Assembly (NCBI GenBank): GCA_036253495.1
Contig: GCA_036253495.1_4125.1
Source of the DNA: a phage
DNA length: 64,000 nucleotides
Reading direction: 5' to 3' (one strand)
In this document: piece by piece, positions 1 to 64,000 of the stretch
Layout of the letters: every line of letters begins with the position of its first letter
How positions within the stretch are numbered: position 1 is the first letter of the stretch
Made by a program: the position numbers and the translations under genes
Notes under the pieces: model-generated
Seen by the model: the letters and a program-made list of their open reading frames with translations, nothing else
What the model was told of the DNA's origin: nothing
Database searches by the model: none

Positions 1-20
1 ACCATATAAGGGTAACAGTT

Positions 21-110
21 ATGCACATGAATCCGTTCATAGTAGTAATTGCAATCATTATGGCAGTACAGGCCGTATTAGTTTACTTAAGCAAAGCAGG
101 AGTTATCTAA
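21..110 (+). CDS. hypothetical small hydrophobic peptide (29 aa)
   Basis: ATG21..TAA110 read by eye, below track cutoff; one hydrophobic helix. Confidence 0.25.
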   Translation: MHMNPFIVVIAIIMAVQAVLVYLSKAGVI

Positions 111-111
111 A

Positions 112-285
112 ATGATCCATGTAGAATTATCAGTACTGAAAGATTTGTTTTATCGGATGGGTACTACTGGCGAATATCCGAAGGGTGATACCGCAAAACT
201 TTTTGTATCACTCGACTTATGGCAACGCGAACAATTAGTAACGTCCTGGCGTAAAGGTAAAGCCGACAAGGGGGCCGTAGCATGA
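112..285 (+). CDS. hypothetical protein (57 aa)
   Basis: ATG112..TGA285 read by eye; stop overlaps next ATG. Confidence 0.3.
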   Translation: MIHVELSVLKDLFYRMGTTGEYPKGDTAKLFVSLDLWQREQLVTSWRKGKADKGAVA

Positions 286-431
286 AAGAATACATTTTCG
301 AAGTTACGTTTTTGGGTAAAGGTATGCATCAACTGATACGGTCCAGCGGATACAGTGTTAACCAGGCGTGGAATAACTTAAAACAAATGTACCCGAACGC
401 TATCACATATCGCAACCCTCGCGAGGCATAA
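282..431 (+). CDS. hypothetical protein (49 aa)
   Basis: ATG282..TAA431 read by eye; ATGA coupling. Confidence 0.3.
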   Translation: MKEYIFEVTFLGKGMHQLIRSSGYSVNQAWNNLKQMYPNAITYRNPREA

Positions 432-440
432 AATAAATTG

Positions 441-560
441 AAAAAAGGGATTGACTCCGGTCAGTCCCTTTGCTATTATATACGCATAGAAACAAATTAG
501 CCCACCGGGTGCATAAATGTATCTATTGTTTGCTGGTGGAGGTATTATCTAGTACTGAAA
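441..560. repeat. conserved intergenic element, copy 1 of 3
   Basis: AAAGGGA..TCCCTTT hairpin containing TTGACT-N17-TATTAT, GGGTGCATAAATGTATCTA box, GCTGGTGG at 532-539; near-identical at 3745 and 6823. Confidence 0.75.
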
Positions 561-578
561 ACTATTTTTAAAAAGTAC

Positions 579-645
579 TTGCATTGTACTTAGAATCAAG
601 TATAATGTTTTACATCAGGACGGGGAATGAAACAAGTAACCCCGT
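579..645 (+). promoter_or_regulatory. sigma70-like early promoter + 5' stem-loop
   Basis: -35 TTGCAT 579-584, -10 TATAAT 601-606, A/T-rich upstream, hairpin ACGGGG..CCCCGT 620-645. Confidence 0.6.
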
Positions 646-694
646 TAAGTAGTCCAGGAGTAAGACATAAGAAAACCTCCCCTGATAAAATAGT

Positions 695-722
695 TTGACA
701 ATAGAAAGTAAACGAGTATAAT
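695..722 (+). promoter_or_regulatory. sigma70-like promoter
   Basis: TTGACA 695-700, 16-nt spacer, TATAAT 717-722. Confidence 0.55.
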
Positions 723-754
723 ACTTACATCAACCACTGATAAGGAAACATAAA

Positions 755-1030
755 ATGCGGATTCTACTGACAGCTAACGAAATCGAGCAAGTACTGACTA
801 CTAACCTGGAACAATGGAAACGTGATGCAGATATCCAGGCGGTACAATGGCTTAACGATAAGTTAACGCCAGATGACTTAAGCAAGATTGTTGACCCTCA
901 ATTCTATGAAGATATTCACGACACGGCTTTAAGCGTCGAGGATGTACTTGATAAGCACTACATTGATATTGATTTGCAGGTTTACGGTCGTAAAAACTTT
1001 ATCACTATTCACGACATTTACAATACTTAA
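755..1030 (+). CDS. hypothetical early protein
   Basis: track ORF 91 aa; promoter upstream. Confidence 0.65.
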   Translation: MRILLTANEIEQVLTTNLEQWKRDADIQAVQWLNDKLTPDDLSKIVDPQFYEDIHDTALSVEDVLDKHYIDIDLQVYGRKNFITIHDIYNT

Positions 1031-1033
1031 GTA

Positions 1034-1092
1034 TTGACAAAGTATCTTAGTACTGTATAATAGTTTACATCAAGAGGGGAATGGTTCCCCTC
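1034..1092 (+). promoter_or_regulatory. sigma70-like early promoter + 5' stem-loop
   Basis: TTGACA 1034-1039, TATAAT 1056-1061, hairpin GAGGGGAATGGTTCCCCTC 1074-1092. Confidence 0.7.
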
Positions 1093-1115
1093 CTAACAAA
1101 GAGAGAGAAATAAAA

Positions 1116-1298
1116 ATGGCTAAGTGCACTATCTGTAAGAAAGAAATCGTATTAGTTCCAAGTGCCCGTGAACGTGCCGCTCGGTTCGGTGGCAAAGCGT
1201 CAGACTATACAAAAATGTTTACTGCCCATGCAGATTGCCAGGTAGCAAAACGTTCACAAGAAAGCGTAGAATTAATGCGTAAACTTTCCAAAAAATAA
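1116..1298 (+). CDS. hypothetical small Cys-containing protein
   Basis: track ORF 60 aa; SD GAGAGAGAAA; CxxC..HxxC. Confidence 0.65.
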   Translation: MAKCTICKKEIVLVPSARERAARFGGKASDYTKMFTAHADCQVAKRSQESVELMRKLSKK

Positions 1299-1302
1299 GT
1301 AT

Positions 1303-1363
1303 TGACAAAGTATCTTAGTACTGTATAATAGTTTACATCAAGTGAGGGGAATGGTTCCCCTCC
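1303..1363 (+). promoter_or_regulatory. sigma70-like early promoter + 5' stem-loop
   Basis: TTGACA 1303-1308, TATAAT 1325-1330, hairpin 1345-1363; same cassette as 1034. Confidence 0.7.
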
Positions 1364-1385
1364 TAACTAAAAGAGAGAAATAAAA

Positions 1386-1709
1386 ATGGCTATGATCCTC
1401 ACCCAGAAAGTAGAACTGAAAATTGTAACATCCTTTGACATTAAAGTTAATCGGTGGACTGATTCACACGGCAATACTTACCACTCTTGCTACGTGTCTG
1501 CGTTAATTGGCGACCGCTGGGAGGATTTAGGACATGAAACCTTTACTTACGGTTACGGCACACAAGGCGAATACACGGGCTTGGAGATCATTAAAGAAAC
1601 GGTTATAGGTTTCAACCCGAAAGAAAAAGTTATTCATCAAATAGAAAAAGAGATCAACAAAGAAATAACAGTTCGCTACAACGATGTAAAACGTAAGAAA
1701 GACATGTAA
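1386..1709 (+). CDS. hypothetical early protein
   Basis: track ORF 107 aa; cassette promoter+SD. Confidence 0.7.
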   Translation: MAMILTQKVELKIVTSFDIKVNRWTDSHGNTYHSCYVSALIGDRWEDLGHETFTYGYGTQGEYTGLEIIKETVIGFNPKEKVIHQIEKEINKEITVRYNDVKRKKDM

Positions 1710-1731
1710 TAGAATCCATTTAAAGTACTAT

Positions 1732-1760
1732 TTGACATTGCCCAGATAGTACTTTATAAT
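1732..1760 (+). promoter_or_regulatory. sigma70-like promoter
   Basis: TTGACA 1732-1737, 17-nt spacer, TATAAT 1755-1760. Confidence 0.6.
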
Positions 1761-1795
1761 AGACTCTAGCTTGTAGTACTAACTTAACTAATAGG

Positions 1796-2200
1796 ATGTA
1801 TACCATGATTACTAAATTCTACGCTACCCGTGAAGCTGCCCGTATTGTTGCACGCGAGGAAGGAGCAGCATTTAAAGACATGGGCACGACCGCACCGAAA
1901 GGCCAACGCTGGGCCGTACAGTTCAAAGAAATCTCTGATATTGTGAATTCACCTGAACCAGTACTAACAGCAGCAGAACAGAAGAAAGCTGATGAACTGT
2001 CAGCAGTACTTAACGCTCAAGATGAATTTATCGCGGGTTCTGATATCAAAGTACAGGTAAATGCTAATGCATGGACTCACGCGGATCACCTGGCTAACCT
2101 GAAGCGTCCAAGTGAACTGGTTCGCAACCAGAAAGAGATCCGACACGACCGTAAGGGTAATCGTGTAACAGTATACAGTAAACGCCGCCAGGTTATCTAA
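1796..2200 (+). CDS. hypothetical protein
   Basis: track ORF 134 aa (alt start ATG 1805). Confidence 0.65.
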   Translation: MYTMITKFYATREAARIVAREEGAAFKDMGTTAPKGQRWAVQFKEISDIVNSPEPVLTAAEQKKADELSAVLNAQDEFIAGSDIKVQVNANAWTHADHLANLKRPSELVRNQKEIRHDRKGNRVTVYSKRRQVI

Positions 2201-2222
2201 TAACTTGCAGTACTAACAACAC

Positions 2223-2248
2223 GGCGGGATCAGTTCCCGCCTTTTTTA
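2223..2248 (+). terminator. rho-independent terminator
   Basis: GGCGGGATCAGTTCCCGCC hairpin then TTTTTT. Confidence 0.75.
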
Positions 2249-2262
2249 TAGGATAAACTAAA

Positions 2263-2517
2263 ATGATTAAGGTACAACTATCTAAAGATAATATCTTGCG
2301 GGTACACTATAAAGCCCCTCAGAGAATCATCACAAAGGCCGTACAGCTTGCTAATGAGTTTATTAATGGTAATCTATTGCCCAGGAAGTTAAGCAACGGC
2401 AAACTGCGTGTAATCGATGTAGACACTAACAACAGGATAGTAATCGAGAATACCGGAAAGATAAACCTCTATGAACACCAACAATATAATAAGAAAATAA
2501 AACTAATATCACGTTGA
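2263..2517 (+). CDS. hypothetical protein
   Basis: track ORF 84 aa. Confidence 0.55.
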   Translation: MIKVQLSKDNILRVHYKAPQRIITKAVQLANEFINGNLLPRKLSNGKLRVIDVDTNNRIVIENTGKINLYEHQQYNKKIKLISR

Positions 2518-2542
2518 CAGTACTCAATTGTTTTAGTACTAT
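2514..2542 (+). promoter_or_regulatory. sigma70-like promoter
   Basis: TTGACA 2514-2519, 17-nt spacer, TACTAT 2537-2542. Confidence 0.55.
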
Positions 2543-2570
2543 GTATCTATACCAACACGGGAGAAACAAA

Positions 2571-2789
2571 ATGAAATTATCTAAAATCGAAAAGAAAACT
2601 ATTGATGAAGCAGTTAAGCACGGTTATACCTTTCGTAATGATTCACATTTTACCAATTTTCAACAAGGGTATCGTACTATTAAAAAACTAATTGACAAAG
2701 GTTTATTAGTTAAAGTAGATAACGGTAACGGCGTGGAGTATCAGCCAACACAAGACGCATTATCTTTAAAGAAATATGCAATTATCTAA
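2571..2789 (+). CDS. hypothetical protein (72 aa)
   Basis: track ORF begins at TTG inside promoter; SD GGGAGA + ATG 2571 preferred. Confidence 0.65.
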   Translation: MKLSKIEKKTIDEAVKHGYTFRNDSHFTNFQQGYRTIKKLIDKGLLVKVDNGNGVEYQPTQDALSLKKYAII

Positions 2790-2818
2790 TTGACAGTACT
2801 CAAATGTTTTAGTACTAT
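2790..2818 (+). promoter_or_regulatory. sigma70-like promoter
   Basis: TTGACA 2790-2795, 17-nt spacer, TACTAT 2813-2818; paralogous to 2514 promoter. Confidence 0.55.
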
Positions 2819-2854
2819 ATGTACATACCAACACGGAATAACTGGAGAAACAAA

Positions 2855-3082
2855 ATGATTAATATCTTAGAACGCATCAAAGAAACTACTACGCTGGTGG
2901 ATCTACTCAATGTACTGACTTTTAAAGTAACTCGGTTTAGTACTCCTGAATTTATCAACCTCATTGATAGTAAAGGTGAATACCGCATCACTATTGAAAA
3001 TGGTCGTGCTAATGTATTCAGTACTAAATCAGGTAAAACCGCAATTCATTCTGTAATTGCAAATAAAACTGTTGCAATCTAA
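2855..3082 (+). CDS. hypothetical protein (75 aa)
   Basis: SD GGAGAAA + ATG 2855; track start 2819 lies in promoter. Confidence 0.65.
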   Translation: MINILERIKETTTLVDLLNVLTFKVTRFSTPEFINLIDSKGEYRITIENGRANVFSTKSGKTAIHSVIANKTVAI

Positions 3083-3131
3083 TTAGTACTAACATATAAT
3101 AGTCACATCAAGGCAGGGAATACCTCCCTGC
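3072..3131 (+). promoter_or_regulatory. sigma70-like promoter + 5' stem-loop
   Basis: TTGCAA 3072-3077, TATAAT 3095-3100, hairpin GCAGGGA..TCCCTGC 3113-3131. Confidence 0.6.
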
Positions 3132-3151
3132 TATCTTAAAGAGTAAATGCA

Positions 3152-3736
3152 ATGCGTAATTATACTAAATTCATCCGGGCACTGGCAGAAATGGAAACTA
3201 ACAAAGAGATCCTTACAGCTTGTCGGTTGGCTGGTCTGGAGATCATCGGGGCCGGATCATCCCGTATCGTATTCGCTTTAAATGATCGGTTAGTGATTAA
3301 GGTCGCTAATTGTGACGCTGGCGTAGAACAAAATGAAACAGAATGTAAGGTATGGAATTTTTTAGATTATGACCGCCCTCACCTTAAACAGTACTTTGCT
3401 AAGGTGCATATGCATTTAAGCGATCCTGATAATATGTTTATTGTTATGGATCGTTTGAGTACTGCAAGCAAAGGCAGTGTAAAGCACGTTAACGCTTGCA
3501 ATGAATTAAAGTACAATGTCAAACGTAACACTATTGAACGCCAACACCATTTCGCTGATGCACTACAACACGTTGATGATACCTTATCAACACTAACGAT
3601 AAGAGATATCAGAAAGCAGAACATAGGCCAAGATCGCAATGGCCTGATTAAAGTACTTGATTACGGTTTAACCCGCAATATCTGGAATCAGTACTATAAA
3701 CAACGCGACGTAAAAGCCGTAACTATAACACGATAA
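3152..3736 (+). CDS. putative protein-kinase-like protein (atypical small Ser/Thr kinase fold)
   Basis: IIGAGSSRIVF (Gly-loop), VIKV (Lys), IRDIRKQN (catalytic loop), VLDYG (DFG-like) in kinase order. Confidence 0.45.
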   Translation: MRNYTKFIRALAEMETNKEILTACRLAGLEIIGAGSSRIVFALNDRLVIKVANCDAGVEQNETECKVWNFLDYDRPHLKQYFAKVHMHLSDPDNMFIVMDRLSTASKGSVKHVNACNELKYNVKRNTIERQHHFADALQHVDDTLSTLTIRDIRKQNIGQDRNGLIKVLDYGLTRNIWNQYYKQRDVKAVTITR

Positions 3737-3744
3737 AAAAGATT

Positions 3745-3870
3745 AAAAAAGGGATTGACTCCAGTCAGTCCCTTTGCTATTATATAGTCATTGAGAGATA
3801 ACTCACTGACCCATAGGGTGCATAAGTGTATCTATAATATAAGTATTGTCAGTACTGAAAACTATTTTAA
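3745..3870. repeat. conserved intergenic element, copy 2 of 3
   Basis: same hairpin/promoter-like module and GGGTGCATAAGTGTATCTA box as 441-560; no GCTGGTGG in this copy. Confidence 0.75.
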
Positions 3871-3878
3871 AAAAGTAC

Positions 3879-3940
3879 TTGCATTGTACTTAGAATCAAG
3901 TATAATGTTTTATATCGAGAGGGGGAAACGGTTCTCCCTG
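3879..3940 (+). promoter_or_regulatory. sigma70-like early promoter + 5' stem-loop
   Basis: TTGCAT 3879-3884, TATAAT 3901-3906, hairpin ~3919-3938; identical to 579-606. Confidence 0.7.
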
Positions 3941-3958
3941 GCAATAAGGAATAAAATC

Positions 3959-4180
3959 ATGACTACAATGACTTGCATTTACGCTTCCAATCTTCTGAAT
4001 GATGCGGCCTTTAATGTTGATTCAGAATATCAATGTTATCGGGATGAAAATAAAAAAGTTTTTGTAGTTGATAATAATGGTTTCCATATTGAATTGCAAT
4101 CCGGCTTCACTGGCGTTGATGGTAAATCAGTATGGGGCGTACAGGATGATAAAGGTACATATCATTTTAAACGTAATTAA
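3959..4180 (+). CDS. hypothetical early protein (73 aa)
   Basis: SD AAGGAATAAA + ATG 3959; track start 3791 spans promoter. Confidence 0.65.
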   Translation: MTTMTCIYASNLLNDAAFNVDSEYQCYRDENKKVFVVDNNGFHIELQSGFTGVDGKSVWGVQDDKGTYHFKRN

Positions 4181-4183
4181 GTA

Positions 4184-4242
4184 TTGACAAAGTATCTTAG
4201 TACTGTATAATAGTTTACATCAAGGGGAGAATAGTTCTCCCC
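4184..4242 (+). promoter_or_regulatory. sigma70-like early promoter + 5' stem-loop
   Basis: TTGACA 4184-4189, TATAAT 4206-4211, hairpin GGGGAGAATAGTTCTCCCC 4224-4242. Confidence 0.7.
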
Positions 4243-4263
4243 GATACTAAAAGGAATAAAATC

Positions 4264-4671
4264 ATGACTACTACTAATCAAGCTCGGTCCATCGCCAACG
4301 ATAAAAATCATGCTGCAATGGTCGCTGGTTACATTGAAGCTATGCAATTCAGTACTGTACACAATGAGAACGGCGAATACCTGGAAGATTATGAATTATC
4401 AGAGCAAGCCCATCAAGCGGCAGTGATTGCATGTTCACGTTTCCTTGCTGTACATGGTGAAGATATGGAAACAGTACAAAAACACCATAATCCTGATTAT
4501 ACTTATAATCATGCAGGTCATGATCTCTTTCTTACTCGCGAAGGTCACGGTACTGGCTTTTGGGATCGTGATATCGGTCACTATGACGATGTATTCACTA
4601 AGTACTGCGAAGAAATCAACGTTTGCGATCCCTATGTAGGCGATGATAATCTAATCTATATGGGCGAATAA
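4264..4671 (+). CDS. hypothetical early protein (His/Asp-rich)
   Basis: track ORF 135 aa; cassette promoter + SD AAAAGGAATAAA. Confidence 0.7.
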   Translation: MTTTNQARSIANDKNHAAMVAGYIEAMQFSTVHNENGEYLEDYELSEQAHQAAVIACSRFLAVHGEDMETVQKHHNPDYTYNHAGHDLFLTREGHGTGFWDRDIGHYDDVFTKYCEEINVCDPYVGDDNLIYMGE

Positions 4672-4677
4672 AAGTAC

Positions 4678-4736
4678 TTGACAAAGTATATCAGTACTGT
4701 ATAATAGTTTACATCAAGGGGAGAATAGTTCTCCCC
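4678..4736 (+). promoter_or_regulatory. sigma70-like early promoter + 5' stem-loop
   Basis: TTGACA 4678-4683, TATAAT 4700-4705, hairpin 4718-4736. Confidence 0.7.
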
Positions 4737-4758
4737 ACCAATAAAAGGAAACAACATT

Positions 4759-5031
4759 ATGTCAAGCTACTCCGCTACTATGATCATTAAAGATATGAAC
4801 GGTAATCCTACTTCTGCTGGTGGATCATTTGGAAACATTAACTTAGATGGTCGGTTATCAATGGAATCAGCCATCAATGCAGCGAAAGAAGTTTTTAAGA
4901 ATGAATGTACTGTAAGCAAGCTAGATTATATGGGCTTCGCTATCGAGAAAACTAAACGTTTTGTGGACTACAAAAATCCACTAATGATTGATACTAACCT
5001 GAAAGCTAACGAAGTGGAATACTTATTATGA
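4759..5031 (+). CDS. hypothetical early protein
   Basis: track ORF 90 aa; SD AAAAGGAAAC. Confidence 0.7.
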   Translation: MSSYSATMIIKDMNGNPTSAGGSFGNINLDGRLSMESAINAAKEVFKNECTVSKLDYMGFAIEKTKRFVDYKNPLMIDTNLKANEVEYLL

Positions 5032-5219
5032 CAGTTGAAGAAGTTAAAAAAGTACTGGCAGTACTACGCTATCATAATCATTGCAAGGTGAAGAATGATC
5101 CTGATTATGTTGATTCATCCCTGGAGGAAGACACCTTAAACGCGATAAGCCATATGCAAACATTAGCAAAGCGTATGACCGAAAAGAATAGGCCGGACTA
5201 TATCGGAAATAAAATTTAA
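5028..5219 (+). CDS. hypothetical protein
   Basis: track ORF 63 aa; ATGA overlap with previous. Confidence 0.6.
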   Translation: MTVEEVKKVLAVLRYHNHCKVKNDPDYVDSSLEEDTLNAISHMQTLAKRMTEKNRPDYIGNKI

Positions 5220-5226
5220 AAAGTAC

Positions 5227-5288
5227 TTGCATTGTAGTTAGATTAAAGTATAATGTTTTATATCGAGAGGGGGAAATGGTTTCCCCTC
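5227..5288 (+). promoter_or_regulatory. sigma70-like early promoter + 5' stem-loop
   Basis: TTGCAT 5227-5232, TATAAT 5249-5254, hairpin GAGGGGGAAATGGTTTCCCCTC. Confidence 0.7.
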
Positions 5289-5306
5289 AAGTCCAGGAGA
5301 TACACC

Positions 5307-5570
5307 ATGAACACTATCGAAATCACTATTAATGCTCACGTATACGACAACGTAGTACTGCAAACTACTATGACCGCTAACGATACCAGTACTTTGCGGA
5401 ATACTGTTATAAGTGCTGTATGTGCCGCTATCGGTGATGTATCCCTGGAAAATGCAGAACACATCAACAACGGTTTCACTATGTGCAAACGTGATAACGC
5501 AAAACATATCATCGTAGAAGGTTACGGCGGTGTAGAATATAACCTTTATATGAAAAAAGTACTTGCATAG
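5307..5570 (+). CDS. hypothetical early protein (87 aa)
   Basis: SD AGGAGA + ATG 5307; track start 5253 is in promoter. Confidence 0.65.
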   Translation: MNTIEITINAHVYDNVVLQTTMTANDTSTLRNTVISAVCAAIGDVSLENAEHINNGFTMCKRDNAKHIIVEGYGGVEYNLYMKKVLA

Positions 5571-5619
5571 TAACTAAAACAAAGTATAATGTTTTGCATA
5601 GGGGGAGATATCCTCCCCC
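5563..5619 (+). promoter_or_regulatory. sigma70-like early promoter + 5' stem-loop
   Basis: TTGCAT 5563-5568, TATAAT 5585-5590, hairpin GGGGGAGATATCCTCCCCC 5601-5619. Confidence 0.7.
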
Positions 5620-5638
5620 ACTAATAAGGAGTACTACG

Positions 5639-5863
5639 ATGGCTAATCATGATGAACTGATTCGGGAAGTAGCTAACCTGGCGGCAGAAAAGAAATCATT
5701 TGATTCTATCTATAACACCGCTCACCGTGATTCAGTACTGGCATGTAATCAGGATCAAAAAGATGAACTGATCGCAACCTATCATGAAGCATGGAAGTAT
5801 TACCGTCAATGGGAGAAAGAAGAAAAAGCATCAACCATAAGAGGATTAAATAATCTAGTATAA
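5639..5863 (+). CDS. hypothetical early protein (74 aa)
   Basis: SD TAAGGAG + ATG 5639; track start 5594 is in hairpin. Confidence 0.65.
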   Translation: MANHDELIREVANLAAEKKSFDSIYNTAHRDSVLACNQDQKDELIATYHEAWKYYRQWEKEEKASTIRGLNNLV

Positions 5864-5915
5864 CAATAAAAGGGGATGATAATATCCCCTTAATAATTTC
5901 TATAATAGGTTAACA

Positions 5916-6182
5916 ATGAAAAAGAAAACAACATATCGCTATAATAAAAATTATCAATCCGTTGTATTAGATCACTCTATGCTCCCGCTCGTTGTCCCTG
6001 CCGTTGGTGTAGTCTATCAATCCATATACTGGTCAAGGAAACAACAAAAGTACTTAAAAGGCCCACTAGCACGTTATGAGGGTAACGGTGTATGGTCCGA
6101 TCCGTTACATCCAATCACTACGCGTTATATTGAATATTTTCCTTATTGTGACTACATTGAAATACATCCTAAATTTAATTGA
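5916..6182 (+). CDS. hypothetical protein, paralog of 6263-6520
   Basis: track ORF 88 aa; shared LP..P..G..Y....W......Y.....Y.GNG.W.DP..PI pattern. Confidence 0.65.
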   Translation: MKKKTTYRYNKNYQSVVLDHSMLPLVVPAVGVVYQSIYWSRKQQKYLKGPLARYEGNGVWSDPLHPITTRYIEYFPYCDYIEIHPKFN

Positions 6183-6187
6183 TAGTA

Positions 6188-6241
6188 TTGACAGTACTAA
6201 CTGATAGTGTATAATGTTTTGCATAGGGGGAATACTCCCCC
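6188..6241 (+). promoter_or_regulatory. sigma70-like early promoter + 5' stem-loop
   Basis: TTGACA 6188-6193, TATAAT 6210-6215, hairpin GGGGGAATACTCCCCC 6226-6241. Confidence 0.7.
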
Positions 6242-6262
6242 AATATTAAAAGGGGAATCATC

Positions 6263-6520
6263 ATGGAACAATTCACACAATATCGGGTAAATCCTCAAGC
6301 TATGGCCTACGTAGAAGACCATAAAACGTTACCAGTACTGCAACCAGTTAAAGGCCGTATCTATCGTGGCCTTGCATGGAATACGGCCCAGGATGGATAT
6401 AAAACCGTTGCCGTGGGGATGTATTGCGGGAATGGTGAATGGTTTGATCCTAACAATCCGATTGCACTTGACAGTACTGAAAAAATGAAATGGGCCGACT
6501 ATATCGAGGATATCTCATAA
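6263..6520 (+). CDS. hypothetical protein, paralog of 5916-6182
   Basis: track ORF 85 aa; cassette promoter. Confidence 0.7.
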   Translation: MEQFTQYRVNPQAMAYVEDHKTLPVLQPVKGRIYRGLAWNTAQDGYKTVAVGMYCGNGEWFDPNNPIALDSTEKMKWADYIEDIS

Positions 6521-6526
6521 AACTAT

Positions 6527-6588
6527 TTGACAGTACTATCATATAGTGTATAATGTTTTACATAGAGCGGGGGAATAGTTCTCCCGCC
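6527..6588 (+). promoter_or_regulatory. sigma70-like early promoter + 5' stem-loop
   Basis: TTGACA 6527-6532, TATAAT 6549-6554, hairpin ~6565-6588. Confidence 0.7.
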
Positions 6589-6609
6589 AATAGTTTGGAG
6601 TAAAACATT

Positions 6610-6810
6610 ATGTCAATCGCTATCGCCCTGGTTGAAGTACTGAAAGAAGCTAAAGCTAACCTGATCGACGTAAAGATCCAGGAACTACAATCCGGCTTAA
6701 TCGGCTGTACTTGTACCGCTGGTGGGGCGACAGATTATCGTGAATTCGAATCACTCGAATCTATGGTTCGGTATCTTACAATGATCGTGGAAGATTGGAA
6801 GATCATCTAA
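6610..6810 (+). CDS. hypothetical early protein
   Basis: track ORF 66 aa; SD TTTGGAG. Confidence 0.65.
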   Translation: MSIAIALVEVLKEAKANLIDVKIQELQSGLIGCTCTAGGATDYREFESLESMVRYLTMIVEDWKII

Positions 6811-6822
6811 CAAAAAAGAATA

Positions 6823-6960
6823 AAAAAAGGGATTGACTCCGGTCAGTCCCTTTGCTATTATATACGCATAGACAAAAACTAGCCCACAGGGTGCATAGGT
6901 GTATCTAAAATATATAGTTAATAACGGTGAGTAACTATCTGCTGGTGGAGTGAAAACTAT
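6823..6960. repeat. conserved intergenic element, copy 3 of 3
   Basis: same module as 441-560; GGGTGCATAGGTGTATCTA; GCTGGTGG at 6941-6948. Confidence 0.75.
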
Positions 6961-6973
6961 TAATAAAAAACTA

Positions 6974-7002
6974 TTGACAAAGTATAGCAGTACTGCAATA
7001 AT
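6974..7002 (+). promoter_or_regulatory. sigma70-like promoter
   Basis: TTGACA 6974-6979, 17-nt spacer, AATAAT 6997-7002 (weaker -10). Confidence 0.5.
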
Positions 7003-7055
7003 GTATCTCGTAGGGCGGCAATGGTGCGACGGTCCACAAAGTTAGGAGATTCAAA

Positions 7056-7388
7056 ATGAGTACTTCAATCGCTATCGTAAACGCTTTCATCCGTACCAAT
7101 GTTTCATCTGTATTCATTGACGGGCTGGATCGGGAAGTAGAATACTCAATCATTATCGCACAAACTGCAAACGGTGCTCGGTATATCCTCAATGATAGTG
7201 AAGCAAATCACTACTACTACACTAAAGCTACTGGCTTTAAACGCATCGATGCGGACGTAGTATACGCTAAGATGAATAAGCTGGTAGACAAGATTAACGC
7301 TAAAGGTACTATCGATTTACAGTACTGGACCGAAACCGATCCAGAATATGGATCACATCGCTACCTGAATCCAGGTATTAAAATGTAA
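7056..7388 (+). CDS. hypothetical protein
   Basis: track ORF 110 aa; SD TTAGGAGA. Confidence 0.65.
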   Translation: MSTSIAIVNAFIRTNVSSVFIDGLDREVEYSIIIAQTANGARYILNDSEANHYYYTKATGFKRIDADVVYAKMNKLVDKINAKGTIDLQYWTETDPEYGSHRYLNPGIKM

Positions 7389-7395
7389 AAAGTAC

Positions 7396-7458
7396 TTGCA
7401 TAGTACTTAGTAAAGTGTATAATGTTTTACATAGAGAGGGGGAAATGGTTCTCCCTCC
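7396..7458 (+). promoter_or_regulatory. sigma70-like early promoter + 5' stem-loop
   Basis: TTGCAT 7396-7401, TATAAT 7418-7423, hairpin GAGGGGGAAATGGTTCTCCCTC. Confidence 0.7.
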
Positions 7459-7477
7459 TAAATTAAGGAGTTTTATC

Positions 7478-7879
7478 ATGACCTTCTCAATCACTTCTTA
7501 CGCTGACGTTTTAGTACTGGCTCGGACTTTTGGTAAAGATGCACTGGAGTACGCTGTAAGTAATGGTACTATCCAACCGGAGCAGTGCCGCATCATTGGA
7601 AACTGCAAACGTTGGGCGGTATCCAATACTATTGCACTGGAAAACTTCAACGATGGCAACAATGAATATTCTGTTGATGTAGTATTCGAAGCCGTTGATC
7701 TCGGCGGTATCTATAACACTAACCTGAATGATGTGCGTATCGTTCGCACGGGGTTCGGTGCTTATGATGTATCTATTCGTGAAGCTATGAACACCGGATA
7801 CATTAGCAAGGACTTACTTGCTCACATCATGCAGCTGTGGACGGAACGTAACGAAGCACGCACTATCTTAGGACTGTAA
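7478..7879 (+). CDS. hypothetical early protein (133 aa)
   Basis: SD TAAGGAG + ATG 7478; track start 7415 is in the -10. Confidence 0.65.
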   Translation: MTFSITSYADVLVLARTFGKDALEYAVSNGTIQPEQCRIIGNCKRWAVSNTIALENFNDGNNEYSVDVVFEAVDLGGIYNTNLNDVRIVRTGFGAYDVSIREAMNTGYISKDLLAHIMQLWTERNEARTILGL

Positions 7880-7903
7880 GCATTACACATCACCAAACAT
7901 CAT

Positions 7904-7923
7904 AGGCCGCTCTCTAGCGGCCT
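7904..7923 (+). other. GC-rich stem-loop without T-tract
   Basis: AGGCCGCTCTCTAGCGGCCT perfect inverted repeat; mRNA-stability or processing site candidate. Confidence 0.4.
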
Positions 7924-7947
7924 TAACTATATCAGGAGTACACACAC

Positions 7948-8157
7948 ATGATCTATACAGTATACAGCGTTCTAGGTACTATTGCAGGCGTACACGATAA
8001 CGTCAATGATGCTATGCGTACAGTACTGCAACAGGTTCCACTAAAGCCTAAGACTATTAAGCAGATGACAGCACGACTAACCAGGGCAAAGGCTGGCGGT
8101 GAAGTCTGGCAGGACTACGCGGATACGCAGATTATCATTGCAGTAAGTAATGATTAA
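7948..8157 (+). CDS. hypothetical protein
   Basis: track ORF 69 aa; SD CAGGAG. Confidence 0.6.
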   Translation: MIYTVYSVLGTIAGVHDNVNDAMRTVLQQVPLKPKTIKQMTARLTRAKAGGEVWQDYADTQIIIAVSND

Positions 8158-8202
8158 TGAATTAAATGATTCAGTACTAAAACTATTAGTCAGAAAATAA
8201 TC

Positions 8203-8231
8203 GGTGCATTTTTAAAATGCATCGTTTTTTA
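8203..8231 (+). terminator. rho-independent terminator
   Basis: GGTGCATT..AATGCATC hairpin then GTTTTTT. Confidence 0.6.
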
Positions 8232-8339
8232 TTTTAACCAGTACACTATAACGTATGAAATAGTTTCGACCTGTTATTATAACTTAGGGCAACTAGGGGC
8301 GGGTAATTGCTTAGCTCGTGTGAAGGGGTTCATAGGGTA

Positions 8340-8369
8340 TTGACTTTTTATATGAATCGTGTATTATAT
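8340..8369 (+). promoter_or_regulatory. sigma70-like promoter of the GTNYQ-family array
   Basis: TTGACT 8340-8345, TATTAT 8362-8367. Confidence 0.5.
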
Positions 8370-8397
8370 GATTGATATTAATTTTAAGGGAGTCCCT

Positions 8398-8595
8398 ATG
8401 CGTATTTTAACACAAGAAGAGCATCACGAAAGACTTATCAATAACATGGCTATGATAATGTATAAGTCTCATAAACGTGGTAATGCCTATAAACGTGAAT
8501 TAGTTATGGAACTATTCTTAGGAACTAACTTACAAAATGAATATGTTAAACTATATGTAAAAGAGTTATGTTTAGAGATAAATGGTAAACTATGA
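8398..8595 (+). CDS. GTNYQ-family small protein
   Basis: SD AAGGGAG + ATG 8398; motif LFLGTNLQ. Confidence 0.7.
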   Translation: MRILTQEEHHERLINNMAMIMYKSHKRGNAYKRELVMELFLGTNLQNEYVKLYVKELCLEINGKL

Positions 8596-8792
8596 AAATG
8601 CGTACATTAACTCAAGATGAATATCATCATATACTACGTAAAAACACGGCAAGAATTTACCAAAGCAATGTGCACTTAGAAAGAGTTGAGTTGTACCTGT
8701 TGATTACGATGGGAACAAACTATCAGGAAGTGTGGATAACTCACTATTTGGAATCTTTGAAAGCTGACATACGAGCTAGGAGAAAACTATGA
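8592..8792 (+). CDS. GTNYQ-family small protein
   Basis: track ORF; TMGTNYQ; ATGA coupling; near-duplicate of 8789-8989. Confidence 0.75.
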   Translation: MKMRTLTQDEYHHILRKNTARIYQSNVHLERVELYLLITMGTNYQEVWITHYLESLKADIRARRKL

Positions 8793-8989
8793 AAATGCGT
8801 ACATTAACCGAAAAAGAATATCAAGCTCTACTACGTAAAAACATGGTAAGGATTTACCAAAGCGATGTGCACTTAGAAAGAGTTGAGTTGTACCTTTTGA
8901 TTACAATGGGAACCAACTATCAGGAAGCATTGATATCGAAATATTTGGAATCTTTGAAAGCTGACATACGAGCGAGGTGCAAACATTGA
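8789..8989 (+). CDS. GTNYQ-family small protein
   Basis: track ORF; TMGTNYQ; near-duplicate of 8592-8792. Confidence 0.75.
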   Translation: MKMRTLTEKEYQALLRKNMVRIYQSDVHLERVELYLLITMGTNYQEALISKYLESLKADIRARCKH

Positions 8990-9195
8990 AAATCATAACA
9001 CAGACACAAGCATTTGGTCGTATATTGAAATACCTTGATGACATGATAGATATACATAGTGACCTCCCTAAAACTGTAATCGACGCCAAAAGAGCAGAAT
9101 ATCGCATGATGGCTGTACTGAACACAAACTTTCAGGAAGAGTATGTCAATGATTGGATTGGATTTTTAATTGAAGATATAAAGAGTAAACTATGA
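8986..9195 (+). CDS. GTNYQ-family small protein
   Basis: TTG 8986 after SD GAGGTG (track uses GTG 8977); motif LNTNFQ. Confidence 0.6.
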   Translation: MKIITQTQAFGRILKYLDDMIDIHSDLPKTVIDAKRAEYRMMAVLNTNFQEEYVNDWIGFLIEDIKSKL

Positions 9196-9404
9196 TTATA
9201 TTAACACCAGAGCAATATAGGAAACGTTACAATTCTAAGCAGATTGAAATCTTGCTGATATATGCAGACAGGGATGATGTATACTTATCAAAAGTTATGG
9301 AAAAAGAATTACTTATGGGTGTCTTCTTAGGAACTGACCACCAGAAATCTTATGTCCAAGAGTATCTAATAGCTCTTGAGAAATACATCAGGAGTAAACT
9401 ATGA
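9192..9404 (+). CDS. GTNYQ-family small protein
   Basis: track ORF; FLGTDHQ; ATGA coupling. Confidence 0.7.
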   Translation: MIILTPEQYRKRYNSKQIEILLIYADRDDVYLSKVMEKELLMGVFLGTDHQKSYVQEYLIALEKYIRSKL

Positions 9405-9625
9405 ACTGCATTAATAACTTTGAATACGAGGCTCGCTCAAGGTGTGCATCTCAAAAAGAGAACCACATTTACTTCACTATGATGTACTTATCTTGGAATG
9501 AAATTGAAGAAATGGTTGCTGAAGTATGGCTGTTTGAATTCATGGGGACGCAGTATCAGAATAGGTTTGTGGGTGAGTATCTTAATGTTCTTATGAAACA
9601 TATAGAAAGAAAGGGAATGAACTAA
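9401..9625 (+). CDS. GTNYQ-family small protein
   Basis: track ORF; FMGTQYQ. Confidence 0.7.
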   Translation: MNCINNFEYEARSRCASQKENHIYFTMMYLSWNEIEEMVAEVWLFEFMGTQYQNRFVGEYLNVLMKHIERKGMN

Positions 9626-9876
9626 TGAAAGTATTATCAAGCACTGAGTATCAATCTGCCCTATTCTCTTTACTAAACACCCTTCGCAAGAACAATGAAC
9701 TTTATCCTTCCCCTGAGAATGATGTAGTTAATGGTGACGTGTTTCTACTTAAATTCGTTGGAACTAATAAACAAGATATCTTCACTGATCGTTATATCAA
9801 TGCACTAAGAAACCTTGTAGCGTATAAAACCCGCCAGGCCAAAAGAGAATGGAAGAGACAATGCGATCCAGAATAA
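9625..9876 (+). CDS. GTNYQ-family small protein
   Basis: track ORF; FVGTNKQ. Confidence 0.7.
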   Translation: MKVLSSTEYQSALFSLLNTLRKNNELYPSPENDVVNGDVFLLKFVGTNKQDIFTDRYINALRNLVAYKTRQAKREWKRQCDPE

Positions 9877-10109
9877 ATCACATCATGTACGTTAAACTAT
9901 TTCAGAAACTAATCCACAAACACTATGATACAGTATCTGATAAACTCACTAATGATATCAGCAGACTTATTCACTGTGAAGCAGAGATGCTTGTACTGAT
10001 GACGGGAGACGATACACAAACAATCTCTAAGGCAATAGAGAACTATCTGGAAGCATATCAACAACATATAAGAACGGAAGTCTGGAGACGAGAGAATGAA
10101 AATCCTTAG
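9861..10109 (+). CDS. GTNYQ-family small protein (divergent)
   Basis: ATG 9861 (track 9849); degenerate motif MTGDDTQ. Confidence 0.55.
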   Translation: MRSRINHIMYVKLFQKLIHKHYDTVSDKLTNDISRLIHCEAEMLVLMTGDDTQTISKAIENYLEAYQQHIRTEVWRRENENP

Positions 10110-10311
10110 TGGGTATGAATATTACAGGCTGTTGCGAACTATACAAGCAAAAGTTTCTAGTATTTCTTTAAACAAATCTATTGCACAAGTGGACAAATGT
10201 GTTATAATAACTGAAATGAAGCTATCTATCTTCATTGGGACAAACTATCAAAGCATCTACACTGACGCATGGTTAGCAAGTCTACGTAACAAGGTGATAT
10301 CCAGAGAATGA
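10096..10311 (+). CDS. GTNYQ-family small protein
   Basis: track ORF; FIGTNYQ. Confidence 0.7.
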   Translation: MKILSGYEYYRLLRTIQAKVSSISLNKSIAQVDKCVIITEMKLSIFIGTNYQSIYTDAWLASLRNKVISRE

Positions 10312-10526
10312 AAAAATTACAAGGTTTTGAATATATTAAGCTTCTGCAAACCTGTGAAATCCAAAGAAGAAAGATTCAAAAGGCTAAAAGAATTACCGCA
10401 GAACGAAAGTTTACACTGATAACTGAAGTCTATGTAGAGGCACTCTTAGGCACAAACTATCAACAAACGTATATAGACCTATGGATTGATGCACTCCAGA
10501 AAGAGGTTAAAAGTAAATGCAAATGA
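10308..10526 (+). CDS. GTNYQ-family small protein
   Basis: track ORF; LLGTNYQ; ATGA coupling. Confidence 0.7.
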   Translation: MKKLQGFEYIKLLQTCEIQRRKIQKAKRITAERKFTLITEVYVEALLGTNYQQTYIDLWIDALQKEVKSKCK

Positions 10527-10741
10527 TTAATTTAAGTAAAGATGAATATTATGTACGTCTTGCAAAAACTTATTCATTACGCAAGGCCATTTATGAAAGT
10601 CACATTATTGAACAATCAAATAAGTGGATTGTAGTAAATGAAATCAAGATGCTTTCAGTCTTAGGAACAAACTATCAAGCGAGTGCTGTACTGAAGGTCA
10701 TTAATGCACTTCAAAATGAGGTCCAAAGTAAATGCAAATGA
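10517..10741 (+). CDS. GTNYQ-family small protein
   Basis: track ORF; VLGTNYQ; starts MQM overlapping ..KCK stop. Confidence 0.7.
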   Translation: MQMINLSKDEYYVRLAKTYSLRKAIYESHIIEQSNKWIVVNEIKMLSVLGTNYQASAVLKVINALQNEVQSKCK

Positions 10742-10995
10742 TCAATTTAAGTCAAGATGAATATAACGAGCGACTTGCAAAAATCTCACCTAAACGTAAT
10801 GCAATCTATCACAGCCAAGAAATTCAACACAGTAAGAAGATGATTATGTTTCGTGAGTTAAAGATGGGTGTCTTCTTAGGAACAAACTATCAAGAGACAG
10901 AAGTAAATCGCGTCATAACCGAGTTACTCATGGAAATCAGAGGTAAGCTGTACTTTCATCAAATGACCCAACCACTGAGGTGTAATGAGAAATGA
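10732..10995 (+). CDS. GTNYQ-family small protein
   Basis: track ORF; FLGTNYQ. Confidence 0.7.
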   Translation: MQMINLSQDEYNERLAKISPKRNAIYHSQEIQHSKKMIMFRELKMGVFLGTNYQETEVNRVITELLMEIRGKLYFHQMTQPLRCNEK

Positions 10996-11228
10996 ATAAA
11001 ATTAATAACATCAACTTAGCAGAAAGATTTGATAGAATTGGGGAAGCTCTGAGAAGATACGATAAAGCATATGGTCATTTAAGCTTTACCATAGAAACGA
11101 GATATGCCCTTGAAGAAGAGTTTAAAATGCATAGTCTCTTAGGCACACAGTATCAAAAACAATATGTTCAAAAATGGATTGAATGTTTAATCCAAACAAT
11201 TCATGTGAGGAACATAAAATGCAAATGA
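10992..11228 (+). CDS. GTNYQ-family small protein
   Basis: track ORF; LLGTQYQ. Confidence 0.7.
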   Translation: MNKINNINLAERFDRIGEALRRYDKAYGHLSFTIETRYALEEEFKMHSLLGTQYQKQYVQKWIECLIQTIHVRNIKCK

Positions 11229-11473
11229 TATACTTAACAGACGATGAAATAAAAGAAAGAATAATTAAATCCAGAAAACATACAAATCAACTGCCAAAAG
11301 ACCCAAATCAAACCCCTGCTGAAAGGAGTGCAGAAGTATTATATCAACAACTCCTGTACTTTCTTGGAACTGATAGACAGGATTATTATGTTCGATCGAT
11401 TCTTAGATATCTTAAAATGACTATTCAGGAAAAGATACATGACCAAATATATAAAAATCTTAACAGTCAATGA
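11219..11473 (+). CDS. GTNYQ-family small protein
   Basis: ATG 11219 (MQMIYL, family-typical; track 11183); FLGTDRQ. Confidence 0.65.
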   Translation: MQMIYLTDDEIKERIIKSRKHTNQLPKDPNQTPAERSAEVLYQQLLYFLGTDRQDYYVRSILRYLKMTIQEKIHDQIYKNLNSQ

Positions 11474-11690
11474 ATATCATAAGATTATCATGAAGACTAA
11501 TATTGAGAATTCTAAAAAATCAAATACCAAGTACATTCTGGAACACACATTTGAAGAACGACAATTAGCTTTAGTTGAAGCAAAACTTCTTGCACTATTA
11601 GGGACTAACTATCAAGACGAGTACGTAAGAAAACTAATATACCTTTTAACTAAACACATCAGGAAAAGAAATGCAGCACTTGACAGATGA
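11439..11690 (+). CDS. GTNYQ-family small protein
   Basis: track ORF; LLGTNYQ. Confidence 0.65.
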   Translation: MTKYIKILTVNEYHKIIMKTNIENSKKSNTKYILEHTFEERQLALVEAKLLALLGTNYQDEYVRKLIYLLTKHIRKRNAALDR

Positions 11691-11880
11691 CGAATACGGT
11701 GTTATCATCCTTGATGTTATCAATAAAGAATACCATAGGAAACAACGATACGCTTGTTATGAAGATAAACAGCTTTCTATAGCTGAACAACAATTAGTTC
11801 ATTTATTAGGAACAAACTATCAAGAACAATGCACTGAACGTTACCTGTATCTACTGTCGAGGAAAACACAAAGATTATGA
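11671..11880 (+). CDS. GTNYQ-family small protein
   Basis: track ORF; LLGTNYQ. Confidence 0.7.
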   Translation: MQHLTDDEYGVIILDVINKEYHRKQRYACYEDKQLSIAEQQLVHLLGTNYQEQCTERYLYLLSRKTQRL

Positions 11881-12092
11881 AAATTTTAAGCGAAGGTGAT
11901 GAAGTAATATTACTTATAGAGAATTCAAGTAAATTCTTAAACATATCACTGTCTGATATAGATGAAGATGACAAAGAAGTACTGAGAGCAGATTTAAGAG
12001 TACTGTTACATCTCGGAACAAACCTACAAGAACAATTTGTTGAGGACTACATCAATGAACTTAAAGAATCAGTACTGAGAAGATGCAAATGA
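11877..12092 (+). CDS. GTNYQ-family small protein
   Basis: track ORF; HLGTNLQ; ATGA coupling. Confidence 0.7.
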   Translation: MKILSEGDEVILLIENSSKFLNISLSDIDEDDKEVLRADLRVLLHLGTNLQEQFVEDYINELKESVLRRCK

Positions 12093-12325
12093 AAATCATT
12101 TCACCTACTGAATACAACCAACTATTAAGTAGTTTAATTCCAAAGTTGCATCGTAGCTGGTCAGCAGAATTATCACAGGATGAAAAAAATATTCTAATAA
12201 GTGAAATCTATGTTCTAGCTACTATAGGAACTAACTATCAAGAACACATCATCGTGGATTATATTAATACACTTAAAAGGGTAATACAATTAAAATGCAC
12301 AGACAGCACATACACAAACCCCTAG
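12083..12325 (+). CDS. GTNYQ-family small protein
   Basis: track ORF; TIGTNYQ. Confidence 0.7.
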   Translation: MQMKIISPTEYNQLLSSLIPKLHRSWSAELSQDEKNILISEIYVLATIGTNYQEHIIVDYINTLKRVIQLKCTDSTYTNP

Positions 12326-12525
12326 GAACAGCAGAATACATTGAACTAATGGCAGCAAACTTCTCATCCTTTCAGAAACTGAGGCAAGAATCAAATAATG
12401 ATTTAGAATATCATATCAAAAGTTCAGATTTAAGATTGTTACTCACTCTAGGAACAGACAGTCAGTACAAATTCGTACAGGAGCATATTAGAGCACTTTT
12501 AAATGGCATCAGGGATAAACTATGA
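12295..12525 (+). CDS. GTNYQ-family small protein
   Basis: track ORF; TLGTDSQ; start uncertain. Confidence 0.6.
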   Translation: MHRQHIHKPLGTAEYIELMAANFSSFQKLRQESNNDLEYHIKSSDLRLLLTLGTDSQYKFVQEHIRALLNGIRDKL

Positions 12526-12737
12526 AGGAAATATCAAATCAAGAGTACTTGGCACTATTCAGAAAAAATAAGAAAGAATTTATTGTACTTGATACAAGAA
12601 CTGATATAGGGGAACTTGAAAAAAATCTTTTGCGTTCAGATATGATAGTACTGATACTCTTAGGAACACAGCATCAAGAAAGAACTGTTAATTCACACAT
12701 AGAAATACTTAAGAAGCTTATACAGGAAAAGTTATGA
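12522..12737 (+). CDS. GTNYQ-family small protein
   Basis: track ORF; LLGTQHQ; ATGA coupling. Confidence 0.7.
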   Translation: MKEISNQEYLALFRKNKKEFIVLDTRTDIGELEKNLLRSDMIVLILLGTQHQERTVNSHIEILKKLIQEKL

Positions 12738-12955
12738 GAATCATAACACAAAAAGATATGTTTAAGTTAGCAAGGGATCATGCATCTGAAATTGATGCTA
12801 TAGTATCAAAAAGTTACAATGACCCTTATACACAAGATGTACACTACAATGAATTATGGGTGTATATACTTTTAGATACAAATTATCAAGAGCAAGCAGT
12901 ACAGAGGTATTTGAGTGCTTTAAGTACTGCTACTGCTAATGGAATAGGTGTTTAA
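12734..12955 (+). CDS. GTNYQ-family small protein
   Basis: track ORF; LLDTNYQ. Confidence 0.7.
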   Translation: MRIITQKDMFKLARDHASEIDAIVSKSYNDPYTQDVHYNELWVYILLDTNYQEQAVQRYLSALSTATANGIGV

Positions 12956-12957
12956 AA

Positions 12958-13299
12958 ATGAAAACTAATATTCAACTTAAGGTTTATAAATCATTTGCAA
13001 GTACATATATCAAATGCAGTCTATGTAAAGATGTAATGGACTACAAAGGTAAGCCATTCACGATTACTTACGATTCTACAAGAGGTTTTTATATATCTTT
13101 TGCTGATTACAAATATAACATGTACGAACACATTGACATTGAAGATTTAAGTACTTTATCTGAAGAAGAATACTTTCAAGAATCATTAGTATGGGATTTA
13201 GAGTTTCCTATGCCATTGGTACATAAGATGATAGTACTAATAAAAGAAACTAAACAGGAGCCTAATAGTGCTTATGAAGAACACATTATTGAGTACTGA
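12958..13299 (+). CDS. FQxS-family protein
   Basis: track ORF; motif SEEEYFQESLVWD. Confidence 0.7.
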   Translation: MKTNIQLKVYKSFASTYIKCSLCKDVMDYKGKPFTITYDSTRGFYISFADYKYNMYEHIDIEDLSTLSEEEYFQESLVWDLEFPMPLVHKMIVLIKETKQEPNSAYEEHIIEY

Positions 13300-13302
13300 A
13301 CC

Positions 13303-13533
13303 ATGAAAAGATTATCATTCGAAGAGTACTGCAAGCTTATTAATACTTTACAACCACAAATAAAACAAATAAATTCTCTTCCTATATCCCAAGAAGAACG
13401 TGCAGTACTGAAAGATGAGTTAATTTTAAAATGCACAGTAGGTACTAACTATCAAGCTGATAGTGTTCGTTATCTAATTTGGGGTTTAATGTGCATAATA
13501 GAGAACAAAGCAGTTGACAGTACTCTAATGTAG
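13303..13533 (+). CDS. GTNYQ-family small protein
   Basis: track ORF; TVGTNYQ. Confidence 0.7.
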   Translation: MKRLSFEEYCKLINTLQPQIKQINSLPISQEERAVLKDELILKCTVGTNYQADSVRYLIWGLMCIIENKAVDSTLM

Positions 13534-13582
13534 TGCTATAGTGTCAGTACTTTTTCGAGCGTTAAAATATAGGGTACAGATT

Positions 13583-13828
13583 ATGTTAAAATTTTTAAAT
13601 TTCCTTATCGTCTTGTGTATTGTTCTTGGGATTGCACCGTTTGTATTAGCGTATCTGGATTCAGATGAAATGCACAAGATGAATTGCACAAAGACAGGAC
13701 AGAGTAGAAAAGAGACGGTTATGATGCCCGTAACGGTTATTGTGAATAACATGCCGATTACAAACATGGTCCCTACCCTAACGACAACGTACCAGTACTC
13801 TTGTGATGACGGAGAGAGGTGGAGATAA
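13583..13828 (+). CDS. hypothetical small membrane protein
   Basis: ATG 13583 within track ORF 13541; N-terminal TM helix FLIVLCIVLGIAPFVLAYL. Confidence 0.45.
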   Translation: MLKFLNFLIVLCIVLGIAPFVLAYLDSDEMHKMNCTKTGQSRKETVMMPVTVIVNNMPITNMVPTLTTTYQYSCDDGERWR

Positions 13829-13835
13829 TGCGATA

Positions 13836-14162
13836 ATGCGTAAGATCAATTGTATAAAAAGAGCGAATACATGTTTCATTGCGTTGACCAATGTACCGGG
13901 TGGGTCTGGTGTTAAGATATTTGAGTACAATAAAGTTGATAATTGTTTCTATTGGGTAGAAGGTATCAAATCATATGAAAATACGATAGCAGTACCGAAT
14001 CTAGTTGATATCTCTGAAGAAGAAGAGTTTCAGTACATGTTAGTACACGATGATTCTTTTGGGTTGACATACAAAGAGATGAAGGAAGTACAAAGGCAGA
14101 TGATATCATGTATGAATATTTCTAAGCATTTCCTTCAAAATATTCATCCAATTTACGTATAA
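13836..14162 (+). CDS. FQxS-family protein
   Basis: SD GGAGAGAGGTGGAGA + ATG 13836; motif SEEEEFQYMLVHD. Confidence 0.65.
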   Translation: MRKINCIKRANTCFIALTNVPGGSGVKIFEYNKVDNCFYWVEGIKSYENTIAVPNLVDISEEEEFQYMLVHDDSFGLTYKEMKEVQRQMISCMNISKHFLQNIHPIYV

Positions 14163-14171
14163 GAGATTAAT

Positions 14172-14507
14172 ATGAAATTCAACATTCATAGAATTAATTC
14201 CGGTTGTATATTTGCTTATACGCATGAGAATTACAAGAAGTACATGAATCATGAAGTACATTATGTTTTTGAGGACGGTAAAGAATATTTTGCTTATTTG
14301 AGTCCCAGGAGTTTAGGTAAGTACGAGTTGCTTCAGGATCTTTCTCTTATGCAGGAAGATGAATTATTTCAGTACAGTCTAATTCATGACCCTTATATGT
14401 TTGATATAGATATTATGTGCAGTTTACAGAAGAGGATGAAAGAAGTTTGGGATTCGATTAAAAGAGGTGATTGTATAGAATATGATAGTATACAAGAAGA
14501 TGCCTAA
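14172..14507 (+). CDS. FQxS-family protein
   Basis: track ORF; motif QEDELFQYSLIHD. Confidence 0.7.
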   Translation: MKFNIHRINSGCIFAYTHENYKKYMNHEVHYVFEDGKEYFAYLSPRSLGKYELLQDLSLMQEDELFQYSLIHDPYMFDIDIMCSLQKRMKEVWDSIKRGDCIEYDSIQEDA

Positions 14508-14700
14508 CGGATATGAATTGAAGTACAGACATTTTATTCGAAATGTAGATTCAGATCCTTTTAATGTTAAAATGGCAGAGTTCGATTTATTATTTTATCT
14601 AGGAACGAGAGCACAGCCACAATTCGTTGATGCATACATAAGGGCTTTACGAACAGAGATAGTATGCACACCAAAGGAGTCTAAATGTACAAAAATGTAA
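14482..14700 (+). CDS. GTNYQ-family small protein
   Basis: track ORF; FYLGTRAQ; start uncertain (alt ATG 14500). Confidence 0.6.
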   Translation: MIVYKKMPNGYELKYRHFIRNVDSDPFNVKMAEFDLLFYLGTRAQPQFVDAYIRALRTEIVCTPKESKCTKM

Positions 14701-14942
14701 ACCATCATTTGTACGCATCAAAGTACAGGGATTTTTGTTTACAAGGGGGCGATGAAGATTTTGCTTTGCGATTATCGGAATTTAATATGTTATTTTATCT
14801 TGGTACATCAGTACAAGAAGAAATGGTACAGAAATTTATCAAGCACCTTGAACGAAAAATTCATACGCAAATTTTGGTTGTTAAGTTACAGAATGAGATA
14901 AATGAATACAATGCAGAATCTAACAATAGTACAGGATCTTAG
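14685..14942 (+). CDS. GTNYQ-family small protein
   Basis: track ORF; FYLGTSVQ. Confidence 0.65.
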   Translation: MYKNVNHHLYASKYRDFCLQGGDEDFALRLSEFNMLFYLGTSVQEEMVQKFIKHLERKIHTQILVVKLQNEINEYNAESNNSTGS

Positions 14943-15303
14943 ACCAGTAATAATGATGTTAAATGCAAGACGAGATTTATGGCACGAAATGCATAACAAG
15001 AAGGATTCATTTGCACAAATCAATTTAGTCTTTCAGGAGTTAATCCAGAGTGCATTGGATGTTATTGAACCAAAATACAAAGATGGTATATTCTGTGTAA
15101 AGAATGCAGTTCGTCCTCATGCAATTCCAAGGAAAATTAAGTTAGCTAGATTAACATTTGACGAGAGGGATTTCTTCAGTTATAATCCCAGTACAGCTTT
15201 ATATTTTATTCCTGATTCAGACAAATATCATCCTATCCATTACGGATGGATTATGTCTTATATAGTAAATGAAACGGAATACCCTATTAAATGGGAAAGA
15301 TGA
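14902..15303 (+). CDS. hypothetical protein
   Basis: track ORF 133 aa. Confidence 0.55.
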   Translation: MNTMQNLTIVQDLRPVIMMLNARRDLWHEMHNKKDSFAQINLVFQELIQSALDVIEPKYKDGIFCVKNAVRPHAIPRKIKLARLTFDERDFFSYNPSTALYFIPDSDKYHPIHYGWIMSYIVNETEYPIKWER

Positions 15304-15479
15304 TGATAGATGTTAAGACATTAAATGCATTACAGGATTCATTATTAGATAGTATTAAGCTGTATTACAATATGCATTTGAGGGGTGGTATCAATGATTA
15401 CAATTATTATTTGAGTGTAATTATATTTGAGCATCTTTCAGTACAGGATAGAATTTTACACAAGTACAAACATTATTGA
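15291..15479 (+). CDS. hypothetical small protein
   Basis: track ORF 62 aa. Confidence 0.45.
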   Translation: MGKMMIDVKTLNALQDSLLDSIKLYYNMHLRGGINDYNYYLSVIIFEHLSVQDRILHKYKHY

Positions 15480-15490
15480 GGAAACAAAAT

Positions 15491-15850
15491 ATGTTCAATA
15501 AAATCATGTTCATTTTAACATTTGTGTTTTTATCATTCACAAACACCGCTCATGCAGTACATGCAGAACAGGCATCATCGGATGTACCGTTATATGAAAC
15601 ATACAAATTTGATTGCAGATTGCAGAATAATGAAATAATCAATATCTTTTTACACAATACAGAAGTACCTTATTTGCAGATTGAAGCAACGAAGTACATG
15701 TATTATGGTACGAATTCGGTACAGGAATTTTTATTCAAACACACCAATCAGGATGTAATTATATCATTGCAGTACGTTGATAGTTCATTGTCTTTAATGC
15801 ATTTCAAGAATGCAGAGGGATTAGTTACAGTGCTCAAATGCTATAGGTAA
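15491..15850 (+). CDS. hypothetical secreted protein
   Basis: SD GAGGAAA + ATG 15491; signal-peptide-like MFNKIMFILTFVFLSFTNTAHA. Confidence 0.6.
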   Translation: MFNKIMFILTFVFLSFTNTAHAVHAEQASSDVPLYETYKFDCRLQNNEIINIFLHNTEVPYLQIEATKYMYYGTNSVQEFLFKHTNQDVIISLQYVDSSLSLMHFKNAEGLVTVLKCYR

Positions 15851-15856
15851 TAATAT

Positions 15857-16372
15857 ATGAATGAAATTGAATTATTAACGCACAAGATTAGTACAATAAT
15901 GCTTATGCTCAAAAATAATCATCCTATACATAAGTACATTGATATAGATGAATTACGCATAGAAGATAGGCATGGTAAATTATCGTTTATGTTTCACAAT
16001 GCAAATAATGCAGGGAATGTTAACGTTTGTATTGCAGCATTTACCCAAGCCAATCCAGTACAAACATCTCCTGTTGTATACGAAAATAAAGAAGGGTATT
16101 TGTGGGTAAACACAAACGATTATTTCTTTTATGATTTGAAACAAGATGATGAAGTAGAAGAACGAATTGATTTAATTGATATTAGTACAGATTGTAGTGC
16201 TGAATTATTTCAGAAATCGTTATTATATAGTCCTCGTCAAATGCATTATCTAAAGTTATTCAGTTCATTGTACGCGAATCCTTTAATTAAGGGTTTTAAA
16301 TTTTATATAAAAGTTCCTGACATTCAAGCAGTTTATGATATTTTGATGCAAGGATATAGTTATGAAGTATAG
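15857..16372 (+). CDS. FQxS-family protein
   Basis: track ORF; motif SAELFQKSLLYS. Confidence 0.7.
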   Translation: MNEIELLTHKISTIMLMLKNNHPIHKYIDIDELRIEDRHGKLSFMFHNANNAGNVNVCIAAFTQANPVQTSPVVYENKEGYLWVNTNDYFFYDLKQDDEVEERIDLIDISTDCSAELFQKSLLYSPRQMHYLKLFSSLYANPLIKGFKFYIKVPDIQAVYDILMQGYSYEV

Positions 16373-16670
16373 AATGCTCTATACAAAAGATATGATTTAT
16401 GTTGAATTAGAAGGCGATGAAGACGGTTGGAATTTGATTTATTCATGTAGTTCAGGTTGGTACATGGCACATTTAAATGATAACGAAGTCACAGATTATT
16501 TTGTAGATTTCAATACATTATCCGACGAAGAATTGTTTCAACAGCAATTAGTGATTGACACAGGTGGATATGATGTGTTATTATTAAAAAAGATACAGAA
16601 AGCTGTTATGAATTTTAATGCCCAGGTATCCGAATGGGAAAGGAAATATTATGACCTCGAAGTACAATAA
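16362..16670 (+). CDS. FQxS-family protein
   Basis: track ORF; motif SDEELFQQQLVID. Confidence 0.7.
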   Translation: MKYRMLYTKDMIYVELEGDEDGWNLIYSCSSGWYMAHLNDNEVTDYFVDFNTLSDEELFQQQLVIDTGGYDVLLLKKIQKAVMNFNAQVSEWERKYYDLEVQ

Positions 16671-17019
16671 TACATTTGATATCAATAAGTTAACAGAATG
16701 GTTTTATAATATTGAAATTGAAGCTATTCCGTATCATAAGTACGAACAAAGTGATTTGCGTAGTATAGATATTCGTGAGTTGTATGCATATTATCAGAGT
16801 GCATTAGAGATGCATAAGATATTTTTGAGTACAGAATACATGACACGTTGTAAGGATGCGTTTGATGAATTCAAGAAGAATGATAATTTAGTACAGAAAT
16901 ATGTAATAGCAAAGTACATGTACCTTCAGGGAATTACAAGTACAGTGGAATTCAATACAGTTCTTGCTTTAGTTGAGATTATTTTATTATGCAAAAATGT
17001 AAAGTGGAATTTAGTTTAG
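16651..17019 (+). CDS. hypothetical protein
   Basis: SD GGAAAGGAAA + ATG 16651 (track 16618). Confidence 0.55.
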   Translation: MTSKYNNTFDINKLTEWFYNIEIEAIPYHKYEQSDLRSIDIRELYAYYQSALEMHKIFLSTEYMTRCKDAFDEFKKNDNLVQKYVIAKYMYLQGITSTVEFNTVLALVEIILLCKNVKWNLV

Positions 17020-17486
17020 AGAGTGCTGTACAGTACGTTAAGTACATTGAAGGTGTATACAATATAATGAAAGCATATGAAGGAAAAGGATATGCTTCAA
17101 TAAATCACAAATATGATTATATTAACAATCAGTTAGAAGAATCAAATTCAGGTAAAGTGCTTTTTAGTTTTTTATATTTTGCTCCTGACAATGTATATCC
17201 TGATGAAAATGATCTTCGTCTGGAAAGAGATGACCTTTGGTATATGTATCCAGGACGTGATAAGCCAATGGATGATGCTTTGTTGGAAATCAAATACAGT
17301 ACAGAACCTTTGACACCGGAGTTGTGGTTCCAGTACAGTACAATACATGAAGAAATTGATATCTTTTTCTACGCAATATATAAGATGCTTTATGAGAATG
17401 GTGTGCTTAAGAATCATGTATATTTTTATTTCCAGCAAATGAAAAATGTATATGAGTCCTTTTACCCAACCGAGCCTGTATCGTAA
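16989..17486 (+). CDS. FQxS-family protein
   Basis: track ORF; motif PELWFQYSTIHE. Confidence 0.7.
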   Translation: MQKCKVEFSLESAVQYVKYIEGVYNIMKAYEGKGYASINHKYDYINNQLEESNSGKVLFSFLYFAPDNVYPDENDLRLERDDLWYMYPGRDKPMDDALLEIKYSTEPLTPELWFQYSTIHEEIDIFFYAIYKMLYENGVLKNHVYFYFQQMKNVYESFYPTEPVS

Positions 17487-17512
17487 GATATGGGCTTTTT
17501 TACGTTTTGGTA

Positions 17513-17541
17513 TTGACACAGTACAGAATCGGTGCTAACAT
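17513..17541 (+). promoter_or_regulatory. sigma70-like promoter
   Basis: TTGACA 17513-17518, 17-nt spacer, TAACAT 17536-17541. Confidence 0.45.
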
Positions 17542-17568
17542 ACCTGAACCATTTTTAAGGAGAACCCA

Positions 17569-18111
17569 ATGCAAACATCGCAAAAATCGCAAAAATCGCA
17601 AGTACAGAAAGCAATGACATTCAATGAAATTGGTGCATTTAAAGATAAGATTATTGATTGTATTGAATACGCGATTTGTAGTAATATCAAAAGTATAGAG
17701 GTATTTAACAAGTCAAATCGCTCTTACCATATGATGTACATTGCAAACAATAATGGTATCATTCCATTTGTTTCGGATAGTACAATATGGTTCGCTTGCG
17801 ATGTGAAAAAATACACAATAGGTTCATATGTCTTCGGTAAACATGGTGATCTAATTATTCCTGAGCATTGTATGCAAGAAGAAGAATATTTTCAAAAGCA
17901 ATGTGTACATGAACCATTAGAGATGGTTGCTTTATATATGATACCTTATATCTCTAAATGTGTTCATGAGAATAAAGCTCCGTGGAATCATGAATTTGTA
18001 TCGTTGAAGTTATTGTATAATGTTTTAGTACAATATTATGATTACAGACACGAGGGTACAATCAGCGATGTATGGGATTTCGAAAATTTAAGGGTAAAAA
18101 CATATGAATAA
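17569..18111 (+). CDS. FQxS-family protein
   Basis: track ORF; SD AAGGAGAA; motif EEEYFQKQCVHE. Confidence 0.7.
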   Translation: MQTSQKSQKSQVQKAMTFNEIGAFKDKIIDCIEYAICSNIKSIEVFNKSNRSYHMMYIANNNGIIPFVSDSTIWFACDVKKYTIGSYVFGKHGDLIIPEHCMQEEEYFQKQCVHEPLEMVALYMIPYISKCVHENKAPWNHEFVSLKLLYNVLVQYYDYRHEGTISDVWDFENLRVKTYE

Positions 18112-18742
18112 TTTTCCAAGAAATGCTTCACCGTATGAGGTGATGAAGTTCATGGAGCCTCATGTTCCTTATATGTTTGAAATGCTAAAGAAGTTCAATG
18201 CTATTTTCCCTGAGAATTCAAAATTGGAGATTCCATTTGATTCCGCATCCAGATACAGTGCATCCTGTGGTAAATTAGTTTTAGTTATCGGTAGTGACAG
18301 AATTGGTTTCAGGGAAGTATTTGACACGTCATTAGCATTTGGTATATTCGATAACAACAATAACATCACATACATTGACAAGTACATTTGCGACATAGCA
18401 GGTTCATCTAAGCCGGATTCCTTTGTGGATTCAGTTGCAGATTATGGTGTTTCAAAAGATGGTAATGTAATAAGTACAAAGACGTTCATATCATTATCGT
18501 TAGACGATGACATATGTTACATTGCAGGTCAAGAGTACGAGGGTGTAGAGGAAGTGCTTTTTCAAATGTCCTTAGTACAGAAGGATATGGTGGACCCTAC
18601 CGAAATCCTGAAGTTGTGCAAATATGCAAATGAGTACAAGAAATTGATTGAACCTGGGTTTAGTTTCAGTGCACAGAGTCCGCATTTTCAGATAAAAGTA
18701 TATGAAGATTTCATTTTGAAGTTAAAAGAGATTGTGTTATAA
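18104..18742 (+). CDS. FQxS-family protein
   Basis: track ORF; motif EEVLFQMSLVQK. Confidence 0.7.
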   Translation: MNNFPRNASPYEVMKFMEPHVPYMFEMLKKFNAIFPENSKLEIPFDSASRYSASCGKLVLVIGSDRIGFREVFDTSLAFGIFDNNNNITYIDKYICDIAGSSKPDSFVDSVADYGVSKDGNVISTKTFISLSLDDDICYIAGQEYEGVEEVLFQMSLVQKDMVDPTEILKLCKYANEYKKLIEPGFSFSAQSPHFQIKVYEDFILKLKEIVL

Positions 18743-18794
18743 TACGCAATAACATGCAATAACACACAATACAACAAAGACGGGAGTGATTTAG

Positions 18795-19331
18795 ATGATC
18801 CAGCACAAACATTTTGAGTACGAGTTCGCTGACAATTTAGTAAAAATCGTACAGGCGTTTGAGGCTGGGGATTTTGACCACATCTATCCTAAGCACAAGG
18901 AAGGATGGCTTGAGCCTAAGAGCGATATTGAAAAGTATCCATCTATTGTGTATTACAGGAGAGATACGGTAATGCACGCTGTAGGTGAGAAGATGCAGTT
19001 AGAGTATTGTCTTTTGTTCAATGCTATTACATCGGCTACATCAGCATCTGAAGAGTTCGCTCCAGTGAATTGGATTCGTTATTTGGATATGAGCAAGAGA
19101 GAGGAAGAAACCTTTTTTGCTTTAACAAAGCACGTTGATATTGCAACCTTGAATCCTAACATCCTGAGTCCTGAAGAATATTTTCAGGAGTCCTTAGTAC
19201 AAGATCCTTATGTTTTACAGGTGCAGCAAGTATATAATGTATTACGTGCTAATGTGAAAACGAATTTCTTTTTAGCTTTAACGTGGTACGATAGGTTAGT
19301 AAAAGATCTCAAAGAGATTAAGGGGGAGTAA
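18795..19331 (+). CDS. FQxS-family protein
   Basis: track ORF; SD GGGAGTGA; motif PEEYFQESLVQD. Confidence 0.7.
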   Translation: MIQHKHFEYEFADNLVKIVQAFEAGDFDHIYPKHKEGWLEPKSDIEKYPSIVYYRRDTVMHAVGEKMQLEYCLLFNAITSATSASEEFAPVNWIRYLDMSKREEETFFALTKHVDIATLNPNILSPEEYFQESLVQDPYVLQVQQVYNVLRANVKTNFFLALTWYDRLVKDLKEIKGE

Positions 19332-19897
19332 TGCTGGACCTTCAGGACATAGAAAGTACATGCAAAGCGATAGAAGATGATTTAGAATACATCAAGGGGT
19401 TGTATTTAATTGTAGATAGGATTTACAAAAATCCGAATGCGTTTCAGGAAACGTACCAGCATGATAAATTTCGTCACGAACCAATCATTACGCTTATGTC
19501 GGATTTATCGATTTACGAAAGAAAATCCAACAAATCACATAGTGTATTATTTGTGAGTACAGATAGATTTTACAGTACAACATCAATTTGTTCAGATGTA
19601 TCATGTGCATGGTTCAGTTCAAATGAATATATAACAGTTAAAAATAATGGCGAAAATGAGAAATTAAAAGTAAGTGAGCTTATTGATTTGATGCCATATA
19701 GTCCTGATGTTGTGTTTCAGTACAGTACATTGCACGATTATAATTCAATACGATATCGTTATTTTGTTAAGCATTATTATGATACCTTCGGGGAGTTGAC
19801 GGAGAAGTTAACGTTGAGATTTGACCGTGATATCGATCTCGTTGCAATGCTTCAGTACATACAGTACGTGTTTGATAAGGACGCGGAAAAGGGGTAA
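19331..19897 (+). CDS. FQxS-family protein
   Basis: track ORF; motif PDVVFQYSTLHD. Confidence 0.7.
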   Translation: MLDLQDIESTCKAIEDDLEYIKGLYLIVDRIYKNPNAFQETYQHDKFRHEPIITLMSDLSIYERKSNKSHSVLFVSTDRFYSTTSICSDVSCAWFSSNEYITVKNNGENEKLKVSELIDLMPYSPDVVFQYSTLHDYNSIRYRYFVKHYYDTFGELTEKLTLRFDRDIDLVAMLQYIQYVFDKDAEKG

Positions 19898-20097
19898 TTT
19901 TAAAATGATAAATATAGGCTTGTTTTTGGGGGTCAAAAAAATTTTCGCTGAAAAACATGTTAAGGTATATGTTTAATATAAAATTTTATATTGTGTTTTT
20001 CAGAGTACAGTTCATGTTTCCTTAAACAAAAAATACCCCGCCGCCGAACGTGCTCCTTATATTGTAGTTTACCTTATTAATTATAGTAGAGGTTATT

Positions 20098-20454
20098 ATG
20101 AGCAATGATTTTGCTATTCACAGTTTTTTCTACAAAAAGGTTGAGTTCTATTGTAATCTCGTTAAGGGTGATACCAATCATTCGTTGGACCAATATATTA
20201 AGTACACCTCAAATGGATTTTCTTTTATTGATTACGGTCGAGTGGGTGGTGGTGTTAATGAACCTCTACTGGACTATACAGAAATGGATGAGGCTACACT
20301 ATTTCAGGAATCATTAGTGTTCGATAAGAAATATATTTGTACACTAGATGAAGTTATTGGTATTCAGAATATCATGAAAGAACACTCTGCGAAGTGCATG
20401 ATAGAATTAACTCAAGATAAGCACAAGACTGTTCAGTACCATTTCAATCTTTAG
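20098..20454 (+). CDS. FQxS-family protein
   Basis: track ORF; SD AGAGGT; motif EATLFQESLVFD. Confidence 0.7.
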   Translation: MSNDFAIHSFFYKKVEFYCNLVKGDTNHSLDQYIKYTSNGFSFIDYGRVGGGVNEPLLDYTEMDEATLFQESLVFDKKYICTLDEVIGIQNIMKEHSAKCMIELTQDKHKTVQYHFNL

Positions 20455-20465
20455 GGGTCTTAACT

Positions 20466-20810
20466 ATGACATACAATGAATACCGTGAAATAGATCTTCT
20501 CCAGAATACATTATATGAAATTGAAGATTTAATGCACGGATGGACAAGTCTTTCTTTCTTTAATGAAATGTTCGAAGAAATAAAAGTAGTACTACAGAAA
20601 AAACATAATGGTACTAAAATTAAAATAAAGACTTTCACTGGAGAAGTCTGGTGCGGAGAAATTGTGAAATACATTATAACTCGCAATAACGCATCATTCT
20701 GTTTGAATACTGGTCATTACAGAAATCATTTCAACAATAGCAGTACTCAAATTATTTCCGAGGAAGAATACAATGAGCACTGTAATAAACTTCTTAAGAG
20801 TAGATTCTAA
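20466..20810 (+). CDS. hypothetical protein
   Basis: track ORF 114 aa; no family motif. Confidence 0.55.
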   Translation: MTYNEYREIDLLQNTLYEIEDLMHGWTSLSFFNEMFEEIKVVLQKKHNGTKIKIKTFTGEVWCGEIVKYIITRNNASFCLNTGHYRNHFNNSSTQIISEEEYNEHCNKLLKSRF

Positions 20811-21136
20811 TGAATACTAAAATATATGTTTCTTCAAGTACAATGGGAAGTGGTTTTACTTATACGTGCTTTTTTACTACATTGAATAAAACACCTATAT
20901 TGATTATTCGTGATTTCAATGAATGTAATATAGAGTACGTATCCAAAACAGATAAGCTTCCTAATTACATCGAATGCGAATACATGGAGAACTATGAAAG
21001 TTTTATATTTCAGGAATCATTAGTATGGGATAAAGAAATCGATTTCTTTATGTACCTTGCATTACAAAAGTACTACAGAGATAACAAGGACCAAATAGTT
21101 CGTTCTTGCATTTATTCTATTAATCTGGAGTACTGA
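20810..21136 (+). CDS. FQxS-family protein
   Basis: track ORF; motif ESFIFQESLVWD. Confidence 0.7.
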   Translation: MNTKIYVSSSTMGSGFTYTCFFTTLNKTPILIIRDFNECNIEYVSKTDKLPNYIECEYMENYESFIFQESLVWDKEIDFFMYLALQKYYRDNKDQIVRSCIYSINLEY

Positions 21137-21306
21137 TGCTTAAAAAAGAACAAATGGAATCATTAATGAATGCAGTTATTCGTCGTTTTGTTAAAGACAT
21201 TAGTCATAAAAACTGTATTACAAATGACAGGTACGGTATAGAATTGTATATAGCTAATATTCACATGGCGTACAGAGAATATATTAAGACACGTCACAGG
21301 GGTTGA
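21136..21306 (+). CDS. hypothetical small protein (56 aa)
   Basis: ATG 21136..TGA 21306 read by eye; fills gap between coupled genes. Confidence 0.35.
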   Translation: MLKKEQMESLMNAVIRRFVKDISHKNCITNDRYGIELYIANIHMAYREYIKTRHRG

Positions 21307-21307
21307 A

Positions 21308-21790
21308 ATGAGTTTAGAAAGTGCATTGAAAGAAGCAAAGAAGATTCATGAGTACATGAATATGGCAAAAGAAGGTTCAGTTTACGGTATTTTCAAAGAC
21401 ACAAGTACTCAATATTATGTCTCTGATAACCTCATTGATAATGACTTCCCAGATACAGAAACGTGCGTACTAGATACCGACCCTAATGATTATGAATGTT
21501 TCATTGATATGCATAATGAGTACATGGTCTATGTTAATGATGGAGATATTACCATCTACAGTACTGTCCACGATACCGATGACATTATAATTCCGTGTGC
21601 AGTACTGGAAGGTCCGTGGGATAGTGAAGAGTATTACTTCCAACAAAGTACTGTATACAATGAAGAAGAACTTGATTGTATTGTAATTATGTGGTACTTT
21701 AAAAGTATTGGTTCTGAGAACTTCTATTTCGATTACAGATACGTAAAGAAAACTGTAGATAACGGTATTAATAAACTTCACAGGGGTTGA
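21308..21790 (+). CDS. FQxS-family protein (MSLESALKEAKK subgroup)
   Basis: track ORF; motif SEEYYFQQSTVYN; close paralog of 21792 and 22235. Confidence 0.75.
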   Translation: MSLESALKEAKKIHEYMNMAKEGSVYGIFKDTSTQYYVSDNLIDNDFPDTETCVLDTDPNDYECFIDMHNEYMVYVNDGDITIYSTVHDTDDIIIPCAVLEGPWDSEEYYFQQSTVYNEEELDCIVIMWYFKSIGSENFYFDYRYVKKTVDNGINKLHRG

Positions 21791-21791
21791 A

Positions 21792-22235
21792 ATGAGTTTA
21801 GAAAGAGCACTAGAACTAGCCAACAAAATACATCACTTCCACGATAACATAAAAAGTGGGTTCTATGGTGATAAAGTAAGTGCATTTGGTAATGAGTATT
21901 ATCTATCAGGTATAAAGACATACTCTGCTGATATTTTACTTATGGGTCATGATAAAGACAATACTATACAGTACTCTTCATGTAGTCAATATACTAGTTT
22001 TATGGTATATATTCCAGGTACTAAGATTACTTTTGACACAACAAATACACCTGTTGACTTCGGGGTACTTGATGGCCCGTGGGGTACTGAAGAGTATTAC
22101 TTCCAACAGAGTCTCATTTTTAACCAAGAAATGCTTGATTCCTTGGTTGTGTTGTGGTACTTTAAGGAATTGAATTTTGAACCATTCTTTCTTGACTGGG
22201 GAGCATGTGAATATTTAAGTACAGGGGATTTGTAA
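21792..22235 (+). CDS. FQxS-family protein (MSLESALKEAKK subgroup)
   Basis: track ORF; motif TEEYYFQQSLIFN. Confidence 0.75.
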   Translation: MSLERALELANKIHHFHDNIKSGFYGDKVSAFGNEYYLSGIKTYSADILLMGHDKDNTIQYSSCSQYTSFMVYIPGTKITFDTTNTPVDFGVLDGPWGTEEYYFQQSLIFNQEMLDSLVVLWYFKELNFEPFFLDWGACEYLSTGDL

Positions 22236-22690
22236 TGTCGTTACAAAGTGCATTGAAAGAAGCAAAGAAGATTCATGAGTACATGATTAAGGTCAAAGGT
22301 GGAGAAATTCCAGGTATCTTCAAAATGTCAGAGACAGAATATTGCACGAAGAATATTGAGGATTTTGATGGTTCTGATACATTAGTACTGCAATGTGATG
22401 ATTATGATCATGATAATTGTGGTTATAACCCTTTGTACTACTTTATCAATTACTACCCAGGGTCAGATATAACCGTATACAACCCTGATTATTATGGTAA
22501 AGATTTGACAATTCCGTTTTCAGTACTGGATGGTCCGTGGGATAGTGAAGAGTATTACTTTCAGCAAAGTACTGTATATACTGAACATGAACTCGATACT
22601 CTGGTCATTATGTGGTACTTTAAAAGTATAGATTCAACATGTTTCTATATGGATTATGAATACATAGAGACACAGAAATATAAGAGGTAA
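22235..22690 (+). CDS. FQxS-family protein (MSLESALKEAKK subgroup)
   Basis: track ORF; motif SEEYYFQQSTVYT. Confidence 0.75.
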   Translation: MSLQSALKEAKKIHEYMIKVKGGEIPGIFKMSETEYCTKNIEDFDGSDTLVLQCDDYDHDNCGYNPLYYFINYYPGSDITVYNPDYYGKDLTIPFSVLDGPWDSEEYYFQQSTVYTEHELDTLVIMWYFKSIDSTCFYMDYEYIETQKYKR

Positions 22691-22695
22691 TTGTA

Positions 22696-23142
22696 ATGTT
22701 TTTTTATTATTATGAAGTAAATGATAAGTTGGTTCAGGATATTGTACAAATAATCAAGTACTTCAATGATAATCCTAACGTATTGGGTAGTGAGCTTGAA
22801 TACGAGAAAGGTGGGTGTGTATATTTTACTTTCTGTGGTGGGTGCTCGGAAGAGCAATCATTTTTCAATTCTTATTCAAATTACATCTCCTATAATGCAC
22901 TTGCAGACGAGTTGATTGTGGTACGTGACAGTAGTGATGACCGTACAGTGTATACCAGAGAGACAATACAAAGTGTAGGTAATGAAGAAGGATACTTTCA
23001 ATTGAGTACAGTACTTAATCATGAAGAACTACATGTATTACGTTTGTTTTATCTTATTAGTACTATGAACTTGAAGCACGATCAGGTATACATTGATTTA
23101 GATTACTTTGAGTACTTACGTAAGATTAGTTCTAAAAAATAA
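22696..23142 (+). CDS. FQxS-family protein
   Basis: track ORF; motif EEGYFQLSTVLN. Confidence 0.7.
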   Translation: MFFYYYEVNDKLVQDIVQIIKYFNDNPNVLGSELEYEKGGCVYFTFCGGCSEEQSFFNSYSNYISYNALADELIVVRDSSDDRTVYTRETIQSVGNEEGYFQLSTVLNHEELHVLRLFYLISTMNLKHDQVYIDLDYFEYLRKISSKK

Positions 23143-23152
23143 GTTCATGCTA

Positions 23153-23180
23153 TTGACAAGAGCCTGTACTGTGTTACAAT
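23153..23180 (+). promoter_or_regulatory. sigma70-like promoter
   Basis: TTGACA 23153-23158, 16-nt spacer, TACAAT 23175-23180. Confidence 0.5.
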
Positions 23181-23214
23181 GCACAGTAATATTAATTCAA
23201 AAGGTGCACATTAA

Positions 23215-23748
23215 ATGATTATTGATGCTTACAATGCTGAGGAAATGCAGGAATTATCTCGTAAAATCAACATTATAGTTCCTTTGCTTAAGGATTGCAG
23301 TACTGGTTTGATTCCATCACGAGACATTATTAAAGAAGGATACTACCTACAGGCAGTCTATAAGGGTGGTACATTTCATCGTTGTCGTGTATTACGTGAT
23401 GGCCTTCCTGCACTTACACTCATTGGTATTGGTATTGCCTTATGCGGTACGAACCGTTTGTACTTGAATGAAAAAAATCAAATCATGAATTTGTTTTATA
23501 CAGGAAAAAGTACTGAATTATATTTTGGTATTCAGAACTGGTGGGATACAGTAAAGAGTAGTACTATTGAAATCCCAAAATACAATTACAACGCATTTGA
23601 AGAGCAGATGTTTCAATTGTCATGTACAGATGACATGTACATGATTCTACGTCTATATATGGAGATGCAAATGAACTTCAGAAGTAATTTATACATTGAT
23701 ACTTCAACATTTGAATTCGAAGATGTATTCGTTGATGGTATACTATGA
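23215..23748 (+). CDS. FQxS-family protein
   Basis: track ORF; motif EEQMFQLSCTDD. Confidence 0.7.
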   Translation: MIIDAYNAEEMQELSRKINIIVPLLKDCSTGLIPSRDIIKEGYYLQAVYKGGTFHRCRVLRDGLPALTLIGIGIALCGTNRLYLNEKNQIMNLFYTGKSTELYFGIQNWWDTVKSSTIEIPKYNYNAFEEQMFQLSCTDDMYMILRLYMEMQMNFRSNLYIDTSTFEFEDVFVDGIL

Positions 23749-23972
23749 AGTATATTCCAAAACACCAGTACTACAGGATGTGTTCTGACATTTACACAAA
23801 ATGGAATACATTTCATCCCCTTTTGAAGAAGAGGCGTCCATATCATGATTACAAGTTGAATCATTTTCTTGGAACTAATTATCAAGAGGTTGTGATGAAA
23901 GATTACATTTTTAACCTTCAGAAATTAATTCAGAATAAAGTTCAAGGAAAGGGGGAGTCACCGTGGGTATAA
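23745..23972 (+). CDS. GTNYQ-family small protein
   Basis: track ORF; FLGTNYQ; ATGA coupling. Confidence 0.7.
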   Translation: MKYIPKHQYYRMCSDIYTKWNTFHPLLKKRRPYHDYKLNHFLGTNYQEVVMKDYIFNLQKLIQNKVQGKGESPWV

Positions 23973-24169
23973 GACACAGAGACATGCAAGATATTCTTAA
24001 CCAATACAGTGCTCAAATGTTCACTGCAATCAGGTCTTCCAATCAAAATGACGTGTCGGAATTACAGTTACTGATGTACATAGGGACACAATACCAGGAG
24101 GCTTCAGTTGAGACGTATATTAAGTACCTATTGGGTATTATAAGGATGAAAAATGGACAATACTTTTGA
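23963..24169 (+). CDS. GTNYQ-family small protein
   Basis: track ORF; YIGTQYQ. Confidence 0.7.
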   Translation: MGIRHRDMQDILNQYSAQMFTAIRSSNQNDVSELQLLMYIGTQYQEASVETYIKYLLGIIRMKNGQYF

Positions 24170-24389
24170 ACAAGCACCAGCATCGGATTTTAGTTATGGG
24201 TTTATTATAGATATATTTTCTGGTACTGAAGAATCGGATATACCTCTCTATATCTTTGCTAATATGCGTTATATTTTTCGTATTGCAGAGGACAGTGACA
24301 AATCTGATATGTCTTTTATGATTAAAAAAATTATATACCTATCGTGCTATGAATATATGAATAAAATGAGCGAACACTATGACCTATGA
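24153..24389 (+). CDS. hypothetical protein
   Basis: track ORF 78 aa. Confidence 0.5.
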   Translation: MDNTFEQAPASDFSYGFIIDIFSGTEESDIPLYIFANMRYIFRIAEDSDKSDMSFMIKKIIYLSCYEYMNKMSEHYDL

Positions 24390-24927
24390 TGAGATAATTT
24401 CTTTTGCAAATAAGTTAAGTACACTAACCAAATTGACGGAAGTAGTACTGCAAGATGAGCGTATACTTTCTAGGAGTGAGCTAATTGTTTCACAACACGA
24501 TTACATGACGTATATGTCTTTCAGATCGTCAGGCCGAACAATTATTAAGTTCGGTTCTGTTCCTGAAACAAATGGAAAATTATCTATGTGCACCCATAAC
24601 AATGGGGAATTGTATGGATTAGTGTACAGAAAAGATTCGACAGTACTGAATACTTTTAATGCAGGTGCGAGTGCAGTTGATGTTACATCATTAAGCGATG
24701 TTGACAAACACATAGATTTACCACACCTTGAAATTAATGAAGAAAGTGTTTTTCAGTTAAGTACAGTGTACAATGATATTGAAGTGTTTGGTATTTCTTT
24801 GTGGAATATCCTTCGTTTAAGGGATGATGCTCCTGTATTTGTATATGCAAATTATGAAGACATTGATACTTGTATTGATGAAATGGAGAAATACATTGAT
24901 CAATTTAAACAAAACTTCCACATTTGA
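24379..24927 (+). CDS. FQxS-family protein
   Basis: track ORF; motif NEESVFQLSTVYN. Confidence 0.7.
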   Translation: MTYDEIISFANKLSTLTKLTEVVLQDERILSRSELIVSQHDYMTYMSFRSSGRTIIKFGSVPETNGKLSMCTHNNGELYGLVYRKDSTVLNTFNAGASAVDVTSLSDVDKHIDLPHLEINEESVFQLSTVYNDIEVFGISLWNILRLRDDAPVFVYANYEDIDTCIDEMEKYIDQFKQNFHI

Positions 24928-25474
24928 TATTCACGAGAAAGCTAAGCTACTCATCAGTACTGCTGAATATTATTACGATACAGTACTGAGTCAATCACCT
25001 TCTACATTTCGTGATTTAGTTAAATCATTTAATAAAACACAAAAAGAATGTGAGCTTTCATATAATGGTGTGAACTTTATGTATATTAAACCATATATGT
25101 CAAAGCGTGATTTGATTAAATGCAATGATGATTTCAAGATTGATCGTGATTTAAATCGTTTCTTCTACGATGTAAGAAGCAATCTGTATCAACTTACATT
25201 AAATTCCAGTACTTCTTTCATTATTGGATTGGGTAAGAATTTAGGCACAGGTACTTCATTTTATAATAAAGGTGCAGTACAAGATGTGGATCTCAATCCA
25301 AGTACTGATGTTGCATTCCAACAGGATTTGATTATGAATGTGGATTCAGCATCAGTATACAGTTCTAATGTTCTGTGTAAGGAATTTCAGAATTCCAAAA
25401 TTCTTGAGTTATTGTACATTGCGGATTGCAATATACTGTACAAATTTTGTACTCATCTGAAGGAGATTTTATGA
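24896..25474 (+). CDS. FQxS-family protein (divergent)
   Basis: TTG 24896 after SD GGAGA (track 24824); motif TDVAFQQDLIMN. Confidence 0.55.
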   Translation: MINLNKTSTFDIHEKAKLLISTAEYYYDTVLSQSPSTFRDLVKSFNKTQKECELSYNGVNFMYIKPYMSKRDLIKCNDDFKIDRDLNRFFYDVRSNLYQLTLNSSTSFIIGLGKNLGTGTSFYNKGAVQDVDLNPSTDVAFQQDLIMNVDSASVYSSNVLCKEFQNSKILELLYIADCNILYKFCTHLKEIL

Positions 25475-25839
25475 AAAAAGAAATTAGAATCCAATTCGGT
25501 ATGAGGAAAAAAGAGGTCATTTGTACACTGAATCATGAGGTCGTGGAAAGGTTTGATGCATTACAAAAATTCTCCCATTTTGTTCTTGTACTATATGAAA
25601 ATGGGTCTTTTAAAATCTTCACATATGATGATTCAAAAAATTATCGTAATGATTTTGTAAATCTTACAGTACTGTCAGAAGAGGAATTCTTTCAGGAAAG
25701 TACAGTTTGGGATTTACCAGGAGCACCAATTGAATACGTCCGTGCTACACAGGTAGAGATGATCAAAGCAATGCAGAACTATCCAGAAGATCATATGACT
25801 AAGTTTCCTGAATCTATTCATGTAGAGGTTGAGTACTGA
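25471..25839 (+). CDS. FQxS-family protein
   Basis: SD AAGGAGA + ATG 25471 (ATGA with previous); motif SEEEFFQESTVWD. Confidence 0.7.
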   Translation: MKKEIRIQFGMRKKEVICTLNHEVVERFDALQKFSHFVLVLYENGSFKIFTYDDSKNYRNDFVNLTVLSEEEFFQESTVWDLPGAPIEYVRATQVEMIKAMQNYPEDHMTKFPESIHVEVEY

Positions 25840-26177
25840 TGGATTTAGTAAAAGTTACTATAGCCAAACATCAGTACTATGTAATGATTGAGTTAGGTTA
25901 TAACCACAAGAAAGAACATTTTTATTATCTTACATATGAAAAGAATATGTTCAAGATAATCACTAATAATTTAGCACGAGATGTATATCATATTTTTGAT
26001 TACAGTGATTATAGTGAAGAAGAGTTATTTCAGGAATCATTAGTATGGGAGTACAATAGAATTGTAGATATTGAAAAGTTAATTAAGTATCAACAACTAA
26101 TGAAAGATATAATGAATAACTATCCATGTAAACTACAAAGAGAACTGGAATTTATTGTCCAATACAAAGAGGTTTAA
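25839..26177 (+). CDS. FQxS-family protein
   Basis: track ORF; motif SEEELFQESLVWE. Confidence 0.7.
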   Translation: MDLVKVTIAKHQYYVMIELGYNHKKEHFYYLTYEKNMFKIITNNLARDVYHIFDYSDYSEEELFQESLVWEYNRIVDIEKLIKYQQLMKDIMNNYPCKLQRELEFIVQYKEV

Positions 26178-26179
26178 TT

Positions 26180-26716
26180 ATGTTAGATTATGACAGAATA
26201 GAGAAAGATGATTGGGACGGTACTCACCATTTAAAGGTTGACACTTTTGAACACGCTCGCAGTACTGCTCAAGATCTTATGCAAATCCATGAGTTCATTT
26301 GTAATAACAGAGAGACTTCTATTTGGACAAAATCTGACAGATTTATTGATTCAAGTTATGATTACTTCAGTATTCGTTCAAATCATCTAGATGATGACGG
26401 GTACAGTGTTGATATGTTCAATATCAACAAATTTAATGACCCTGAATATGATCCAAAATACAGCGGTGGATTTTTAAGTTATTCCCCTAACTATGACAGA
26501 ATAAAGTTCTTTTACGTAGATACTGACATTGTTCTTCCATTTATCGAAGAAGAACTTACAGAAGAACTGTTCTTTCAGATGAGTACTGTTGACGACCCGT
26601 ACATAGTTGGTGTACAATTCATGTTCTCTTGGCTTAAACAGAATAACTTCCCTCCTTTTTATGTTGACCTTACTTTTTACGATCTAATTTGGAATTTTGT
26701 TCGTAATCCATCTTGA
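26180..26716 (+). CDS. FQxS-family protein
   Basis: track ORF; motif TEELFFQMSTVDD. Confidence 0.7.
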   Translation: MLDYDRIEKDDWDGTHHLKVDTFEHARSTAQDLMQIHEFICNNRETSIWTKSDRFIDSSYDYFSIRSNHLDDDGYSVDMFNINKFNDPEYDPKYSGGFLSYSPNYDRIKFFYVDTDIVLPFIEEELTEELFFQMSTVDDPYIVGVQFMFSWLKQNNFPPFYVDLTFYDLIWNFVRNPS

Positions 26717-26741
26717 CACCTCCTTCTGTGCATGATATAAT
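26713..26741 (+). promoter_or_regulatory. sigma70-like promoter
   Basis: TTGACA 26713-26718, 17-nt spacer, TATAAT 26736-26741. Confidence 0.65.
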
Positions 26742-26772
26742 CTTTTTCATCTAATACGAAAAGGATCATATC

Positions 26773-27279
26773 ATGCAATTCAATCCTGAACTCTCATACA
26801 GTAATGCTATAACTTTTGCAGACAATTTAATTCGCATTCATAACTTTTTAAGAGATGTTGAAACTAATTTTGACGTTACATATGTGGACCCCAAAAGTGG
26901 TGAAATGTTTACCGATACAGTACAGGTATCCAGTATCCTGTCATTTCGTATGCATATGTTATACAGCAAAGTTGAAGCACATAATAATGTCAGAATTCTT
27001 GGTTCGTCATTCTTTGGATTCAATGCGAAAGCGAAAGGTACTCTTCGTTTTTATAAAGAATTTTTGGAGTACGAAGATATAGAATATATAGATCTCATTG
27101 ATATCAATGATGAGTGTGAATACTTTCAGTACTGCACAATCTATTCAGAAGATGTGGTTTTTGCATTAACTGCAATATCTGAATTGCATAAAAAATTACC
27201 ACCAGATGCCCAATTTTACTTTGACCTTAGTGATTATGATATCATGTTGGATCATATTAATCGTGTAGGAGAATTGTAA
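26773..27279 (+). CDS. FQxS-family protein
   Basis: track ORF; SD AAAGGA; motif ECEYFQYCTIYS. Confidence 0.7.
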   Translation: MQFNPELSYSNAITFADNLIRIHNFLRDVETNFDVTYVDPKSGEMFTDTVQVSSILSFRMHMLYSKVEAHNNVRILGSSFFGFNAKAKGTLRFYKEFLEYEDIEYIDLIDINDECEYFQYCTIYSEDVVFALTAISELHKKLPPDAQFYFDLSDYDIMLDHINRVGEL

Positions 27280-27782
27280 TGCCTGATATTAGTAAACTTA
27301 ATTACGATGAGATTGAACAGTACGCAAAAGATATCTACGAAATCTATGATGAATTCAAGAACAATACTACAGCATTTGGTTCAATGTATTCTCGAAAAAA
27401 GAGTCTTAACAGGGATAGGAAAAGTTGTTTAACATATACACAGAAATCGGGCGAAATGATGGAAATCTTCTGTGAATCATTTGATGATAGTGAATATAGT
27501 GTAGGCATGAATTACCTATCTTACTCAAAAAAAGGTGAAGTTGTAGTAGATTTACGTCTTGAAAATGGTCGTAATAGAAAGAGTAGTATCAATGAAGAAG
27601 ATGTAAAACTAATTTCTGAAGAAGATTACTTTCAGTTAAGTACTACTATGAATATGTTGGTATTGAGTGTCATAACACTCTACGGTTTCCTTCGATATAA
27701 GCATGAAATTGAAACTGACTTCTATTTTGATTTGAATGATTTTGAAGTATGCAAGGGATATCTAAATGGGAAAAGTAGTTGA
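27279..27782 (+). CDS. FQxS-family protein
   Basis: track ORF; motif SEEDYFQLSTTMN. Confidence 0.7.
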   Translation: MPDISKLNYDEIEQYAKDIYEIYDEFKNNTTAFGSMYSRKKSLNRDRKSCLTYTQKSGEMMEIFCESFDDSEYSVGMNYLSYSKKGEVVVDLRLENGRNRKSSINEEDVKLISEEDYFQLSTTMNMLVLSVITLYGFLRYKHEIETDFYFDLNDFEVCKGYLNGKSS

Positions 27783-28104
27783 TATTGAGTACATGCACGA
27801 TGGTGATGAAATTTTCATTGTCCAAAAAGAATGCAAGGCTGGACATTGGGTTATCTTCTCTGTAGAAGAGGATGAATCCATTGTATCTTTTATTTCTACT
27901 AAACACAAAGATACGAATTTAGAACTTCTTTACAATTTAAGTGAAGAAGAACTATTTCAAATGAGCACTGCATTTGAATATGATGTATACGAATTATTAG
28001 ATGTACAGAATATTTTGTTGGAGTCTCTTCAGAAACTAAAACACAAAGATTTATTTCTGGTTAAATCATTTATGATGCACAAATATACACTTGAGGTGGA
28101 TTAA
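27766..28104 (+). CDS. FQxS-family protein
   Basis: track ORF; motif SEEELFQMSTAFE. Confidence 0.7.
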   Translation: MGKVVDIEYMHDGDEIFIVQKECKAGHWVIFSVEEDESIVSFISTKHKDTNLELLYNLSEEELFQMSTAFEYDVYELLDVQNILLESLQKLKHKDLFLVKSFMMHKYTLEVD

Positions 28105-28535
28105 TGTATTTTGAAATTATAAAAGTTAAATCAAAGGCGTTACTTAATACAAGATTTCAAACGTATGGTTGCACTCATAGTGTAATGCTGGATGATAATA
28201 ACGAATTGTATTATTCTAAAGTAACACAACCAGTACCGGAGAATAAATTCTATATCTATTCTCACAAAGATAACTCACAATATGACATTGAGAATCTCGC
28301 TGTAATGCCACCTGACGAGCTATTTCAGTACAGCTTAGTATGTCCTTACCGTGGTGATATTGACCTTCTCAAGAAGATTCAGGAGGGTTTAATGGACTTT
28401 GTGCCTAAGTCTAGCCCTGAATATTTTTCAACTAATGTAGAGTTTTTAAAGATCGAAAGAGAAATTCCTGATTATATGCTTAGTGATGATGAGTTCTACG
28501 ATAAGCATTTCCCAGGAAAAAAATGGAGAGATTAA
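28104..28535 (+). CDS. FQxS-family protein
   Basis: track ORF; motif PDELFQYSLVCP. Confidence 0.7.
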   Translation: MYFEIIKVKSKALLNTRFQTYGCTHSVMLDDNNELYYSKVTQPVPENKFYIYSHKDNSQYDIENLAVMPPDELFQYSLVCPYRGDIDLLKKIQEGLMDFVPKSSPEYFSTNVEFLKIEREIPDYMLSDDEFYDKHFPGKKWRD

Positions 28536-29005
28536 TGACATTCCAGGAAGATATTGATTTTGCAAAAAAGATTTACAAAATTCATCTTATAATGGAAAGT
28601 ACTGAGTTCCAAAAGCGTTCATATGTCGATAAGATTAAAAGCTGTGATAAAAGTTCATTTGTCATAAAACTACCAACATTCAAATCCAAAAGAGAGGCCA
28701 TCTACGCTACGATTTATGATGATTCAGAATACAATCTAATGGATTTGTACATGACCTTTACCCCAGGGAATACACTTGTATGTTACTTCCAATGGGAGGA
28801 AGAGACAATTGTACTTGATAATATAAGTTCTTATAAGCCCACTGAAGAGACGCACTTTCAGTTATCTTTGATCTATACAGAAGAAACGGTTCGTGCTATA
28901 ATGTTGTATTCATATCTCAATAGTGTAAATGCCAGTGCTTTCTATCTGGATTTAGTACATCTTGAACTTATTGAGGAATTACTTGCAGAGGAACTTTCTC
29001 TATGA
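28535..29005 (+). CDS. FQxS-family protein
   Basis: SD GGAGAG + ATG 28535 (track 28523); motif EETHFQLSLIYT. Confidence 0.7.
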   Translation: MTFQEDIDFAKKIYKIHLIMESTEFQKRSYVDKIKSCDKSSFVIKLPTFKSKREAIYATIYDDSEYNLMDLYMTFTPGNTLVCYFQWEEETIVLDNISSYKPTEETHFQLSLIYTEETVRAIMLYSYLNSVNASAFYLDLVHLELIEELLAEELSL

Positions 29006-29472
29006 TAGAATCCGACGAGTTAGTACTGGATGGTCACGTTATCCGATACGATTCATTTGCGGCGTGTATTGATTTTGCAAAGATTTTGATGAAGATTTAT
29101 CATGCTGGTAATAATGGTAAATTTGACAAAGTGTTTGAAAAATCATTTACTCATAATGCATGGTATTACGCTGGTACTGAAGTTTTAAACATAGGGGAAT
29201 CAGTGTGTGATAATGAATCATTCATGAGCTTTGATTACTATTATATTCAGTACCATTCATACCTTGATAAAATTTGTGTTCATGACAGTGATTTTAAAGT
29301 ATTACCTTCATATATTGAAATATGTAATGAAGAGATGTACTTTCAAAACTCATTATTATATACAAGTAATATACTTTTACTATCTGTGATTGTAACATAC
29401 TTAAGAAGCGAAGGACTTAATTCCTTTTATATTGATTTGGATTTCTTTAATACATTTTTGGAACATTTATAA
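29002..29472 (+). CDS. FQxS-family protein
   Basis: track ORF; motif NEEMYFQNSLLYT. Confidence 0.7.
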   Translation: MIESDELVLDGHVIRYDSFAACIDFAKILMKIYHAGNNGKFDKVFEKSFTHNAWYYAGTEVLNIGESVCDNESFMSFDYYYIQYHSYLDKICVHDSDFKVLPSYIEICNEEMYFQNSLLYTSNILLLSVIVTYLRSEGLNSFYIDLDFFNTFLEHL

Positions 29473-29481
29473 AGGTGCTAT

Positions 29482-29988
29482 ATGTCGAGGAAACTATCAG
29501 AACTAATAAAGTTCGCAAAGGATTGTCTTGATACAATAACTTATTTGTACGTTAATGAAGTTAATTTGCATAGATATTTCGCTATCCATCACAGTACTGA
29601 ATCGTCTTTCAATATTCGTCACGGTGCTCATAGTATATATTTTCATACTAAAGCTGAAGATCGTCTGGCTCATTCTATGTTTGAGAAAGGTAAAACGGAC
29701 TATATTCTATTTCGTTCAGATGGTTCTGATATAAAATATATTTCACACCAAAGAGGAAAAGCCCAATTTATTAATCATATACTTCCGTACATTACGGATT
29801 TAACGGATGAAAATTATTTCCAAAATTCATTAATTTACAATGACTCTGAACTTAAAGCTATGTTTATTCTATCGTACTTTAAAAAATATAGTGAGTTTCA
29901 GAGAATTAGTTTTGAATTTGCTTCAATGAAGCACTTTATTAAACAGGTAAGGATTTTAAAAAATGCTGACAAACGAAACAATAGATAA
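29482..29988 (+). CDS. FQxS-family protein
   Basis: track ORF; SD AAAGGTG; motif TDENYFQNSLIYN. Confidence 0.7.
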   Translation: MSRKLSELIKFAKDCLDTITYLYVNEVNLHRYFAIHHSTESSFNIRHGAHSIYFHTKAEDRLAHSMFEKGKTDYILFRSDGSDIKYISHQRGKAQFINHILPYITDLTDENYFQNSLIYNDSELKAMFILSYFKKYSEFQRISFEFASMKHFIKQVRILKNADKRNNR

Positions 29989-30574
29989 AATTAGTCAGAT
30001 AAGTTTAGAACTAATTCGTATTCATGAATTTGCATGGCGTCTAACAAATCGTGTTATTTCATTTCATACCAGTACTGACCAAAATTCTACATACAAATTT
30101 GACCGTGGTGACAAATGGTTTGATTTAATGGATGAAAATGATAAATGTATCATCTGCGTAAGAACTGAATTGACCGACCGCAACAGTGCAAGAGATTTAG
30201 ATATATATATGCCCAGTTCTTATATTTGTATCTCAAGAAGCGATGGTATTTTTATTAGTTCATCTGGACTTAATTATCTTAATAAAGTCTACATTGATAT
30301 GGATGAAGAAGAATACTATGTCACAACACATGAACCTGAATTTCTGGATATTCCAGATGATGATGTACTCGACGAAACATTGTTTCAGTACTCATTAATT
30401 CACAACGCCTGTGTTATTGATGCTATTAAATTTTGTAAAAATCTATCCCCTAAATTACCATTAACAAAGTATATCAAATTAGAACCTGAAATATTCAAAG
30501 AACAGGACTGGGATGGGTTATTACTTAAATTAAAAAGTATTACTGAAGAAAACATATGTACAATTGAGGATTAA
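29963..30574 (+). CDS. FQxS-family protein
   Basis: track ORF; motif DETLFQYSLIHN. Confidence 0.7.
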   Translation: MLTNETIDKISQISLELIRIHEFAWRLTNRVISFHTSTDQNSTYKFDRGDKWFDLMDENDKCIICVRTELTDRNSARDLDIYMPSSYICISRSDGIFISSSGLNYLNKVYIDMDEEEYYVTTHEPEFLDIPDDDVLDETLFQYSLIHNACVIDAIKFCKNLSPKLPLTKYIKLEPEIFKEQDWDGLLLKLKSITEENICTIED

Positions 30575-30578
30575 TTGA

Positions 30579-31211
30579 ATGAGTACAAAAAGAAAACCAA
30601 TTTCAAAGTACGTTTTTCATCGCCTAGAATATAAGCACTGCATTGCGTATGCACGAGCCTTAACGGACATATTACCACGTCTGAAAGATGATAAGTTCCT
30701 TGAATGTTATGACATGCGTTTTCATAACAATGTTCTTGAGTACATAGAATCAGATGATAGTGAGTTGAATGAAGTATGGCTTGATTTCAGTCCTAGTGGT
30801 TTAGATAAAAATAGAGTTGGGAACTTGGGTCTATTTTATACGCACTGCTTGAACTTCGATTTGTCAGATAAAACATTAGTACTGGATAGTAATGAGGTAC
30901 TTAGATTGAACCTCAATGTTATGGATTATTCAGAAGAATCATTCTTTCAAAATAGTTTAATATATGAACCGAATGATTTATTATATACTATTGTTTTCCC
31001 ATATCTACATGAGCACCTTAAAGGTACTACAGTTCAAAGAGCAGACATTACCTTTAGTTTAGTAAATTTATTCAAGTACAGTGACGTATTCAAAGAAATA
31101 TGTATTGAAGGCGGTTACTTCGATGACCTTGCTGATTTGAATAACATGGCGTTTGAAAATGATAATTATTTTAACGATACCTATATAGGCGGTTCAAGGA
31201 TAATGAAATGA
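30579..31211 (+). CDS. FQxS-family protein
   Basis: track ORF; motif SEESFFQNSLIYE. Confidence 0.7.
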   Translation: MSTKRKPISKYVFHRLEYKHCIAYARALTDILPRLKDDKFLECYDMRFHNNVLEYIESDDSELNEVWLDFSPSGLDKNRVGNLGLFYTHCLNFDLSDKTLVLDSNEVLRLNLNVMDYSEESFFQNSLIYEPNDLLYTIVFPYLHEHLKGTTVQRADITFSLVNLFKYSDVFKEICIEGGYFDDLADLNNMAFENDNYFNDTYIGGSRIMK

Positions 31212-31759
31212 GTTTACCATTAACAATAAACCCAGTACTAAAAGATCTATCTAAAGTTATTATGAACTTTTTTCCTATTGTACTACAAGATATAAAACCT
31301 ATATCAAATCTTGGTTCATGTTATATTCGACACAGTAATAATAAAAACGGTACTATAGGTACTTTGTACATTAGTGATAGTTCATTGTTTCTTTTGCACC
31401 CTGAGTTATCAGATGAAGAAATTGCAGATGGTTGTTCGGAGGCACAGAATCGTGTACTCACCCGTTATCCATATGTGTACATAAGCAGCATTAAACATAA
31501 AAATCTTGCTAATAACTTTTGCCAATGCAATCACGGTGATAACTTAATAGATTTAAATGTTGACGATGGGGTGCTTTTCCAGTACAGTACTCTATATGAT
31601 CAGTTAACAATGGATATCATTGAGTTGGATAAGTTAGTGCGTGATTACATCCCTGATGGTTTCTATCTTACAATGGATCTTAATGTACTGAATTCCGTAA
31701 TGGAACAAGGCACTCTACCAAACATTCTGAGAGACTTACGAGCATTTAAAAGACCCTGA
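31208..31759 (+). CDS. FQxS-family protein
   Basis: track ORF; motif DGVLFQYSTLYD. Confidence 0.7.
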   Translation: MSLPLTINPVLKDLSKVIMNFFPIVLQDIKPISNLGSCYIRHSNNKNGTIGTLYISDSSLFLLHPELSDEEIADGCSEAQNRVLTRYPYVYISSIKHKNLANNFCQCNHGDNLIDLNVDDGVLFQYSTLYDQLTMDIIELDKLVRDYIPDGFYLTMDLNVLNSVMEQGTLPNILRDLRAFKRP

Positions 31760-31772
31760 TGGGTCTTTTTTC
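31751..31772 (+). terminator. rho-independent terminator
   Basis: AGACCCTGATGGGTCT hairpin (contains stop codon) then TTTTTT. Confidence 0.7.
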
Positions 31773-31781
31773 GTTTATAGG

Positions 31782-31810
31782 TTGACATTAGTAATGTAGA
31801 GTGTTAGAAT
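31782..31810 (+). promoter_or_regulatory. sigma70-like promoter of the MCP-like operon
   Basis: TTGACA 31782-31787, 17-nt spacer, TAGAAT 31805-31810. Confidence 0.6.
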
Positions 31811-31841
31811 ATTGTAACCTATTTAAAAGAGAGCGTATTTT

Positions 31842-32390
31842 ATGGATAGCATTGTAAATATTATTGAATGCATGATTTATATTTTTAAAAACAGTCCTGA
31901 TAATAAGACTGTTAATTTTGAGTTAGGTGAATTAAATATCAACCCAAAAGAATCTCCATCAGTATATTCTAATATTACATTGTTCATTAGTGGTTTAGGT
32001 TATGTCGTAAAGATCATTAATGCGACACAACGTAGACAAGAATACAAGATGGAAATTCTACGCGGAGATAGTGAAATTCGTCTATATAATGTATCACGCT
32101 ACACTAAGATACTGGTAAAACATTCTTATGAAGATGACGAGAAGTTAGCTGTAGCTAAAATTGATTCAAACACTTTCAAAGAACAAATGTTCATGGCTGC
32201 TATGTCATATGATCAATTAACTTATAATAAGCTAGAAATGGGTTATAAATTACTTAGGTTATTAGAAGATCATTATGAAATTACAATTATGGACAAATTG
32301 CTTACCAAAAGCCAAGAGGAACTAGAGAAAATGCATTTGTTATTAAAAAAATATATTGATGATAATTTAAATTATGGAGAAGTACGTTGA
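31842..32390 (+). CDS. hypothetical protein, degenerate FQxS-family member
   Basis: track ORF; SD AAAAGAGAG; degenerate motif [13 protein letters not shown]; first gene of operon. Confidence 0.65.
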
Positions 32391-33799
32391 AAAGTAATTT
32401 AGAAAATATACGCAAAAAAGCCGATAATTTAGTACTATGTTGTATAGGGGCTTTATTCGCTGTTACTTTAGTTTCCGGTGTTGTTCATGGTAGTTTTATT
32501 ATTGCACTAATCGGTGCAGTTTTATTATTAGTAATGCTAACTCCTTTACTATTTGTTGAAAGTAATGCGTTCACTCGAACGTTGTTAAGTATAAATGTGA
32601 TGTGCTGGAGTGCGTTACTAATACATCTTGGCTTAGGGATGGTGGAATGGCACTTTACAGTTTTTGTCTTTTTAAGTTTATTGATTGTATGGCGTGACTG
32701 GCGTTGTGTATTAGCAGGTTCAGTACTGATTGCTATACATCATTTATTATTTGGATTGTTACAGGGTGCTGGAATTCCAATATTATTCGTGTTTTCTTTT
32801 CACCATATTTCGTTATGGCACATTATAGAGCACGCAATATATGTAGTAGTACAGGCAATAGTTCTGATGTACGTAGCGTACATTATGGAGAAAGATGCAA
32901 ATGAAGCAGATGAAATTCAACGAATTGCAAGATCAGTGAATTCTGAAGACGGCAATATTACTTTAGAAATACAAAATAATCATTTCAACTCCGAATTTGC
33001 ACAGACTTTTAGTAAAACAATATCAGCTATGCGTGAGGCAATTGAACAAGTACAAATTACAGTTCAGTCAATGAAAAGCAACTCCTATCATCTCGAAAGT
33101 AAAAGTAATGATTTAGCTTTCAGAACTGAAACACAAGGACAGGCACTTACTCAAATCGCTGCTGCTATGGAAGAATTAAGTGCTACATCTGCAAATACAT
33201 CTGATAACTCCAATACTGCAAAAAGTATGGTTAAAACTACAAAAGAATCCAGTACTAATGCAATTGAAAGTATCAATAATTGCAAAGAGCAGATGGATAG
33301 AATTAAAGAAGATTCTAATGCTATAGTTGCTATACTCAAAAATATAGAAACTATTGCTTTCCAGACTAATATTCTTTCTTTAAATGCCAGTATTGAAGCT
33401 GCTAAAGCTGGTGAACATGGACGTGGATTCTCTGTTGTTGCACAGGAAGTTCGTAACTTAGCAATGAAATGTGATGCATGTAGTAAAGAAATTAAAGAAA
33501 TCGTTGATAACTCCGTAAAAAACAACAACCAAGGAATAGAACAAATCAACGAAACTGCAAGTGATATTGATTCTATTGTAAAAAATGTTGATTCACTCTT
33601 GCAGTTCATTGATGATTTAGCTATAATGGCTGAACAACAAAGCATTGCAATCCTTCAGGTTACTGAGAGTGTTAATATGATGGACCGTTCAGTACAGCAA
33701 AATGCGGAGCATGTAAAGGACACAATGATGATGGTAGACAATCAACAGTCTGAAGTACATGCTTTACAAAAAGCCACTTCGATTTTTAACGTGAAATAA
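32387..33799 (+). CDS. methyl-accepting chemotaxis protein-like transducer (multi-TM N-terminus + MCP signalling domain)
   Basis: SD GGAGA + TTG 32387 (alt ATG 32534); 5-6 hydrophobic helices; canonical MCP core [32 protein letters not shown]. Confidence 0.85.
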
Positions 33800-33806
33800 T
33801 TTTAAA

Positions 33807-33833
33807 GCCAGGGTATTGACTCTGGCTTTTTTC
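33807..33833 (+). terminator. rho-independent terminator
   Basis: GCCAGGGTATTGACTCTGGC hairpin then TTTTTT. Confidence 0.75.
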
Positions 33834-33872
33834 TTTGCTATTATTTTAATATTATTTAACCGAGGATATCAT

Positions 33873-34427
33873 ATGGACAATTACCTATTAATCTTACAAA
33901 TTTACAACGAACTGGGAAAACTTCTTGAAACGTGTAATTCACAGGGACGTAAATTAAGAATCGGTTTCGATTATGAAATTGAATACACAGGAGAGGGTAT
34001 TGCAACGCAGCAGATGTTCACAGAAGAAAATAAAACTATTCTGTGCGTTTACCCACATGAAGGTGATGAGGAAGACTGTGTTGTTGATTTTTCATATGAC
34101 AGTTCTTGGGCTTTTATTTCACGTAATCCTCGAATGAAAGAGGCAGTGGATTACAAAGAACCATCATATGATCCTATTGCGTTGTTCAGTACTGAGAATT
34201 TAGAAGAACAAAATTTCCAGAGTTCTGTAACTCACGATAAATTAATCACTGATGCACTTACGATTGAAGCTTTAGCACGTAACTATAAATTTGATTTCAA
34301 TCTCAATAATTATTATATGTCATATAGTGCAACAGCATCATTACTCACTGATGATCAATTAGTAGTATTACTCAAGGACTTGAAAAACTACGCACAAACG
34401 AGAAAAGAACATGAAAACACTAATTGA
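33873..34427 (+). CDS. FQxS-family protein
   Basis: SD GAGGA + ATG 33873 (track start 33816 lies in terminator); motif EEQNFQSSVTHD. Confidence 0.7.
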   Translation: MDNYLLILQIYNELGKLLETCNSQGRKLRIGFDYEIEYTGEGIATQQMFTEENKTILCVYPHEGDEEDCVVDFSYDSSWAFISRNPRMKEAVDYKEPSYDPIALFSTENLEEQNFQSSVTHDKLITDALTIEALARNYKFDFNLNNYYMSYSATASLLTDDQLVVLLKDLKNYAQTRKEHENTN

Positions 34428-34983
34428 TATTTTTAAAGTACTAGAAGAACTTACTCATAAGTTAGATGAACAAAAAAGAACTGAGAATATTTTTCATTAC
34501 TTCAACAATCCAATGTACCGATTAGTTTTTGATTGCAGTACTTTGTATCGTTATGCTAATATCCAAATACAACACTGCATTCAACATAAAACCAAAAATA
34601 TATGGTCAGTTGATGCTTCTTATGTGGCATCAGGCAGAGAGAGTAAATTTTTGGGTTCAGTTTCTGATTGTAGTCTTACTGTGAATAAACTCAAAGAAAC
34701 TAACGAATTAATCGTCAGAAATTTGTACGATGATTATTATGATGATGAAGAATATCTTCATATTGCACCTGAGCTACAAAATCCAGAAGAGCGAGAAGCA
34801 TATCTTTTCCAGTTGTCGTTGCTCCCAGGTTATGATATGATAGCTAAAGCTGATTTTGTATATCAACTATCAATGCAACTTGGTAGTGGGGAGTGTTCTG
34901 CTTTCAATAATCTATACAATGAAAGTACTGAAACACAAGAAGAATTATTGGAGGAATTAAATGCATTTCTCAAATCTTTATAA
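34411..34983 (+). CDS. FQxS-family protein
   Basis: track ORF; motif EAYLFQLSLLPG. Confidence 0.7.
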   Translation: MKTLIDIFKVLEELTHKLDEQKRTENIFHYFNNPMYRLVFDCSTLYRYANIQIQHCIQHKTKNIWSVDASYVASGRESKFLGSVSDCSLTVNKLKETNELIVRNLYDDYYDDEEYLHIAPELQNPEEREAYLFQLSLLPGYDMIAKADFVYQLSMQLGSGECSAFNNLYNESTETQEELLEELNAFLKSL

Positions 34984-34987
34984 TTAC

Positions 34988-35539
34988 ATGTCCGAAGAGT
35001 ATCAATATTACACTAAGATGGTTTTGAAAGTGAATGCTATTCTTAATAGTGATTTATGTAAAACTAAAAAGACATTTAATCTCCCATATATGCGTTTGGC
35101 GATTACTAAAGACCAGGAAGGTATGTATGATCATGCAGTAGTTTCGATGAATGATCTACGTGTCTTTCTGATAATTAAGTACAATAAAGAAGATTTAACC
35201 AACAACGATGGGTACATTAACTACGATTATATTATTGGAGGAAATGCTGAAGTTCCAGGGACAAGTGAATTTGCAGGGATTGTTATTTCAGGTAAAAAAA
35301 TTCCAAAGATTAATCTTAACAGTAGTACTATAGAAGAAGAACTATTCCAGTTAAGTACTATGTACAGTACTAACGAATTGGATTTATTACTTTTCAGTAC
35401 AATCGTCAATCATGAACTGGATAAGAAAGACAAATACTGTCCATTGCAACAAATTGTTCATCGTTTCAAACGTAGTGAATTTAAAAGAATTCATGAAGGT
35501 CTGGACAGTCTTATTAACAATACTGGGGATTTCTCATGA
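34988..35539 (+). CDS. FQxS-family protein
   Basis: ATG 34988 just after previous stop (track 34961); motif EEELFQLSTMYS. Confidence 0.65.
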   Translation: MSEEYQYYTKMVLKVNAILNSDLCKTKKTFNLPYMRLAITKDQEGMYDHAVVSMNDLRVFLIIKYNKEDLTNNDGYINYDYIIGGNAEVPGTSEFAGIVISGKKIPKINLNSSTIEEELFQLSTMYSTNELDLLLFSTIVNHELDKKDKYCPLQQIVHRFKRSEFKRIHEGLDSLINNTGDFS

Positions 35540-36096
35540 AATATAGTCTTTACTATAGAGGGAAGTTCCTTGAGAAGTTTATTGAAGATTGTGTAGCTGC
35601 ACTGAGTTTAATTCGTGAAGGTGAATACATTAAAGTCAATCACACTGTACTAAGAGATCTTAATTTTTTTCTGAGTGGTGATTTGAATAATGATATGCAC
35701 TTCACAATAACGTACAACCACAAAGATATCATTGAAATCAATACACAACAACGACACATAAAAGAATACACCCGATTACGCAATACCAAGACAAAGCGTG
35801 TAGTAATTAAAAAAGGTGATGTAGAGTTGATGTGTAAAGATAGTACTGCAATAGATATCAGTACTTACTTCGATAATGAAGAAGATATGGATTGTGATTG
35901 CTTCCAGAAGAGTTTAATTATTGATGATCCGTATGTACTGTACGGTGCAGTACTGGCTCCGTTCTGTCAGAAGAACTTACCAGATGGATGTACGGTTGAA
36001 TTGAACTTGACAGAACTCATGAATGATGATATATTTGAGTACATGAGTACTAACTCCAAGGCAATGATTGAACATATTAAGGCAATCCAATGTTAA
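35536..36096 (+). CDS. FQxS-family protein
   Basis: track ORF; ATGA coupling; motif DCDCFQKSLIID. Confidence 0.7.
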   Translation: MKYSLYYRGKFLEKFIEDCVAALSLIREGEYIKVNHTVLRDLNFFLSGDLNNDMHFTITYNHKDIIEINTQQRHIKEYTRLRNTKTKRVVIKKGDVELMCKDSTAIDISTYFDNEEDMDCDCFQKSLIIDDPYVLYGAVLAPFCQKNLPDGCTVELNLTELMNDDIFEYMSTNSKAMIEHIKAIQC

Positions 36097-36575
36097 ATCC
36101 AGCAGACGTTATTAAATTTTGTAAAATTCTTGAGAAGTATTCTCATAAATTTGTGCACGAAGTACAGATAATGATTGATGGCATTCCCTTTAACTTCGTG
36201 AAAAACAACGACATTATCGCTGTGTTCTGTGGCTCATGGACATTTTGTGAACTCAACTGTCAAGAATCTCAAAATGTTATTGTGAAACGAAACATGATCC
36301 TATCAAGGGAAAGTTCAGTATTCATTGAACCAAGTGGTGAAATCATATACGAGAAAAAGAACGGCGACAGAACTTTAGATGATTTTATGGCTGAATTGAG
36401 CCTTGATAATGAGTTTCATAGAAATGCAGTACTGATACATAGTGCTATGGTGCATGAAACTAATTTAAATTCTATATCAATTAATTTCGGTGTTTATTCT
36501 TATTACAAATTTACATTTGATATGATATTTCAAACACTTAACAAACATCCTATATTCTGGAAATGCAATGAATAA
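36090..36575 (+). CDS. hypothetical protein, degenerate FQxS-family member
   Basis: track ORF; weak motif. Confidence 0.6.
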   Translation: MLNPADVIKFCKILEKYSHKFVHEVQIMIDGIPFNFVKNNDIIAVFCGSWTFCELNCQESQNVIVKRNMILSRESSVFIEPSGEIIYEKKNGDRTLDDFMAELSLDNEFHRNAVLIHSAMVHETNLNSISINFGVYSYYKFTFDMIFQTLNKHPIFWKCNE

Positions 36576-37026
36576 AGACGATTACGAATTACTGAAAAAG
36601 TTAATCCAGTACTGCCTCAATGAACTGGATAATGGTAAAGCTCGAAAATCAGGTTCATGGTTTGATGTAAGCTATCCATCAGACGGCGATGATATGATGA
36701 CATTATGGTCAAATGAAAGATACATTGATTATAGTGTAATGGATAATACTACTATAGATTATGTCAATGACAATGTATGGTATTTCAATACACAGTTAAT
36801 CATTGATATTAAAAGTATAGATTTAAGTACTGAGATTGATGAAGCAACCATATTTCAATTAAGTACTTTGTATTCTGATGAAGTGATATATCCGTTATTA
36901 CTTCTCCTACAGTTGCGAGCCATTGCAGCAGAACGTGGTTTCACATCCATATCATTTGCTCATGACATTGATGTACGAAGAGCTGAAATTACAAAATTAG
37001 TTGAGGGATATGATGGAACACTTTAG
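36568..37026 (+). CDS. FQxS-family protein
   Basis: track ORF; motif EATIFQLSTLYS. Confidence 0.7.
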   Translation: MNKDDYELLKKLIQYCLNELDNGKARKSGSWFDVSYPSDGDDMMTLWSNERYIDYSVMDNTTIDYVNDNVWYFNTQLIIDIKSIDLSTEIDEATIFQLSTLYSDEVIYPLLLLLQLRAIAAERGFTSISFAHDIDVRRAEITKLVEGYDGTL

Positions 37027-37504
37027 TACTAAAGACTTTGTGGAATTGCATAAAATTCTTGAAGAAAAATATATCAATGAACAATATGGTCGATTCGAAC
37101 TGGCTCCAGATATTATTCTTAAAATACAAAAAGATGGTATGATCCGAGTTGTATTTGAGCAGAAAAGAGGTTTAGACCATGACATTTTCATGCTCTTTGA
37201 TAGCAATAGTCCTATCTATGATGCACCAAGTTTCGATACAAGCACCATTGGTTCACAATCCGCAGTCTTTCATCCAGGAACTACTGTTGTAAAAATCGAT
37301 GGTGTAGATTGCAACATGCGACCTGTATCATTGGATGAAATTGATGAAGTTGAATTTCAGAACAGTACTGTGAATAATTATAGTGCAATGTTCACCTACA
37401 TGTGCTATCTTAACAGTACTTGTTGCAAATTTCTTATGTACACATCGTATGTAAATGAAGATGAAGTACTACACTATGTATTGAAAAAACTAAGAGAATT
37501 ATGA
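37013..37504 (+). CDS. FQxS-family protein
   Basis: ATG 37010/37013 (track TTG 37001); motif DEVEFQNSTVNN. Confidence 0.65.
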   Translation: MEHFSTKDFVELHKILEEKYINEQYGRFELAPDIILKIQKDGMIRVVFEQKRGLDHDIFMLFDSNSPIYDAPSFDTSTIGSQSAVFHPGTTVVKIDGVDCNMRPVSLDEIDEVEFQNSTVNNYSAMFTYMCYLNSTCCKFLMYTSYVNEDEVLHYVLKKLREL

Positions 37505-37505
37505 T

Positions 37506-38108
37506 ATGATCATTGACATGCCTATTCTTAATAAAATGCTTAACCCTGTCATTACGTTAGCTAAAAGTATTTCTAATAATGAAAAGTTGCATCTCCCATA
37601 CTCTATGTTAACGTATGCAACTGATTTTTACAGGATTGAAATCTCGGCATGTGAACAACGAATTACACTAGCATTCAAACGCCTTGGTGCTGGACTTGCA
37701 AATGATTTTGATATTTCACTGATACTTCATGGTGAATTAGAAGATAGTAAAATTCTGTCCTATGAAAGAATTCTTCGCAGTACAAATGAAATAAAATTAT
37801 TCAAAACATTTTCACATTATAATGGTTCTGATGTTTCATATTATTTTGATAAGGATTCATTTAAGAATATCAAAAGTGTTGAAGTGAAAGATTTCAGCGA
37901 AGAATGGTATTTTCAAAATACATTAATTCATTCTTTACCTTCATATGAAGAAATGAAGATGAACATTGATCTTTATGAAAAATTAAAATCAGAACTGAAA
38001 TGTAATTTTCTATTATCAATGAACTACAAAAAGATCAGTACTGATGTGGTATTGGAAGATGAACTAATGAAACGAATTTGGTCTGCTATACCAGTTATTA
38101 AGGAATAA
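37506..38108 (+). CDS. FQxS-family protein
   Basis: track ORF; motif SEEWYFQNTLIHS. Confidence 0.7.
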   Translation: MIIDMPILNKMLNPVITLAKSISNNEKLHLPYSMLTYATDFYRIEISACEQRITLAFKRLGAGLANDFDISLILHGELEDSKILSYERILRSTNEIKLFKTFSHYNGSDVSYYFDKDSFKNIKSVEVKDFSEEWYFQNTLIHSLPSYEEMKMNIDLYEKLKSELKCNFLLSMNYKKISTDVVLEDELMKRIWSAIPVIKE

Positions 38109-38110
38109 TA

Positions 38111-38650
38111 ATGCACATTGCAACATTATCAAATACTAAAGAATTTGAGCTATGGCCTGAGAAAGTTAACAGCTTAAGACAGCGTTATGTGAATTTCTGC
38201 CGTGGTATCAGGAAAGCCAGTAGAATGTCACATTCACTAAGCATGTCAATTGATGGTTGTGTTATGAATGCAGATAAGAACCGTTTGTACGTTGAATCAT
38301 ACAGTTCGCAAGCTCTGTACATTATGCTTCATGCTGGTACACAAATCCCACAGAATTCGATTGGTTGTTATTCAATTACATGGTCTGGACGAAAGTCTAC
38401 TAAATTATATCCGTGCAAAAGAAACGACCAATCGTTCAGTGTTGATATTAATTACTGTGAGTACACTGAAGAAGAACACTTTCAGCACAGTACTCTTCAT
38501 GATATCATTGAGTACAATGAATGCATCAATGTACTGGATAAATGTTATGATTTAGAACATAATACTGGTATCGTTGTAGTTAATAATTGCTTTTTTGATA
38601 GTGATGTACTTGATACATTAGATTATTTTTTAGAGGGTTACAATGACTAA
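38111..38650 (+). CDS. FQxS-family protein
   Basis: track ORF; motif TEEEHFQHSTLHD. Confidence 0.7.
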   Translation: MHIATLSNTKEFELWPEKVNSLRQRYVNFCRGIRKASRMSHSLSMSIDGCVMNADKNRLYVESYSSQALYIMLHAGTQIPQNSIGCYSITWSGRKSTKLYPCKRNDQSFSVDINYCEYTEEEHFQHSTLHDIIEYNECINVLDKCYDLEHNTGIVVVNNCFFDSDVLDTLDYFLEGYND

Positions 38651-39260
38651 CATTAGAACAGAGTATGTTAAGTACGAGAAAGCACTACGTGATTTACTAA
38701 ACATTGCACCGGATTTAATTAGAGCTAAACAAACACTATTTGACAAGTACGGTCCGAAAAGTGAACTCAAGCTATCAAAAAAGGGAAAACCCACACAATA
38801 TACAACGCTGTATAATAGATATAGCGTTGGGATTTGTAATATCTATACAGATGAATTAGTACTGGAATTAACCCAAGACGATGATGAAGAAGCACATGAT
38901 TTATTTCCTGAATTTGAAGAGTGCATGTTTAGTCCAGGTAATCCAGTGTTTTTAACCTTAAATGATGGAAGAAAAACGCTAAAAGAATCGTTCATCACAT
39001 ATGATGCCAAAACTAAAACACTAATGGATATTGAATCTGGGTATAAGACTGATCTGAAATCACTTGAAGATTGTAAGGGTGCATTGTTTCAGATGGGTGT
39101 AATCACAGAGGTTACCACTACACCAGAAGAATTATGGCTTATGGTTTCAGTACTGAATGATTGGTACAAAGTGAAGAGTCTACGAAATATGTTCATTTAT
39201 ATCAAGCCTGATTGCATCAAGAAAGAAACACTAATTAACAATATGGTAATACCTGAATGA
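38643..39260 (+). CDS. FQxS-family protein (divergent)
   Basis: track ORF; motif KGALFQMGVITE. Confidence 0.65.
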   Translation: MTNIRTEYVKYEKALRDLLNIAPDLIRAKQTLFDKYGPKSELKLSKKGKPTQYTTLYNRYSVGICNIYTDELVLELTQDDDEEAHDLFPEFEECMFSPGNPVFLTLNDGRKTLKESFITYDAKTKTLMDIESGYKTDLKSLEDCKGALFQMGVITEVTTTPEELWLMVSVLNDWYKVKSLRNMFIYIKPDCIKKETLINNMVIPE

Positions 39261-39856
39261 AAAAAGATCCAAATGAAGACTTAATCAATTCTTTAAGTAC
39301 TATCAAAGATTTGTGGTTACGATATCGTGGATTGTATAGTGTTAAAGATACAGAAAATAACATACTCCAAAGTCTTAAAATCACGATTCGAATGCAATTC
39401 AAAAATGGAATGGCAGTTGATGTTGAGATGAACAAAACTGGAGTTTATGTATATGATGGTTCTCGAACTGCAATCTTTATGGCAGAATTCATAGATGAAG
39501 ACTGTAATCTATATTGTTCATACGACATTGAAAGTGGTGATATCGAAATGTTCGCTAATGAACCTATCCTGCTCCGTTTCACTAAATCATGGAATGAAGA
39601 TTACATTATATATCAAAATGGAGGCTTCTTAAATTCCGATGAGGAACCCATCGATAACATAGAAGAAATGGCATTCCAGAGTAGTACTGTTAATGATGAT
39701 GCATTATCTTATCAAGAAATCCTTGACACAGTGAATGGTTATGATAAGATACAGGCTGCAATGAAAGAGAACGGTATCTGTTACCTTACAGTACTGGACA
39801 AACTCTTCTACGATGAACTGTGTTCGTACCTGAACTGTATTCTCACTGAGGATTGA
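39257..39856 (+). CDS. FQxS-family protein
   Basis: track ORF; ATGA coupling; motif EEMAFQSSTVND. Confidence 0.7.
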   Translation: MKKDPNEDLINSLSTIKDLWLRYRGLYSVKDTENNILQSLKITIRMQFKNGMAVDVEMNKTGVYVYDGSRTAIFMAEFIDEDCNLYCSYDIESGDIEMFANEPILLRFTKSWNEDYIIYQNGGFLNSDEEPIDNIEEMAFQSSTVNDDALSYQEILDTVNGYDKIQAAMKENGICYLTVLDKLFYDELCSYLNCILTED

Positions 39857-40272
39857 TGATGATTCTATACCATGCAAGTACTGTTAAAATTGACAACTTC
39901 TACATTCCTTATGGTGGTTTACATATGGGAGGGAAGCATAGTGCTCTTGAGGCTGCGTTACGCAAGCTGAGAAGCCCACTGAACGTTGTTGATGCTGACA
40001 CGGTGTACTTGCATACCTTAGAAGTTGACGTTGATAACGTGCTTCTGTGTGAGGATATGGGTAGTGATGACGAATGGCGATCACTTATTGAGTATTGTGA
40101 TACTGAAGGTTACGATGCAGTTCAGTACAAGAATGAATACGAGCCGGACAATGTTCCTAGTTATATGATTTGGGATACATCTAAAGTTCGTATTGTTGAA
40201 GTTGATGCTATGCATATGGATGAAGCTGAAATGATTATCGAAGATTTTCTTGATGAATATGAAGGTGTATAA
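39853..40272 (+). CDS. hypothetical protein (locally more GC-rich)
   Basis: track ORF 139 aa; no family motif; composition differs from neighbours. Confidence 0.6.
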   Translation: MMMILYHASTVKIDNFYIPYGGLHMGGKHSALEAALRKLRSPLNVVDADTVYLHTLEVDVDNVLLCEDMGSDDEWRSLIEYCDTEGYDAVQYKNEYEPDNVPSYMIWDTSKVRIVEVDAMHMDEAEMIIEDFLDEYEGV

Positions 40273-40796
40273 TGACTGATTCAATGACAGTACTGGTACG
40301 TACTAAGTTACTATTGAAGATTGGTGAGATTTTCACAGATCTTATGCACAATCAAATTGATATTACAGAACTAGATATTAAGCAACCGTGGGAAATTACA
40401 AGGTTCTCGGCGTTCCACCGATTGTCATATAAAGGTGAAACTGTTCTTGATTTTAATCACAAAGCAAAATTCATGGATTATGCCGCGTTGTACCGAAATA
40501 ATTATTCAGGTTGTATAACCAATAACTTCAAAGGAATAAAAGTACAGATTGAATCAATTGAATTTAACGAATTACTATATCCAGAATTTAAGTTAACTGA
40601 AGAATCTATGTTTCAGTACTCACTAATTCTAAAAGATCTAGAAACTCTAGAGTACTACAGAGAGTTAGTAGATATTTTTATGAATGTTCGTCTTTCAAAA
40701 GATATTGTGATATTCTGGTATACAGAGCGTATTACAGAGGAAGTACTTGAAGAATTTCTCGTAAATATGACAGCTATTAAGGAGAATTTATGTTAG
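40272..40796 (+). CDS. FQxS-family protein
   Basis: track ORF; motif EESMFQYSLILK. Confidence 0.7.
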   Translation: MTDSMTVLVRTKLLLKIGEIFTDLMHNQIDITELDIKQPWEITRFSAFHRLSYKGETVLDFNHKAKFMDYAALYRNNYSGCITNNFKGIKVQIESIEFNELLYPEFKLTEESMFQYSLILKDLETLEYYRELVDIFMNVRLSKDIVIFWYTERITEEVLEEFLVNMTAIKENLC

Positions 40797-41254
40797 ACAT
40801 TTTAGGAAACATTGATACGGTAAACTTTTTTATTCAAGACGCAATTATCAATATCACATCAAAGCCAATCCAAGTTAGAAGTAACTTTTATAGTGGGGAT
40901 GGTTATATGGTTGATATTGTTGAAGTTAAGAAAAATGTTTTCCAAATCAATATTCTCACACAAACGAGAACACAGATTTCTCGTATCATCATCAATAAAG
41001 ATGAAGCCGTCATTCGTTATAATTCAAAATTCATGATGTTCTTTAAAAAGAAAACTGGTATGTTCAGTACTAATCTCTTTGATGAATCATTTTATTCAAC
41101 CGATGTGGAATCTACCTTCTTCACACAAAGTACATTTATCAAATTTGATAGTATTGAGTTCGATTCAAATATCATGTCAGAAACATTACAATGCCTAAAG
41201 GTATTACATAATGAATTTACCAACTTTATCGATAGCCGAAACAAGATTAACTAA
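40790..41254 (+). CDS. FQxS-family protein (divergent)
   Basis: track ORF; motif STFFTQSTFIK. Confidence 0.6.
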   Translation: MLDILGNIDTVNFFIQDAIINITSKPIQVRSNFYSGDGYMVDIVEVKKNVFQINILTQTRTQISRIIINKDEAVIRYNSKFMMFFKKKTGMFSTNLFDESFYSTDVESTFFTQSTFIKFDSIEFDSNIMSETLQCLKVLHNEFTNFIDSRNKIN

Positions 41255-41669
41255 TATAAATGAATTAGTTAATGCTATCTTATCATGCAAATTAAAAATT
41301 GATACCAAATGTAAGTACAATGGTATTAATTTATACAAATTAAAATATTCACGAATACATAATTCAGTAAAATACATTTACGGTACTAGTCAAATCATCT
41401 TTGAAACGGTTACAGTGAACAGTAAATTACTTATTGATGTTTATATCAGTAATAAGATTAAAAATTCACAAAAAGTGTTGACAGTTTCTTCTGATAATGT
41501 TACTATGTTTGATACCAACAATAAGAAGTTAGATATTGATTTAGATGTTATTCTTGATGGTGACTTATTCCAGTACGAGTGTATTGGTCTAAATAATCCA
41601 TTTGATAAATCAGTACTAGTCAATTTAATCAAACATATTAAGGGTATTTTAGATGAAACTAACAACTGA
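41211..41669 (+). CDS. FQxS-family protein (divergent)
   Basis: track ORF; motif DGDLFQYECIGL. Confidence 0.6.
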   Translation: MNLPTLSIAETRLTNINELVNAILSCKLKIDTKCKYNGINLYKLKYSRIHNSVKYIYGTSQIIFETVTVNSKLLIDVYISNKIKNSQKVLTVSSDNVTMFDTNNKKLDIDLDVILDGDLFQYECIGLNNPFDKSVLVNLIKHIKGILDETNN

Positions 41670-42153
41670 TATGAAACTTTGCATTTCTTTGATTATGCGT
41701 TCATTCGATGACAAAAGGACAAGTAAAGTTACTATCACCAATGACCATTTACAATGCAGTACACTCAATAGTACTGTAGTTTTCGGATTACATAGCCTCC
41801 GTTTGACGATAGTAAATAATATTGACAATACGGCGATGTGTATTACCCCCTGCCACGTTCAGGATGAACATGGTGTTTATCTTCACCACATGGGGACTTC
41901 GTATTTCATTTTCAATGAAGAAAAGGGAGTACAAAAAGACTTTAACACGTTGTGCGTAGACGGCGGTGAATTGTTCCAGATGGGAACTTTATATCAGTGT
42001 GATTTTACTGATACATCTGAAGTACTTCCATTATTTCTTGATCTCATTAAGAATTTAGGTTCATTTACTGGTCGCTATAACAAATCATTAAAGGCACAGG
42101 CAATTCAAAATATCTCGGAAGCAATAGAATATTACGAAAACGCTGTGTCGTAA
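41653..42153 (+). CDS. FQxS-family protein (divergent)
   Basis: track ORF; motif GGELFQMGTLYQ. Confidence 0.65.
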   Translation: MKLTTDMKLCISLIMRSFDDKRTSKVTITNDHLQCSTLNSTVVFGLHSLRLTIVNNIDNTAMCITPCHVQDEHGVYLHHMGTSYFIFNEEKGVQKDFNTLCVDGGELFQMGTLYQCDFTDTSEVLPLFLDLIKNLGSFTGRYNKSLKAQAIQNISEAIEYYENAVS

Positions 42154-42193
42154 CACCAGCACATGGATGTGCGATGACGATCAAGGATAGATC

Positions 42194-42667
42194 ATGGAGA
42201 TTAAAACTGTTGAAAACGGAAAGATTGATGACATTTTAGAGTTGGACGCTTTCAAAGTGCATGATATAATGTTTAACGTAAGAGACATTATCCAATGCCT
42301 TTTCTTGTGCAGCAAGTCAATGTATGAACATTTCCATTGCCCACGTACTAATATTTTTATACTAACTATCAGTACTGAAAACTCATTTATAATGGGTATA
42401 CCAATGAATACGAATGAAGAATATATTGATTGTGTTGTTCGTAATGATCCTTCTATCACACCACAGAGTGAAGTGCATAAGAAGAAAAATACATATACTA
42501 TTAAAGACGATAAAATTATGATGTGCGTTACCAAGGGTTTTCTACTTGACAACTTCATAATCAAAGATAGTTATCATGACTTTAAAGTATCTGAGAAGCA
42601 AGTCAACGTAGTTCTATATGCAAGTGATATCGAGAGCCTTACAGTGAAAGATCCAGACCTGGAGTAA
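42194..42667 (+). CDS. hypothetical protein
   Basis: track ORF 157 aa; no family motif. Confidence 0.6.
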   Translation: MEIKTVENGKIDDILELDAFKVHDIMFNVRDIIQCLFLCSKSMYEHFHCPRTNIFILTISTENSFIMGIPMNTNEEYIDCVVRNDPSITPQSEVHKKKNTYTIKDDKIMMCVTKGFLLDNFIIKDSYHDFKVSEKQVNVVLYASDIESLTVKDPDLE

Positions 42668-42669
42668 TT

Positions 42670-42807
42670 ATGGCTAAGAAATCTAAAGTAAACAACTTTG
42701 TTGCAAAGCACTGTAATGAGTTTAATAAGGCTCAAGTGCACGTGGACCGCAAGAAAGCTGCAAAAAATGGAAAAATTAAACACCAGTCGAGATTTTATCT
42801 CGACTAA
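42670..42807 (+). CDS. hypothetical small basic protein (45 aa)
   Basis: SD GGAG + ATG 42670..TAA 42807 read by eye; Lys-rich. Confidence 0.4.
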   Translation: MAKKSKVNNFVAKHCNEFNKAQVHVDRKKAAKNGKIKHQSRFYLD

Positions 42808-42813
42808 TTTTTT
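42786..42813 (+). terminator. putative terminator overlapping the end of the small basic ORF
   Basis: GTCGAGATTTTATCTCGAC hairpin then TAATTTTTT. Confidence 0.5.
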
Positions 42814-42829
42814 GTCCGAGGAAATGTAA

Positions 42830-43666
42830 ATGTTCTTAAACTTCAAAGAGTATTCAGTACTTGATCATATCAAGATTCTATCTGAGAATCCTGAAACATT
42901 TGGTGCAGTAAAAACAGCAAATGGAGAATCTTATGATGTTTATAACATTACAGGACATACTGTTTCTGTAAAAAACAATATCCGTCCTTCGACACTAGAT
43001 ATTAATATTCGTAATAATGAAACTTATGAAACTTCACTATCATACGAATATGATTCAGATCTTAAGTCTGAAATATTCAACACACCATCAGTCCATTATT
43101 ACAAGTCAGAAGATACAATTCGTTACCGAGATACCACGATTAATGATATAGTTTTTAATCGTAGAATTAATGCCAGTGGTATAGTTTCAGTTCGTAGTAC
43201 TGATAGATTTGCAAAATATACTGTCGAAAATAATGTACGATCATTTGAAACAACTTTCCGTCTAACACAAGGTACAGAAGAAAGCAACATCACACTCCAA
43301 GAACGTTTGTCATCAGACGGGATTATTATGCGTAGTGTTGCTTTTTTCAGATATAACACCGAAGATGGGCGTCCAGTGATGTGTGATTTGGATATCACTC
43401 GTACAGGTGATAAAACAATTGCCACTATAACCTCTGGATACCGACATTCGTTTACATTAGAACTGGATGTACCTGATGCATCATTACTTGGTATTTTTGA
43501 TCCGCTGGCAGCATTTCAAGCAGAGTTAGTACTGAACCCTAAGCAGTACGAGATTCTTGATATCTTACGTAAAGGCATAGTTAATAAGTTGAAAACTTAC
43601 CAACAGTTAGGTGGTAAGATGAGTATAGTTAATACTATTCTCGAAAATATTGAAAGAGTAAGTTAA
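42830..43666 (+). CDS. hypothetical protein (278 aa) with weak FQxxL motif
   Basis: track ORF; SD GAGGAAA; motif LAAFQAELVLN near C-terminus. Confidence 0.65.
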   Translation: MFLNFKEYSVLDHIKILSENPETFGAVKTANGESYDVYNITGHTVSVKNNIRPSTLDINIRNNETYETSLSYEYDSDLKSEIFNTPSVHYYKSEDTIRYRDTTINDIVFNRRINASGIVSVRSTDRFAKYTVENNVRSFETTFRLTQGTEESNITLQERLSSDGIIMRSVAFFRYNTEDGRPVMCDLDITRTGDKTIATITSGYRHSFTLELDVPDASLLGIFDPLAAFQAELVLNPKQYEILDILRKGIVNKLKTYQQLGGKMSIVNTILENIERVS

Positions 43667-43686
43667 TACATGGAGATAGATTTAGT

Positions 43687-43989
43687 ATGGATACTAAATT
43701 TGAAATTAAATTCTTGACACAACCATATACTCCTAATACTGGGAAACGTTTTATTCCTGAAGGAGCAGTAGAGGTTGTTCACCCTGATGGTACTAAATTG
43801 TATTTGAATCCATGTTCATATGAGCGTGCTGTTGAAATGCTTATCATGAACTGTAAGCACAATACAAAGACAGAGGACAGTAAGTACATCAGTTATCTAT
43901 ATAGCGAGCACATCCTCGACTTCCAAGACGAGAATATGTTCATCCTTGCAATTCAAGACTTTGAAAATTGGATTGAAAATATTGTCTAA
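43687..43989 (+). CDS. hypothetical protein
   Basis: track ORF 100 aa; SD TGGAGA. Confidence 0.65.
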   Translation: MDTKFEIKFLTQPYTPNTGKRFIPEGAVEVVHPDGTKLYLNPCSYERAVEMLIMNCKHNTKTEDSKYISYLYSEHILDFQDENMFILAIQDFENWIENIV

Positions 43990-44055
43990 AATCATCTGGA
44001 CATATGACAATTCAATGATATAATGTTCGCATCTTTTTGATAAACGGAGATAAAG

Positions 44056-44442
44056 ATGAATACAAGTTCTATTCTAAAAGCAATTGGTGGTGTACTTCTC
44101 ATCGAGGTACAAGGTGAACCAAAACTATGTTGTTTAGAAGATATGAAACAAACTAAATTCTTTGGTACTGGTCAGATTTTCAATGCAATTCGTGTTTTGA
44201 ATGATAAAACAGTAGGTGACTACGGTCGTGCATGGCCTAACTATCGCAATGACGAAGGTGAAATCAGTACTGACTGGAAAACAATTGAAGCTGTTCGTCA
44301 GAATTGTGATTCAGATTGGGATTTCATTGTTGAAGTGTGTAATCAACTTCAAGAAGAAGTACCAGAGATTGTTGAACGTAAAGAAGTACTATCACAGCTA
44401 GAGAAGTTCCGTCACGGAACACTACAATACGAAGTACTGTAA
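44056..44442 (+). CDS. hypothetical protein
   Basis: track ORF 128 aa; SD ACGGAGA. Confidence 0.65.
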   Translation: MNTSSILKAIGGVLLIEVQGEPKLCCLEDMKQTKFFGTGQIFNAIRVLNDKTVGDYGRAWPNYRNDEGEISTDWKTIEAVRQNCDSDWDFIVEVCNQLQEEVPEIVERKEVLSQLEKFRHGTLQYEVL

Positions 44443-44496
44443 TATCTCCGATTATTAAAACAAACTAATTAAACATTATATAAAAAGGAATTTAAA

Positions 44497-44805
44497 ATGG
44501 AAGACAACGGAATGAAATTTGATATGTTTGAAGGTGTACCAGAGTTTGATTTCAACAAGCTTGAAAATGGCGAAGAAGCAGAACTCGTAAGTGTTACCTT
44601 AAAATCGGATACTAAGAAGAAATACTCTTCAGCAGTTCGTGCTCGTTCACAAGAAGAATATGAAACGTTCATTGAAAGTATTCATTATGAAACAATGACT
44701 CGTGCAGATGGAAGTACTTATGAAGTTCGCGTTACAGTACTGAAACCTGAAGTTAATCCTCTTGAGAATTTGAAACCAGTCTACTGCTGGGGAACCTCAA
44801 ACTAA
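44497..44805 (+). CDS. hypothetical protein
   Basis: track ORF 102 aa; SD AAAAGGAA. Confidence 0.65.
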   Translation: MEDNGMKFDMFEGVPEFDFNKLENGEEAELVSVTLKSDTKKKYSSAVRARSQEEYETFIESIHYETMTRADGSTYEVRVTVLKPEVNPLENLKPVYCWGTSN

Positions 44806-44820
44806 TACATAATAAAAAAA

Positions 44821-44846
44821 GGTCGGGAATATTCTCGGCCTTTTTG
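44821..44846 (+). terminator. rho-independent terminator
   Basis: GGTCGGGAATATTCTCGGCC hairpin then TTTTT. Confidence 0.75.
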
Positions 44847-44859
44847 TCTATGAGGCACT

Positions 44860-45699
44860 ATGAAATTAAATTTTATTATCAACTTTAATGTTAAAGAAAC
44901 CGATCATTACGCATCAGAAGATGACCGTGTTGCACCAGCTTCGTCTGAATACATCAGAAATGAAAATGTCCATATGCATGAAAATTATTTCGACTTTGGT
45001 AATTTTATTATCTACCGTGGATTTAAGGATGTTGTATTCCGTTCCAGATATGAAGACTTTGAACATGCACTCATTGATGTACCAGATGAATTAGTATTCC
45101 AGTTCATGTTACTTGGTATTAAAGATTATGACTTTATAGTTTATAACCATTATACTAAGCGTATTATGATTGGTAATGATTCATATGATCTTACTTATTA
45201 TTCCAGTACTGATGAAGATTTAGAAAATATTAAACGCCGTTCTGGTGGTATACGTAATTGTTCATCTTCAAACTCCAGTAGAATGAGTGAAAGGTTTTTT
45301 GATTTCAAAAATAGCAATAATAACGACTGTGAAGACGCGGACAATACTGAACATGTAATGTTTGAAATTGACCACAATAATGGATATAATGACTTCCTTA
45401 ATGTTCTGAAGCCTTATATCAATCATAAATTCATCAAAGATGTAAATCTGGTAGCTCGTGACTTACAGTACAGTGATCGTACTGGTGGTATGCCTGTACC
45501 AATGGATCGTGTATGTACGAACAATACAGTGTTTAATGTACCACGAGAAGATGTTGCATTTGTATTTCTGGCATTTTTGAATTCAGATGCACTATGGGAC
45601 GATAATGAAAGACAATTTAGTTCAAGACATATTGAAATAATTCGTCAAAATACATTACTACTGTGGAAGAAATTTACTGAAAATACCCAGGACAAATAA
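44860..45699 (+). CDS. hypothetical protein (279 aa), FQxS-like motif
   Basis: track ORF; motif DELVFQFMLLGI. Confidence 0.65.
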   Translation: MKLNFIINFNVKETDHYASEDDRVAPASSEYIRNENVHMHENYFDFGNFIIYRGFKDVVFRSRYEDFEHALIDVPDELVFQFMLLGIKDYDFIVYNHYTKRIMIGNDSYDLTYYSSTDEDLENIKRRSGGIRNCSSSNSSRMSERFFDFKNSNNNDCEDADNTEHVMFEIDHNNGYNDFLNVLKPYINHKFIKDVNLVARDLQYSDRTGGMPVPMDRVCTNNTVFNVPREDVAFVFLAFLNSDALWDDNERQFSSRHIEIIRQNTLLLWKKFTENTQDK

Positions 45700-45719
45700 A
45701 TTCTTGGTGATATAATGAT

Positions 45720-45752
45720 GAGTGGCAATATATCTTTGTCACTCTTTTTTTT
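45720..45752 (+). terminator. rho-independent terminator
   Basis: GAGTGGCAA..TTGTCACTC hairpin (one G-U) then TTTTTTTT. Confidence 0.7.
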
Positions 45753-46391
45753 AATCCTGAAAGGTTCCATATGGAAATGATTAAGAGCCTAATCCACTCG
45801 AAAATGTAGAGGGTAGATGAGTAGTCCTTTCAGTACGAACAGCAGATGAAACCCGTCAGATGTGGGCATATTATGAACCCCTCACGGCAATGCGGCTGTA
45901 TAAAGAACTCCGATAAGCACACAGAGAGTTCCTAGATAGACATATAAGGATCGCACCTTACCAGATTTGCTAAGGGAGATTTCATTAGAAATTGCGGTCA
46001 ACTATTTGTACAAGATAGTTGCGTCCAAAATTTGGTGAAATCAAATACCAGTACTGTTCATATGGTACTCGTATTATGTGTCGGGATGTTTAAGACCGAC
46101 GACCGTTGCTACAAGAACCGCGATAGAGAGAAACAGAGCAACCCGCTTTCGCCTCGTTAAGAGAATTCGTGATATGAAATATGTGAAGACCACCAGCGTC
46201 AAATTTTAATTCTTTCCCCCAGTGGGGGGATGAAATATGCTCTTCCAAACCTCGTCAATATTAATTAAAACCATTTAGTACTATTAGAATTATTCAGAGC
46301 GTAGCGATGAATTAATTCTACTGATGTTGATTGAGTGCTAACGAAATCAATATCGAGTACATTATTTGATGTTTCCTAAAAAGGAATAATA
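45753..46391. other. ORF-free, GC-enriched intergenic island; candidate structured RNA or degraded insert
   Basis: no ORF >=60 aa in any frame over ~640 bp in an otherwise gene-dense window; visibly more G+C; hairpin CCCCCAGTGGGGGG at ~46216-46229. Confidence 0.3.
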
Positions 46392-46934
46392 ATGCCTGTA
46401 TTTTCAAAGAACAAAACAACAGAGATCATTTATAAATCAAAAGAATTTGAAGTACTAGAAGAATTTGATAGAGATTCATTTGATGGATATAAAATAGTAA
46501 AAGAAAAAGGAACTATCAATCATATTGTTGAGTACATGGGAGGTGTAGAACTAGCAAAAATCACTTGTAGACCTACAAAAAACCCAGTAATTTTTTCTGT
46601 TCGCTATGGACATTACGGAGAAGAGCGATATAATTCTAATACAGTATCAAGGAAATTCCATGTTGTAGATGGGAAATTAGAAGGGGAATCCAGACAATAT
46701 AGTGTTCTTGGACTTCCTTTGTCAGTGAAGTACTTCCATCAAGGACATGATGTTACTATTGAAATTATGGATTTTATTGGGTTCAATGGTACAGTAGATG
46801 ACTTCAACTTCTATGTATTAGCAGAAGATGAAGCATTCAATATAATGATGAAGTACGGTTCTAGATTTAAATTTTTATATGAGTACAACCTGGACAGTAA
46901 ACTGTTCGATAATATCTTACAGAACTGTCTATAA
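46392..46934 (+). CDS. hypothetical protein
   Basis: track ORF 180 aa; SD AAAAGGAA. Confidence 0.65.
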   Translation: MPVFSKNKTTEIIYKSKEFEVLEEFDRDSFDGYKIVKEKGTINHIVEYMGGVELAKITCRPTKNPVIFSVRYGHYGEERYNSNTVSRKFHVVDGKLEGESRQYSVLGLPLSVKYFHQGHDVTIEIMDFIGFNGTVDDFNFYVLAEDEAFNIMMKYGSRFKFLYEYNLDSKLFDNILQNCL

Positions 46935-46951
46935 TTAAAGGACTTAATGAT

Positions 46952-47479
46952 ATGGGGAAAAAGGATAATCCCACAAAAAACAAACATTCGGTACACTTCA
47001 GTACTGGAAAAGATAACTGGACTACTCCAAAGGAATTCTTTGAAGATTTGGATGAAGTCTGGGGATTTACACTTGATGCAGCATGTGTTAAAGAAACTGC
47101 ATTATGTGACAAGTTTTTTACACCGGAAGATGATAGTCTTTCACAGGATTGGGGAAACAATATCGTCTTTCTTAACCCACCATACAGCGACCTGAAACCT
47201 TGGCTATCTAAGGCAGTTGATGCTTATAATAATGGTGCAACAGTACTGATACTTGTTCCATCACGTACTGATACAATTGCATTTCAGGAATATGCATCTA
47301 AGCTTTGTGACTGTATTTGTTTTATTAAAGGACGTTTAAAATTTGGCATCCCTGAAGAACCAGATAAAAAGACTGATAGTGCTCCATTCCCTAGCTGTTT
47401 AATAGTACTGGATAAGTACTTAACACCAGCTAAAATCAACCATCTTAAATCTATCGGTCAGGTGATGAAGAATATATGA
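46952..47479 (+). CDS. phage Dam-family DNA N6-adenine methyltransferase
   Basis: track ORF; NPPYS catalytic motif, FTLDAA, WTTPKEFFEDL N-terminal block. Confidence 0.8.
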   Translation: MGKKDNPTKNKHSVHFSTGKDNWTTPKEFFEDLDEVWGFTLDAACVKETALCDKFFTPEDDSLSQDWGNNIVFLNPPYSDLKPWLSKAVDAYNNGATVLILVPSRTDTIAFQEYASKLCDCICFIKGRLKFGIPEEPDKKTDSAPFPSCLIVLDKYLTPAKINHLKSIGQVMKNI

Positions 47480-48015
47480 AAGACACTTGTATAGTAACGT
47501 ATGGACGTATAAATCCAGTGCATTTGGGACATGGGTTAATTTTTGATAAAGCCGTATCGATGAAAGAACAATACAATGCTGATTTAAAAATATACCTTAG
47601 TACTACACAAGATTGTATTAAGAATCCATTACCACCTGAATTGAAAATGTATTACACTGAGGGTTTCTATCCAAGAATTCAACACAACATCAGTACTGAA
47701 GATAATCTTTTTGATATTATGCAGGAATTGAATGGTAAGTACAGTGATGTTCTTTTCATATGTGGTTCAGACAGGATAGAAAACTTTCAAAATGTACTTG
47801 ACAGATACAATGGAAACTTGTATAATTTTCGTAATATAAAAGCAATCCAAGCTGGTATAGACCGAACCGTTAGCAAGTACAGTTCAACTGAAATGCGTTC
47901 TTTTGCTAAGCGTGATGATTTTGAAAGCTTCAGTTCTTATCTACCAGGTGATGATAATGACTTGAAAATAAAACTTTTTAAAGATGTAATAAAATACATG
48001 AGGAAAGAACCATGA
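47476..48015 (+). CDS. HxGH-motif nucleotidyltransferase (NMN/NaMN adenylyltransferase-like)
   Basis: YGRINPVHLGHG (GxFxPxHxGH-type) near N-terminus and SSTEMR (ISSTxIR-like) near C-terminus; ATGA coupling to methyltransferase. Confidence 0.6.
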   Translation: MKDTCIVTYGRINPVHLGHGLIFDKAVSMKEQYNADLKIYLSTTQDCIKNPLPPELKMYYTEGFYPRIQHNISTEDNLFDIMQELNGKYSDVLFICGSDRIENFQNVLDRYNGNLYNFRNIKAIQAGIDRTVSKYSSTEMRSFAKRDDFESFSSYLPGDDNDLKIKLFKDVIKYMRKEP

Positions 48016-48305
48016 CAGTACTCTTCAAAACTAACCCAGTACTATGGGAACAAAATGAAAGTTCAGGATATCGTAATATCCAAGTAGAATACAAAGGTAA
48101 CACTATTGTATCGGTTGTTGCGAACAAAACCCTAGGTGAATGGACATGTCAAGTGGTTCCAATGGGTTATTCATATCGTCTGGATGAAGTTGAATTTCTC
48201 GCTAATCTTTATTCACAAATGCAGTTCATTATGAACTTCCTTTGTACTGATACTGAACTTACACACGATGATGTAATCAACTTACTGGACAATTTACATG
48301 TCTGA
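48012..48305 (+). CDS. hypothetical protein
   Basis: track ORF 97 aa; ATGA coupling. Confidence 0.6.
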   Translation: MTVLFKTNPVLWEQNESSGYRNIQVEYKGNTIVSVVANKTLGEWTCQVVPMGYSYRLDEVEFLANLYSQMQFIMNFLCTDTELTHDDVINLLDNLHV

Positions 48306-48588
48306 AATAAATGATATCACTTCTATCATATTGGATGAGTGTATTTTAGGATCATACGAAACATTTTCAGTACTAGACGGTATAGAACTATGGCACATTA
48401 AATGCCGTGGTATCAATGGCTTCAGTACTGAATGCAAAAAACTCTTGACTTCGTGCAGTACTGAAGGTAAACTGTGTACAGTGAGGTCATCACCGAGTCT
48501 TTCATATACTGGATATATAATTTATCTTGGAAGTGATCATTTATTCTATCTCACCAAGGAGAACTATTTTGACAAATACAAACAGTAA
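48298..48588 (+). CDS. hypothetical Cys-rich protein
   Basis: track ORF 96 aa. Confidence 0.6.
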   Translation: MSEINDITSIILDECILGSYETFSVLDGIELWHIKCRGINGFSTECKKLLTSCSTEGKLCTVRSSPSLSYTGYIIYLGSDHLFYLTKENYFDKYKQ

Positions 48589-49186
48589 TACATATTTTCG
48601 TTACCTACGCCTTGGGCTATCACTTCGTCCAATTCGAGGTAAATGTGATTCTCTTGCTGATTTAGATTATGCATATTCCATTTATGATGATGGTGTACAG
48701 TATGTTCTGGGTGACTTCGGTGAGTTTGAAGAAACCAATGACAGTACTGGTATTATGGACGGCATTGAGAATCTAGATTGCATCGTAAACAGTTCAAGAC
48801 ATGATGTAATCAAAGAAATTCATAAATTTATTGAAACTAACACAGCAAAAACTACATGGTGTTTAGTAGGTACAGATCCACAAATGGCAATTGCTTTTGG
48901 TAATGAAGATGGATATGTAGCACAACTTATCATGGATTTTGCATCTAAAGAGAAATTTGAAGAATTCAAAGCAAAGATGGTTCAATCACTTCTTCAGATG
49001 GGTATCCCTGAAGATAAGATGCCAGAGATTCAAGATATTGAAGAATTTGTCTTAATTCCTTCAGATGAAAAATATGACGTATTATTCAGTACTCTGAACA
49101 TTCCAGGTGTTATCGTTGAAAGCTTTGATGACGATGATGGTGAAATCTACATCGAACTGGATGATGATGACGACGACGATGAATAA
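48569..49186 (+). CDS. hypothetical protein with poly-Asp C-terminal tail
   Basis: SD AAGGAGA + TTG 48569 (track ATG 48527); tail DDDDGEIYIELDDDDDDDE. Confidence 0.6.
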   Translation: MTNTNSNTYFRYLRLGLSLRPIRGKCDSLADLDYAYSIYDDGVQYVLGDFGEFEETNDSTGIMDGIENLDCIVNSSRHDVIKEIHKFIETNTAKTTWCLVGTDPQMAIAFGNEDGYVAQLIMDFASKEKFEEFKAKMVQSLLQMGIPEDKMPEIQDIEEFVLIPSDEKYDVLFSTLNIPGVIVESFDDDDGEIYIELDDDDDDDE

Positions 49187-49191
49187 TAATT

Positions 49192-49220
49192 ATGCCCGAC
49201 TTTGTTCGGGCATCTTTTTA
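49192..49220 (+). terminator. rho-independent terminator
   Basis: ATGCCCGACTTTGTTCGGGCAT hairpin then CTTTTT. Confidence 0.75.
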
Positions 49221-49231
49221 AGGAAAAGTAA

Positions 49232-49504
49232 ATGGACTATCGAGTACTGAATAGAACATATAAAGCTTTATACAAAACATATATTGAAAGTAAAGTACAT
49301 AATCCTATCATTTATAAAAATCCAGTTTATATTATATGGAATGAATATTTTACAATGATTCAAAATTACTTTTACTCTAACGAAATCTTTATAGATGGTG
49401 AAATGCGTAAGCTAACACGCGTTGATAGTATAGGTGGTGAAATTGTGTTATTCTATACTGATTCTATTATTGGACAACAATCTATAAATTTAGAGATATT
49501 ATAA
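49232..49504 (+). CDS. KYIGK-family small protein
   Basis: track ORF; MDYRVLNRTYK N-terminus; VDSIGGEI block. Confidence 0.65.
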   Translation: MDYRVLNRTYKALYKTYIESKVHNPIIYKNPVYIIWNEYFTMIQNYFYSNEIFIDGEMRKLTRVDSIGGEIVLFYTDSIIGQQSINLEIL

Positions 49505-49770
49505 TGAATTATAAGGATTTACATTTCACCTATAAACTAACATTTTATATGTATCGTTATGCTGATAACAACTTCATGGATAATGCATTTTATCATCGTT
49601 TGTGGAGTGATTATATAAATTCTTTACGTGAACATTTTATAGGTACTATAATTCAATACGAAGGTAAAACAGTAAAAATATTTCAAGTTGATAGTTACAA
49701 CGGGGATCTATGCTTCAAGGGTAGAGATTCTAGTGATGGATTACATGAGATTTATATCTATGAATTATAA
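49504..49770 (+). CDS. KYIGK-family small protein
   Basis: track ORF; MNYKDLHFTYK; HFIGT..VDSYNGDL. Confidence 0.7.
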   Translation: MNYKDLHFTYKLTFYMYRYADNNFMDNAFYHRLWSDYINSLREHFIGTIIQYEGKTVKIFQVDSYNGDLCFKGRDSSDGLHEIYIYEL

Positions 49771-50035
49771 GGATTTACAATTCACGTACAAAATTCTTCA
49801 TGAACAATATGAACGTGGTGAAGGAATATTAACTTACGATGAACGAGATTTTTTTCTTACATTGTGGTGTGAATATTTGGCAATGATTAACGAGATTTTT
49901 GTTGATAAAGAATATATGATTGACGACATGACTGTACGTATTATCAGAATTAAAAGTTATAATGGAAGTCTTGTTGGAATTTACTATAACAATGAAAAGG
50001 CGAAAAGCGGATTTGTTGATTTGGAGTATCTATGA
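49760..50035 (+). CDS. KYIGK-family small protein
   Basis: ATG 49760 (MNYKDLQFTYK; track 49688). Confidence 0.65.
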   Translation: MNYKDLQFTYKILHEQYERGEGILTYDERDFFLTLWCEYLAMINEIFVDKEYMIDDMTVRIIRIKSYNGSLVGIYYNNEKAKSGFVDLEYL

Positions 50036-50295
50036 ACTATAATGATTTACAATTCACGTATCAACTTTTATATGATGATATGAATAACGAATTAGGTTTC
50101 TACTATGAAGTACGTAATAAAATATGGTCAAATTATCTATCTGAGATACAACATCATTTTATAGGACTTCCAATACGTAGAAATAATAAAAACTATCGTT
50201 GTACTGATGTAGTAAGTCATAGAGGTAGGTTGCGTTTAGAATTCTACCGCAGAGACGGGGACTTCATTGGTATAAATTTACTGGATTTTAAATGA
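50032..50295 (+). CDS. KYIGK-family small protein
   Basis: track ORF; MNYNDLQFTYQ; HFIGL..CTDVVSHRG. Confidence 0.7.
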   Translation: MNYNDLQFTYQLLYDDMNNELGFYYEVRNKIWSNYLSEIQHHFIGLPIRRNNKNYRCTDVVSHRGRLRLEFYRRDGDFIGINLLDFK

Positions 50296-50580
50296 TGAAA
50301 AACAACTTAAAGGAAATACAAGTATTTTATAGATTCTTATACTTGTCATATGTAACAGATGAGTACTATGAAAGTGTGTATTATTTTTTTATGGCAACAT
50401 TACCGTACTATAGTAAGAGATTTATATATAGGAAAATCTATCATATCCAATGGTGAAAAATGTACCTGTACAGATGTTGTTAGTTTTAATGGTTCTTTAA
50501 CACTGTGTTTCAGATGCGATAATAATAGTGGGTCATTTTCATTAAACGTATATCAGTTAGAAGGAATAAATTTTGAATAA
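50295..50580 (+). pseudogene. KYIGK-family paralog split by a +1 frameshift
   Basis: N-terminal half (ATG 50295, 56 aa, family-like) in one frame; C-terminal half (YIGKS..CTDVVSFNG) in the +1 frame as track ORF 50359-50580. Confidence 0.45.
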
Positions 50581-50773
50581 GTGTCCATATTGTAACAGTA
50601 CTCAATTAGCTCGTTTCCGCTTAGATTCAGACTGGGCCACTGGTGCTGGGGATTTCTTTCCCATCAATGATGATGCGGAATACACTGAAGAACAGCACAA
50701 AGATTTTGATAAATCATGGCGACCTGACATTGAGTGCATTTATTGCCTTAATTGTGAGCGTGTACATGACTAA
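50573..50773 (+). CDS. small zinc-ribbon protein
   Basis: track ORF 66 aa; CPYC..CIYCLNC. Confidence 0.6.
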   Translation: MNKCPYCNSTQLARFRLDSDWATGAGDFFPINDDAEYTEEQHKDFDKSWRPDIECIYCLNCERVHD

Positions 50774-51029
50774 AGCTGAACTAATAGTTCATACATATAA
50801 AATGATATACAGTACTGAGTTATCCTGTGGTGCAGATAATCCAGTACTGGACTATTTTATAGAATCTTTGAAAGAACATTATATTGGTAAATCACTGATT
50901 CTTAATAATATTAATTTCACTGTAAAGGATGTAGCACCTGGAAAAAACGTACTAATAGTATGTGTTACTTCATCTGATAACCCAGTATACCCAATAACAA
51001 TAATTTTTGAGGTATTAGGTGATTTATGA
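50766..51029 (+). CDS. KYIGK-family small protein
   Basis: ATG 50766 (track 50643); EHYIGKSLIL. Confidence 0.65.
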   Translation: MTKAELIVHTYKMIYSTELSCGADNPVLDYFIESLKEHYIGKSLILNNINFTVKDVAPGKNVLIVCVTSSDNPVYPITIIFEVLGDL

Positions 51030-51316
51030 ATATCATTTTAATACAGAAAACATATGCTATATTGGTGAAAGATTATTCCATTACATTCGATTCACAAGAA
51101 AGTGCTCTACATAACCTATACAAAAACGTAACACAAGAATACAGAAATATGTTTTCTGACTTAGTAGTAGGAAGATATTTCAGTACTAGAAAATATCCAA
51201 AACTTCAAGCAGAGGATGTTTCTTTTTATTTCAATGGTCATATTACTATTCATAGTTTAGACCAAAATTCACCAACGTACTTAAACTTTTCATTCGATGA
51301 GGTAACCTTTTTATGA
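51026..51316 (+). CDS. hypothetical small protein (KYIGK-family-like N-terminus)
   Basis: track ORF 96 aa. Confidence 0.6.
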   Translation: MNIILIQKTYAILVKDYSITFDSQESALHNLYKNVTQEYRNMFSDLVVGRYFSTRKYPKLQAEDVSFYFNGHITIHSLDQNSPTYLNFSFDEVTFL

Positions 51317-51495
51317 GAACATTATTTTTTATCTGGAGTCTTTTTTCTCTTGCAGTACTGACAGTTGCAGGTGCTTATTCATTTTTAACAATGAATACAT
51401 GGTATATCAATTTACTATTTCCAATTGTCGGTGTAGGTTTAGGATTTACTTTACATAGTGTATGTAAGGATTTCAATGACAAATCAAACAAATGA
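51313..51495 (+). CDS. small membrane protein (two TM helices)
   Basis: track ORF 60 aa; ATGA coupling. Confidence 0.55.
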   Translation: MRTLFFIWSLFSLAVLTVAGAYSFLTMNTWYINLLFPIVGVGLGFTLHSVCKDFNDKSNK

Positions 51496-51760
51496 AGTAC
51501 TTATTGCTGAAACAATGAAGATGATTTATAGTATTACTACAGCACAGAATATGCCCTATCCCATTAAGTCTTTATTGAGGACCGTGTATCTTGTGACTGT
51601 GCAGGAATACTATAAATCCAAGCACAAAAGCATTATTAGTGTTTATCGTGATTATGAAAGGATTCGTATTTTGTACTGGAACAAGAACCGAGTACGTTCT
51701 GAATGTGACCTTGCGGACTTCAAATTAGAGAATCTTTATTGTTATAAAGCGGGACAGTAG
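51476..51760 (+). CDS. hypothetical small protein
   Basis: SD TAAGGA + ATG 51476 (track 51458). Confidence 0.6.
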   Translation: MTNQTNEVLIAETMKMIYSITTAQNMPYPIKSLLRTVYLVTVQEYYKSKHKSIISVYRDYERIRILYWNKNRVRSECDLADFKLENLYCYKAGQ

Positions 51761-51818
51761 TATAAGTAGTGATATAATTGTTGGTATGGAATAATAACTA
51801 ACACAAGGAGCGTGTAGA

Positions 51819-52547
51819 GTGATTGACCGTATCAGATTTGCCAGCGAGTTAGCAAACCAATTAAACATTGCAAATTTCCAAATGCTAACATCCGTAATGG
51901 CAGAACATGCAACTGCATATTCAGTAAGTGGTGTCCAATGCGGACAAGAGAATTTACTAGCTGATGTATACAGTGAAGTGCAAGGTAAACAATATTCAGT
52001 CAAAACATACAAGGATAAGTTTGTTAGTCTGTATATGAACGGCGATATTGAAGAAGAACGTAAGTTTACCGATTTTATTATTGAACGTCGTGTATCAGGT
52101 GTGTCAAACCCGAATGCTGCAAGTGATGTAGTATTTGATGAAGTACTGAAAGATATATACGAAAATGAAGCGAAAAGTAAGAATCATTACAATGTACGTG
52201 AAACTAACACAGTGCTCTTGGGATATGATGAAGACGAATTTTTCTATTATTTCCGTATAACTGAAGTACCTTTTGATTATAAAAAACCACATACCACATG
52301 TGCTCGTGAATTTACTGAAAAGAGTAAAAACTACAAAAAGCACGAAGGCAATCGTTGTAGTGTAAATGGTTATGATGAGAATGGTGTACACATTTATGAA
52401 TGGGTACATCCGAACTGTCAGACTTACACACGTTGCCTTAAAAAGAGATATAATTTAGAAGAACATGAGTCTTTCTACTTCAAAGTTAAGAAGCAAGATT
52501 ATAACAGACCAGACGATTCTGAATTACTTGGTATGATTTACTTCTAA
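51819..52547 (+). CDS. hypothetical protein (242 aa)
   Basis: track ORF; SD AAGGAG + GTG 51819. Confidence 0.65.
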   Translation: MIDRIRFASELANQLNIANFQMLTSVMAEHATAYSVSGVQCGQENLLADVYSEVQGKQYSVKTYKDKFVSLYMNGDIEEERKFTDFIIERRVSGVSNPNAASDVVFDEVLKDIYENEAKSKNHYNVRETNTVLLGYDEDEFFYYFRITEVPFDYKKPHTTCAREFTEKSKNYKKHEGNRCSVNGYDENGVHIYEWVHPNCQTYTRCLKKRYNLEEHESFYFKVKKQDYNRPDDSELLGMIYF

Positions 52548-52555
52548 GGTAAGTT

Positions 52556-52834
52556 ATGAATTTACAAAGAGATGTGTGGACATATGAATATCTTTTAGAA
52601 CTTTATGGTGATATGTATATTAAAAATAAACCATACATAGACGATATAAGGGCTATGATAGATGATTTTTCTTCTGAGTTTATTCCACTTTATACTAATA
52701 AAGAAGTTACACATAAATCAATGAATAAATCAGGTATCATTGATGAAATTGATTTTGATACACATGGTGTGTATTTTTATATTATTTTCTCCAATGATAC
52801 TGTTGGTATATACACGTATAAAGAATTAAAATAA
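52556..52834 (+). CDS. hypothetical protein
   Basis: track ORF 92 aa. Confidence 0.6.
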   Translation: MNLQRDVWTYEYLLELYGDMYIKNKPYIDDIRAMIDDFSSEFIPLYTNKEVTHKSMNKSGIIDEIDFDTHGVYFYIIFSNDTVGIYTYKELK

Positions 52835-52841
52835 GTACAGG

Positions 52842-52867
52842 CCAGCATGGATTGCTGGTCTTTTTTG
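52842..52867 (+). terminator. rho-independent terminator
   Basis: CCAGCATGGATTGCTGG hairpin then TCTTTTTT. Confidence 0.75.
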
Positions 52868-52877
52868 TAGGTACATT

Positions 52878-53177
52878 ATGGACAAAATACAATTAGTTAG
52901 TAGTACTATAACAATGCTTGCTGATGTTGCCAGATGGAGCAGTGGTGGTTCCGTTAGTACTATGCTCGGTATACTCACGCAATACACCTATACATGCAAT
53001 GGAATGTTATATGGTAAGGAGGTTGAAATTGATGATCCCTATGGAATTCCCATATCATATGACCGAGGTGTAATAAAAAGGGTTACTCTGAGACTAACAT
53101 ATCATCCATATTTTGTAGTAGAACTTCCAGATGGAAAATTAAGAGAATATGTTGCTAAAAGGTTAAAACTAAAATGA
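52878..53177 (+). CDS. hypothetical protein
   Basis: track ORF 99 aa. Confidence 0.6.
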   Translation: MDKIQLVSSTITMLADVARWSSGGSVSTMLGILTQYTYTCNGMLYGKEVEIDDPYGIPISYDRGVIKRVTLRLTYHPYFVVELPDGKLREYVAKRLKLK

Positions 53178-53752
53178 ATATTGTAGAATTAAGTACTAAG
53201 CTGATTACTATGCGTAACGAGTGGTACAATTGGTATTATAACGGTACTGACATGGATTTTTCAAAATATCCATTTATGGAATCAGGATGTGATTCAAGAT
53301 ACCGCTGGTTGAGTAAAGATGATTCTGGTTTACATATTCGAGTTGATGATAGTGGTCAGGGAATTATAAAAGATTTACTTCAAGTTGAAGAACTCGTCCA
53401 TGATGAGTGGTGTGATAATGATCCATACCTAGGAAATATAATTTATGTAACTGAAGATGATTGTATATTCGTCATTCAGCGTCATGGTGATTCTATGTTT
53501 TATATAGCAGACAGCAGTACACCTGAAGGTGCAGCATCAGATGGTCTTATTCCTAAGATTAATATATTAGATTTTGGCTTACCTGAGCACTTCCAGATGA
53601 GTACTCTATTCGATATTCCACCGTTTGAGTTCTTTGACGAATTTAAATTGTACTACAGTGATCTTCAGAAATTGAGTACAGAGAGTCGTATTGAAATAAC
53701 TGTCAGGTACATGGACGGGGCAAAATTAACCGACACGGGGATAGAATTTTGA
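53174..53752 (+). CDS. FQxS-family protein (outlier copy)
   Basis: track ORF; motif PEHFQMSTLFD. Confidence 0.65.
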   Translation: MNIVELSTKLITMRNEWYNWYYNGTDMDFSKYPFMESGCDSRYRWLSKDDSGLHIRVDDSGQGIIKDLLQVEELVHDEWCDNDPYLGNIIYVTEDDCIFVIQRHGDSMFYIADSSTPEGAASDGLIPKINILDFGLPEHFQMSTLFDIPPFEFFDEFKLYYSDLQKLSTESRIEITVRYMDGAKLTDTGIEF

Positions 53753-54438
53753 TTAAAGATTTAGATAGAATTTTATATGTACTAAGGGGTGTAATTACTT
53801 TACAACCACAGATTAACCGCATGGAGAGAGCCTTTGAATTAAAATCAAGAGAAACTCCATATTCACATATATCAAATGTAGTTGGCTCATTCTGCTCTGA
53901 AGACTCTGCATATGATATATATGTGTGTGAAGTACAGCCCAGTAATGATCTTGGTTTTGCAATCTTCGATAAAAATCAAGTACTGGTCAGTATGTTTCAG
54001 TGCAATAATCCTTTCTGGAAAACATGCCTGTACCCTGATTGGGCTATGCTTGACCCTACGAAGAGTAAGATTAAAGTATATGACTCTAAGAATGAAGAAG
54101 TTGTTATTGATTTGGATGAATCAATGACAGAGGAAGAACACTTCCAGCTTATGATGATGCGTGCGATGCCAGACTATGAAGCAATGATTAACACAGTACA
54201 ATACATTAAGGATACGATGAGATCATTGTGTAATCATGAGTTTTGTCATCCAGTATCTTATGAACATTTGGATTTAGATTTCAGTACTATCAAGTTTAAA
54301 GATAGTGTTATTGAATATATCCAAGAGAACACTAAATTTGATTTTATTAGTACAATGACAAATAATCCAAATACTAATTTCAGGCATCAGTACAATGAAT
54401 CTTTGTCTAATGGTCGAGATACCAGTTGGTGGAAATAA
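53749..54438 (+). CDS. FQxS-family protein (outlier copy)
   Basis: track ORF; motif EEEHFQLMMMRA. Confidence 0.65.
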   Translation: MIKDLDRILYVLRGVITLQPQINRMERAFELKSRETPYSHISNVVGSFCSEDSAYDIYVCEVQPSNDLGFAIFDKNQVLVSMFQCNNPFWKTCLYPDWAMLDPTKSKIKVYDSKNEEVVIDLDESMTEEEHFQLMMMRAMPDYEAMINTVQYIKDTMRSLCNHEFCHPVSYEHLDLDFSTIKFKDSVIEYIQENTKFDFISTMTNNPNTNFRHQYNESLSNGRDTSWWK

Positions 54439-54439
54439 T

Positions 54440-54703
54440 ATGAATATCCAAGATAGATTGCAATTGTTGCACACACTTGAAGAAGCTGCTTTTGAACTTG
54501 TTAATAAAATTGCACAAGAACTCCCAAAAGGAACCAACATTCGTGTTCGTGAAATGGATTATTTAACGGGAGAAATTGAAGAAAAAGTTCTAACAGTGAT
54601 CAAAGTAACATACTATGAATCAGAGTTATCAATTCAATGTAAGTCAGATAATGGTTACGTTTCCTACTATGGCACAGATGTAGATATAGAGGTAATTAGA
54701 TGA
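54440..54703 (+). CDS. hypothetical small protein
   Basis: ATG 54440 (track 54395). Confidence 0.55.
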   Translation: MNIQDRLQLLHTLEEAAFELVNKIAQELPKGTNIRVREMDYLTGEIEEKVLTVIKVTYYESELSIQCKSDNGYVSYYGTDVDIEVIR

Positions 54704-55845
54704 GTAATTTACGAGAAATATACAATGATTTAATGGAACTATGTGAATCTAATGATGCATTTTTCTATATAGATCACACAAGCCCTGGTGGTGGTTTATA
54801 CCGTGTATTCACCTATCGTCTGGCATCTTATACCGATTTCACAAATAAAAATGCACTAGAAACTCGTGGTTCTATGTGGGAAATTGATTCCAACGGAATT
54901 ATGATTCGTTGTGCAGCACGTACAATGAAAAAGTTCTTCAATGCATATGAAAACCCGTACACAATGTTCAGTACTGATACTACCTGTGATGATATTGCGG
55001 TTGTAATGCCTAAGCTAGATGGATCTATCATCAGCACATTCCGTGATAATGATGGTGAAATCCGTTGCAAATCACACACTTCGTTATCTTCTGACCATGC
55101 TATTAACAGTACTCGACTTTTGAACGAGAACCAAAATCTCTATCAATACATTGATGAAGCAGACCGTTTGGGCTATACTGTGAATCTGGAATACACAAGC
55201 CCAGAGTATCGAATTGTGTTACCATATCAGGTGGAACAGTTATTTGTTCTTAACGTTCGTCATCGTATTAGTGGTGAGTTGTTATGCGGTAAAGCACTAC
55301 GTGATAAGTTTCCATGCCTTTCACAGTACAGTACTAATATGACAGGTAATGACATTCATCATACATTCCCGATTATGCCTACATTTAAAGAGTCAATCGA
55401 TAAAGTACGTTCTATGATTGACATTGAAGGTTTTGTGTGTATAATGAAAGATGGTACAATGTGCAAAATCAAAACTGACTGGTATTGCTCTTTGCATTTA
55501 ACAAAAGATTCCATTCTTATTGATTCCCATTTATATGAAGCTGTACTGACTGGTGCAAGTGATGACTTAAAACAATTGTTCAGTACTGATACATATGCTA
55601 TGGATAAGATATTAAGAATGGAACAATTGGTATTTTCGTGCTATAATGCTTTACAAGATGAGGTAGAAAGCTTCGTCCATGCATACAAGCACTTAGAGCG
55701 AAAGGAATTCGCACAAAAGGTTCAGCAAGATTTACCGAATGTATTGAACCGACAAGGCTTGGCCTTTGCGTTGTACAATGGCAAAAGTGTCGATTATAAA
55801 GAGACTTTACTAAAGTACTACAAAGATGTACTAAAGGATTTTTAG
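54700..55845 (+). CDS. rnlA: RNA ligase 1 (T4 RnlA-like)
   Basis: 381 aa; collinear with T4 RnlA as I recall it: YNDLMELC N-terminus, ligase lysine motif PKLDGS, MKDG..KIK..DWY, GASDDLK. Confidence 0.85.
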   Translation: MSNLREIYNDLMELCESNDAFFYIDHTSPGGGLYRVFTYRLASYTDFTNKNALETRGSMWEIDSNGIMIRCAARTMKKFFNAYENPYTMFSTDTTCDDIAVVMPKLDGSIISTFRDNDGEIRCKSHTSLSSDHAINSTRLLNENQNLYQYIDEADRLGYTVNLEYTSPEYRIVLPYQVEQLFVLNVRHRISGELLCGKALRDKFPCLSQYSTNMTGNDIHHTFPIMPTFKESIDKVRSMIDIEGFVCIMKDGTMCKIKTDWYCSLHLTKDSILIDSHLYEAVLTGASDDLKQLFSTDTYAMDKILRMEQLVFSCYNALQDEVESFVHAYKHLERKEFAQKVQQDLPNVLNRQGLAFALYNGKSVDYKETLLKYYKDVLKDF

Positions 55846-55874
55846 TACTAACTAGCCCAGCACAAGGAGAAGTG

Positions 55875-56129
55875 ATGGCTAAACCTAAGTATAAAAATGA
55901 TGGTTCCCTTTCTCCTACTGAGTTCAGGAAAATACAACAAGAAATCGATGATTTACAGCACAAACGCTCAATGAAAGGTGTGAAGATTAGTAAGAAGCGA
56001 ATCGAGAATACTTTTGGGTGTAGTAGTACTGAATATAAGAAGAAAAGGAAACCAAAGGATGTTAAGCCGAGAATACATGATGTAACTCGCTATACATCAA
56101 AACGTGAAAATAAATTCGATCCACTATAA
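55875..56129 (+). CDS. hypothetical basic protein
   Basis: SD AAGGAGA + ATG 55875 (track GTG 55872); Lys/Arg-rich. Confidence 0.6.
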   Translation: MAKPKYKNDGSLSPTEFRKIQQEIDDLQHKRSMKGVKISKKRIENTFGCSSTEYKKKRKPKDVKPRIHDVTRYTSKRENKFDPL

Positions 56130-56138
56130 GGAGTTCAT

Positions 56139-56375
56139 ATGAAAGTTGAAGTTCAGCATAGTATTGTTCAGGATATGTCAGTGGTTAAGTTTCTTTCTCT
56201 GAAAGATTACTTCAGATGTATCAAGTTCCTTGAAGAATCTCAATTACAGTGGACCCCCTTAAAGTACAGTTCATCCAATGACACTGCTAGTATTCGTTGT
56301 GATGAAGCTGTACTTGTAAAAATCTCCAAGCGATTTGGAGTTGGGAAATACAATGAAAAACAATCATTCAAGTGA
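56139..56375 (+). CDS. hypothetical protein
   Basis: track ORF 78 aa. Confidence 0.6.
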   Translation: MKVEVQHSIVQDMSVVKFLSLKDYFRCIKFLEESQLQWTPLKYSSSNDTASIRCDEAVLVKISKRFGVGKYNEKQSFK

Positions 56376-56607
56376 TTTGTTATATTATAAAGTACTATCA
56401 GAATGTTTGACAGATGTATTGTACCGTGAGAGTAATACTCTACGTGCAAAATATATTAACAAAAGAGTACGTTATAAATCATCTTATGATGGGATGAATG
56501 TTTATGGTAAAATCACTAATGTATATGTAGATGATGATTTTACATTGAATATCACTGTCGATAATTGTATTGGTATCTCAATTGATGATATTATTGAGGT
56601 AATCTAA
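56353..56607 (+). CDS. KYIGK-family small protein
   Basis: ATG 56353 (track 56335); AKYINKRV. Confidence 0.6.
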   Translation: MKNNHSSDLLYYKVLSECLTDVLYRESNTLRAKYINKRVRYKSSYDGMNVYGKITNVYVDDDFTLNITVDNCIGISIDDIIEVI

Positions 56608-56918
56608 TGAATAAAGCATTAAAAGAACTTCATAATTTAATGAATGCAGAAATTGAATTAACTAATACTATTTCTGAAATTGTTCATGATATGATTACAC
56701 AATACAAGAAATCACTCATTGGTAAGAAAGTTGAATGCTGGGATTACAACACTAAAACATGGTTCGAAACTATCATTAGTGATGTTAATGTTAAATTTCA
56801 TGTAGTTACTCATCACATTTCTGACGAGTGCTATGTAGAAGTAACTATAGGACACAACACGCGACATGAACGTTTTTCGTGGTACAATCTAAAGAATGTG
56901 AAATTTATTGAGGATTAA
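56607..56918 (+). CDS. KYIGK-family small protein
   Basis: track ORF; SLIGKKV. Confidence 0.65.
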   Translation: MNKALKELHNLMNAEIELTNTISEIVHDMITQYKKSLIGKKVECWDYNTKTWFETIISDVNVKFHVVTHHISDECYVEVTIGHNTRHERFSWYNLKNVKFIED

Positions 56919-57851
56919 ATGCCAACTATTACACTAACAGTTGGATTGCCAGGATGTGGTAAAACCACGTGGGCAGTGCAAGAAATTAAAAAAGCAAAGT
57001 CCAAGACTATCAACATCAACCGTGATGATATTCGAGAGTCTATGGCTGGGTCACATGATGCTTATAAATTCACTGATGCGAACGAGAAGTACGTAACTAA
57101 TCAACAGTTCAGTGCAGCAAACGCCGCAGCAGCGAATGGATGGAACATTATTGTGTCCGATACGAACCTGAAACAAGGTTTTCGTGATGAATGGAAACGT
57201 TGGGCTAAAGATAATGGCTACGACTACAAAGAAAAGAACTTCTACGAAGATTTTGTACCGAATGAAGACCGTGGTGCAGATGTTCATGAATTCTTTAAGA
57301 TTAAGGAATTCGTGAAGCTCTGTAAGAAACGCAACCTTCTTCGTGAGCGTTCAGTACAAGATGAAATCATTGACACTATGGCAGATACGTACTATTATAG
57401 TAAGGCGATGCACATTGGTTACTATGGTAATGCACGTGAAGCTGCTATCATTGTTGATATCGACGGTACTCTTGCTCATAAGTGGGGACGTAACCCGTTT
57501 GATGAAAGTACTGTCCTTCAGGATACACCAGATGAAGAAGTAATTCTGTCTGTCATTGCTGAGGCTGTTTTCCATAAGCGTAAGGTAATCGTCATGAGTG
57601 GGCGTACTGAAGGGTGTCGTGCTGATACTGAACAGTGGCTTAAGAATTGGGGCATTCCCTACGATGTATTGTTAATGCGAGCTATCGATGATAAACGTCC
57701 TGATGATGTTGTCAAATTCGAGTTGTATATGAATAACGTTGTTAATCATTACGATGTTAAGAAAGTATTTGATGACAGGGCCGCCGTTGTATTCATGTGG
57801 CGTAAGCTACTAGGCTTGAAAGTATTTCAGGTGGAACCTGGACTATTTTGA
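56919..57851 (+). CDS. pnk: polynucleotide 5'-kinase / 3'-phosphatase (T4 Pnk/PseT-like)
   Basis: 310 aa; kinase P-loop GLPGCGKTT, phosphatase DIDGTL, C-terminal RKDDV..K-like block; collinear with T4 Pnk as I recall it. Confidence 0.85.
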   Translation: MPTITLTVGLPGCGKTTWAVQEIKKAKSKTININRDDIRESMAGSHDAYKFTDANEKYVTNQQFSAANAAAANGWNIIVSDTNLKQGFRDEWKRWAKDNGYDYKEKNFYEDFVPNEDRGADVHEFFKIKEFVKLCKKRNLLRERSVQDEIIDTMADTYYYSKAMHIGYYGNAREAAIIVDIDGTLAHKWGRNPFDESTVLQDTPDEEVILSVIAEAVFHKRKVIVMSGRTEGCRADTEQWLKNWGIPYDVLLMRAIDDKRPDDVVKFELYMNNVVNHYDVKKVFDDRAAVVFMWRKLLGLKVFQVEPGLF

Positions 57852-57861
57852 TTATTACAAA

Positions 57862-57889
57862 GGGATCAGTACTGATCCCTTTTCTTTTA
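57862..57889 (+). terminator. rho-independent terminator
   Basis: GGGATCAGTACTGATCCC hairpin then TTTTCTTTT. Confidence 0.75.
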
Positions 57890-57903
57890 ATTTAGGTGAT
57901 ATA

Positions 57904-58164
57904 ATGGATAATAGTTATGATGTACATTTCAAACAATGCCAGTTGGTTTTACACTCCCTAATGGAAGAGTTGCGAATCAAGTACATAGGCAAAATTGCTA
58001 CATGTTTATCAACTGGAAGACGTGGGCAAATTGTAGAGATTTATTATTCTCCACTTAGTGATGAAATTAAAATAAAAGCTAAAATATTCCTAACTGGATC
58101 TAACAATTTCTTGGGTGAACATATGGTAAAAATTATCTCTGAATTATCGATAACGGATGAATAA
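57904..58164 (+). CDS. KYIGK-family small protein
   Basis: track ORF; IKYIGKIA. Confidence 0.7.
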   Translation: MDNSYDVHFKQCQLVLHSLMEELRIKYIGKIATCLSTGRRGQIVEIYYSPLSDEIKIKAKIFLTGSNNFLGEHMVKIISELSITDE

Positions 58165-58166
58165 AC

Positions 58167-58433
58167 ATGGATATTAATAAAGATTTTAGATTTATCAATT
58201 CGCATATACAAGTACTGAAAACATTAGTAAAACAAGTATCAGAAAAATACACAGGAACTTATGTTAGATGTGCTTTTGATGCAAATGACTGGCAACGAAT
58301 TATAAAAATAGATTCAGTTTATCTTGATACAAATAATAGTATTACAGTTTCAGGTATTGATATGTATGGTCATCGATATCAATTTACTACAAGAGCCACA
58401 ATAACTACAGTGGATGGATATGAATACGAATGA
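58167..58433 (+). CDS. KYIGK-family small protein
   Basis: track ORF; EKYTGTYV. Confidence 0.7.
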   Translation: MDINKDFRFINSHIQVLKTLVKQVSEKYTGTYVRCAFDANDWQRIIKIDSVYLDTNNSITVSGIDMYGHRYQFTTRATITTVDGYEYE

Positions 58434-58719
58434 ATTCCAAGCATTATTGAAAACATTATATCTTCTTAAAGAAGAATCTCTTGCAATGTATAATGAAAAA
58501 CAATACAAGTTTGAAGAACAACTCATTCATTTTCATGATGAATATCTTGACTTTTTGAATAAAAAATACTCAAATGTTCAGTGCAAATATCGAGGTAGTG
58601 ATGTTATTATTACCGAAATCGAATCCAGTACTTACGGATATCCATACCTTTGTTGCAAATATATCCCAAGTAATATAACATTTCGCTCAAGAATGTATTC
58701 GAGGTTTATTTTTTCATGA
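58414..58719 (+). CDS. hypothetical small protein (KYIGK-family-like)
   Basis: track ORF 101 aa. Confidence 0.55.
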   Translation: MDMNTNEFQALLKTLYLLKEESLAMYNEKQYKFEEQLIHFHDEYLDFLNKKYSNVQCKYRGSDVIITEIESSTYGYPYLCCKYIPSNITFRSRMYSRFIFS

Positions 58720-58997
58720 ATAATGATTCATTGAAGTTTTTTTATTATCATTATCGTATTTTACGTAGTTTATATTTTTCAGAATCCGATGAAAGATTAC
58801 TAACATCATTATCAGTACTGATGGATAATTACGAGAACGAATTATCAAAAGTGGTTTTTGGTGTCAATGTTCTAGATGATACCGATTTAACATGGACAAT
58901 TATTGAAGTGGCGACCTGGAATGGTAATATTTTGTACAGGTGCGAACGAGCAGGTTTTTTATGGGATGCAACATATGACGAGATTAGAATTGTATGA
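58716..58997 (+). CDS. hypothetical small protein (KYIGK-family-like)
   Basis: track ORF 93 aa; ATGA coupling. Confidence 0.55.
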   Translation: MNNDSLKFFYYHYRILRSLYFSESDERLLTSLSVLMDNYENELSKVVFGVNVLDDTDLTWTIIEVATWNGNILYRCERAGFLWDATYDEIRIV

Positions 58998-59274
58998 CAG
59001 GCAAGTGAAATTGATAAGAGATACTCGTCGTTTCTTTCATACTCAATTAGTAGACCCATGTTATGATATTTCCGATTTCCTTGAAACCTATCTCCTTGAT
59101 CTAACTACACCACTGCTTAAAAAATACGTAGGAACAAAAGCTATATATCTTGGAAGAGAAGTTGAAATTACCAACATATCATATTCTTATGGGGCATACA
59201 TGTATACGGCAAAATCTGATAATGGACAAAGATATTATGCAATACGATCAAGAGAACTTACTATTATTGGATAG
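58975..59274 (+). CDS. KYIGK-family small protein
   Basis: ATG 58966/58975 (track 58903); KKYVGTKA. Confidence 0.55.
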   Translation: MTRLELYDRQVKLIRDTRRFFHTQLVDPCYDISDFLETYLLDLTTPLLKKYVGTKAIYLGREVEITNISYSYGAYMYTAKSDNGQRYYAIRSRELTIIG

Positions 59275-59302
59275 GCATCTTGCTATTCTTATCGACCTTG
59301 TG

Positions 59303-59566
59303 ATGGAAAGTGATGTAAAAATTTTTGAAAGTAGATTTCTTGAGGATTATAAAACTGAATTGCAAGAACTGTACAAAGGTAAAAAAGTATTACTTAGTAC
59401 TGGTGACTATGGTAAAATTGAGTACGTGTATTATGAATGGAAAAAGGTTATATATTTTATAAAAACCAAAATAAAATACCAAAATAAAACAAGAACCTAT
59501 AAAGCATATTACGATTCAAATGAGATAGAGATTATATATGACCAACACGTTAATAACAAAAAGTGA
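59303..59566 (+). CDS. KYIGK-family small protein
   Basis: ATG 59303 (track 59150; alt 59222); ELYKGKKV. Confidence 0.5.
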   Translation: MESDVKIFESRFLEDYKTELQELYKGKKVLLSTGDYGKIEYVYYEWKKVIYFIKTKIKYQNKTRTYKAYYDSNEIEIIYDQHVNNKK

Positions 59567-59861
59567 ATTAGATTATTTGAATTATATAAACAGATACTTT
59601 CTGATTCTATATAATATACTTCTTGAAGAACAATGCACTAAATCAAACCATCAGTTATATAACTATATTAACTGTATAATTAGTGAAATATATGAATCAT
59701 TGGAAAAGAGATTTAAGTACAGAACTATTAAGTGCGAAGATGATATTGTATATATTCATGGTGTTTTTGGTACAGGATATGGAATATTCGTTGATTATAA
59801 AATACACCCATTTGATCCGTACATAGAAAATAGTATGTACATAGAAGAGATTGAACTATGA
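59538..59861 (+). CDS. hypothetical small protein, paralog of 59858-60175
   Basis: track ORF; VFGTGYGIFVDY. Confidence 0.6.
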   Translation: MTNTLITKSELDYLNYINRYFLILYNILLEEQCTKSNHQLYNYINCIISEIYESLEKRFKYRTIKCEDDIVYIHGVFGTGYGIFVDYKIHPFDPYIENSMYIEEIEL

Positions 59862-60175
59862 CACAAGAAGAATATAATAAATTAATAATGTACGAGAATC
59901 ATTTTAATTATTGTCTGAAATGGTTATTGTACATTGATAACGTTGAGATGGATATGTACAGAAAAGAGGTGAATAAACGTGTTAAAGATTTCTATTACGA
60001 ATTGACTGATCTTTTTTATAATAATGTAGTATATGAAGCAAATACCAGTCGTGATTATGACCTTTATATCAAGCAAATATGGGGTACTGACTACGGTCTG
60101 ATGATTGATTGCAGTACTGATGTTAATACAGACAGACCCAGTACTACATTGTATCTGGATGAGATTTTCATATGA
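59858..60175 (+). CDS. hypothetical small protein, paralog of 59538-59861
   Basis: track ORF; IWGTDYGLMIDC; ATGA coupling. Confidence 0.6.
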   Translation: MTQEEYNKLIMYENHFNYCLKWLLYIDNVEMDMYRKEVNKRVKDFYYELTDLFYNNVVYEANTSRDYDLYIKQIWGTDYGLMIDCSTDVNTDRPSTTLYLDEIFI

Positions 60176-60474
60176 ATGAACTATTACTTTGTCATAAAAC
60201 ATACATTATGCTATTCAGAACGTGCCATGATATGCGAATTGAGGGGATACTAGACTACCCAACTATGATGATTAACTTCAGGGTGTTAATGGATTCATAT
60301 TCACAATCTGTTATTGATGCATTTGAAGGTAGAGAAATAAAGTTCAAAAATGCCAGGACAAATAATGAGCTATGTGATACAATTAAATCAGTGGGGATTT
60401 CGGTTCCAAATGTGTACGTAATCCCATTGATGTACGGAAAAGTAGTATCCACTAACGAAATTATTAGTATATGA
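60172..60474 (+). CDS. hypothetical small protein
   Basis: track ORF 100 aa; ATGA coupling. Confidence 0.6.
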   Translation: MNELLLCHKTYIMLFRTCHDMRIEGILDYPTMMINFRVLMDSYSQSVIDAFEGREIKFKNARTNNELCDTIKSVGISVPNVYVIPLMYGKVVSTNEIISI

Positions 60475-60770
60475 TTAAAACATTATATGAAGCAGAAGAA
60501 ACATATAAACTTCTGTGGGAAACTTTTATTTTTGACAAATACTATAATAGAACTGAATGGTTAGAGGTAAGTAAAATATATCTTCAAATTTTAAATGATT
60601 ATTTTTGTCCGTTCGTTGCTGAATGTAAAAATAATCCAATTGAAGAAATTAATATAATCGAAATAGTAGATGGGTTTGGTGCGTGGTTGATATACCAAGA
60701 CAACTATCACTTTTCTAATTATATCGAAGATATCGGTAAAATAATTGTAATTAAAGGAGTCATACTATGA
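60471..60770 (+). CDS. hypothetical small protein
   Basis: track ORF 99 aa; ATGA coupling. Confidence 0.6.
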   Translation: MIKTLYEAEETYKLLWETFIFDKYYNRTEWLEVSKIYLQILNDYFCPFVAECKNNPIEEINIIEIVDGFGAWLIYQDNYHFSNYIEDIGKIIVIKGVIL

Positions 60771-61384
60771 TTTATGCACTATACGTACTATACGTACTTG
60801 GTCTGGTTATTGGTTGGTTTTTGGCAAAATCTTACAACCGTAATGCACTGGCATACACAGTATTTGGTATTATTTTTACGCCAGTACTAGAACTAGGTTT
60901 ACTAATTATTATGGGTCGCCGTGACATGACACCAGTCATTGACGATAATCGTGATAAAGCAGTACATGATGTACCAGTTTTTGAAGGATATACGCCAACT
61001 TTAACTGTTGATGACGTTTACATTGATGGTGCTGCTGAAGAAGTTAAATCAGTTCAGGAAGAAGTTGAAGAAGTTCCAGTAAAAGAAGAACCACAACCAA
61101 AAGCATCAACAACTAAAACAAAAGCAAAAACTTCTAAGAAAACAAAAGGTCGCAAGACTAGCACTAAAAATACCAAAAAAACCAGTACAACTCGCAAAAG
61201 CACTAAAACTGATAAGGAAGCATCTTCCAGTACTACCAGTACTGATGATGGTACAAGCACTGTTCTACTGACAGCAGCAACAACTGCCGCAATTATCAGT
61301 ACTTCATCCTATAGCGACTCATCTTCCTCTTATGACAGTGGCTCTTGTGATAGTTCAAGCTCAAGTTCAGGAAGCTGTGATTAA
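60767..61384 (+). CDS. membrane protein with Ser/Thr/Lys-rich low-complexity tail
   Basis: track ORF 205 aa; two N-terminal TM helices; tail KTKAKTSKKTKGRKTSTKNTKKTSTTRKSTK..SSSSSSGSCD. Confidence 0.65.
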   Translation: MIYALYVLYVLGLVIGWFLAKSYNRNALAYTVFGIIFTPVLELGLLIIMGRRDMTPVIDDNRDKAVHDVPVFEGYTPTLTVDDVYIDGAAEEVKSVQEEVEEVPVKEEPQPKASTTKTKAKTSKKTKGRKTSTKNTKKTSTTRKSTKTDKEASSSTTSTDDGTSTVLLTAATTAAIISTSSYSDSSSSYDSGSCDSSSSSSGSCD

Positions 61385-61728
61385 TGGTTCCGTTATCATC
61401 TGAACTAAGGTACTTCGAATCTCTCCTTGATCTTCAATCAGAATTCGTTAGTACCTTAAAAAATAAATTAATAGGCAAAAAAGTAAAATTCACTCAAGAG
61501 TATATTGACCACATCAATAAGGCTAAGGAGGATGAAGTAGATTCTGACTGGATTTATTGTGATGATGAAGCTTCTCATATCAACGAAAATACAGTTATGT
61601 TTATTACTTTGTTGCGAGTAAAGAATTCATCAATCTATGTTGATGTTGAATATGAAAATCCAAAAAGTTCTGAATGGTACGGATTCACTTACCGTTTAGA
61701 TCGTTTAGAACTAATAGAAGAGGAATAA
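61384..61728 (+). CDS. KYIGK-family small protein
   Basis: track ORF; NKLIGKKV. Confidence 0.65.
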   Translation: MVPLSSELRYFESLLDLQSEFVSTLKNKLIGKKVKFTQEYIDHINKAKEDEVDSDWIYCDDEASHINENTVMFITLLRVKNSSIYVDVEYENPKSSEWYGFTYRLDRLELIEEE

Positions 61729-61971
61729 ATGATTTTATTTTTTGCTTTGTATGGTGTAGGAGTACTGAGTACATTTATCAGTACTTTTCTTATCATCAAT
61801 TGGGGTTCTTTTAAAGATACCCCTACCACAATGATTAATATTAGTACCTGCTCTATGTTATCAGTACTGTGGCCTGTGTCGTTGGTGTATCTTTTCATTT
61901 CAATCTGTAAAGATTTTTACGATACACTAACAAAATTCAAGAAGAAGAAACATGACAAAGACGGAAATTGA
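61729..61971 (+). CDS. small membrane protein (two TM helices)
   Basis: track ORF 80 aa. Confidence 0.55.
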   Translation: MILFFALYGVGVLSTFISTFLIINWGSFKDTPTTMINISTCSMLSVLWPVSLVYLFISICKDFYDTLTKFKKKKHDKDGN

Positions 61972-62206
61972 ACAGTTAAAGATGTTACAATCGTTATCTG
62001 ATGATTTTGTCCAACGTGCTAAGCACAAATATATTGGTCAAGAAATTCTTCTTAAACACTCCAGAGGTTGGCAAAAAATATGCATAAGAGATATGGGAAC
62101 ATATTATGGTGATGTGCGATATTACGTAGATTGCTATGTTAATGACCAAATTGCCAATACTCAAGTTGTCACCTATGATAAAATTATATGGATTAAAGAA
62201 CAATGA
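61952..62206 (+). CDS. KYIGK-family small protein
   Basis: track ORF; HKYIGQEI. Confidence 0.65.
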   Translation: MTKTEIEQLKMLQSLSDDFVQRAKHKYIGQEILLKHSRGWQKICIRDMGTYYGDVRYYVDCYVNDQIANTQVVTYDKIIWIKEQ

Positions 62207-62946
62207 AACATTTCTTAGAAGTAACAGTTCCTGATGAAAAAGATTTGTATATAGTAGGAGACATTCACGGTAATGCAAAACTATGGGAACATACCAAGAA
62301 AGAATTTGGTATTACTCCTGAAGATTATGTATTCAGTTTAGGCGATTTAATTGACAGAGGTGAGCAAAGTGCTCACCTTTTGTTTGAGTTTTTATTCGCT
62401 GAGAATCGATATATGATCATGGGCAATCATGAATCGATGTGTATTGATTCTGCAACTCATCGTGACTGGTATCATTGCTGGACACAGAATGGGGGCGATA
62501 AGTTCCTGGAAGAAGTTGGTGTATCAGGAGTGGAATTCTTCCGTCAGTACTTGAACCAGCTACCTATGATTATCCAAATCAATCACAGAGGACTCAAGAT
62601 TGGCCTCGTACATGCAAGTGTAGACCTTAAGCACACTGACTGGAATAAGTTCATTACTGGGACAAAATCAATGTCCAGTGATACAATTGAGTCATGCCTA
62701 TGGGACAGAAAGACATTTGATTTCTGTAAAGCTAACAACGTCTTTAATGCACCACGTATTGCTAACGTCGATTACGTTCTTAGTGGTCATACCGCTGTGT
62801 TTGATCCCCTAATTTATGGAAACCGTATCTGGATTGACAGTCAGTTCCTTACTGGTGATTTGACTATTGCTACCCCACAAGGTGGTAAGATGCGTTATTT
62901 GCGTAAAGAAAAAGACGAATATTCATTCAGTCGATTCAAAAGGTAA
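62203..62946 (+). CDS. PPP-family Ser/Thr protein phosphatase (lambda-phosphatase-like metallophosphoesterase)
   Basis: GDIHGN, GDLIDRG, GNHE motifs in canonical order; ATGA coupling. Confidence 0.85.
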   Translation: MKHFLEVTVPDEKDLYIVGDIHGNAKLWEHTKKEFGITPEDYVFSLGDLIDRGEQSAHLLFEFLFAENRYMIMGNHESMCIDSATHRDWYHCWTQNGGDKFLEEVGVSGVEFFRQYLNQLPMIIQINHRGLKIGLVHASVDLKHTDWNKFITGTKSMSSDTIESCLWDRKTFDFCKANNVFNAPRIANVDYVLSGHTAVFDPLIYGNRIWIDSQFLTGDLTIATPQGGKMRYLRKEKDEYSFSRFKR

Positions 62947-62951
62947 TTATT

Positions 62952-63230
62952 ATGCATGACATGATTGATAGTGCATTAACCGAATTTAACTTTTTTAAAA
63001 AATCACTCGATACAATAATCAATGATACCAACCAACAAATGAAAGACCATTTAAGTGATAAATTGGTTGGTCGTTGGGTTGAGCTACCATATATAGATGG
63101 AACTACTGTTGGTGTGATTCATAGAATTGTAACAATTCATGAAGTGAAGGTGTATGTTGAAATTTTGGTTGACAATGAAACTAACAAATGTTTTGTACAA
63201 TTAAGCACTGAAGATTTAACTTTTTTATAA
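62952..63230 (+). CDS. KYIGK-family small protein
   Basis: track ORF; DKLVGRWV. Confidence 0.65.
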   Translation: MHDMIDSALTEFNFFKKSLDTIINDTNQQMKDHLSDKLVGRWVELPYIDGTTVGVIHRIVTIHEVKVYVEILVDNETNKCFVQLSTEDLTFL

Positions 63231-63239
63231 GGATATAAA

Positions 63240-63467
63240 ATGAAAGTAATTTATGTTCAGGTTGAAAAATATCAAACTGAAGATGGTCGCATTTTTGATT
63301 CAGCTAAACAAGCTGAGCATCATGAACGTATTATTTCTGGTGTTCGTCGCATTTGTCCTAAATGTAACGGAACACAACAAGTTCCCGATGAAGAATTTCG
63401 TCGCTATTATGCATGTCCAGATTGTGATGGTAAAGGATATGTAGAAAAACAAGAGGTATGGAAGTGA
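63240..63467 (+). CDS. small CxxCxGxG zinc-finger protein
   Basis: track ORF 75 aa; CPKCNGTQ and CPDCDGKG. Confidence 0.65.
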   Translation: MKVIYVQVEKYQTEDGRIFDSAKQAEHHERIISGVRRICPKCNGTQQVPDEEFRRYYACPDCDGKGYVEKQEVWK

Positions 63468-63877
63468 AACTATATTGCTTAACAAACATGTACTGTCAGG
63501 GTGTTCAGGCTGGCATTCAGGCATTTCATGCTGGTATTAAACTCGTCAAAGATTATGAAGGTTCAGTATTCAGTACTCTAATCGATGAATGGTATAATGA
63601 GCACGAAACTATTGTAATTCTCAATGCTGGCAACCAAGATAAATTAACCACTCATTACGAGAATCTATCCAAACAGGGCAAGGTTCCATTTGCTAAATTC
63701 AATGAACCAGGTTTGAACGATACCCTCACTAGTGTAGCAGTACTATGCACTGAAGAAATGATTGATGACATGGCACTGATGCGTACTAACGACCCAATGA
63801 CTGATTTACAGCTATGTCACAAATACGGTCATATGTACGAAACACTAAAAGCTATGAGTACAATGAGGACTATTTGA
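63458..63877 (+). CDS. hypothetical protein
   Basis: track ORF 139 aa. Confidence 0.6.
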   Translation: MEVKLYCLTNMYCQGVQAGIQAFHAGIKLVKDYEGSVFSTLIDEWYNEHETIVILNAGNQDKLTTHYENLSKQGKVPFAKFNEPGLNDTLTSVAVLCTEEMIDDMALMRTNDPMTDLQLCHKYGHMYETLKAMSTMRTI

Positions 63878-64000
63878 TGAATTTTCCTGAAAAGATTTTC
63901 GTCGCAAGACGTTTTGTTAGTGGGGATCAGGTTGACGGATATATTATCGACGCAACTAAAATGCACACTAAAGCATTTGAAACTAAGAAAGAACGTGTTG
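63877..64000 (+). CDS. hypothetical protein, 3'-truncated by window edge
   Basis: ATG 63877 overlapping previous stop; open to end of window. Confidence 0.45.
   Translation, partial: MNFPEKIFVARRFVSGDQVDGYIIDATKMHTKAFETKKERV

Follow-up and report, generated by a model that had tools for sequence, protein, structure and literature searches.

A large, multiply pseudoknotted RNA probably encoded in a recurrent ORF-free gap of RaK2-like jumbo phage genomes

What occupies the widest gap between genes in a 64-kb stretch of phage DNA (the window, meaning the whole stretch analysed) was the question raised by an earlier note on this sequence. The genome concerned is that of an Asteriusvirus, 99.7% identical to phage A4. 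In our own scan, the gap at 45700–46391 (692 nt) is the biggest stretch of the window free of ORFs of at least 60 aa, the runner-up measuring 422 nt. As the note had claimed, no frame contains such an ORF between the end of the 279-aa gene upstream (stop at 45699) and the next ATG at 46392, where a 180-aa gene starts behind the AAGGA Shine-Dalgarno sequence that had likewise been recognized correctly. Both flanking ORFs are complete and mutually unrelated genes, with PHROG matches spanning the full length of each. The terminator proposed at 45720–45752 is real (stem 45720–45744 with 9 pairs, then T8), the local hairpin noticed near 46216 is present (CCCCCAGTGGGGGG at 46215–46228), and ARAGORN finds 0 tRNA or tmRNA genes in the window, matching the failure to discern a cloverleaf. 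The enrichment in G+C stands in an exact calculation (0.393 for the region versus 0.341 for the window) but is modest only, as 7% of 639-nt windows are equally high; the conserved core at 45752–46262 reaches 0.421, whereas the final 130 nt have only 0.279.

Covariation across homologues lends strong support to one of the identities that had been offered for the gap, a structured non-coding RNA. From this comparative evidence, the segment 45752–46262 (+ strand) is very probably the gene for a large, highly structured RNA of this kind, one of four paralogues in the genome, belonging to a family of about 450–510 nt that matches no catalogued one. RaK2-like jumbo phages have about 4–5 copies per genome at conserved syntenic positions, and 62–73 records of such phages, ranging from Asteriusvirus to Alcyoneusvirus, show 3–6 matching places each. 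The window copy is matched by nhmmer with 403 bits over 45753–46265, while neither sequence nor nhmmer searches gave further copies within the 64 kb. In the approximately 350-kb genome of phage A4, four copies are found, all on the + strand, all inside unannotated gaps and spaced by 60–115 kb. Full-length copies detected with nhmmer are confined to jumbo-size contigs, one Escherichia coli island and one Buttiauxella MAG. In a motif scan of IMG/VR, a strict pattern proved too narrow (0 matches) and a fixed-spacing pattern gave mostly chance matches, looser patterns being productive; a 15.7-kb contig from this source was considered as a satellite and rejected, being a fragment of a jumbo phage that is syntenic with copy c2. 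A literature search found no transcriptome paper for these phage genera. The suggestion that the region might be a recently acquired fragment is refuted by these comparisons, since its place in the gene order is shared by Asteriusvirus, Eneladusvirus, Mimasvirus and unclassified relatives and the element itself, at 86–88% identity, is better conserved than the flanking genes (about 81%).

The fold was deduced from alignments of these copies. A consensus calculated with RNAalifold from 12 sequences has 73 pairs, 38 of them compensatory, and an 86-pair model for 44 distinct copies comprises 19 helices, four of the pseudoknot type. On these 44 copies, 96.0% of the modelled positions are paired, compared to 37–45% when the partners are slid, and changes on both sides of the pair occur at 61 of the 86 pairs. 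The covariation score amounts to 0.496 versus 0.06–0.09 in controls and was reached by none of 500 shuffles; because the structure was derived and scored on one alignment, such values are inflated, which is mitigated by the slid controls and by out-of-sample copies. The E. coli island copy, one of the latter, fits the model at 80 of 85 pairs, that from K64-1, which shows 25 double changes compared to the window copy, at 74 of 79, and copies of a fifth paralogue likewise fit. Folded as a single sequence, the core has an unremarkable energy (z = –1.64, not significant). By covariation, the core of about 450 nt folds into at least 15 helices, with four pseudoknot-type long-range helices, of which three are well supported and the fourth, PK0, is weaker.

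It is highly improbable that the region is something other than an RNA gene, that is, a decayed protein gene, a conserved ORF below 60 aa, a remnant of an intron or homing endonuclease, or a protein-binding array acting at the DNA level. Some annotators do call small ORFs here, on either strand, and there is one 70-codon stop-free stretch on the + strand. However, these annotated mini-ORFs are called on other strands and at other positions from one genome to the next, the longest stop-free stretch has a median of 54 codons over 59 copies, and no reading frame is conserved across copies that could explain the region as a small gene. An ATG following the G-run of the 3′ module was tried as conserved start of a micro-ORF and discarded, since several copies have it in another frame or not at all (missing in c3, with frame shifts between copies). 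Moreover, indels inside conserved blocks are not multiples of three, and substitutions follow compensatory pairing instead of a codon-like pattern. Regarding the proposed intron or homing-endonuclease remnant, the flanking genes are intact and not split, no Rfam intron model matches at E up to 10, and strong purifying selection acts on the element in many genomes; specifically for group I, there is no match to the P3–P9 core of RF00028, and all copies are intergenic with no exon halves.

The structured core extends over 45752–46204 (+ strand, as for all elements below) and contains P2–P13 together with PK0, PK-A, PK-B and PK-C, as delimited by nhmmer and structure counts. At its 5′ end, PK0 (45757–45833) is predicted to join CUG of the leader (45757–45759) to CAG in the P3 loop (45831–45833); with double changes at all three pairs and 89% pairing it is the weakest of the long-range helices and, together with P7 and P8, belongs to the weakly supported ones. 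The P2 hairpin (45789–45816; 7 of 8 pairs compensatory) bears the near-invariant loop GAAAAUGUA. It is followed at 45839–45899 by P4 (ACAGC/GCUGU), which encloses P5 (CCGU/ACGG) and a variable hairpin, is 100% paired and displays a conserved A-rich internal loop, GAAACCCGU. PK-A (45890–45943) connects AUG at 45890–45892 with CAU at 45941–45943, being 99% paired and co-varying between three states (AUG/CAU, ACA/UGU and AUA/UAU). Between its strands lies the P6 hairpin GAACUC/GAGUUC (45905–45931), in which 6 of 6 pairs are compensatory with up to 5 pair types. At 45932–45983, the short helices P7 and P8 belong to a near-invariant junction, GAUAGACAUAUAAGGAUCGCACCUUACC..CUAAGGGAG, which is made up of invariant columns and leads into a variable domain of two hairpins (45984–46043) that is shorter or missing in some paralogues, for example, in c2 of A4.

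In the 3′ half of the core, the 12-bp hairpin P9 (46044–46075; 11 of 12 pairs compensatory) exposes a loop (UUCAUAU, 46057–46063) that forms PK-C with AUAUGAA at 46172–46178, 7 of 7 pairs being compensatory and 99.7% paired. Enclosed by the two strands are the P10 hairpin GUGUCGG..CCGAC (46079–46101) and a pseudoknotted centre at 46105–46171. In the latter, PK-B pairs GUUGC (46105–46109) with GCAAC (46138–46142) and crosses P12 (GAGAG/CUUUC, 46126–46130/46146–46150), alongside P11 (CGCGA/UCGUG) and the P13 hairpin; PK-B, P11 and P12 are 99.5–100% paired, with compensatory changes, and the single strands GACC, AAACAG and CCCG are invariant.

The signals for transcription agree with the + orientation. 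At 45689–45716, a sigma-70-type promoter is predicted (AGGACA-16 nt-TATAAT, 10 of 12 matches, with a TG-extended –10), and every well-resolved copy has its own promoter of this type, with equivalents ahead of the other copies of A4. In the E. coli island, the copy is preceded by TTGGGA-N17-TGnTATAAT, and the c1 orthologues carry GTGAAACG-N17-TATAAT, the form described as "divergent RpoD-like" promoter for GAP32 and CBB (PMC5259590). As the promoter of the window copy directly precedes the terminator hairpin of the upstream 279-aa gene (45720–45752), the 5′ end of this copy is uncertain. The orientation of the terminators is in accordance with that of the promoter, and the strand is also deduced from the abundant G-U pairs, which would be A-C mismatches on the opposite strand (e.g., UG in 31 sequences at alignment positions 375/386 and GU in 35 at 451/471).

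Downstream of the core fold, the tail hairpin P15 (46186–46204) includes a direct repeat, DR1 (..ACCAGCGUCAAAU). In many paralogues an intrinsic terminator comes next, which is absent here, so that nothing of this kind separates core and 3′ module in the window copy. The module consists of hairpin P14 (CCCCC-AGU-GGGGG, 46215–46228) with the invariant GGGGGGAUGAAA (46210–46235 in total) and a second direct repeat, DR2 (CAAACCUCGUCAAUA, 46247–46261). Its make-up is invariant, comprising a C4-5/G6 hairpin with GGGGGG after the C4-5 run in every copy, AUGAAA and the repeat of the RNA 3′ end. A G-run/C-run feature alone is weak evidence for a ColE1-type primer. Within a copy, the two repeats evolve in concert and share rare variants (CTTC in both, GTGTC in both). 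Of 59 copies, 38 allow the 5′ strand of P15 to pair with DR1 over at least 4 nt and 40 allow it to do so with their own DR2, compared to 15% for shuffled cores. The module was also considered as a general phage promoter, which was rejected as it occurs in A4 only at the four RNA copies.

Taking fold and tail together, the mechanism tentatively favoured, at somewhat below even chance, is a self-contained RNA acting through its fold and equipped with a 3′ tail switch. The core would be abundantly transcribed and act through its tertiary structure rather than by long antisense pairing, either with a bound partner (a protein or a further nucleic acid) or in a ribozyme-like manner. In transcripts ending at the terminator, the GACGA strand would pair with DR1, and in read-through transcripts it might re-pair with DR2, the latter being deduced solely from the concerted evolution of the two repeats.

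The replication or packaging cis-element that had been listed among the candidates is retained as a rival reading, here as a replication-origin element. The RNA would then serve as origin transcript or primer, its folding promoting a persistent RNA-DNA hybrid at the G6/C-run module, with 4–5 origins per 350-kb genome; this we consider unlikely, albeit worth keeping in mind. ColE1 RNA II has about 550 nt and its hybrid formation needs a G6/C6 interaction, and in T4 several origins use promoter transcripts. Similar to these systems, a strong promoter lies about 460–480 nt, hence some 0.5 kb, 5′ of the invariant G6 run and C-run, the sequence behind which is A/T-rich, and RNA folding matters. In addition, all 4–5 copies have the same strand and the spacing given above, the module in A4 is restricted to them, and single copies reside in islands in which no replication gene is recognizable. 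On this reading, an island with one copy could be replicated by the phage machinery. On the other hand, a canonical, efficient-looking intrinsic terminator is placed between core and G-run module in roughly half of the 44 aligned copies (the respective columns being gapped in 21–23 of 44), unlike in the ColE1 and T4 transcripts. Three or four covarying pseudoknots with invariant loops go far beyond the needs of known primer RNAs, the pseudoknot content far exceeding that of RNA II, and no antisense regulator is evident. Also, GC skew does not show an inflection at the site.

Behind the module, two further hairpins (46285–46320 and 46323–46354) are conserved in phage 121Q, where they show compensatory changes, and 46179–46395 has a folding z of –3.57. 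Hairpins of a similar kind, with CGUAG or ACGAA loops, are present behind many copies and are loosely conserved across the family; as a genome-wide signal, ACGWAGTG hairpin loops are not clearly enriched (6 versus 2.2 expected, with 4 of 100 shuffles reaching 6). Directly ahead of the 180-aa gene, a hairpin UUCCU-AAAA-AGGAA at 46373–46391 is predicted, from this single sequence, to sequester the Shine-Dalgarno sequence. Due to the missing terminator, the RNA of the window copy would form the 5′ part of the downstream-gene mRNA and might either act in cis or be processed out of it.

Such an arrangement invites interpretation as a cis-acting leader, in which the folded RNA modifies RNA polymerase as a put-like processive antiterminator or controls translation or stability of the downstream message, while terminator and DR1/DR2 would be the expression platform. 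The order promoter, RNA, terminator and same-strand genes at copies c1, c3 and c4 favours this, as does the window copy running into a gene with predicted sequestration of its Shine-Dalgarno sequence, and the same order is known from HK022 put and other antiterminator RNAs. The put RNAs, however, comprise about 70 nt with two stem-loops, so that 450 nt is far above the size of known antiterminator RNAs. Copy c2, moreover, faces genes of the opposite strand, and the downstream genes differ among paralogues. While pairing of DR1/DR2 with a site in the downstream 5′ UTR can be seen in the window copy, across the family the mean run is 6.05 for own and 6.13 for shuffled sequences, hence not indicating a general downstream partner. 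Altogether, a leader function appears rather improbable.

Comparison with catalogued RNAs did not yield a relative. The 4227 models of Rfam 15, which include GOLLD, ROOL, OLE, HEARO, raiA, RNase P, tmRNA, group I/II introns and 6S, gave 0 matches to the whole window at gathering thresholds, nothing relevant in 45500–46600 at E up to 10 and nothing in nine diverse homologues at E up to 5. GOLLD and ROOL (RF01998, RF03087), large ornate RNAs common in phages and prophages, resemble the RaK2-like RNA in being several hundred nt long, densely pseudoknotted, phage-borne and independently transcribed, but neither in sequence nor in structure do they match it at E up to 10, and the RNA described here is present in 4–5 paralogues per genome, has a conserved 3′ module after its terminator and is not located beside tRNA genes, the tRNA cluster of A4 being elsewhere. 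The pseudoknotted catalytic RNAs, group I introns and RNase P RNA, are similar in size, several long-range helices and invariant unpaired core nucleotides; by eye, however, the helix order is unlike the P3-P7-P3′-P8-P7′ of the introns, and the element is not inside a gene, while for RNase P neither the P4 architecture nor an Rfam model is matched.

Abundant transcripts from ORF-less gaps have been found in large lytic phages or a satellite, namely ncRNA001–004 of PA5oct (PMC7318152) and the about 800-nt transcript of ICP1 together with the PLE ncRNAs (PMC7567579). They share with the present family the origin from ORF-less gaps of 0.2–1 kb in large lytic phages or their satellites, PA5oct being a distant relative of the RaK2 group, but the PA5oct and ICP1 RNAs are known from expression data and the RaK2-like RNA instead from a covariation-supported fold. 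Searching ncRNA001, 002 and 004 with the family profile (nhmmer --max) gave no match below E = 4.8. The 8495 published csRNA alignments of viruses and phages (PMC10690425) comprise motifs of 29–151 nt, which due to this length cannot be the whole RNA; one of them may overlap with a fragment of it.

Outside the phages, two E. coli chromosomes and one Buttiauxella MAG were found to carry a full-length copy, placed in the variable slot of an integrative island; in E. coli LR-29-1, a 303-aa gene is adjacent to it. The E. coli carriers are 2 of 5426 complete genomes, and in a loose-pattern scan of GTDB, which under-samples the occurrence in bacteria, almost all of the matches listed are due to chance in GC-rich genomes, only the Buttiauxella locus among them being real. 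The island copies are structurally intact, have their own phage-type promoter and are placed in a cargo slot between integrase and core genes, in an island family whose cargo is otherwise made up of defence candidates (PDC-M45 and one gene each with a SMODS and a PAAR domain). Between the integrase and a CI-like repressor, the Buttiauxella MAG has the RNA as its sole cargo (cut-off 90 aa). A role as core gene of the island family was rejected, and as related islands of Klebsiella, Yersinia and Cronobacter do not have the RNA, it is not the islands' core replication function either.

That the islands carry single copies in their variable slot suggests a selectable effect of the RNA by itself where jumbo phages and host elements are in conflict. 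Carried further, the slot normally holding defence candidates and the intact copies with phage-type promoter would fit a phage decoy, sponge or anti-defence RNA, the island versions being a counter-measure (for example, a dominant-negative mimic) or a hitch-hiking device. Such a role is doubtful, as the case is made from context and from so few E. coli carriers, and 4–5 diverged paralogues at syntenic positions rather suggest a housekeeping role for the phage. To our knowledge, no defence or anti-defence RNA resembling the RaK2-like one is known, which also counts against it.

On the most far-reaching view, which is quite conceivable although short of even odds, the locus would belong to an undescribed class of large, multiply pseudoknotted RNAs on the scale of GOLLD, ROOL or OLE. 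The RNA, retained in 4–5 diverged paralogues, would be a working part of the RaK2-like infection cycle, either as catalytic RNA or as subunit of a phage RNP, and would have been captured by enterobacterial mobile islands as stand-alone cargo for interfering with or riding on these phages. Large, intricately folded RNAs of bacteria and phages are rare, and the known ones, GOLLD, ROOL and OLE, have led to new biochemistry or represent prominent open problems. Comparative support is unusually strong in the present case, with dozens of diverged copies, the phages 121Q, PBECO4, phAPEC6 and A4 provide a tractable E. coli host, and a genetic handle is built in with 4–5 paralogues, to which bacterial islands add a natural single-copy version. 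The family also explains why unannotated or mis-annotated gaps recur in about 70 deposited genomes of jumbo phages. Should the island copies counter or exploit phages, the conflict of these with host elements would have a new mode acting at the RNA level.

As the earlier note had stated, no ORF of at least 60 aa is listed in any frame between the end of a 279-aa gene (45699) and the ATG of a 180-aa gene (46392), and scanning of the 64 kb shows this 692-nt gap (45700–46391) to be the largest of its kind in the window. The runner-up of 422 nt is located at 333–754, around which small CDS are annotated in Escherichia phage A4 (ON286972.1, genus Asteriusvirus, 355.5 kb). The window is 99.5–99.7% identical to this genome, in whose record the island region bears no annotation. 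The terminator predicted upstream of the island is likewise present, with a stem at 45720–45744 followed by T8, and a hairpin CCCCCAGTGGGGGG is found at 46215–46228. The GC enrichment is there but modest, as the region has 0.393 against a window mean of 0.341, a level reached by 7% of same-size windows; the conserved core (45752–46262) amounts to 0.421 and the AT-rich final 130 nt to 0.279. The window maximum of 0.46 lies around ~7450–8150. Neither tRNA nor tmRNA was found by ARAGORN.

A sensitive blastn search with the island retrieved 62 phage records, all from RaK2-like jumbo phages infecting Escherichia, Salmonella, Yersinia, Erwinia, Serratia, Cronobacter, Pectobacterium, Klebsiella and Xanthomonas, with four to five matching places in every record among the matches listed. 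A consensus query extended this to 73 phage records by adding the Alcyoneusvirus group (K64-1, RaK2), for which nhmmer (E = 2e-47) indicates full-length copies that also contain the module downstream of the core (3' module). From an IMG/VR motif scan combined with nhmmer, 59 distinct full-length copies were obtained, each located on a contig of jumbo size or on a fragment of such a phage. No copy was found in the plasmids searched. Whole-genome search of A4 revealed four copies at 65.1, 125.8, 205.6 and 321.0 kb, all on the + strand, in unannotated gaps and mutually 73–79% identical; one (c1) is the window copy, while the other three (c2, c3 and c4) are outside the window, which holds no second copy. 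A fifth, more divergent paralogue is present in genera other than Asteriusvirus, and one IMG/VR contig shows the gene order of c2. In 121Q, fHe-Yen9-04, 7t3, Hallingskeid, XbC2, BF, GAP32 and XaC1, c1 is consistently flanked by hypothetical genes of ~270 and ~175 aa, and this shared syntenic place excludes the recent acquisition considered in the earlier note. Moreover, within Asteriusvirus the island is 86–88% identical compared to ~81% for the flanking genes, hence the non-coding stretch is the more constrained part. In RaK2-like jumbo phages, the family is shown to be multi-copy and syntenic, and to be under strong constraint.

Across the 59 copies, the longest stop-free stretch has a median of 54 codons, annotated mini-ORFs vary in strand and position between genomes, and the ATG after the G-run is absent or out of frame in several copies. 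The family also matches no catalogued RNA: Rfam 15 returned no matches at gathering thresholds for the whole window, nothing relevant for the region itself at E up to 10 and no match at E up to 5 for nine diverse homologues, and the family profile did not match ncRNAs 001, 002 and 004, which RNA-seq has defined in PA5oct, a distant relative among jumbo phages (PMC7318152). No description of this jumbo-phage RNA was found in the published literature searched. As the motifs reported from a large viral screen for structured RNAs span 29–151 nt only (PMC10690425), the whole RNA cannot be among them, while fragments of it may be.

The structured non-coding RNA proposed in the earlier note is borne out by compensatory pair changes throughout the copies. 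Single-sequence folding energy of the core is unexceptional (z = −1.64), so that the case for an RNA rests on covariation. Alignment of the four A4 paralogues shows invariant blocks between plainly compensatory changes, and RNAalifold on 12 sequences gave 73 pairs, among which 38 have double changes of the compensatory kind. When the columns of a 44-sequence alignment were scanned all against all, nested helices emerged together with four long-range, pseudoknot-type helices, namely PK-C, formed between the loop of P9, a 12-bp hairpin, and 7 nt lying ~110 nt further downstream (7/7 pairs compensatory, 99.7% paired), PK-B (GUUGC/GCAAC, crossing GAGAG/CUUUC), PK-A (AUG/CAU, with ACA/UGU and AUA/UAU also occurring) and PK0, linking the 5' leader to the P3 loop. 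The scored model of 86 pairs in 19 helices has 96.0% of cells paired, both-side changes at 61/86 pairs and a covariation score of 0.496, versus 37–45%, 18–29 and 0.06–0.09, respectively, when partners are slid by 1–3 columns; the model values were reached by none of 500 shuffles. Because the model was chosen and scored on overlapping data, out-of-sample copies served as a check besides the slid controls. Pairs are kept at 80/85 in a copy from an E. coli genomic island (17 double-changed versus the window), 76/80 in one from Buttiauxella, 74/79 in K64-1 (25 double changes), 70/79 in RaK2, and 55/61 and 56/58 in two fifth-paralogue copies. On the opposite strand, the numerous G-U pairs would turn into A-C mismatches, identifying + as the folded strand. 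PK0, P7 and P8 are weak. Comparative analysis thus shows a promoter-equipped gene for a predicted large RNA in which three pseudoknots are well supported and a fourth less so, and non-RNA explanations appear highly improbable.

In the window, the promoter AGGACA-16 nt-TGATATAAT (45689–45716) is followed by the terminator of the upstream gene (45720–45752) and the RNA core (45752–46204). The latter comprises P2 (45789–45816), P3 (45821–45836), P4/P5 (45839–45899), P6 (45905–45931), a near-invariant junction GAUAGA...UAAGGGAG (up to 45983), a variable domain (up to 46043), P9 (46044–46075), P10 (46079–46101), a pseudoknotted core (46105–46171), the 3' strand of PK-C (46172–46178) and a tail hairpin bearing the direct repeat DR1 (46186–46204). 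Downstream are P14 with GGGGGGAUGAAA (46210–46235), the second repeat DR2 (46247–46261) and two further hairpins (46285–46354). With the −10 element ending at 45716, 3 nt upstream of the terminator hairpin (45720–45744), the transcript of the window copy would start inside or just before this hairpin, leaving its 5' end uncertain; c1 orthologues in other genera show the same promoter-then-terminator order. TTGGGA-N17-TGnTATAAT promoters precede c2, c3 and c4 of A4 as well as the copy from the E. coli island, while c1 orthologues of BF, Yen9-04 and XbC2 carry GTGAAACG-N17-TATAAT, the type reported as 'divergent RpoD-like' for GAP32 and CBB (PMC5259590).

Several observations concern the surrounding sequence. 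The window contains 55 instances of the palindromic octamer CAGTACTG (e.g., 131–138, 46049–46056 and 61862–61869) versus 0.87 expected, and A4 has ~945 of AGTACT, at the highest density over the initial 30 kb of its record. This CAGTACTG/AGTACT motif is over-represented genome-wide, has one site in P9, and AGUAC is frequent in terminator stems of other RNA copies. Outside the window, A4 contains a 2-kb ORF-free stretch packed with (T)CAGTACTGA repeats (4139–6138) and a large terminase (230273–232584) whose annotation as two CDS, 276 bp apart, could reflect an intron, intein-like insertion or frameshift.

Beyond phages, LR-29-1 and EEC_W5, two out of 5426 complete genomes of E. coli, share an identical full-length copy (401 bits). 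Equipped with a phage-type promoter, a terminator and a 3' module of its own, this copy shows 80.6% identity to the closest phage copy sampled. The ~10-kb island harboring it adjoins ffs and encodes an IS3-interrupted integrase, a 303-aa protein weakly matched in PADLOC, the RNA, a 257-aa membrane-like protein plus two small proteins, the defence candidate PDC-M45 (DuOB, DUF488, mSLOG-DUF4326) and a resolvase. Between the RNA and the 257-aa gene, ~700 nt of further non-coding, partly GC-richer DNA without ORFs (9545–10255 of the LR-29-1 locus) may be another non-coding element. Bacterial distribution is under-sampled; among the GTDB matches listed is a Buttiauxella MAG contig with a 299-bit copy between an integrase and a CI-like repressor, followed by genes for a 257-aa protein homologue, an LprI-like protein and a resolvase, without other cargo of at least 90 aa in the slot beside the RNA. 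The 257-aa protein marks an island family widespread in Enterobacterales, inserted beside ffs/ybaY in E. coli and Klebsiella but at a different place in Yersinia, with integrase, ~257-aa membrane-like protein, 118-aa protein, resolvase and DUF2188 as core and, in a variable slot, the RNA, PDC-M45 or a gene with a SMODS or PAAR domain. The Klebsiella, Yersinia and Cronobacter islands examined lack the RNA and carry a ~500-aa protein, SMODS-domain gene, PAAR-domain gene and others in the same slot, so the RNA is accessory cargo rather than island core. A role in conflict, as decoy or anti-defence RNA, is suggested by this island context alone and seems quite doubtful.

The almost invariant 3' module consists of a C4-5 run, a G6 run, AUGAAA and ..CAAAYCYCGUCAR. 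In A4, it is found only at the four RNA copies and hence is part of the element, not a general phage signal. Its G6/C-run, the four to five spaced same-strand copies and the carriage by islands would suit an origin-primer RNA of the ColE1 or T4 R-loop style, but the terminator ahead of the module and the amount of structure argue against this unlikely reading. A canonical intrinsic terminator, itself covarying, lies between DR1 and P14 in about half of the aligned copies, whereas c1 and c3 types, including the window copy, are without it. DR2, the last 10–12 nt of the module, repeats the last nucleotides of the core (DR1), and both evolve in concert within each copy (CGUC in most, CUUC in K64-1 and RaK2, GUGUC in three), with the preceding AUC/ACC co-varying too. 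Upstream, a strand of consensus GACGA forms a covarying pairing with DR1 and pairs about as well with the DR2 of its own copy, over at least 4 nt in 40/59 copies versus 15% for shuffled cores. The simplest reading would be an alternative helix available only to read-through transcripts.

Downstream of DR2, many copies show recurrent hairpins with ACGAAGUGA or CGUAGUG loops (46285–46354 in the window), the 8-mer ACGWAGTG not being clearly enriched across the whole window, and a motif UUGAC-hairpin-GGCAAAU just ahead of the next gene. A predicted hairpin UUCCU-AAAA-AGGAA (46373–46386, within 46362–46391) before the ATG at 46392 would sequester the Shine-Dalgarno sequence of the 180-aa gene, and immediately upstream of this hairpin lies AUUUGAUGU, which is able to pair with the region of DR1. 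A shared repeat partner in the downstream 5' UTR was rejected, as complementarity across the family equals that of shuffled controls, though the window copy can form such a helix. A cis-acting leader or antiterminator would suit c1, c3 and c4, but c2 faces opposite-strand genes, making this explanation rather improbable. Tentatively, and short of an even chance, we favor a core that is a folded RNA binding a partner or catalyzing a reaction. Such a core would work through its fold, and the tail, terminator and DR2 region would act as a switch for read-through transcripts.

Follow-up and report, generated by a model that had tools for sequence, protein, structure and literature searches.

A putative Dam-family methylase and a predicted HIGH-superfamily nucleotidyltransferase encoded side by side in a jumbo phage closely related to Escherichia phage A4

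All three pathways described for the reconstitution of NAD+ by phages need a partner, be it Nampt, or Adps together with Namat, or PnuC together with a kinase domain. In NARP2 the Nampt is combined with an Nmnat and in NARP3 PnuC is combined with a NadR-like protein, the Nmnat of these systems belonging to the canonical NadM or NadR families. Orphan adenine methylases of the Pfam family PF05869 are carried by Stx-converting, T1-like and lactococcal 936-type phages, and characterised members of this Dam family modify GATC. Furthermore, cyanomyoviruses have a core gene annotated as "cytitidyltransferase" or "NMNAT-like" (P-SSM2 PSSM2_194, MED4-213 CPMG_00179, S-SCSM1 ORF91), and proteins of this kind recur in cyanophage virion proteomes (PMC9602691).

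In the phage DNA described here, a window of 64,000 nucleotides (the whole stretch that was analysed), a gene of the Dam family (ORF1) is followed by a gene similar to the cyanomyovirus one (ORF2). The window has almost the same sequence as Escherichia phage A4, an Asteriusvirus with a genome of 355,528 bp; positions 46392-48588 share 99.6% identity with A4 (ON286972.1), in which the counterpart of ORF1 is A4_406, "DNA N-6-adenine-methyltransferase", and that of ORF2 is A4_407, "putative cytitidyltransferase". Both genes thus have names in GenBank already, and published work has described homologues as NMNAT-like. They lie in a six-gene cluster (46392-49186) with terminator-like hairpins at both ends (Table 1). 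The stop of ORF1 and the start of ORF2 share four bases, and a Shine-Dalgarno-like AGGTGA is located 10 nt upstream of the ORF2 start. ORF1 contains FLNPPYS and ORF2 contains GRINPVHLGHG and YSSTEMR. The coordinates, the overlap and the motifs given by an earlier, sequence-only reading of this DNA were all borne out when the sequence was read again, and with matches that go far beyond chance both ORFs can be taken, from their sequences, to be real genes. No convincing ORF was found in the 692-bp stretch that follows the upstream hairpin, and the last protein of the cluster had no match in a Pfam search. A riboswitch or other regulatory RNA that would name a metabolite was also sought; there was no Rfam match at gathering score in the window, and between 45600 and 47000 no match beyond one chance-level sRNA hit.

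Table 1. Position of the genes and signals of the six-gene cluster (numbering of the window).
Feature	Position	Strand	Remarks
Terminator-like hairpin and T-run	45720..45744	+	9-bp stem, then TTTTTTTT; follows preceding gene, upstream cluster boundary
Hypothetical protein, 180 aa, PHROG 16210, first cluster gene	46392..46934	+	
Putative Dam-family (PF05869) N6-adenine DNA methyltransferase, orphan, 175 aa (ORF1)	46952..47479	+	Pfam, PHROG 111
ATGA stop/start overlap, ORF1/ORF2	47476..47479	+	
Predicted stand-alone HIGH-superfamily (HxGH ... ISxTxxR) nucleotidyltransferase, 179 aa, PHROG 3041/395 (ORF2)	47476..48015	+	
Hypothetical protein, 97 aa, PHROG 14956	48012..48305	+	ATGA overlap with ORF2 at 48012-48015
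Hypothetical protein, 96 aa, PHROG 38105	48298..48588	+	
Hypothetical acidic protein, last cluster gene	48527..49186	+	Start uncertain: TTG 48527 or ATG 48755
Terminator-like G+C-rich hairpin	49192..49213	+	Downstream cluster boundary

ORF1 matched the Pfam Dam profile PF05869 with 111.6 bits (cut-off 28.1, E=4e-32) over profile positions 7-153 of 169, and PHROG 111 with E=7e-57, while its score against the NCBIfam equivalog TIGR01712 (90.9 bits) fell narrowly below the cut-off of 97.05. Homologues were found in 2138 phage records, including those of Stx-converting and T1-like phages. The catalytic NPPY occupies residues 75-78, and in an alignment of ORF1 with the orthologues of A4, WPEC5, fENko-Kae01 and Serratia phage BF, the Dam of an Stx phage (phage PA30) and a lactococcal 936-type methylase it was invariant down to 31% identity, with TLD(A/S)A and GR(L/I)xF also conserved. 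The assignment of ORF1 to the Dam-family N6-adenine methyltransferases, made earlier from the NPPYS motif, is therefore upheld by the PF05869 match and the intact NPPY, and the concern that catalytic residues might be lacking on alignment is answered by their presence throughout. Like the orphan Dams of the Stx-converting, T1-like and lactococcal 936-type phages, to which it is 31-46% identical, ORF1 has the family, the size and the NPPY of an orphan phage adenine methylase, and by these features it appears to be an ordinary one. It is probably an active m6A DNA methylase, which most likely moves the methyl group of S-adenosylmethionine to the adenine N6 of phage DNA, and we infer that such methylation would blunt restriction. 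GATC occurs in the window at 0.66 times expectation.

The window also departs from expectation in two other short sequences, and these departures are more striking than the gene pair. AGTACT is present 213 times against 18.3 expected from shuffles; it is found in all three codon phases, is enriched between genes as well, and sits in sites resembling early promoters, with the form TTGACAGTACT and AGTACTgTATAAT. It is enriched throughout A4 and in the BF and fENko-Kae01 loci, and not in the MIJ3 locus. GCGC does not occur at all in the window (52.6 expected), nor in A4 1-50,000 and 84,001-355,528 (about 312 expected); taken together, these stretches and the window cover the genome.

In the sequence-only reading ORF1 and ORF2 were described as translationally coupled and as a possible unit. 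ATGA overlaps are however generic in this DNA, as they join 29 of 153 adjacent plus-strand ORF junctions in the window (82 of 153 when any overlap is counted), and ORF2 overlaps the gene that follows it in the same way. For the pair itself the overlap is lost in relatives, the two genes lying 39 nt apart in BF and 21 nt apart in CBB, where the Dam and the cytidyltransferase are gp072 and gp073. What is kept is a longer gene order, comprising a hypothetical protein of about 175-180 amino acids, the Dam, the nucleotidyltransferase and a hypothetical protein of about 94 amino acids, which was found in WPEC5, fENko-Kae01, Serratia phage BF and CBB; the PHROG 16210 gene upstream of the methylase is kept in A4, WPEC5, fENko-Kae01, BF and CBB, and the PHROG 14956 gene downstream of the nucleotidyltransferase is likewise kept in relatives. 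Elsewhere, in the PA5oct-like MIJ3 and in cyanophages, the nucleotidyltransferase is encoded with no methylase neighbour. The adjacency thus belongs to a collinear block, and the proposed unit is not supported. The simplest reading of the pair is conserved collinearity inside one phage lineage, the RaK2-like jumbo phages, and we find it rather likely that the locus as a whole consists of two ordinary, already-annotated genes, a Dam methylase and a stand-alone HIGH nucleotidyltransferase, which are neighbours by synteny in a terminator-bounded six-gene cluster that is collinear across these phages.

Nonetheless, the gene order survives to 36% protein identity of the nucleotidyltransferase, which counts against mere synteny, and a functional link between ORF1 and ORF2 may exist. 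One form of such a link would be a joint action on DNA, in which adenine N6 would be the target of the Dam-like protein, with the nucleotidyltransferase giving an adenylyl-activated group for a modification more complex than methylation. Besides the adjacency across RaK2-like phages, this idea can draw on PHROG 33262, in which a Dam is fused to an ATP-using Rossmann-like (PAPS-reductase-like) enzyme and to which ORF1 matches at E=2.6e-10, as well as on the roughly 10-fold excess of AGTACT and the absence of GCGC. Since the nucleotidyltransferase family mostly occurs without a Dam, and since ten restriction enzymes cut the DNA of fEgEco12 as predicted (PMC13070987), we regard it as very improbable.

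ORF2 was matched to PHROG 3041 "cytidyltransferase" (E=5.5e-54) and to PHROG 395 (E=9.9e-26). Against the Pfam model CTP_transf_like PF01467 it scored 14.6 bits, below the gathering threshold of 21, which other members of the family pass (P-SSM2, for example, with 44.7 bits). A word-index homologue search returned close relatives only, whereas an exhaustive profile search found 3365 representatives (clusters at 50% identity) at E<=1e-3. In a tblastn search of a phage collection the family was present in 562 records, most of them from Synechococcus phages (375), with 61 named "Cyanophage", 24 from Prochlorococcus and 33 from Escherichia phages; jumbo phages of Klebsiella, Salmonella, Erwinia, Yersinia and Pseudomonas were also represented. 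To judge from this distribution and from alignment, the family of ORF2 appears to be the long-known "cytitidyltransferase" gene of T4-like cyanophages; the three cyanomyovirus proteins named above belong to it, with 30-39% identity to ORF2 over the full length and with the same (T/H)xGH, KNPL, GSDR, YNG and SxTxxR motifs. Their genes differ in setting, as they adjoin DUF6267 and other core genes and not a methylase, and are sometimes extended or fused. In an alignment of 40 sequences the family motifs were (T/H)xGH, KNPL, GSDR, YNG..Y.F and SxTxxR, and residues H19, N50, R100, N112, S136 and R141 were invariant. A confident AlphaFold model of ORF2 (pLDDT 84.9, pTM 0.80) shows the Rossmann-like fold that is typical of HIGH-superfamily nucleotidyltransferases, and with HxGH and ISxTxxR placed on this modelled fold ORF2 is predicted to be an enzyme of that superfamily. 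For fENko-Kae01, the Klebsiella relative, LC-MS/MS notes are given for two neighbouring genes and none for the ORF2 orthologue.

From the chemistry of the superfamily we infer that HxGH and ISxTxxR would hold an NTP, probably ATP, and that the enzyme would then pass the NMP to the phosphate of a small phosphorylated acceptor, with release of pyrophosphate. The best single guess for this acceptor is NMN or NaMN, in which case NAD+ would be topped up from host mononucleotides; that ORF2 may work in this way, like an NMNAT, is a tentative proposal of somewhat less than even probability, and 4'-phosphopantetheine and other acceptors, when taken together, are the likelier answer. Neither the sequence of ORF2 nor a profile of its close homologues found anything among the sequences of solved structures. 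The 40-sequence family profile gave weak matches there, with phosphopantetheine adenylyltransferase (PPAT) first, at E of about 1e-4 and aligned over the full length, and NMNATs at about 1e-3 over the N-terminal third only. Foldseek with the ORF2 model placed PPAT structures at all of ranks 1-23 (TM about 0.6). With hhalign, E. coli CoaD was aligned over 142 columns (E=2e-3, probability 13%), whereas for NadD (E=1e-3) and NadR (E=4e-5) the HxGH region alone was aligned. In a scan of the 40 family members with NCBIfam models, weak matches were obtained by 30 to NadD TIGR00482, 20 to NMNAT PRK01153, 14 to FAD synthetase and 10 to CoaD, with no score near any curated NMNAT, NadD, NadR, NadM or CoaD cut-off; the best NMNAT-type score of ORF2 was 20.2 bits (TIGR00482), against a cut-off of 112.45.

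ORF2 is 13-16% identical to the NadM, archaeal and NadR-type NMNATs (PDB 2qjt, 1f9a, 8x7f) and, unlike the NadM- and NadR-type enzymes, has neither a Nudix nor a kinase domain. To CoaD (PDB 4nah and the E. coli enzyme) it is alike in size and fold, at 15-18% identity, with GSDR in place of the RGLR of PPAT. The ISxTxxR of ORF2 aligns with its counterparts in PPAT and in the TmcAL-like protein 3gmi, and such an ISST-like motif, which the sequence-only reading had held to be typical of NMN/NaMN adenylyltransferases, is common to the whole superfamily and so gives no pointer to NMNAT. Of the proposed NMNAT-like nucleotidyltransferase, then, the (H/T)xGH enzyme stands, and NMN/NaMN adenylyltransferases are indeed among its nearest solved relatives; the NMNAT identity does not stand, as PPAT is as close or closer and the curated cut-offs are missed. 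A grouping with unrelated adenylyltransferases, which would speak against the NMNAT label, was found by half. We conclude that ORF2 forms a branch of its own, about as distant from NMNAT as from PPAT, for which NMNAT is a reasonable guess and not a secure one.

The likeness to PPAT raises the possibility that the product of the ORF2 enzyme would be dephospho-CoA or another adenylylated compound related to pantetheine. In addition to the Foldseek, profile and hhalign results, the KNPL loop of ORF2 resembles the KKPxF loop of PPAT, the orthologue is named PPAT in two GenBank records, and relatives carry a fused P-loop kinase, an arrangement also seen in the eukaryotic CoA synthase. However, the CoaD model (TIGR01510) is touched at E<=1 by only 10 of the 40 family members, all far under its cut-off, the hhalign probability is low, and the A4 annotation shows no other gene of the CoA pathway; we also know of no reason for a phage to need PPAT. 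Thus, a PPAT-like enzyme is, in our estimate, an improbable identity for ORF2.

Less probable still is an enzyme that acts on a sugar phosphate (or glycerol phosphate) and so provides glycosyltransferases with an NDP-sugar. Sugar-phosphate nucleotidyltransferase was the role predicted by Iyer et al. (2021) for HIGH nucleotidyltransferases of cyanophages and jumbo phages (PMC7824862), and it would suit the historical "cytidyltransferase" label, the weak CTP_transf_like matches and the annotation of a neighbouring gene in MIJ3 as N-acetylneuraminate epimerase, but the gene neighbourhoods that were examined gave it no support.

Cyanophage homologues of ORF2 were named NMNAT by the annotators of several of these phages, and among the A4 products there are a member of the Sir2 family, two Nudix proteins and a weakly matched macro domain, all of which would fit a link to NAD. 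The sequence-only reading had taken ORF2 for a true NMNAT that rebuilds NAD+ after a NADase-type defence and that together with the methylase makes up a translationally coupled anti-defence unit. It had also suggested a search for a partner enzyme of NAD salvage. The whole A4 genome and the window were therefore searched by tblastn with human NAMPT, the query sequence of which matches PDB 2gvg exactly, and with NadR and PnuC of E. coli. No homologue of the three was found at better than E=0.4, the sole exception being the HxGH motif of ORF2 itself against NadR. As the same NAMPT query gave hits in 2017 other phage records, with identities as low as about 25%, the negative result in A4 is a meaningful one. 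Synechococcus is outside the top ten organism names of these 2017 records and hence accounts for at most 55 of them, against the 375 Synechococcus phage records with the ORF2 family, indicating that the family is not coupled to Nampt.

The partners of the described pathways, Nampt in NARP2 and PnuC with a riboside-kinase domain in NARP3, are accordingly missing from the A4 genome and the window, and the final adenylylation step would be shared with these systems only if ORF2 were an NMNAT, which in both belongs to families unlike that of ORF2. What remains after the action of NADase defences is ADP-ribose and nicotinamide rather than NMN, so that an NMNAT alone could only speed host salvage and could not rebuild NAD+. 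With PPAT equally close to ORF2, with the curated NMNAT cut-offs missed and with an overlap that is generic and lost in relatives, we consider the proposed anti-defence unit improbable, and the claims that ORF2 makes NAD+ and that the pair acts against defence are unsupported. As the present phage has no complete NAD+ reconstitution pathway, it should not be counted among those that do. CBB keeps its ORF2 homologue in addition to two genes that its authors annotated as possible NMNATs (CBB_113, CBB_361), one annotated as a Nampt (CBB_115) and one for a PnuC-type transporter (PMC5259590), which argues against simple redundancy and for a non-redundant role. A second A4 product that might have been an NMNAT, the "putative nucleotidyltransferase" A4_502, was identified as an RNA-repair protein of the RlaP/Pol-beta type.

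Among the best 150 of the 3365 representatives of the ORF2 family, 83 are longer than 500 amino acids, and of the 106 that exceed 300 amino acids, 101 have the nucleotidyltransferase domain at the N-terminus; the long members that were sampled carry DUF5824 and zeta-toxin/AAA_33 (PNK-like) kinase domains. In MED4-213 the nucleotidyltransferase gene is flanked by DUF6267, a domain in which the KWDG and EGYV motifs are invariant and recall those of ligases, and PHROG 455 joins a DUF6267 part to a nucleotidyltransferase part. DUF6267 is absent from A4, and a narrow DUF6267 HMM matched none of the best 150 of the 3365 representatives. Pfam likewise gave no DUF6267 match in five members with a C-terminal or central nucleotidyltransferase domain, and hhalign of one of these five (P0147) against the DUF6267 profile gave nothing. 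A literature search returned nothing on DUF5824, on "cytitidyltransferase" or on AGTACT in jumbo phages.

A further proposal, an unlikely one in our judgement, is that the "cytitidyltransferase" proteins make up a distinct branch of the HIGH superfamily that is confined to phages, core in cyanomyoviruses, found repeatedly in virion proteomes and often the N-terminal domain of proteins of 500-1200 amino acids, with an activity that falls outside the described phage pathways. This activity may be a Nampt-independent synthesis of NAD+ or of another adenylylated cofactor, delivered with the virion, or it may be an adenylylation linked with the processing of nucleic-acid ends or, for the RaK2-like phages, with the Dam-like enzyme encoded next to it. 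A biochemical assignment of this abundant phage nucleotidyltransferase family could reveal a new strategy by which phages supply cofactors. Because marine cyanomyoviruses have this family among their core genes, such an assignment would also close an annotation gap of long standing.

The palindrome AGTACT occurs 213 times in the window (1-64000), whereas shuffles predict 18.3 (sd 3.9), and a frequent longer form of it, CAGTACTG, occurs 55 times as against 0.6 expected. GTAC stands at 3 times its expectation over the same 64,000 nucleotides. All three codon phases are used by the palindrome (85/66/26), and it is over-represented in the intergenic DNA of the window as well. The enrichment extends across the genome of the near-identical Escherichia phage A4 and to the examined loci of its relatives WPEC5, Serratia phage BF and Klebsiella phage fENko-Kae01, while neither Pseudomonas phage MIJ3 nor the cyanophages showed it in the loci examined. 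Two stretches of the window, of 3.8 kb and 6.8 kb, are free of AGTACT, compared with a mean density elsewhere of about 1 site per 300 bp, and these stretches could differ from the rest in origin or function.

In the intergenic DNA of window 1000-7500, AGTACT is embedded in strong sigma-70-like promoter sequences. Two arrangements were found there, one in which the palindrome overlaps the -35 element (TTGACAGTACT) and another in which it lies directly 5' of the -10 element (AGTACTgTATAAT), and small early-type genes follow these promoter-like sites 20-90 nt downstream.

Some short words are depleted. GCGC is absent from the window (1-64000; 52.6 expected) and from A4 loci L003-L009, which comprise all the fetched A4 sequence (about 312 expected), the two together spanning the 355-kb genome. 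CTAG, CCGG and CGCG are likewise under-represented, at 0.31-0.40 times expectation.

The surroundings of the Dam-family methylase gene differ between the two phages. A4 carries an additional 615-bp gene, A4_405, encoding an HNH endonuclease (PHROG 953, E=1e-64). The window is without this gene; the equivalent site lies between 46934 and 46952, just before the methylase. Residues 1-12 of the methylase are also not the same in the two phages, a difference which, together with A4_405, is consistent with a mobile homing endonuclease insertion. A stretch of 692 bp (45700-46391) separates the terminator-like hairpin from the six-gene cluster and yielded neither a convincing ORF nor an Rfam match; a counterpart of this gap is present in A4. 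Further on, at 49232-50580, five or more small paralogues (about 73-99 aa each) stand in tandem; they have similar N-termini (MNYKDLxFTYK...), and several of the gene junctions overlap. Elsewhere in the window, a 470-aa ORF with a TTG start contains a signalling domain of the methyl-accepting chemotaxis protein type (Pfam MCPsignal, E=7e-37), which is unusual in a phage.

In Prochlorococcus phage MED4-213 the nucleotidyltransferase homologue adjoins CPMG_00180, a DUF6267 protein (E=1e-130), and in PHROG 455 a DUF6267 domain and a nucleotidyltransferase domain are joined. The invariant DUF6267 motifs KWDG, EGYV and K-L-V seem to resemble those found in ligases and capping enzymes, which are covalent nucleotidyltransferases.

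Coordinates of the features discussed
Feature	Sequence	Position
AGTACT, examples	window	47000, 47242, 47404, 47415, 47599, 47692, 48017, 48038
AGTACT promoter-like sites, examples	window	1049, 1317, 2519, 2795, 4199, 4693, 6193, 6532, 6989
AGTACT-free stretches	window	8178-11978, 13799-20588
MCPsignal ORF	window	32387-33799
T4 Rnl1-type RNA ligase	window	54700-55845
T4-type polynucleotide kinase-phosphatase	window	56919-57851
Metallophosphoesterase	window	62203-62946
A4_405	A4 (locus L001)	66334-66948 (8558-9172)
Sir2-family protein	A4	97099-97851
Nudix hydrolases (two)	A4	137906-138301, 174631-175095
Macro-domain protein (weak match)	A4	139141-139617
CPMG_00180	MED4-213 (locus L012)	3784-4989

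The Sir2, Nudix and macro-domain proteins of A4 are users or processors of NAD+ or ADP-ribose; despite these genes, no NAD+ salvage pathway was recognisable in A4. Some 7-15 kb downstream of the methylase and nucleotidyltransferase pair, the window encodes an RNA ligase, a polynucleotide kinase-phosphatase and a metallophosphoesterase. A4 additionally encodes a CCA-adding enzyme and an RlaP-type RNA-repair nucleotidyltransferase (A4_502). The ligase, kinase-phosphatase and metallophosphoesterase are a tRNA/RNA repair set.

Follow-up and report, generated by a model that had tools for sequence, protein, structure and literature searches.

The gene array and its enzyme backbone

A 14-kb locus (49232–63230, plus strand) in the 64,000-nucleotide stretch of phage DNA analyzed here (hereafter, the window) contains 22 small genes that profile searches identify as a single family. 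The source is a jumbo phage of the genus Asteriusvirus that infects E. coli, and the window is 98.4% identical to Escherichia phage A4. The family genes, which encode proteins of about 75–115 amino acids (aa), occupy the slots between the genes of a conserved enzyme backbone (cytidylyltransferase, RnlA, Pnk and a NinI-like phosphatase) and are packed tightly against the backbone genes or overlap them. An earlier note on this DNA placed the boundaries of the array correctly, with the first family member beginning at 49232 and the last one ending at 63230, but its count of about 18 copies is too low: the analysis yields 22–24, that is, 22 identified by profile and two probable members (59538 and 59858; genes are designated here by their first position). 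A terminator-like hairpin is located at 49192–49213, just 5' of the first member. A promoter scan was uninformative, with 95 sites compared to 98.6 expected.

All genes of the array are on the plus strand. Subfamily I (49232–51029) starts with 49232..49504 (90 aa, two predicted N-terminal helices and a barrel; phmmer links, HMM E=3.7e-10), 49504..49770 (88 aa, motif HFIGT; phmmer links, HMM E=1e-17), 49760..50035 (91 aa, with the start as in the A4 annotation; phmmer links and HMM) and 50032..50295 (87 aa, an AlphaFold target). The next gene, 50292..50580, is frameshifted in the window by one extra T in the T-run at about 50393–50399, and its C-terminal part (50359–50580) is recognized with E=1.7e-14; the same gene is intact and encodes 95 aa in A4 and in three other public assemblies. 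The gene at 50766..51029 (87 aa, motif HYIGK; phmmer links and HMM) matches phrog_33961. The members that come next are 51026..51316 (96 aa, recruited in HMM iteration 1, E=4.3e-11), 52556..52834 (92 aa, HMM E=3.5e-11), 52878..53177 (99 aa, recruited late, HMM E=1.2e-10) and 54440..54703 (87 aa; HMM), which is located just 5' of rnlA with a 4-nt overlap. No other member is kept as consistently in the four carrier phages as 54440, which has 78%, 55% and 32% identity to its counterparts in 121Q, JNE01 and RaK2, respectively.

The gene at 56353..56607 (84 aa, subfamily II; HMM, and HHalign probability of 87% to the 58167 group) is followed by 56607..56918 (103 aa, a match to phrog_31355; HMM), which is directly 5' of pnk, the latter beginning at the next base. 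Further along are 57904..58164 (86 aa), which carries the canonical KYIGK motif and is the other AlphaFold target, and 58167..58433 (88 aa), a local hot spot of divergence from A4 (47 nt differences, 81% aa identity). Three members, 58420..58719 (99 aa; HMM), 58716..58997 (93 aa; HMM) and 60172..60474 (100 aa; HMM E=3.9e-6), have no counterpart in 121Q or JNE01. The start of 58966..59274 (102 aa; HMM) is taken as in P0027, the gene being unannotated in the A4 GenBank record, and that of 59222..59566 (114 aa; HMM) as in P0031, whereas the A4 record gives 109 aa from 59237. The two probable divergent members are 59538..59861 (107 aa), which the HMM search misses, and its paralog 59858..60175 (105 aa). 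The array is completed by 61384..61728 (114 aa, in which an acidic insertion follows the motif; HMM), 61952..62206 (84 aa; HMM), which overlaps the start of the phosphatase gene by 4 nt and for which the A4 start is equivalent to 61982, and 62952..63230 (92 aa, a match to phrog_38615; HMM), directly 3' of the phosphatase. Thus, members do flank rnlA, pnk and the phosphatase gene, as previously noted, and some of them overlap the start codons of the enzymes. Two further genes, 51476..51760 and 60471..60770, resemble the family in size and position but are doubtful members, with HHalign support absent (probabilities of 7% and 4%, respectively).

Profile evidence, motif and predicted fold

A phmmer search connects just the six genes in 49232–51029 and, in addition, three pairs. 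An iterative HMM search seeded with these six genes recruits genes of the locus only at every step, and 0 of the 133 upstream ORFs. A stricter run (inclusion threshold E<1e-3), which covered the window and five relatives (452 ORFs), converges at 70 members, including 22 from the window; in shuffled controls, the best E-values are 0.014–0.2. In a genome-wide scan of 1,314 six-frame ORFs from the window and the remaining A4 genome, only the 22 members reach E<=4e-6, the next best value being 0.012, and none of the approximately 1,300 other ORFs match the family profile. A model built from the window alone identifies independent members in RaK2 with E-values down to 6e-8. Pairwise searches underestimate the family whereas profile methods join its members.

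An HMM-HMM comparison with HHalign adds the 59538/59858 pair, which matches the family profile with the probability of 76%, compared to 0.7% or less for unrelated neighbor genes. The other two paralog families of the window yield at most 0.6%, so that kinship with these is rejected. Subfamily I matches the other groups, including subfamily II, only weakly (26% or less) in this comparison of shallow ortholog groups, and the link between the two subfamilies is drawn from the HMM iterations and the similarity of the predicted folds. Members from the window match phrog_32291, 21004, 33961, 29519, 37322, 38615 and 31355, with E-values down to 2.6e-55. All seven groups are labeled “unknown function”; the family united by the profile analysis is distributed in PHROGs over at least seven groups.

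The sequence features that drew attention to these genes in the earlier note hold to different extents. The “KYIGK” motif is positionally conserved when relaxed to [YFL]-x-G-[KTR]-x-[VI], but its literal form, (K/H)(Y/F/L)(I/V)G(K/T), is found in only 5 of the 22 members. A still looser pattern, [YFL]-x-G-[KTRQ]-x-[VIAFCL], is present in 14 of the 22 members compared to 11 of the 151 other ORFs (Fisher p=6e-9); in one of the 14, 54440, it is found at residue 76, away from the usual position. Across the alignment of 70 sequences, the motif columns are fixed, with 99% hydrophobic residues at the Y/L/F position, 67% glycine, 47% lysine and 99% hydrophobic residues at the V/I position. The helical start “MNY.DLQFTY” is a feature of the 49232–51029 subfamily rather than of the entire family, and “CTDVVS” is confined to two genes of the window (50032 and 50292). 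All well-conserved columns of the alignment are hydrophobic or glycine, with none that is polar or basic. The relaxed motif lies where the chain turns out of the last helix and enters the first strand, and is a structural signature rather than an active site.

AlphaFold models of two proteins, one per subfamily (50032 and 57904, with pLDDT of 92.1 and 73.9, respectively, the second model being moderately confident), consist of N-terminal helices followed by four strands. The order of the secondary structure elements is the same in both models, that is, the two subfamilies are not predicted to adopt unrelated folds, and both match the same SH3 and CarD chains. The predicted domain belongs to the fold class of SH3-like small beta-barrels, which are compact meanders with four to five strands in about 50 residues, and for each copy, one or two N-terminal helices packed on such a barrel are predicted. 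A Foldseek search against viral models finds the full helix-plus-barrel arrangement only in uncharacterized proteins of 121Q-like and RaK2 phages. The closest known systems by fold are SH3-like small barrels, namely the Tudor-like RNA-polymerase-interacting domain of CarD/TRCF, KOW, Sm/Hfq and SH3.

The previous guess of a small SH3/KOW-like barrel is therefore supported by the two models, at the level of fold class only. The Pfam KOW, SH3, LSM and Tudor models match no member; for KOW (PF00467), there is no match in 26 members even at E<=1, and the Sm1/Sm2 sequence motifs and Pfam LSM/Hfq matches are likewise absent. Searches of Pfam, PADLOC and PDB sequences give no consistent match. A match of one member to YajC (PF02699) was rejected, with a score of 14.4 bits against a cut-off of 28.2 and with the family lacking a membrane segment; so was an anti-phage defense identity, with one stray PADLOC match (E=0.0056) among 26 members. 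A weak match to the ribosomal protein eS7 profile (E=0.0026) spans only a K-x-x-G-K-x-V stretch and is attributed to chance. Taken as a whole, the small genes very likely comprise one homologous family with an SH3-like fold.

Distribution, turnover and selection

The family model detects 14–18 copies in 121Q, JNE01 and Klebsiella phage RaK2, at positions equivalent to those in the window, but no member in GAP32, CBB, fHe-Yen9-04 and fENko-Kae01, all of which possess the same enzymes in the same order. Genes located 5' of rnlA in GAP32, CBB and fHe-Yen9-04 were considered as diverged members and rejected (HHalign probability of 0.7% or less). When 1.84 billion representative proteins are searched with the profile, 23 small proteins match, and all of these (18 retrieved and five from earlier searches) resemble the family; two matches to giant proteins, a BspA-type LRR protein and an EGF-repeat protein, are false positives. 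Searches of a collection of 5.8 billion proteins return close relatives only, because E-values scale with the whole database. By these searches, the family appears restricted to one lineage, Asteriusvirus and Alcyoneusvirus. In the literature searched, the family is undescribed, and no transcriptome was found for either genus.

The number of copies per inter-enzyme slot differs among close relatives; for example, the slot after Pnk contains 7, 3, 4 and 5 copies. Between A4-like and 121Q-like phages, most members are 32–45% identical or have no counterpart, compared to 76–90% identity for the enzymes. Over time, copies arise, disappear and are replaced, with the core residues fixed and other positions diverging fast. 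Relative to A4, pN/pS is 0.19 for the family and 0.135 for other genes. The family genes are real and selected, and the value of 0.19 indicates purifying selection rather than the positive selection that an arms race predicts, at least over the short distance between the window and A4. The family is real, fast-evolving and limited to two phage genera. Most members are acidic (median pI 5.5–5.9, with 82% of the members below pI 7), are not annotated as virion proteins and have no predicted membrane segments. With this acidic pI, binding to proteins seems more likely than binding to nucleic acids.

Possible functions and significance

The explanation that best accounts for these observations overall, and to which an even chance can be given, is that a family of small proteins has expanded in tandem within a single lineage, its members serving as diversified binders. 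The barrel would be a stable scaffold that displays variable surfaces, as suggested by the hydrophobic or glycine nature of all well-conserved columns, and each copy would bind a different partner. The partners would probably be host or phage proteins of the cytoplasm because most members are acidic, not annotated as virion proteins and devoid of predicted membrane segments. More tentatively, and somewhat short of even chances, these diversified cytoplasmic binding modules may function in host takeover or counter-defense, and would not be an obligatory part of the RNA-repair enzymes.

The earlier note suggested that the members may assist RnlA, Pnk and the phosphatase as subunits with an accessory, specificity or regulatory role. 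Each of the three enzyme genes has members directly adjacent to it, the 3' ends of 54440 and 61952 overlap enzyme starts by 4 nt, 56607 stops one base before pnk, and a member 5' of rnlA is kept in the window, 121Q, JNE01 and RaK2. Packing and overlap of this kind could reflect a functional tie to the RNA-repair genes, especially for 54440, which might be exceptional among the members in having a subunit-type tie to rnlA. However, an obligatory partnership with T4-type RnlA/Pnk repair does not fit the four phages in which the enzymes are syntenic and the family is undetectable, nor the unrelated genes at the position 5' of rnlA in three of these; moreover, 22–24 copies exceed the needs of three enzymes, the slots differ in copy number between closely related phages, and the divergence of most members greatly outpaces that of the enzymes, so a subunit role for the family is poorly supported and improbable. 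Another reading is that the members bind nucleic acids in the manner of Sm/Hfq, KOW or Tudor proteins, for example, as RNA chaperones or as factors that modulate transcription or translation, and that their location near the RNA-repair genes reflects an action on RNA. In the Sm layout, too, an N-terminal helix precedes a bent beta-sheet, and the neighboring genes encode RNA and DNA enzymes; against this possibility, which is unlikely albeit less so than the subunit role, are the acidic or neutral pI of 82% of the members, a weak argument against RNA binding, the lack of well-conserved polar or basic positions, and the absence of Pfam LSM, Hfq, KOW and Tudor matches from all members.

It is quite improbable that the small genes comprise two or more unrelated sets that share size and a short G-K-x-V motif by chance. 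Pairwise searches do join only subsets, subfamily I is weakly connected to the other groups by HHalign, and the literal motif is rare, but the HMM iterations recruit genes of the locus and none of the upstream ORFs, shuffled controls are weaker, the models of both subfamilies share the order of elements and the SH3/CarD matches, and the other two paralog families of the window remain outside. The least probable alternative, with very little in its favor, is that the genes are functionless leftovers of tandem duplication that fill the spare coding capacity of the capsid: gene turnover is high, several copies are missing from close relatives and 50292 is frameshifted in the window, yet pN/pS indicates purifying selection, the frames are intact, tightly packed and kept across two genera, and 50292 itself is intact in four other public sequences.

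Returning to the diversified binders, a more specific version, which is no likelier than nucleic-acid binding, is that the array is a repertoire of inhibitors or adaptors on an SH3-like scaffold, each of which would neutralize one host factor or deliver it for degradation. Candidate targets are the RNA-cleaving toxins of abortive infection systems, the damage from which is repaired by RnlA, Pnk and the phosphatase, so that the locus would be a “block and repair” counter-defense island. The members, which are putatively cytoplasmic, mostly acidic, variable outside the core and in copy number, and located among repair enzymes, are compatible with such an island.

An array of small genes of this kind is a paralog expansion typical of jumbo phages, which is an ordinary type of feature; the fold assignment is new. 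T4-like hyperplastic regions, the multigene families (MGFs) of ASFV and the “genomic accordions” of poxviruses contain fast-turnover accessory genes between core genes, with varying copy numbers. The array resembles these systems in the turnover of accessory genes between core genes and in copy-number variation among relatives, but differs in that, for such systems, experiments have tied these genes to host range or immune evasion, whereas here we infer the tie. Among jumbo phages, Bacillus phage G encodes about 35 zinc-ribbon copies (PMC7824862), and about 10% of the RaK2 proteins are stated to be paralogs (PMC3622015). The likeness to these expansions includes many diverged tandem copies of a small domain in a phage of over 300 kb and a narrow lineage; unlike the zinc ribbons of phage G, the domain is a helix plus an SH3-like barrel, and genes of a conserved enzyme backbone lie between the copies, which form no uninterrupted block.

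Jumbo phages carry hundreds of genes without known function, of which paralog arrays make up a sizeable share. Here, at least seven separate “unknown” PHROG groups are joined into one family with a fold, a locus and a narrow distribution, and about 24 anonymous genes per genome become one tractable question, namely what the array binds. If the copies are diversified binders of host factors, the array would provide new inhibitors of bacterial defense or housekeeping proteins; otherwise, the result still makes for better annotation of phages in the genera Asteriusvirus and Alcyoneusvirus, including several under study for therapy.

Membership, conserved positions and predicted fold

Pairwise phmmer comparison of all plus-strand ORFs of the window links only the six genes at 49232-51029, and three more pairs, 58167/61982, 54440/58903 and 59538/59858 (58903 and 61982 are alternative starts of the genes at 58966 and 61952), are added when ORFs of related phages are included. 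Taken alone, these results would suggest that the earlier note, which described about 18 small paralogs between 49232 and 63230, merged too many genes, but profile methods contradict this. An HMM built from the six genes and iterated with a cut-off of E<0.01 recruits 18 genes and points to two more; the top non-members at each step are small genes of the same region, whereas the 133 ORFs that lie before position 49200 contribute no recruit at any step. A stricter run (inclusion E<1e-3) over 452 ORFs from the window and the syntenic loci of phages JNE01, 121Q, RaK2, GAP32 and fENko-Kae01 converged at 70 members, namely 22 in the window, 18 in 121Q, 16 in JNE01 and 14 in RaK2, with none in the GAP32 and fENko-Kae01 loci; the best shuffled-sequence control reached E=0.014. 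A model derived solely from the window sequences matches RaK2 proteins with E-values as low as 6e-8, and therefore the family signal is not circular. With the rest of the Escherichia phage A4 genome added (1,314 six-frame ORFs, each of at least 50 aa), the family model detects 22 genes at E<=4e-6, followed by a match at E=0.012; by this sequence criterion, the family is confined to the 49232-63230 locus. HHalign comparison of the 70-sequence profile with the unrecruited neighbors gives 76% for the 59538/59858 pair, 7% for 51476, 4% for 60471 and at most 0.7% for six unrelated neighbors. Given the HMM runs, the genome scan and HHalign, we count 22 firm and 2 probable members in the window, so that the family is both confirmed and enlarged.

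HHalign on shallow ortholog groups delineates a tight group, denoted subfamily II (56353, 56607, 57904, 58167/61982, 61384, 62952 and 59237, the last being an alternative start of 59222; probabilities 37-95%), with a weak link (<=26%) to the 49232 group; the 49232-51029 set is denoted subfamily I. In PHROGs, the tested members fall into seven groups, each labelled unknown function.

The motif (K/H)(Y/F/L)(I/V)G(K/T) previously proposed for these proteins occurs in its literal form in just 5 of the 22 members but holds in a loose form, [YFL]-x-G-[KTRQ]-x-[VIAFCL], that is present in 14 of 22 members compared to 11 of 151 other ORFs (Fisher p=6e-9). When the 70 members are aligned with the HMM as guide, the motif falls at constant positions, beginning with Y/L/F (hydrophobic in 99%); one variable residue separates this from G (67%) and K (47%), and a second variable residue precedes V/I (hydrophobic in 99%). 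The remaining well-conserved columns are hydrophobic (30, 50, 53, 61, 63 and 79) or glycine (59), and, among polar positions, only the motif lysine has a single residue shared by more than about a third of the members. This pattern of conservation suggests a structural rather than a catalytic role.

The model of 50032 from subfamily I, produced from a 24-row paralog alignment (pLDDT 92.1, pTM 0.78), contains helices 3-18 and 25-43 followed by strands 47-50, 53-63, 66-72 and 78-82; that of 57904 from subfamily II (pLDDT 73.9) contains one helix, 3-27, and strands 31-33, 40-51, 54-63 and 69-74. A Foldseek search of predicted viral structures identifies the complete helix-plus-barrel fold only in uncharacterized proteins of 121Q-like and RaK2 phages (TM-scores 0.6-0.8). 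Thus, the earlier guess of a small SH3/KOW-like barrel is supported as a fold class; sequence profiles assign no membership in the KOW, SH3, Sm or Tudor families.

Gene organization and relatives of the locus

The 49232-63230 region aligns from end to end with Escherichia phage A4 (ON286972, Asteriusvirus, 355 kb) at 98.4% identity; roughly half of it aligns, at ~86% identity, with 121Q, PBECO4 and about 30 further jumbo coliphages. Divergence from A4 is concentrated in patches at 58167-58433 (47 nt differences), 51313-51495 (22), 53749-54438 (24) and 62203-62946 (22), the rest being ~99.5% identical, which suggests recent recombination with other Asteriusvirus genomes. A 358,987-bp contig (AAREHQ020000002.1) of an assembly labelled Escherichia coli (GCA_011911785.2) is ~99.5% identical to the window across 3.3 kb and, judging from this stretch and its phage-genome size, may be a complete Asteriusvirus genome inside a bacterial assembly.

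The A4 annotation of the region lists 34 hypothetical proteins, RNA ligase, 3'-phosphatase/5'-polynucleotide kinase and serine/threonine phosphatase. All genes are on the plus strand and tightly packed, with many overlaps of 4 nt or 1 nt and, in most cases, a purine-rich stretch 5' of the start. Gaps with terminator-like hairpins are found only at 49192-49213, 52839-52861 and 57859-57882; therefore, family and enzyme genes probably share a small number of long transcripts. An extra T (T7, not T6) at about 50393-50399 splits the member at 50292-50580 into two ORFs. The run is T6 and the 95-aa gene intact in A4, in GCA_011911785.2, in a Logan assembly and in an ENA contig; the additional T is due either to a sequencing error in the homopolymer or to a mutation of very recent origin. 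For the 102-aa member at 58966-59274, the GenBank record of A4 lists no CDS (gap 79004-79242), but other pipelines call the gene (database protein P0027).

Six phages share a backbone in the same order: a zinc-ribbon gene, a 242-aa gene, RnlA, two small conserved genes, Pnk, a membrane/low-complexity gene and the phosphatase. The zinc-ribbon-like 66-aa protein at 50573-50773 carries two CxxC pairs; its identity to the counterparts in 121Q and RaK2 is 100% and 71%, respectively, compared to 32-45% for its family neighbors. The larger genes at 53174-53752 and 53749-54438 have weak paralogs in the window at 27766-28104 (E=3e-4) and 37506-38108. The 205-aa protein at 60767-61384 has a pair of membrane helices at the N-terminus and a long low-complexity tail rich in Ser, Thr and Lys; it keeps its anchor position across Asteriusvirus, yet is just 39-41% identical between phages. 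In the Klebsiella phage fENko-Kae01 record (ENKO_106), a Pnk-like kinase and DNA ligase are noted as identified by LC-MS/MS; if purified virions were analyzed, enzymes would not be expected there.

Turnover, distribution and possible functions

Slots between the backbone genes hold varying numbers of family copies; the slot that follows Pnk contains 7 copies in the window, 3 in 121Q, 4 in JNE01 and 5 in RaK2. Comparison of the window phage with 121Q shows 76-100% identity for the enzymes and several other small genes, and only 32-45% for most family members relative to their best counterparts; for five members (58420, 58716, 58966, 59222 and 60172), neither 121Q nor JNE01 has a counterpart. 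GAP32, CBB, fHe-Yen9-04 and fENko-Kae01 possess the backbone and no detectable family member; the genes upstream of rnlA in the first three were considered as diverged members and proved unrelated. Searched with the family profile, 1.84 billion representative proteins yield 23 small proteins, 18 of them retrieved and five known from earlier searches, all resembling the family, and two repeat-protein false positives. The family appears to be limited, as far as sequence profiles reach, to Asteriusvirus and Alcyoneusvirus.

The members form one family, with a conserved core and variable non-core positions, and a set of several unrelated families is very unlikely; copy number changes fast. We tentatively propose that one scaffold presents different surfaces, the members being binding modules that would target host or phage proteins in the cytoplasm and serve takeover or counter-defense. 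The suggestion of the earlier note that they are accessory or regulatory subunits of RnlA, Pnk and the phosphatase, for which 54440, upstream of rnlA, is the best candidate, is mostly unsupported and appears quite improbable given that sister genera retain the adjacent enzymes without family members. Nucleic acid binding in the manner of Sm, KOW or Tudor domains is unlikely and is weakened by the mostly acidic charge (median pI 5.9 in the window and 5.5 overall, with 82% of members below pI 7). Relative to A4, synonymous differences in the family amount to 60.5 and non-synonymous ones to 46.5 (pN/pS 0.19, and 0.135 for other genes), indicative of purifying selection on both; that the members are functionless duplicates is barely credible. 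The "structural protein" label, widely used elsewhere in the A4 record, is attached to no family member.

The window encompasses two other paralog families: ~25 tandem small genes (66-96 aa, predicted helical consensus) at 8359-14942 and 23745-24169, unrelated to the SH3-like family (HHalign 0.6%), and ~23 genes (102-210 aa, acidic consensus) at 12958-37026, unrelated to either (<=0.4%). Jumbo phages are known to carry paralog arrays: in RaK2, about 10% of the proteins are reported as paralogs (PMC3622015), as are 22 ORFs of CBB (PMC5259590), Bacillus phage G carries about 35 zinc-ribbon copies (PMC7824862), and a 2026 review mentions arrays of >30 similar genes (PMC13282480). Our literature search found no published description of the present family or its fold. 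The family is no surprise but represents a clean annotation and a tractable experimental target.
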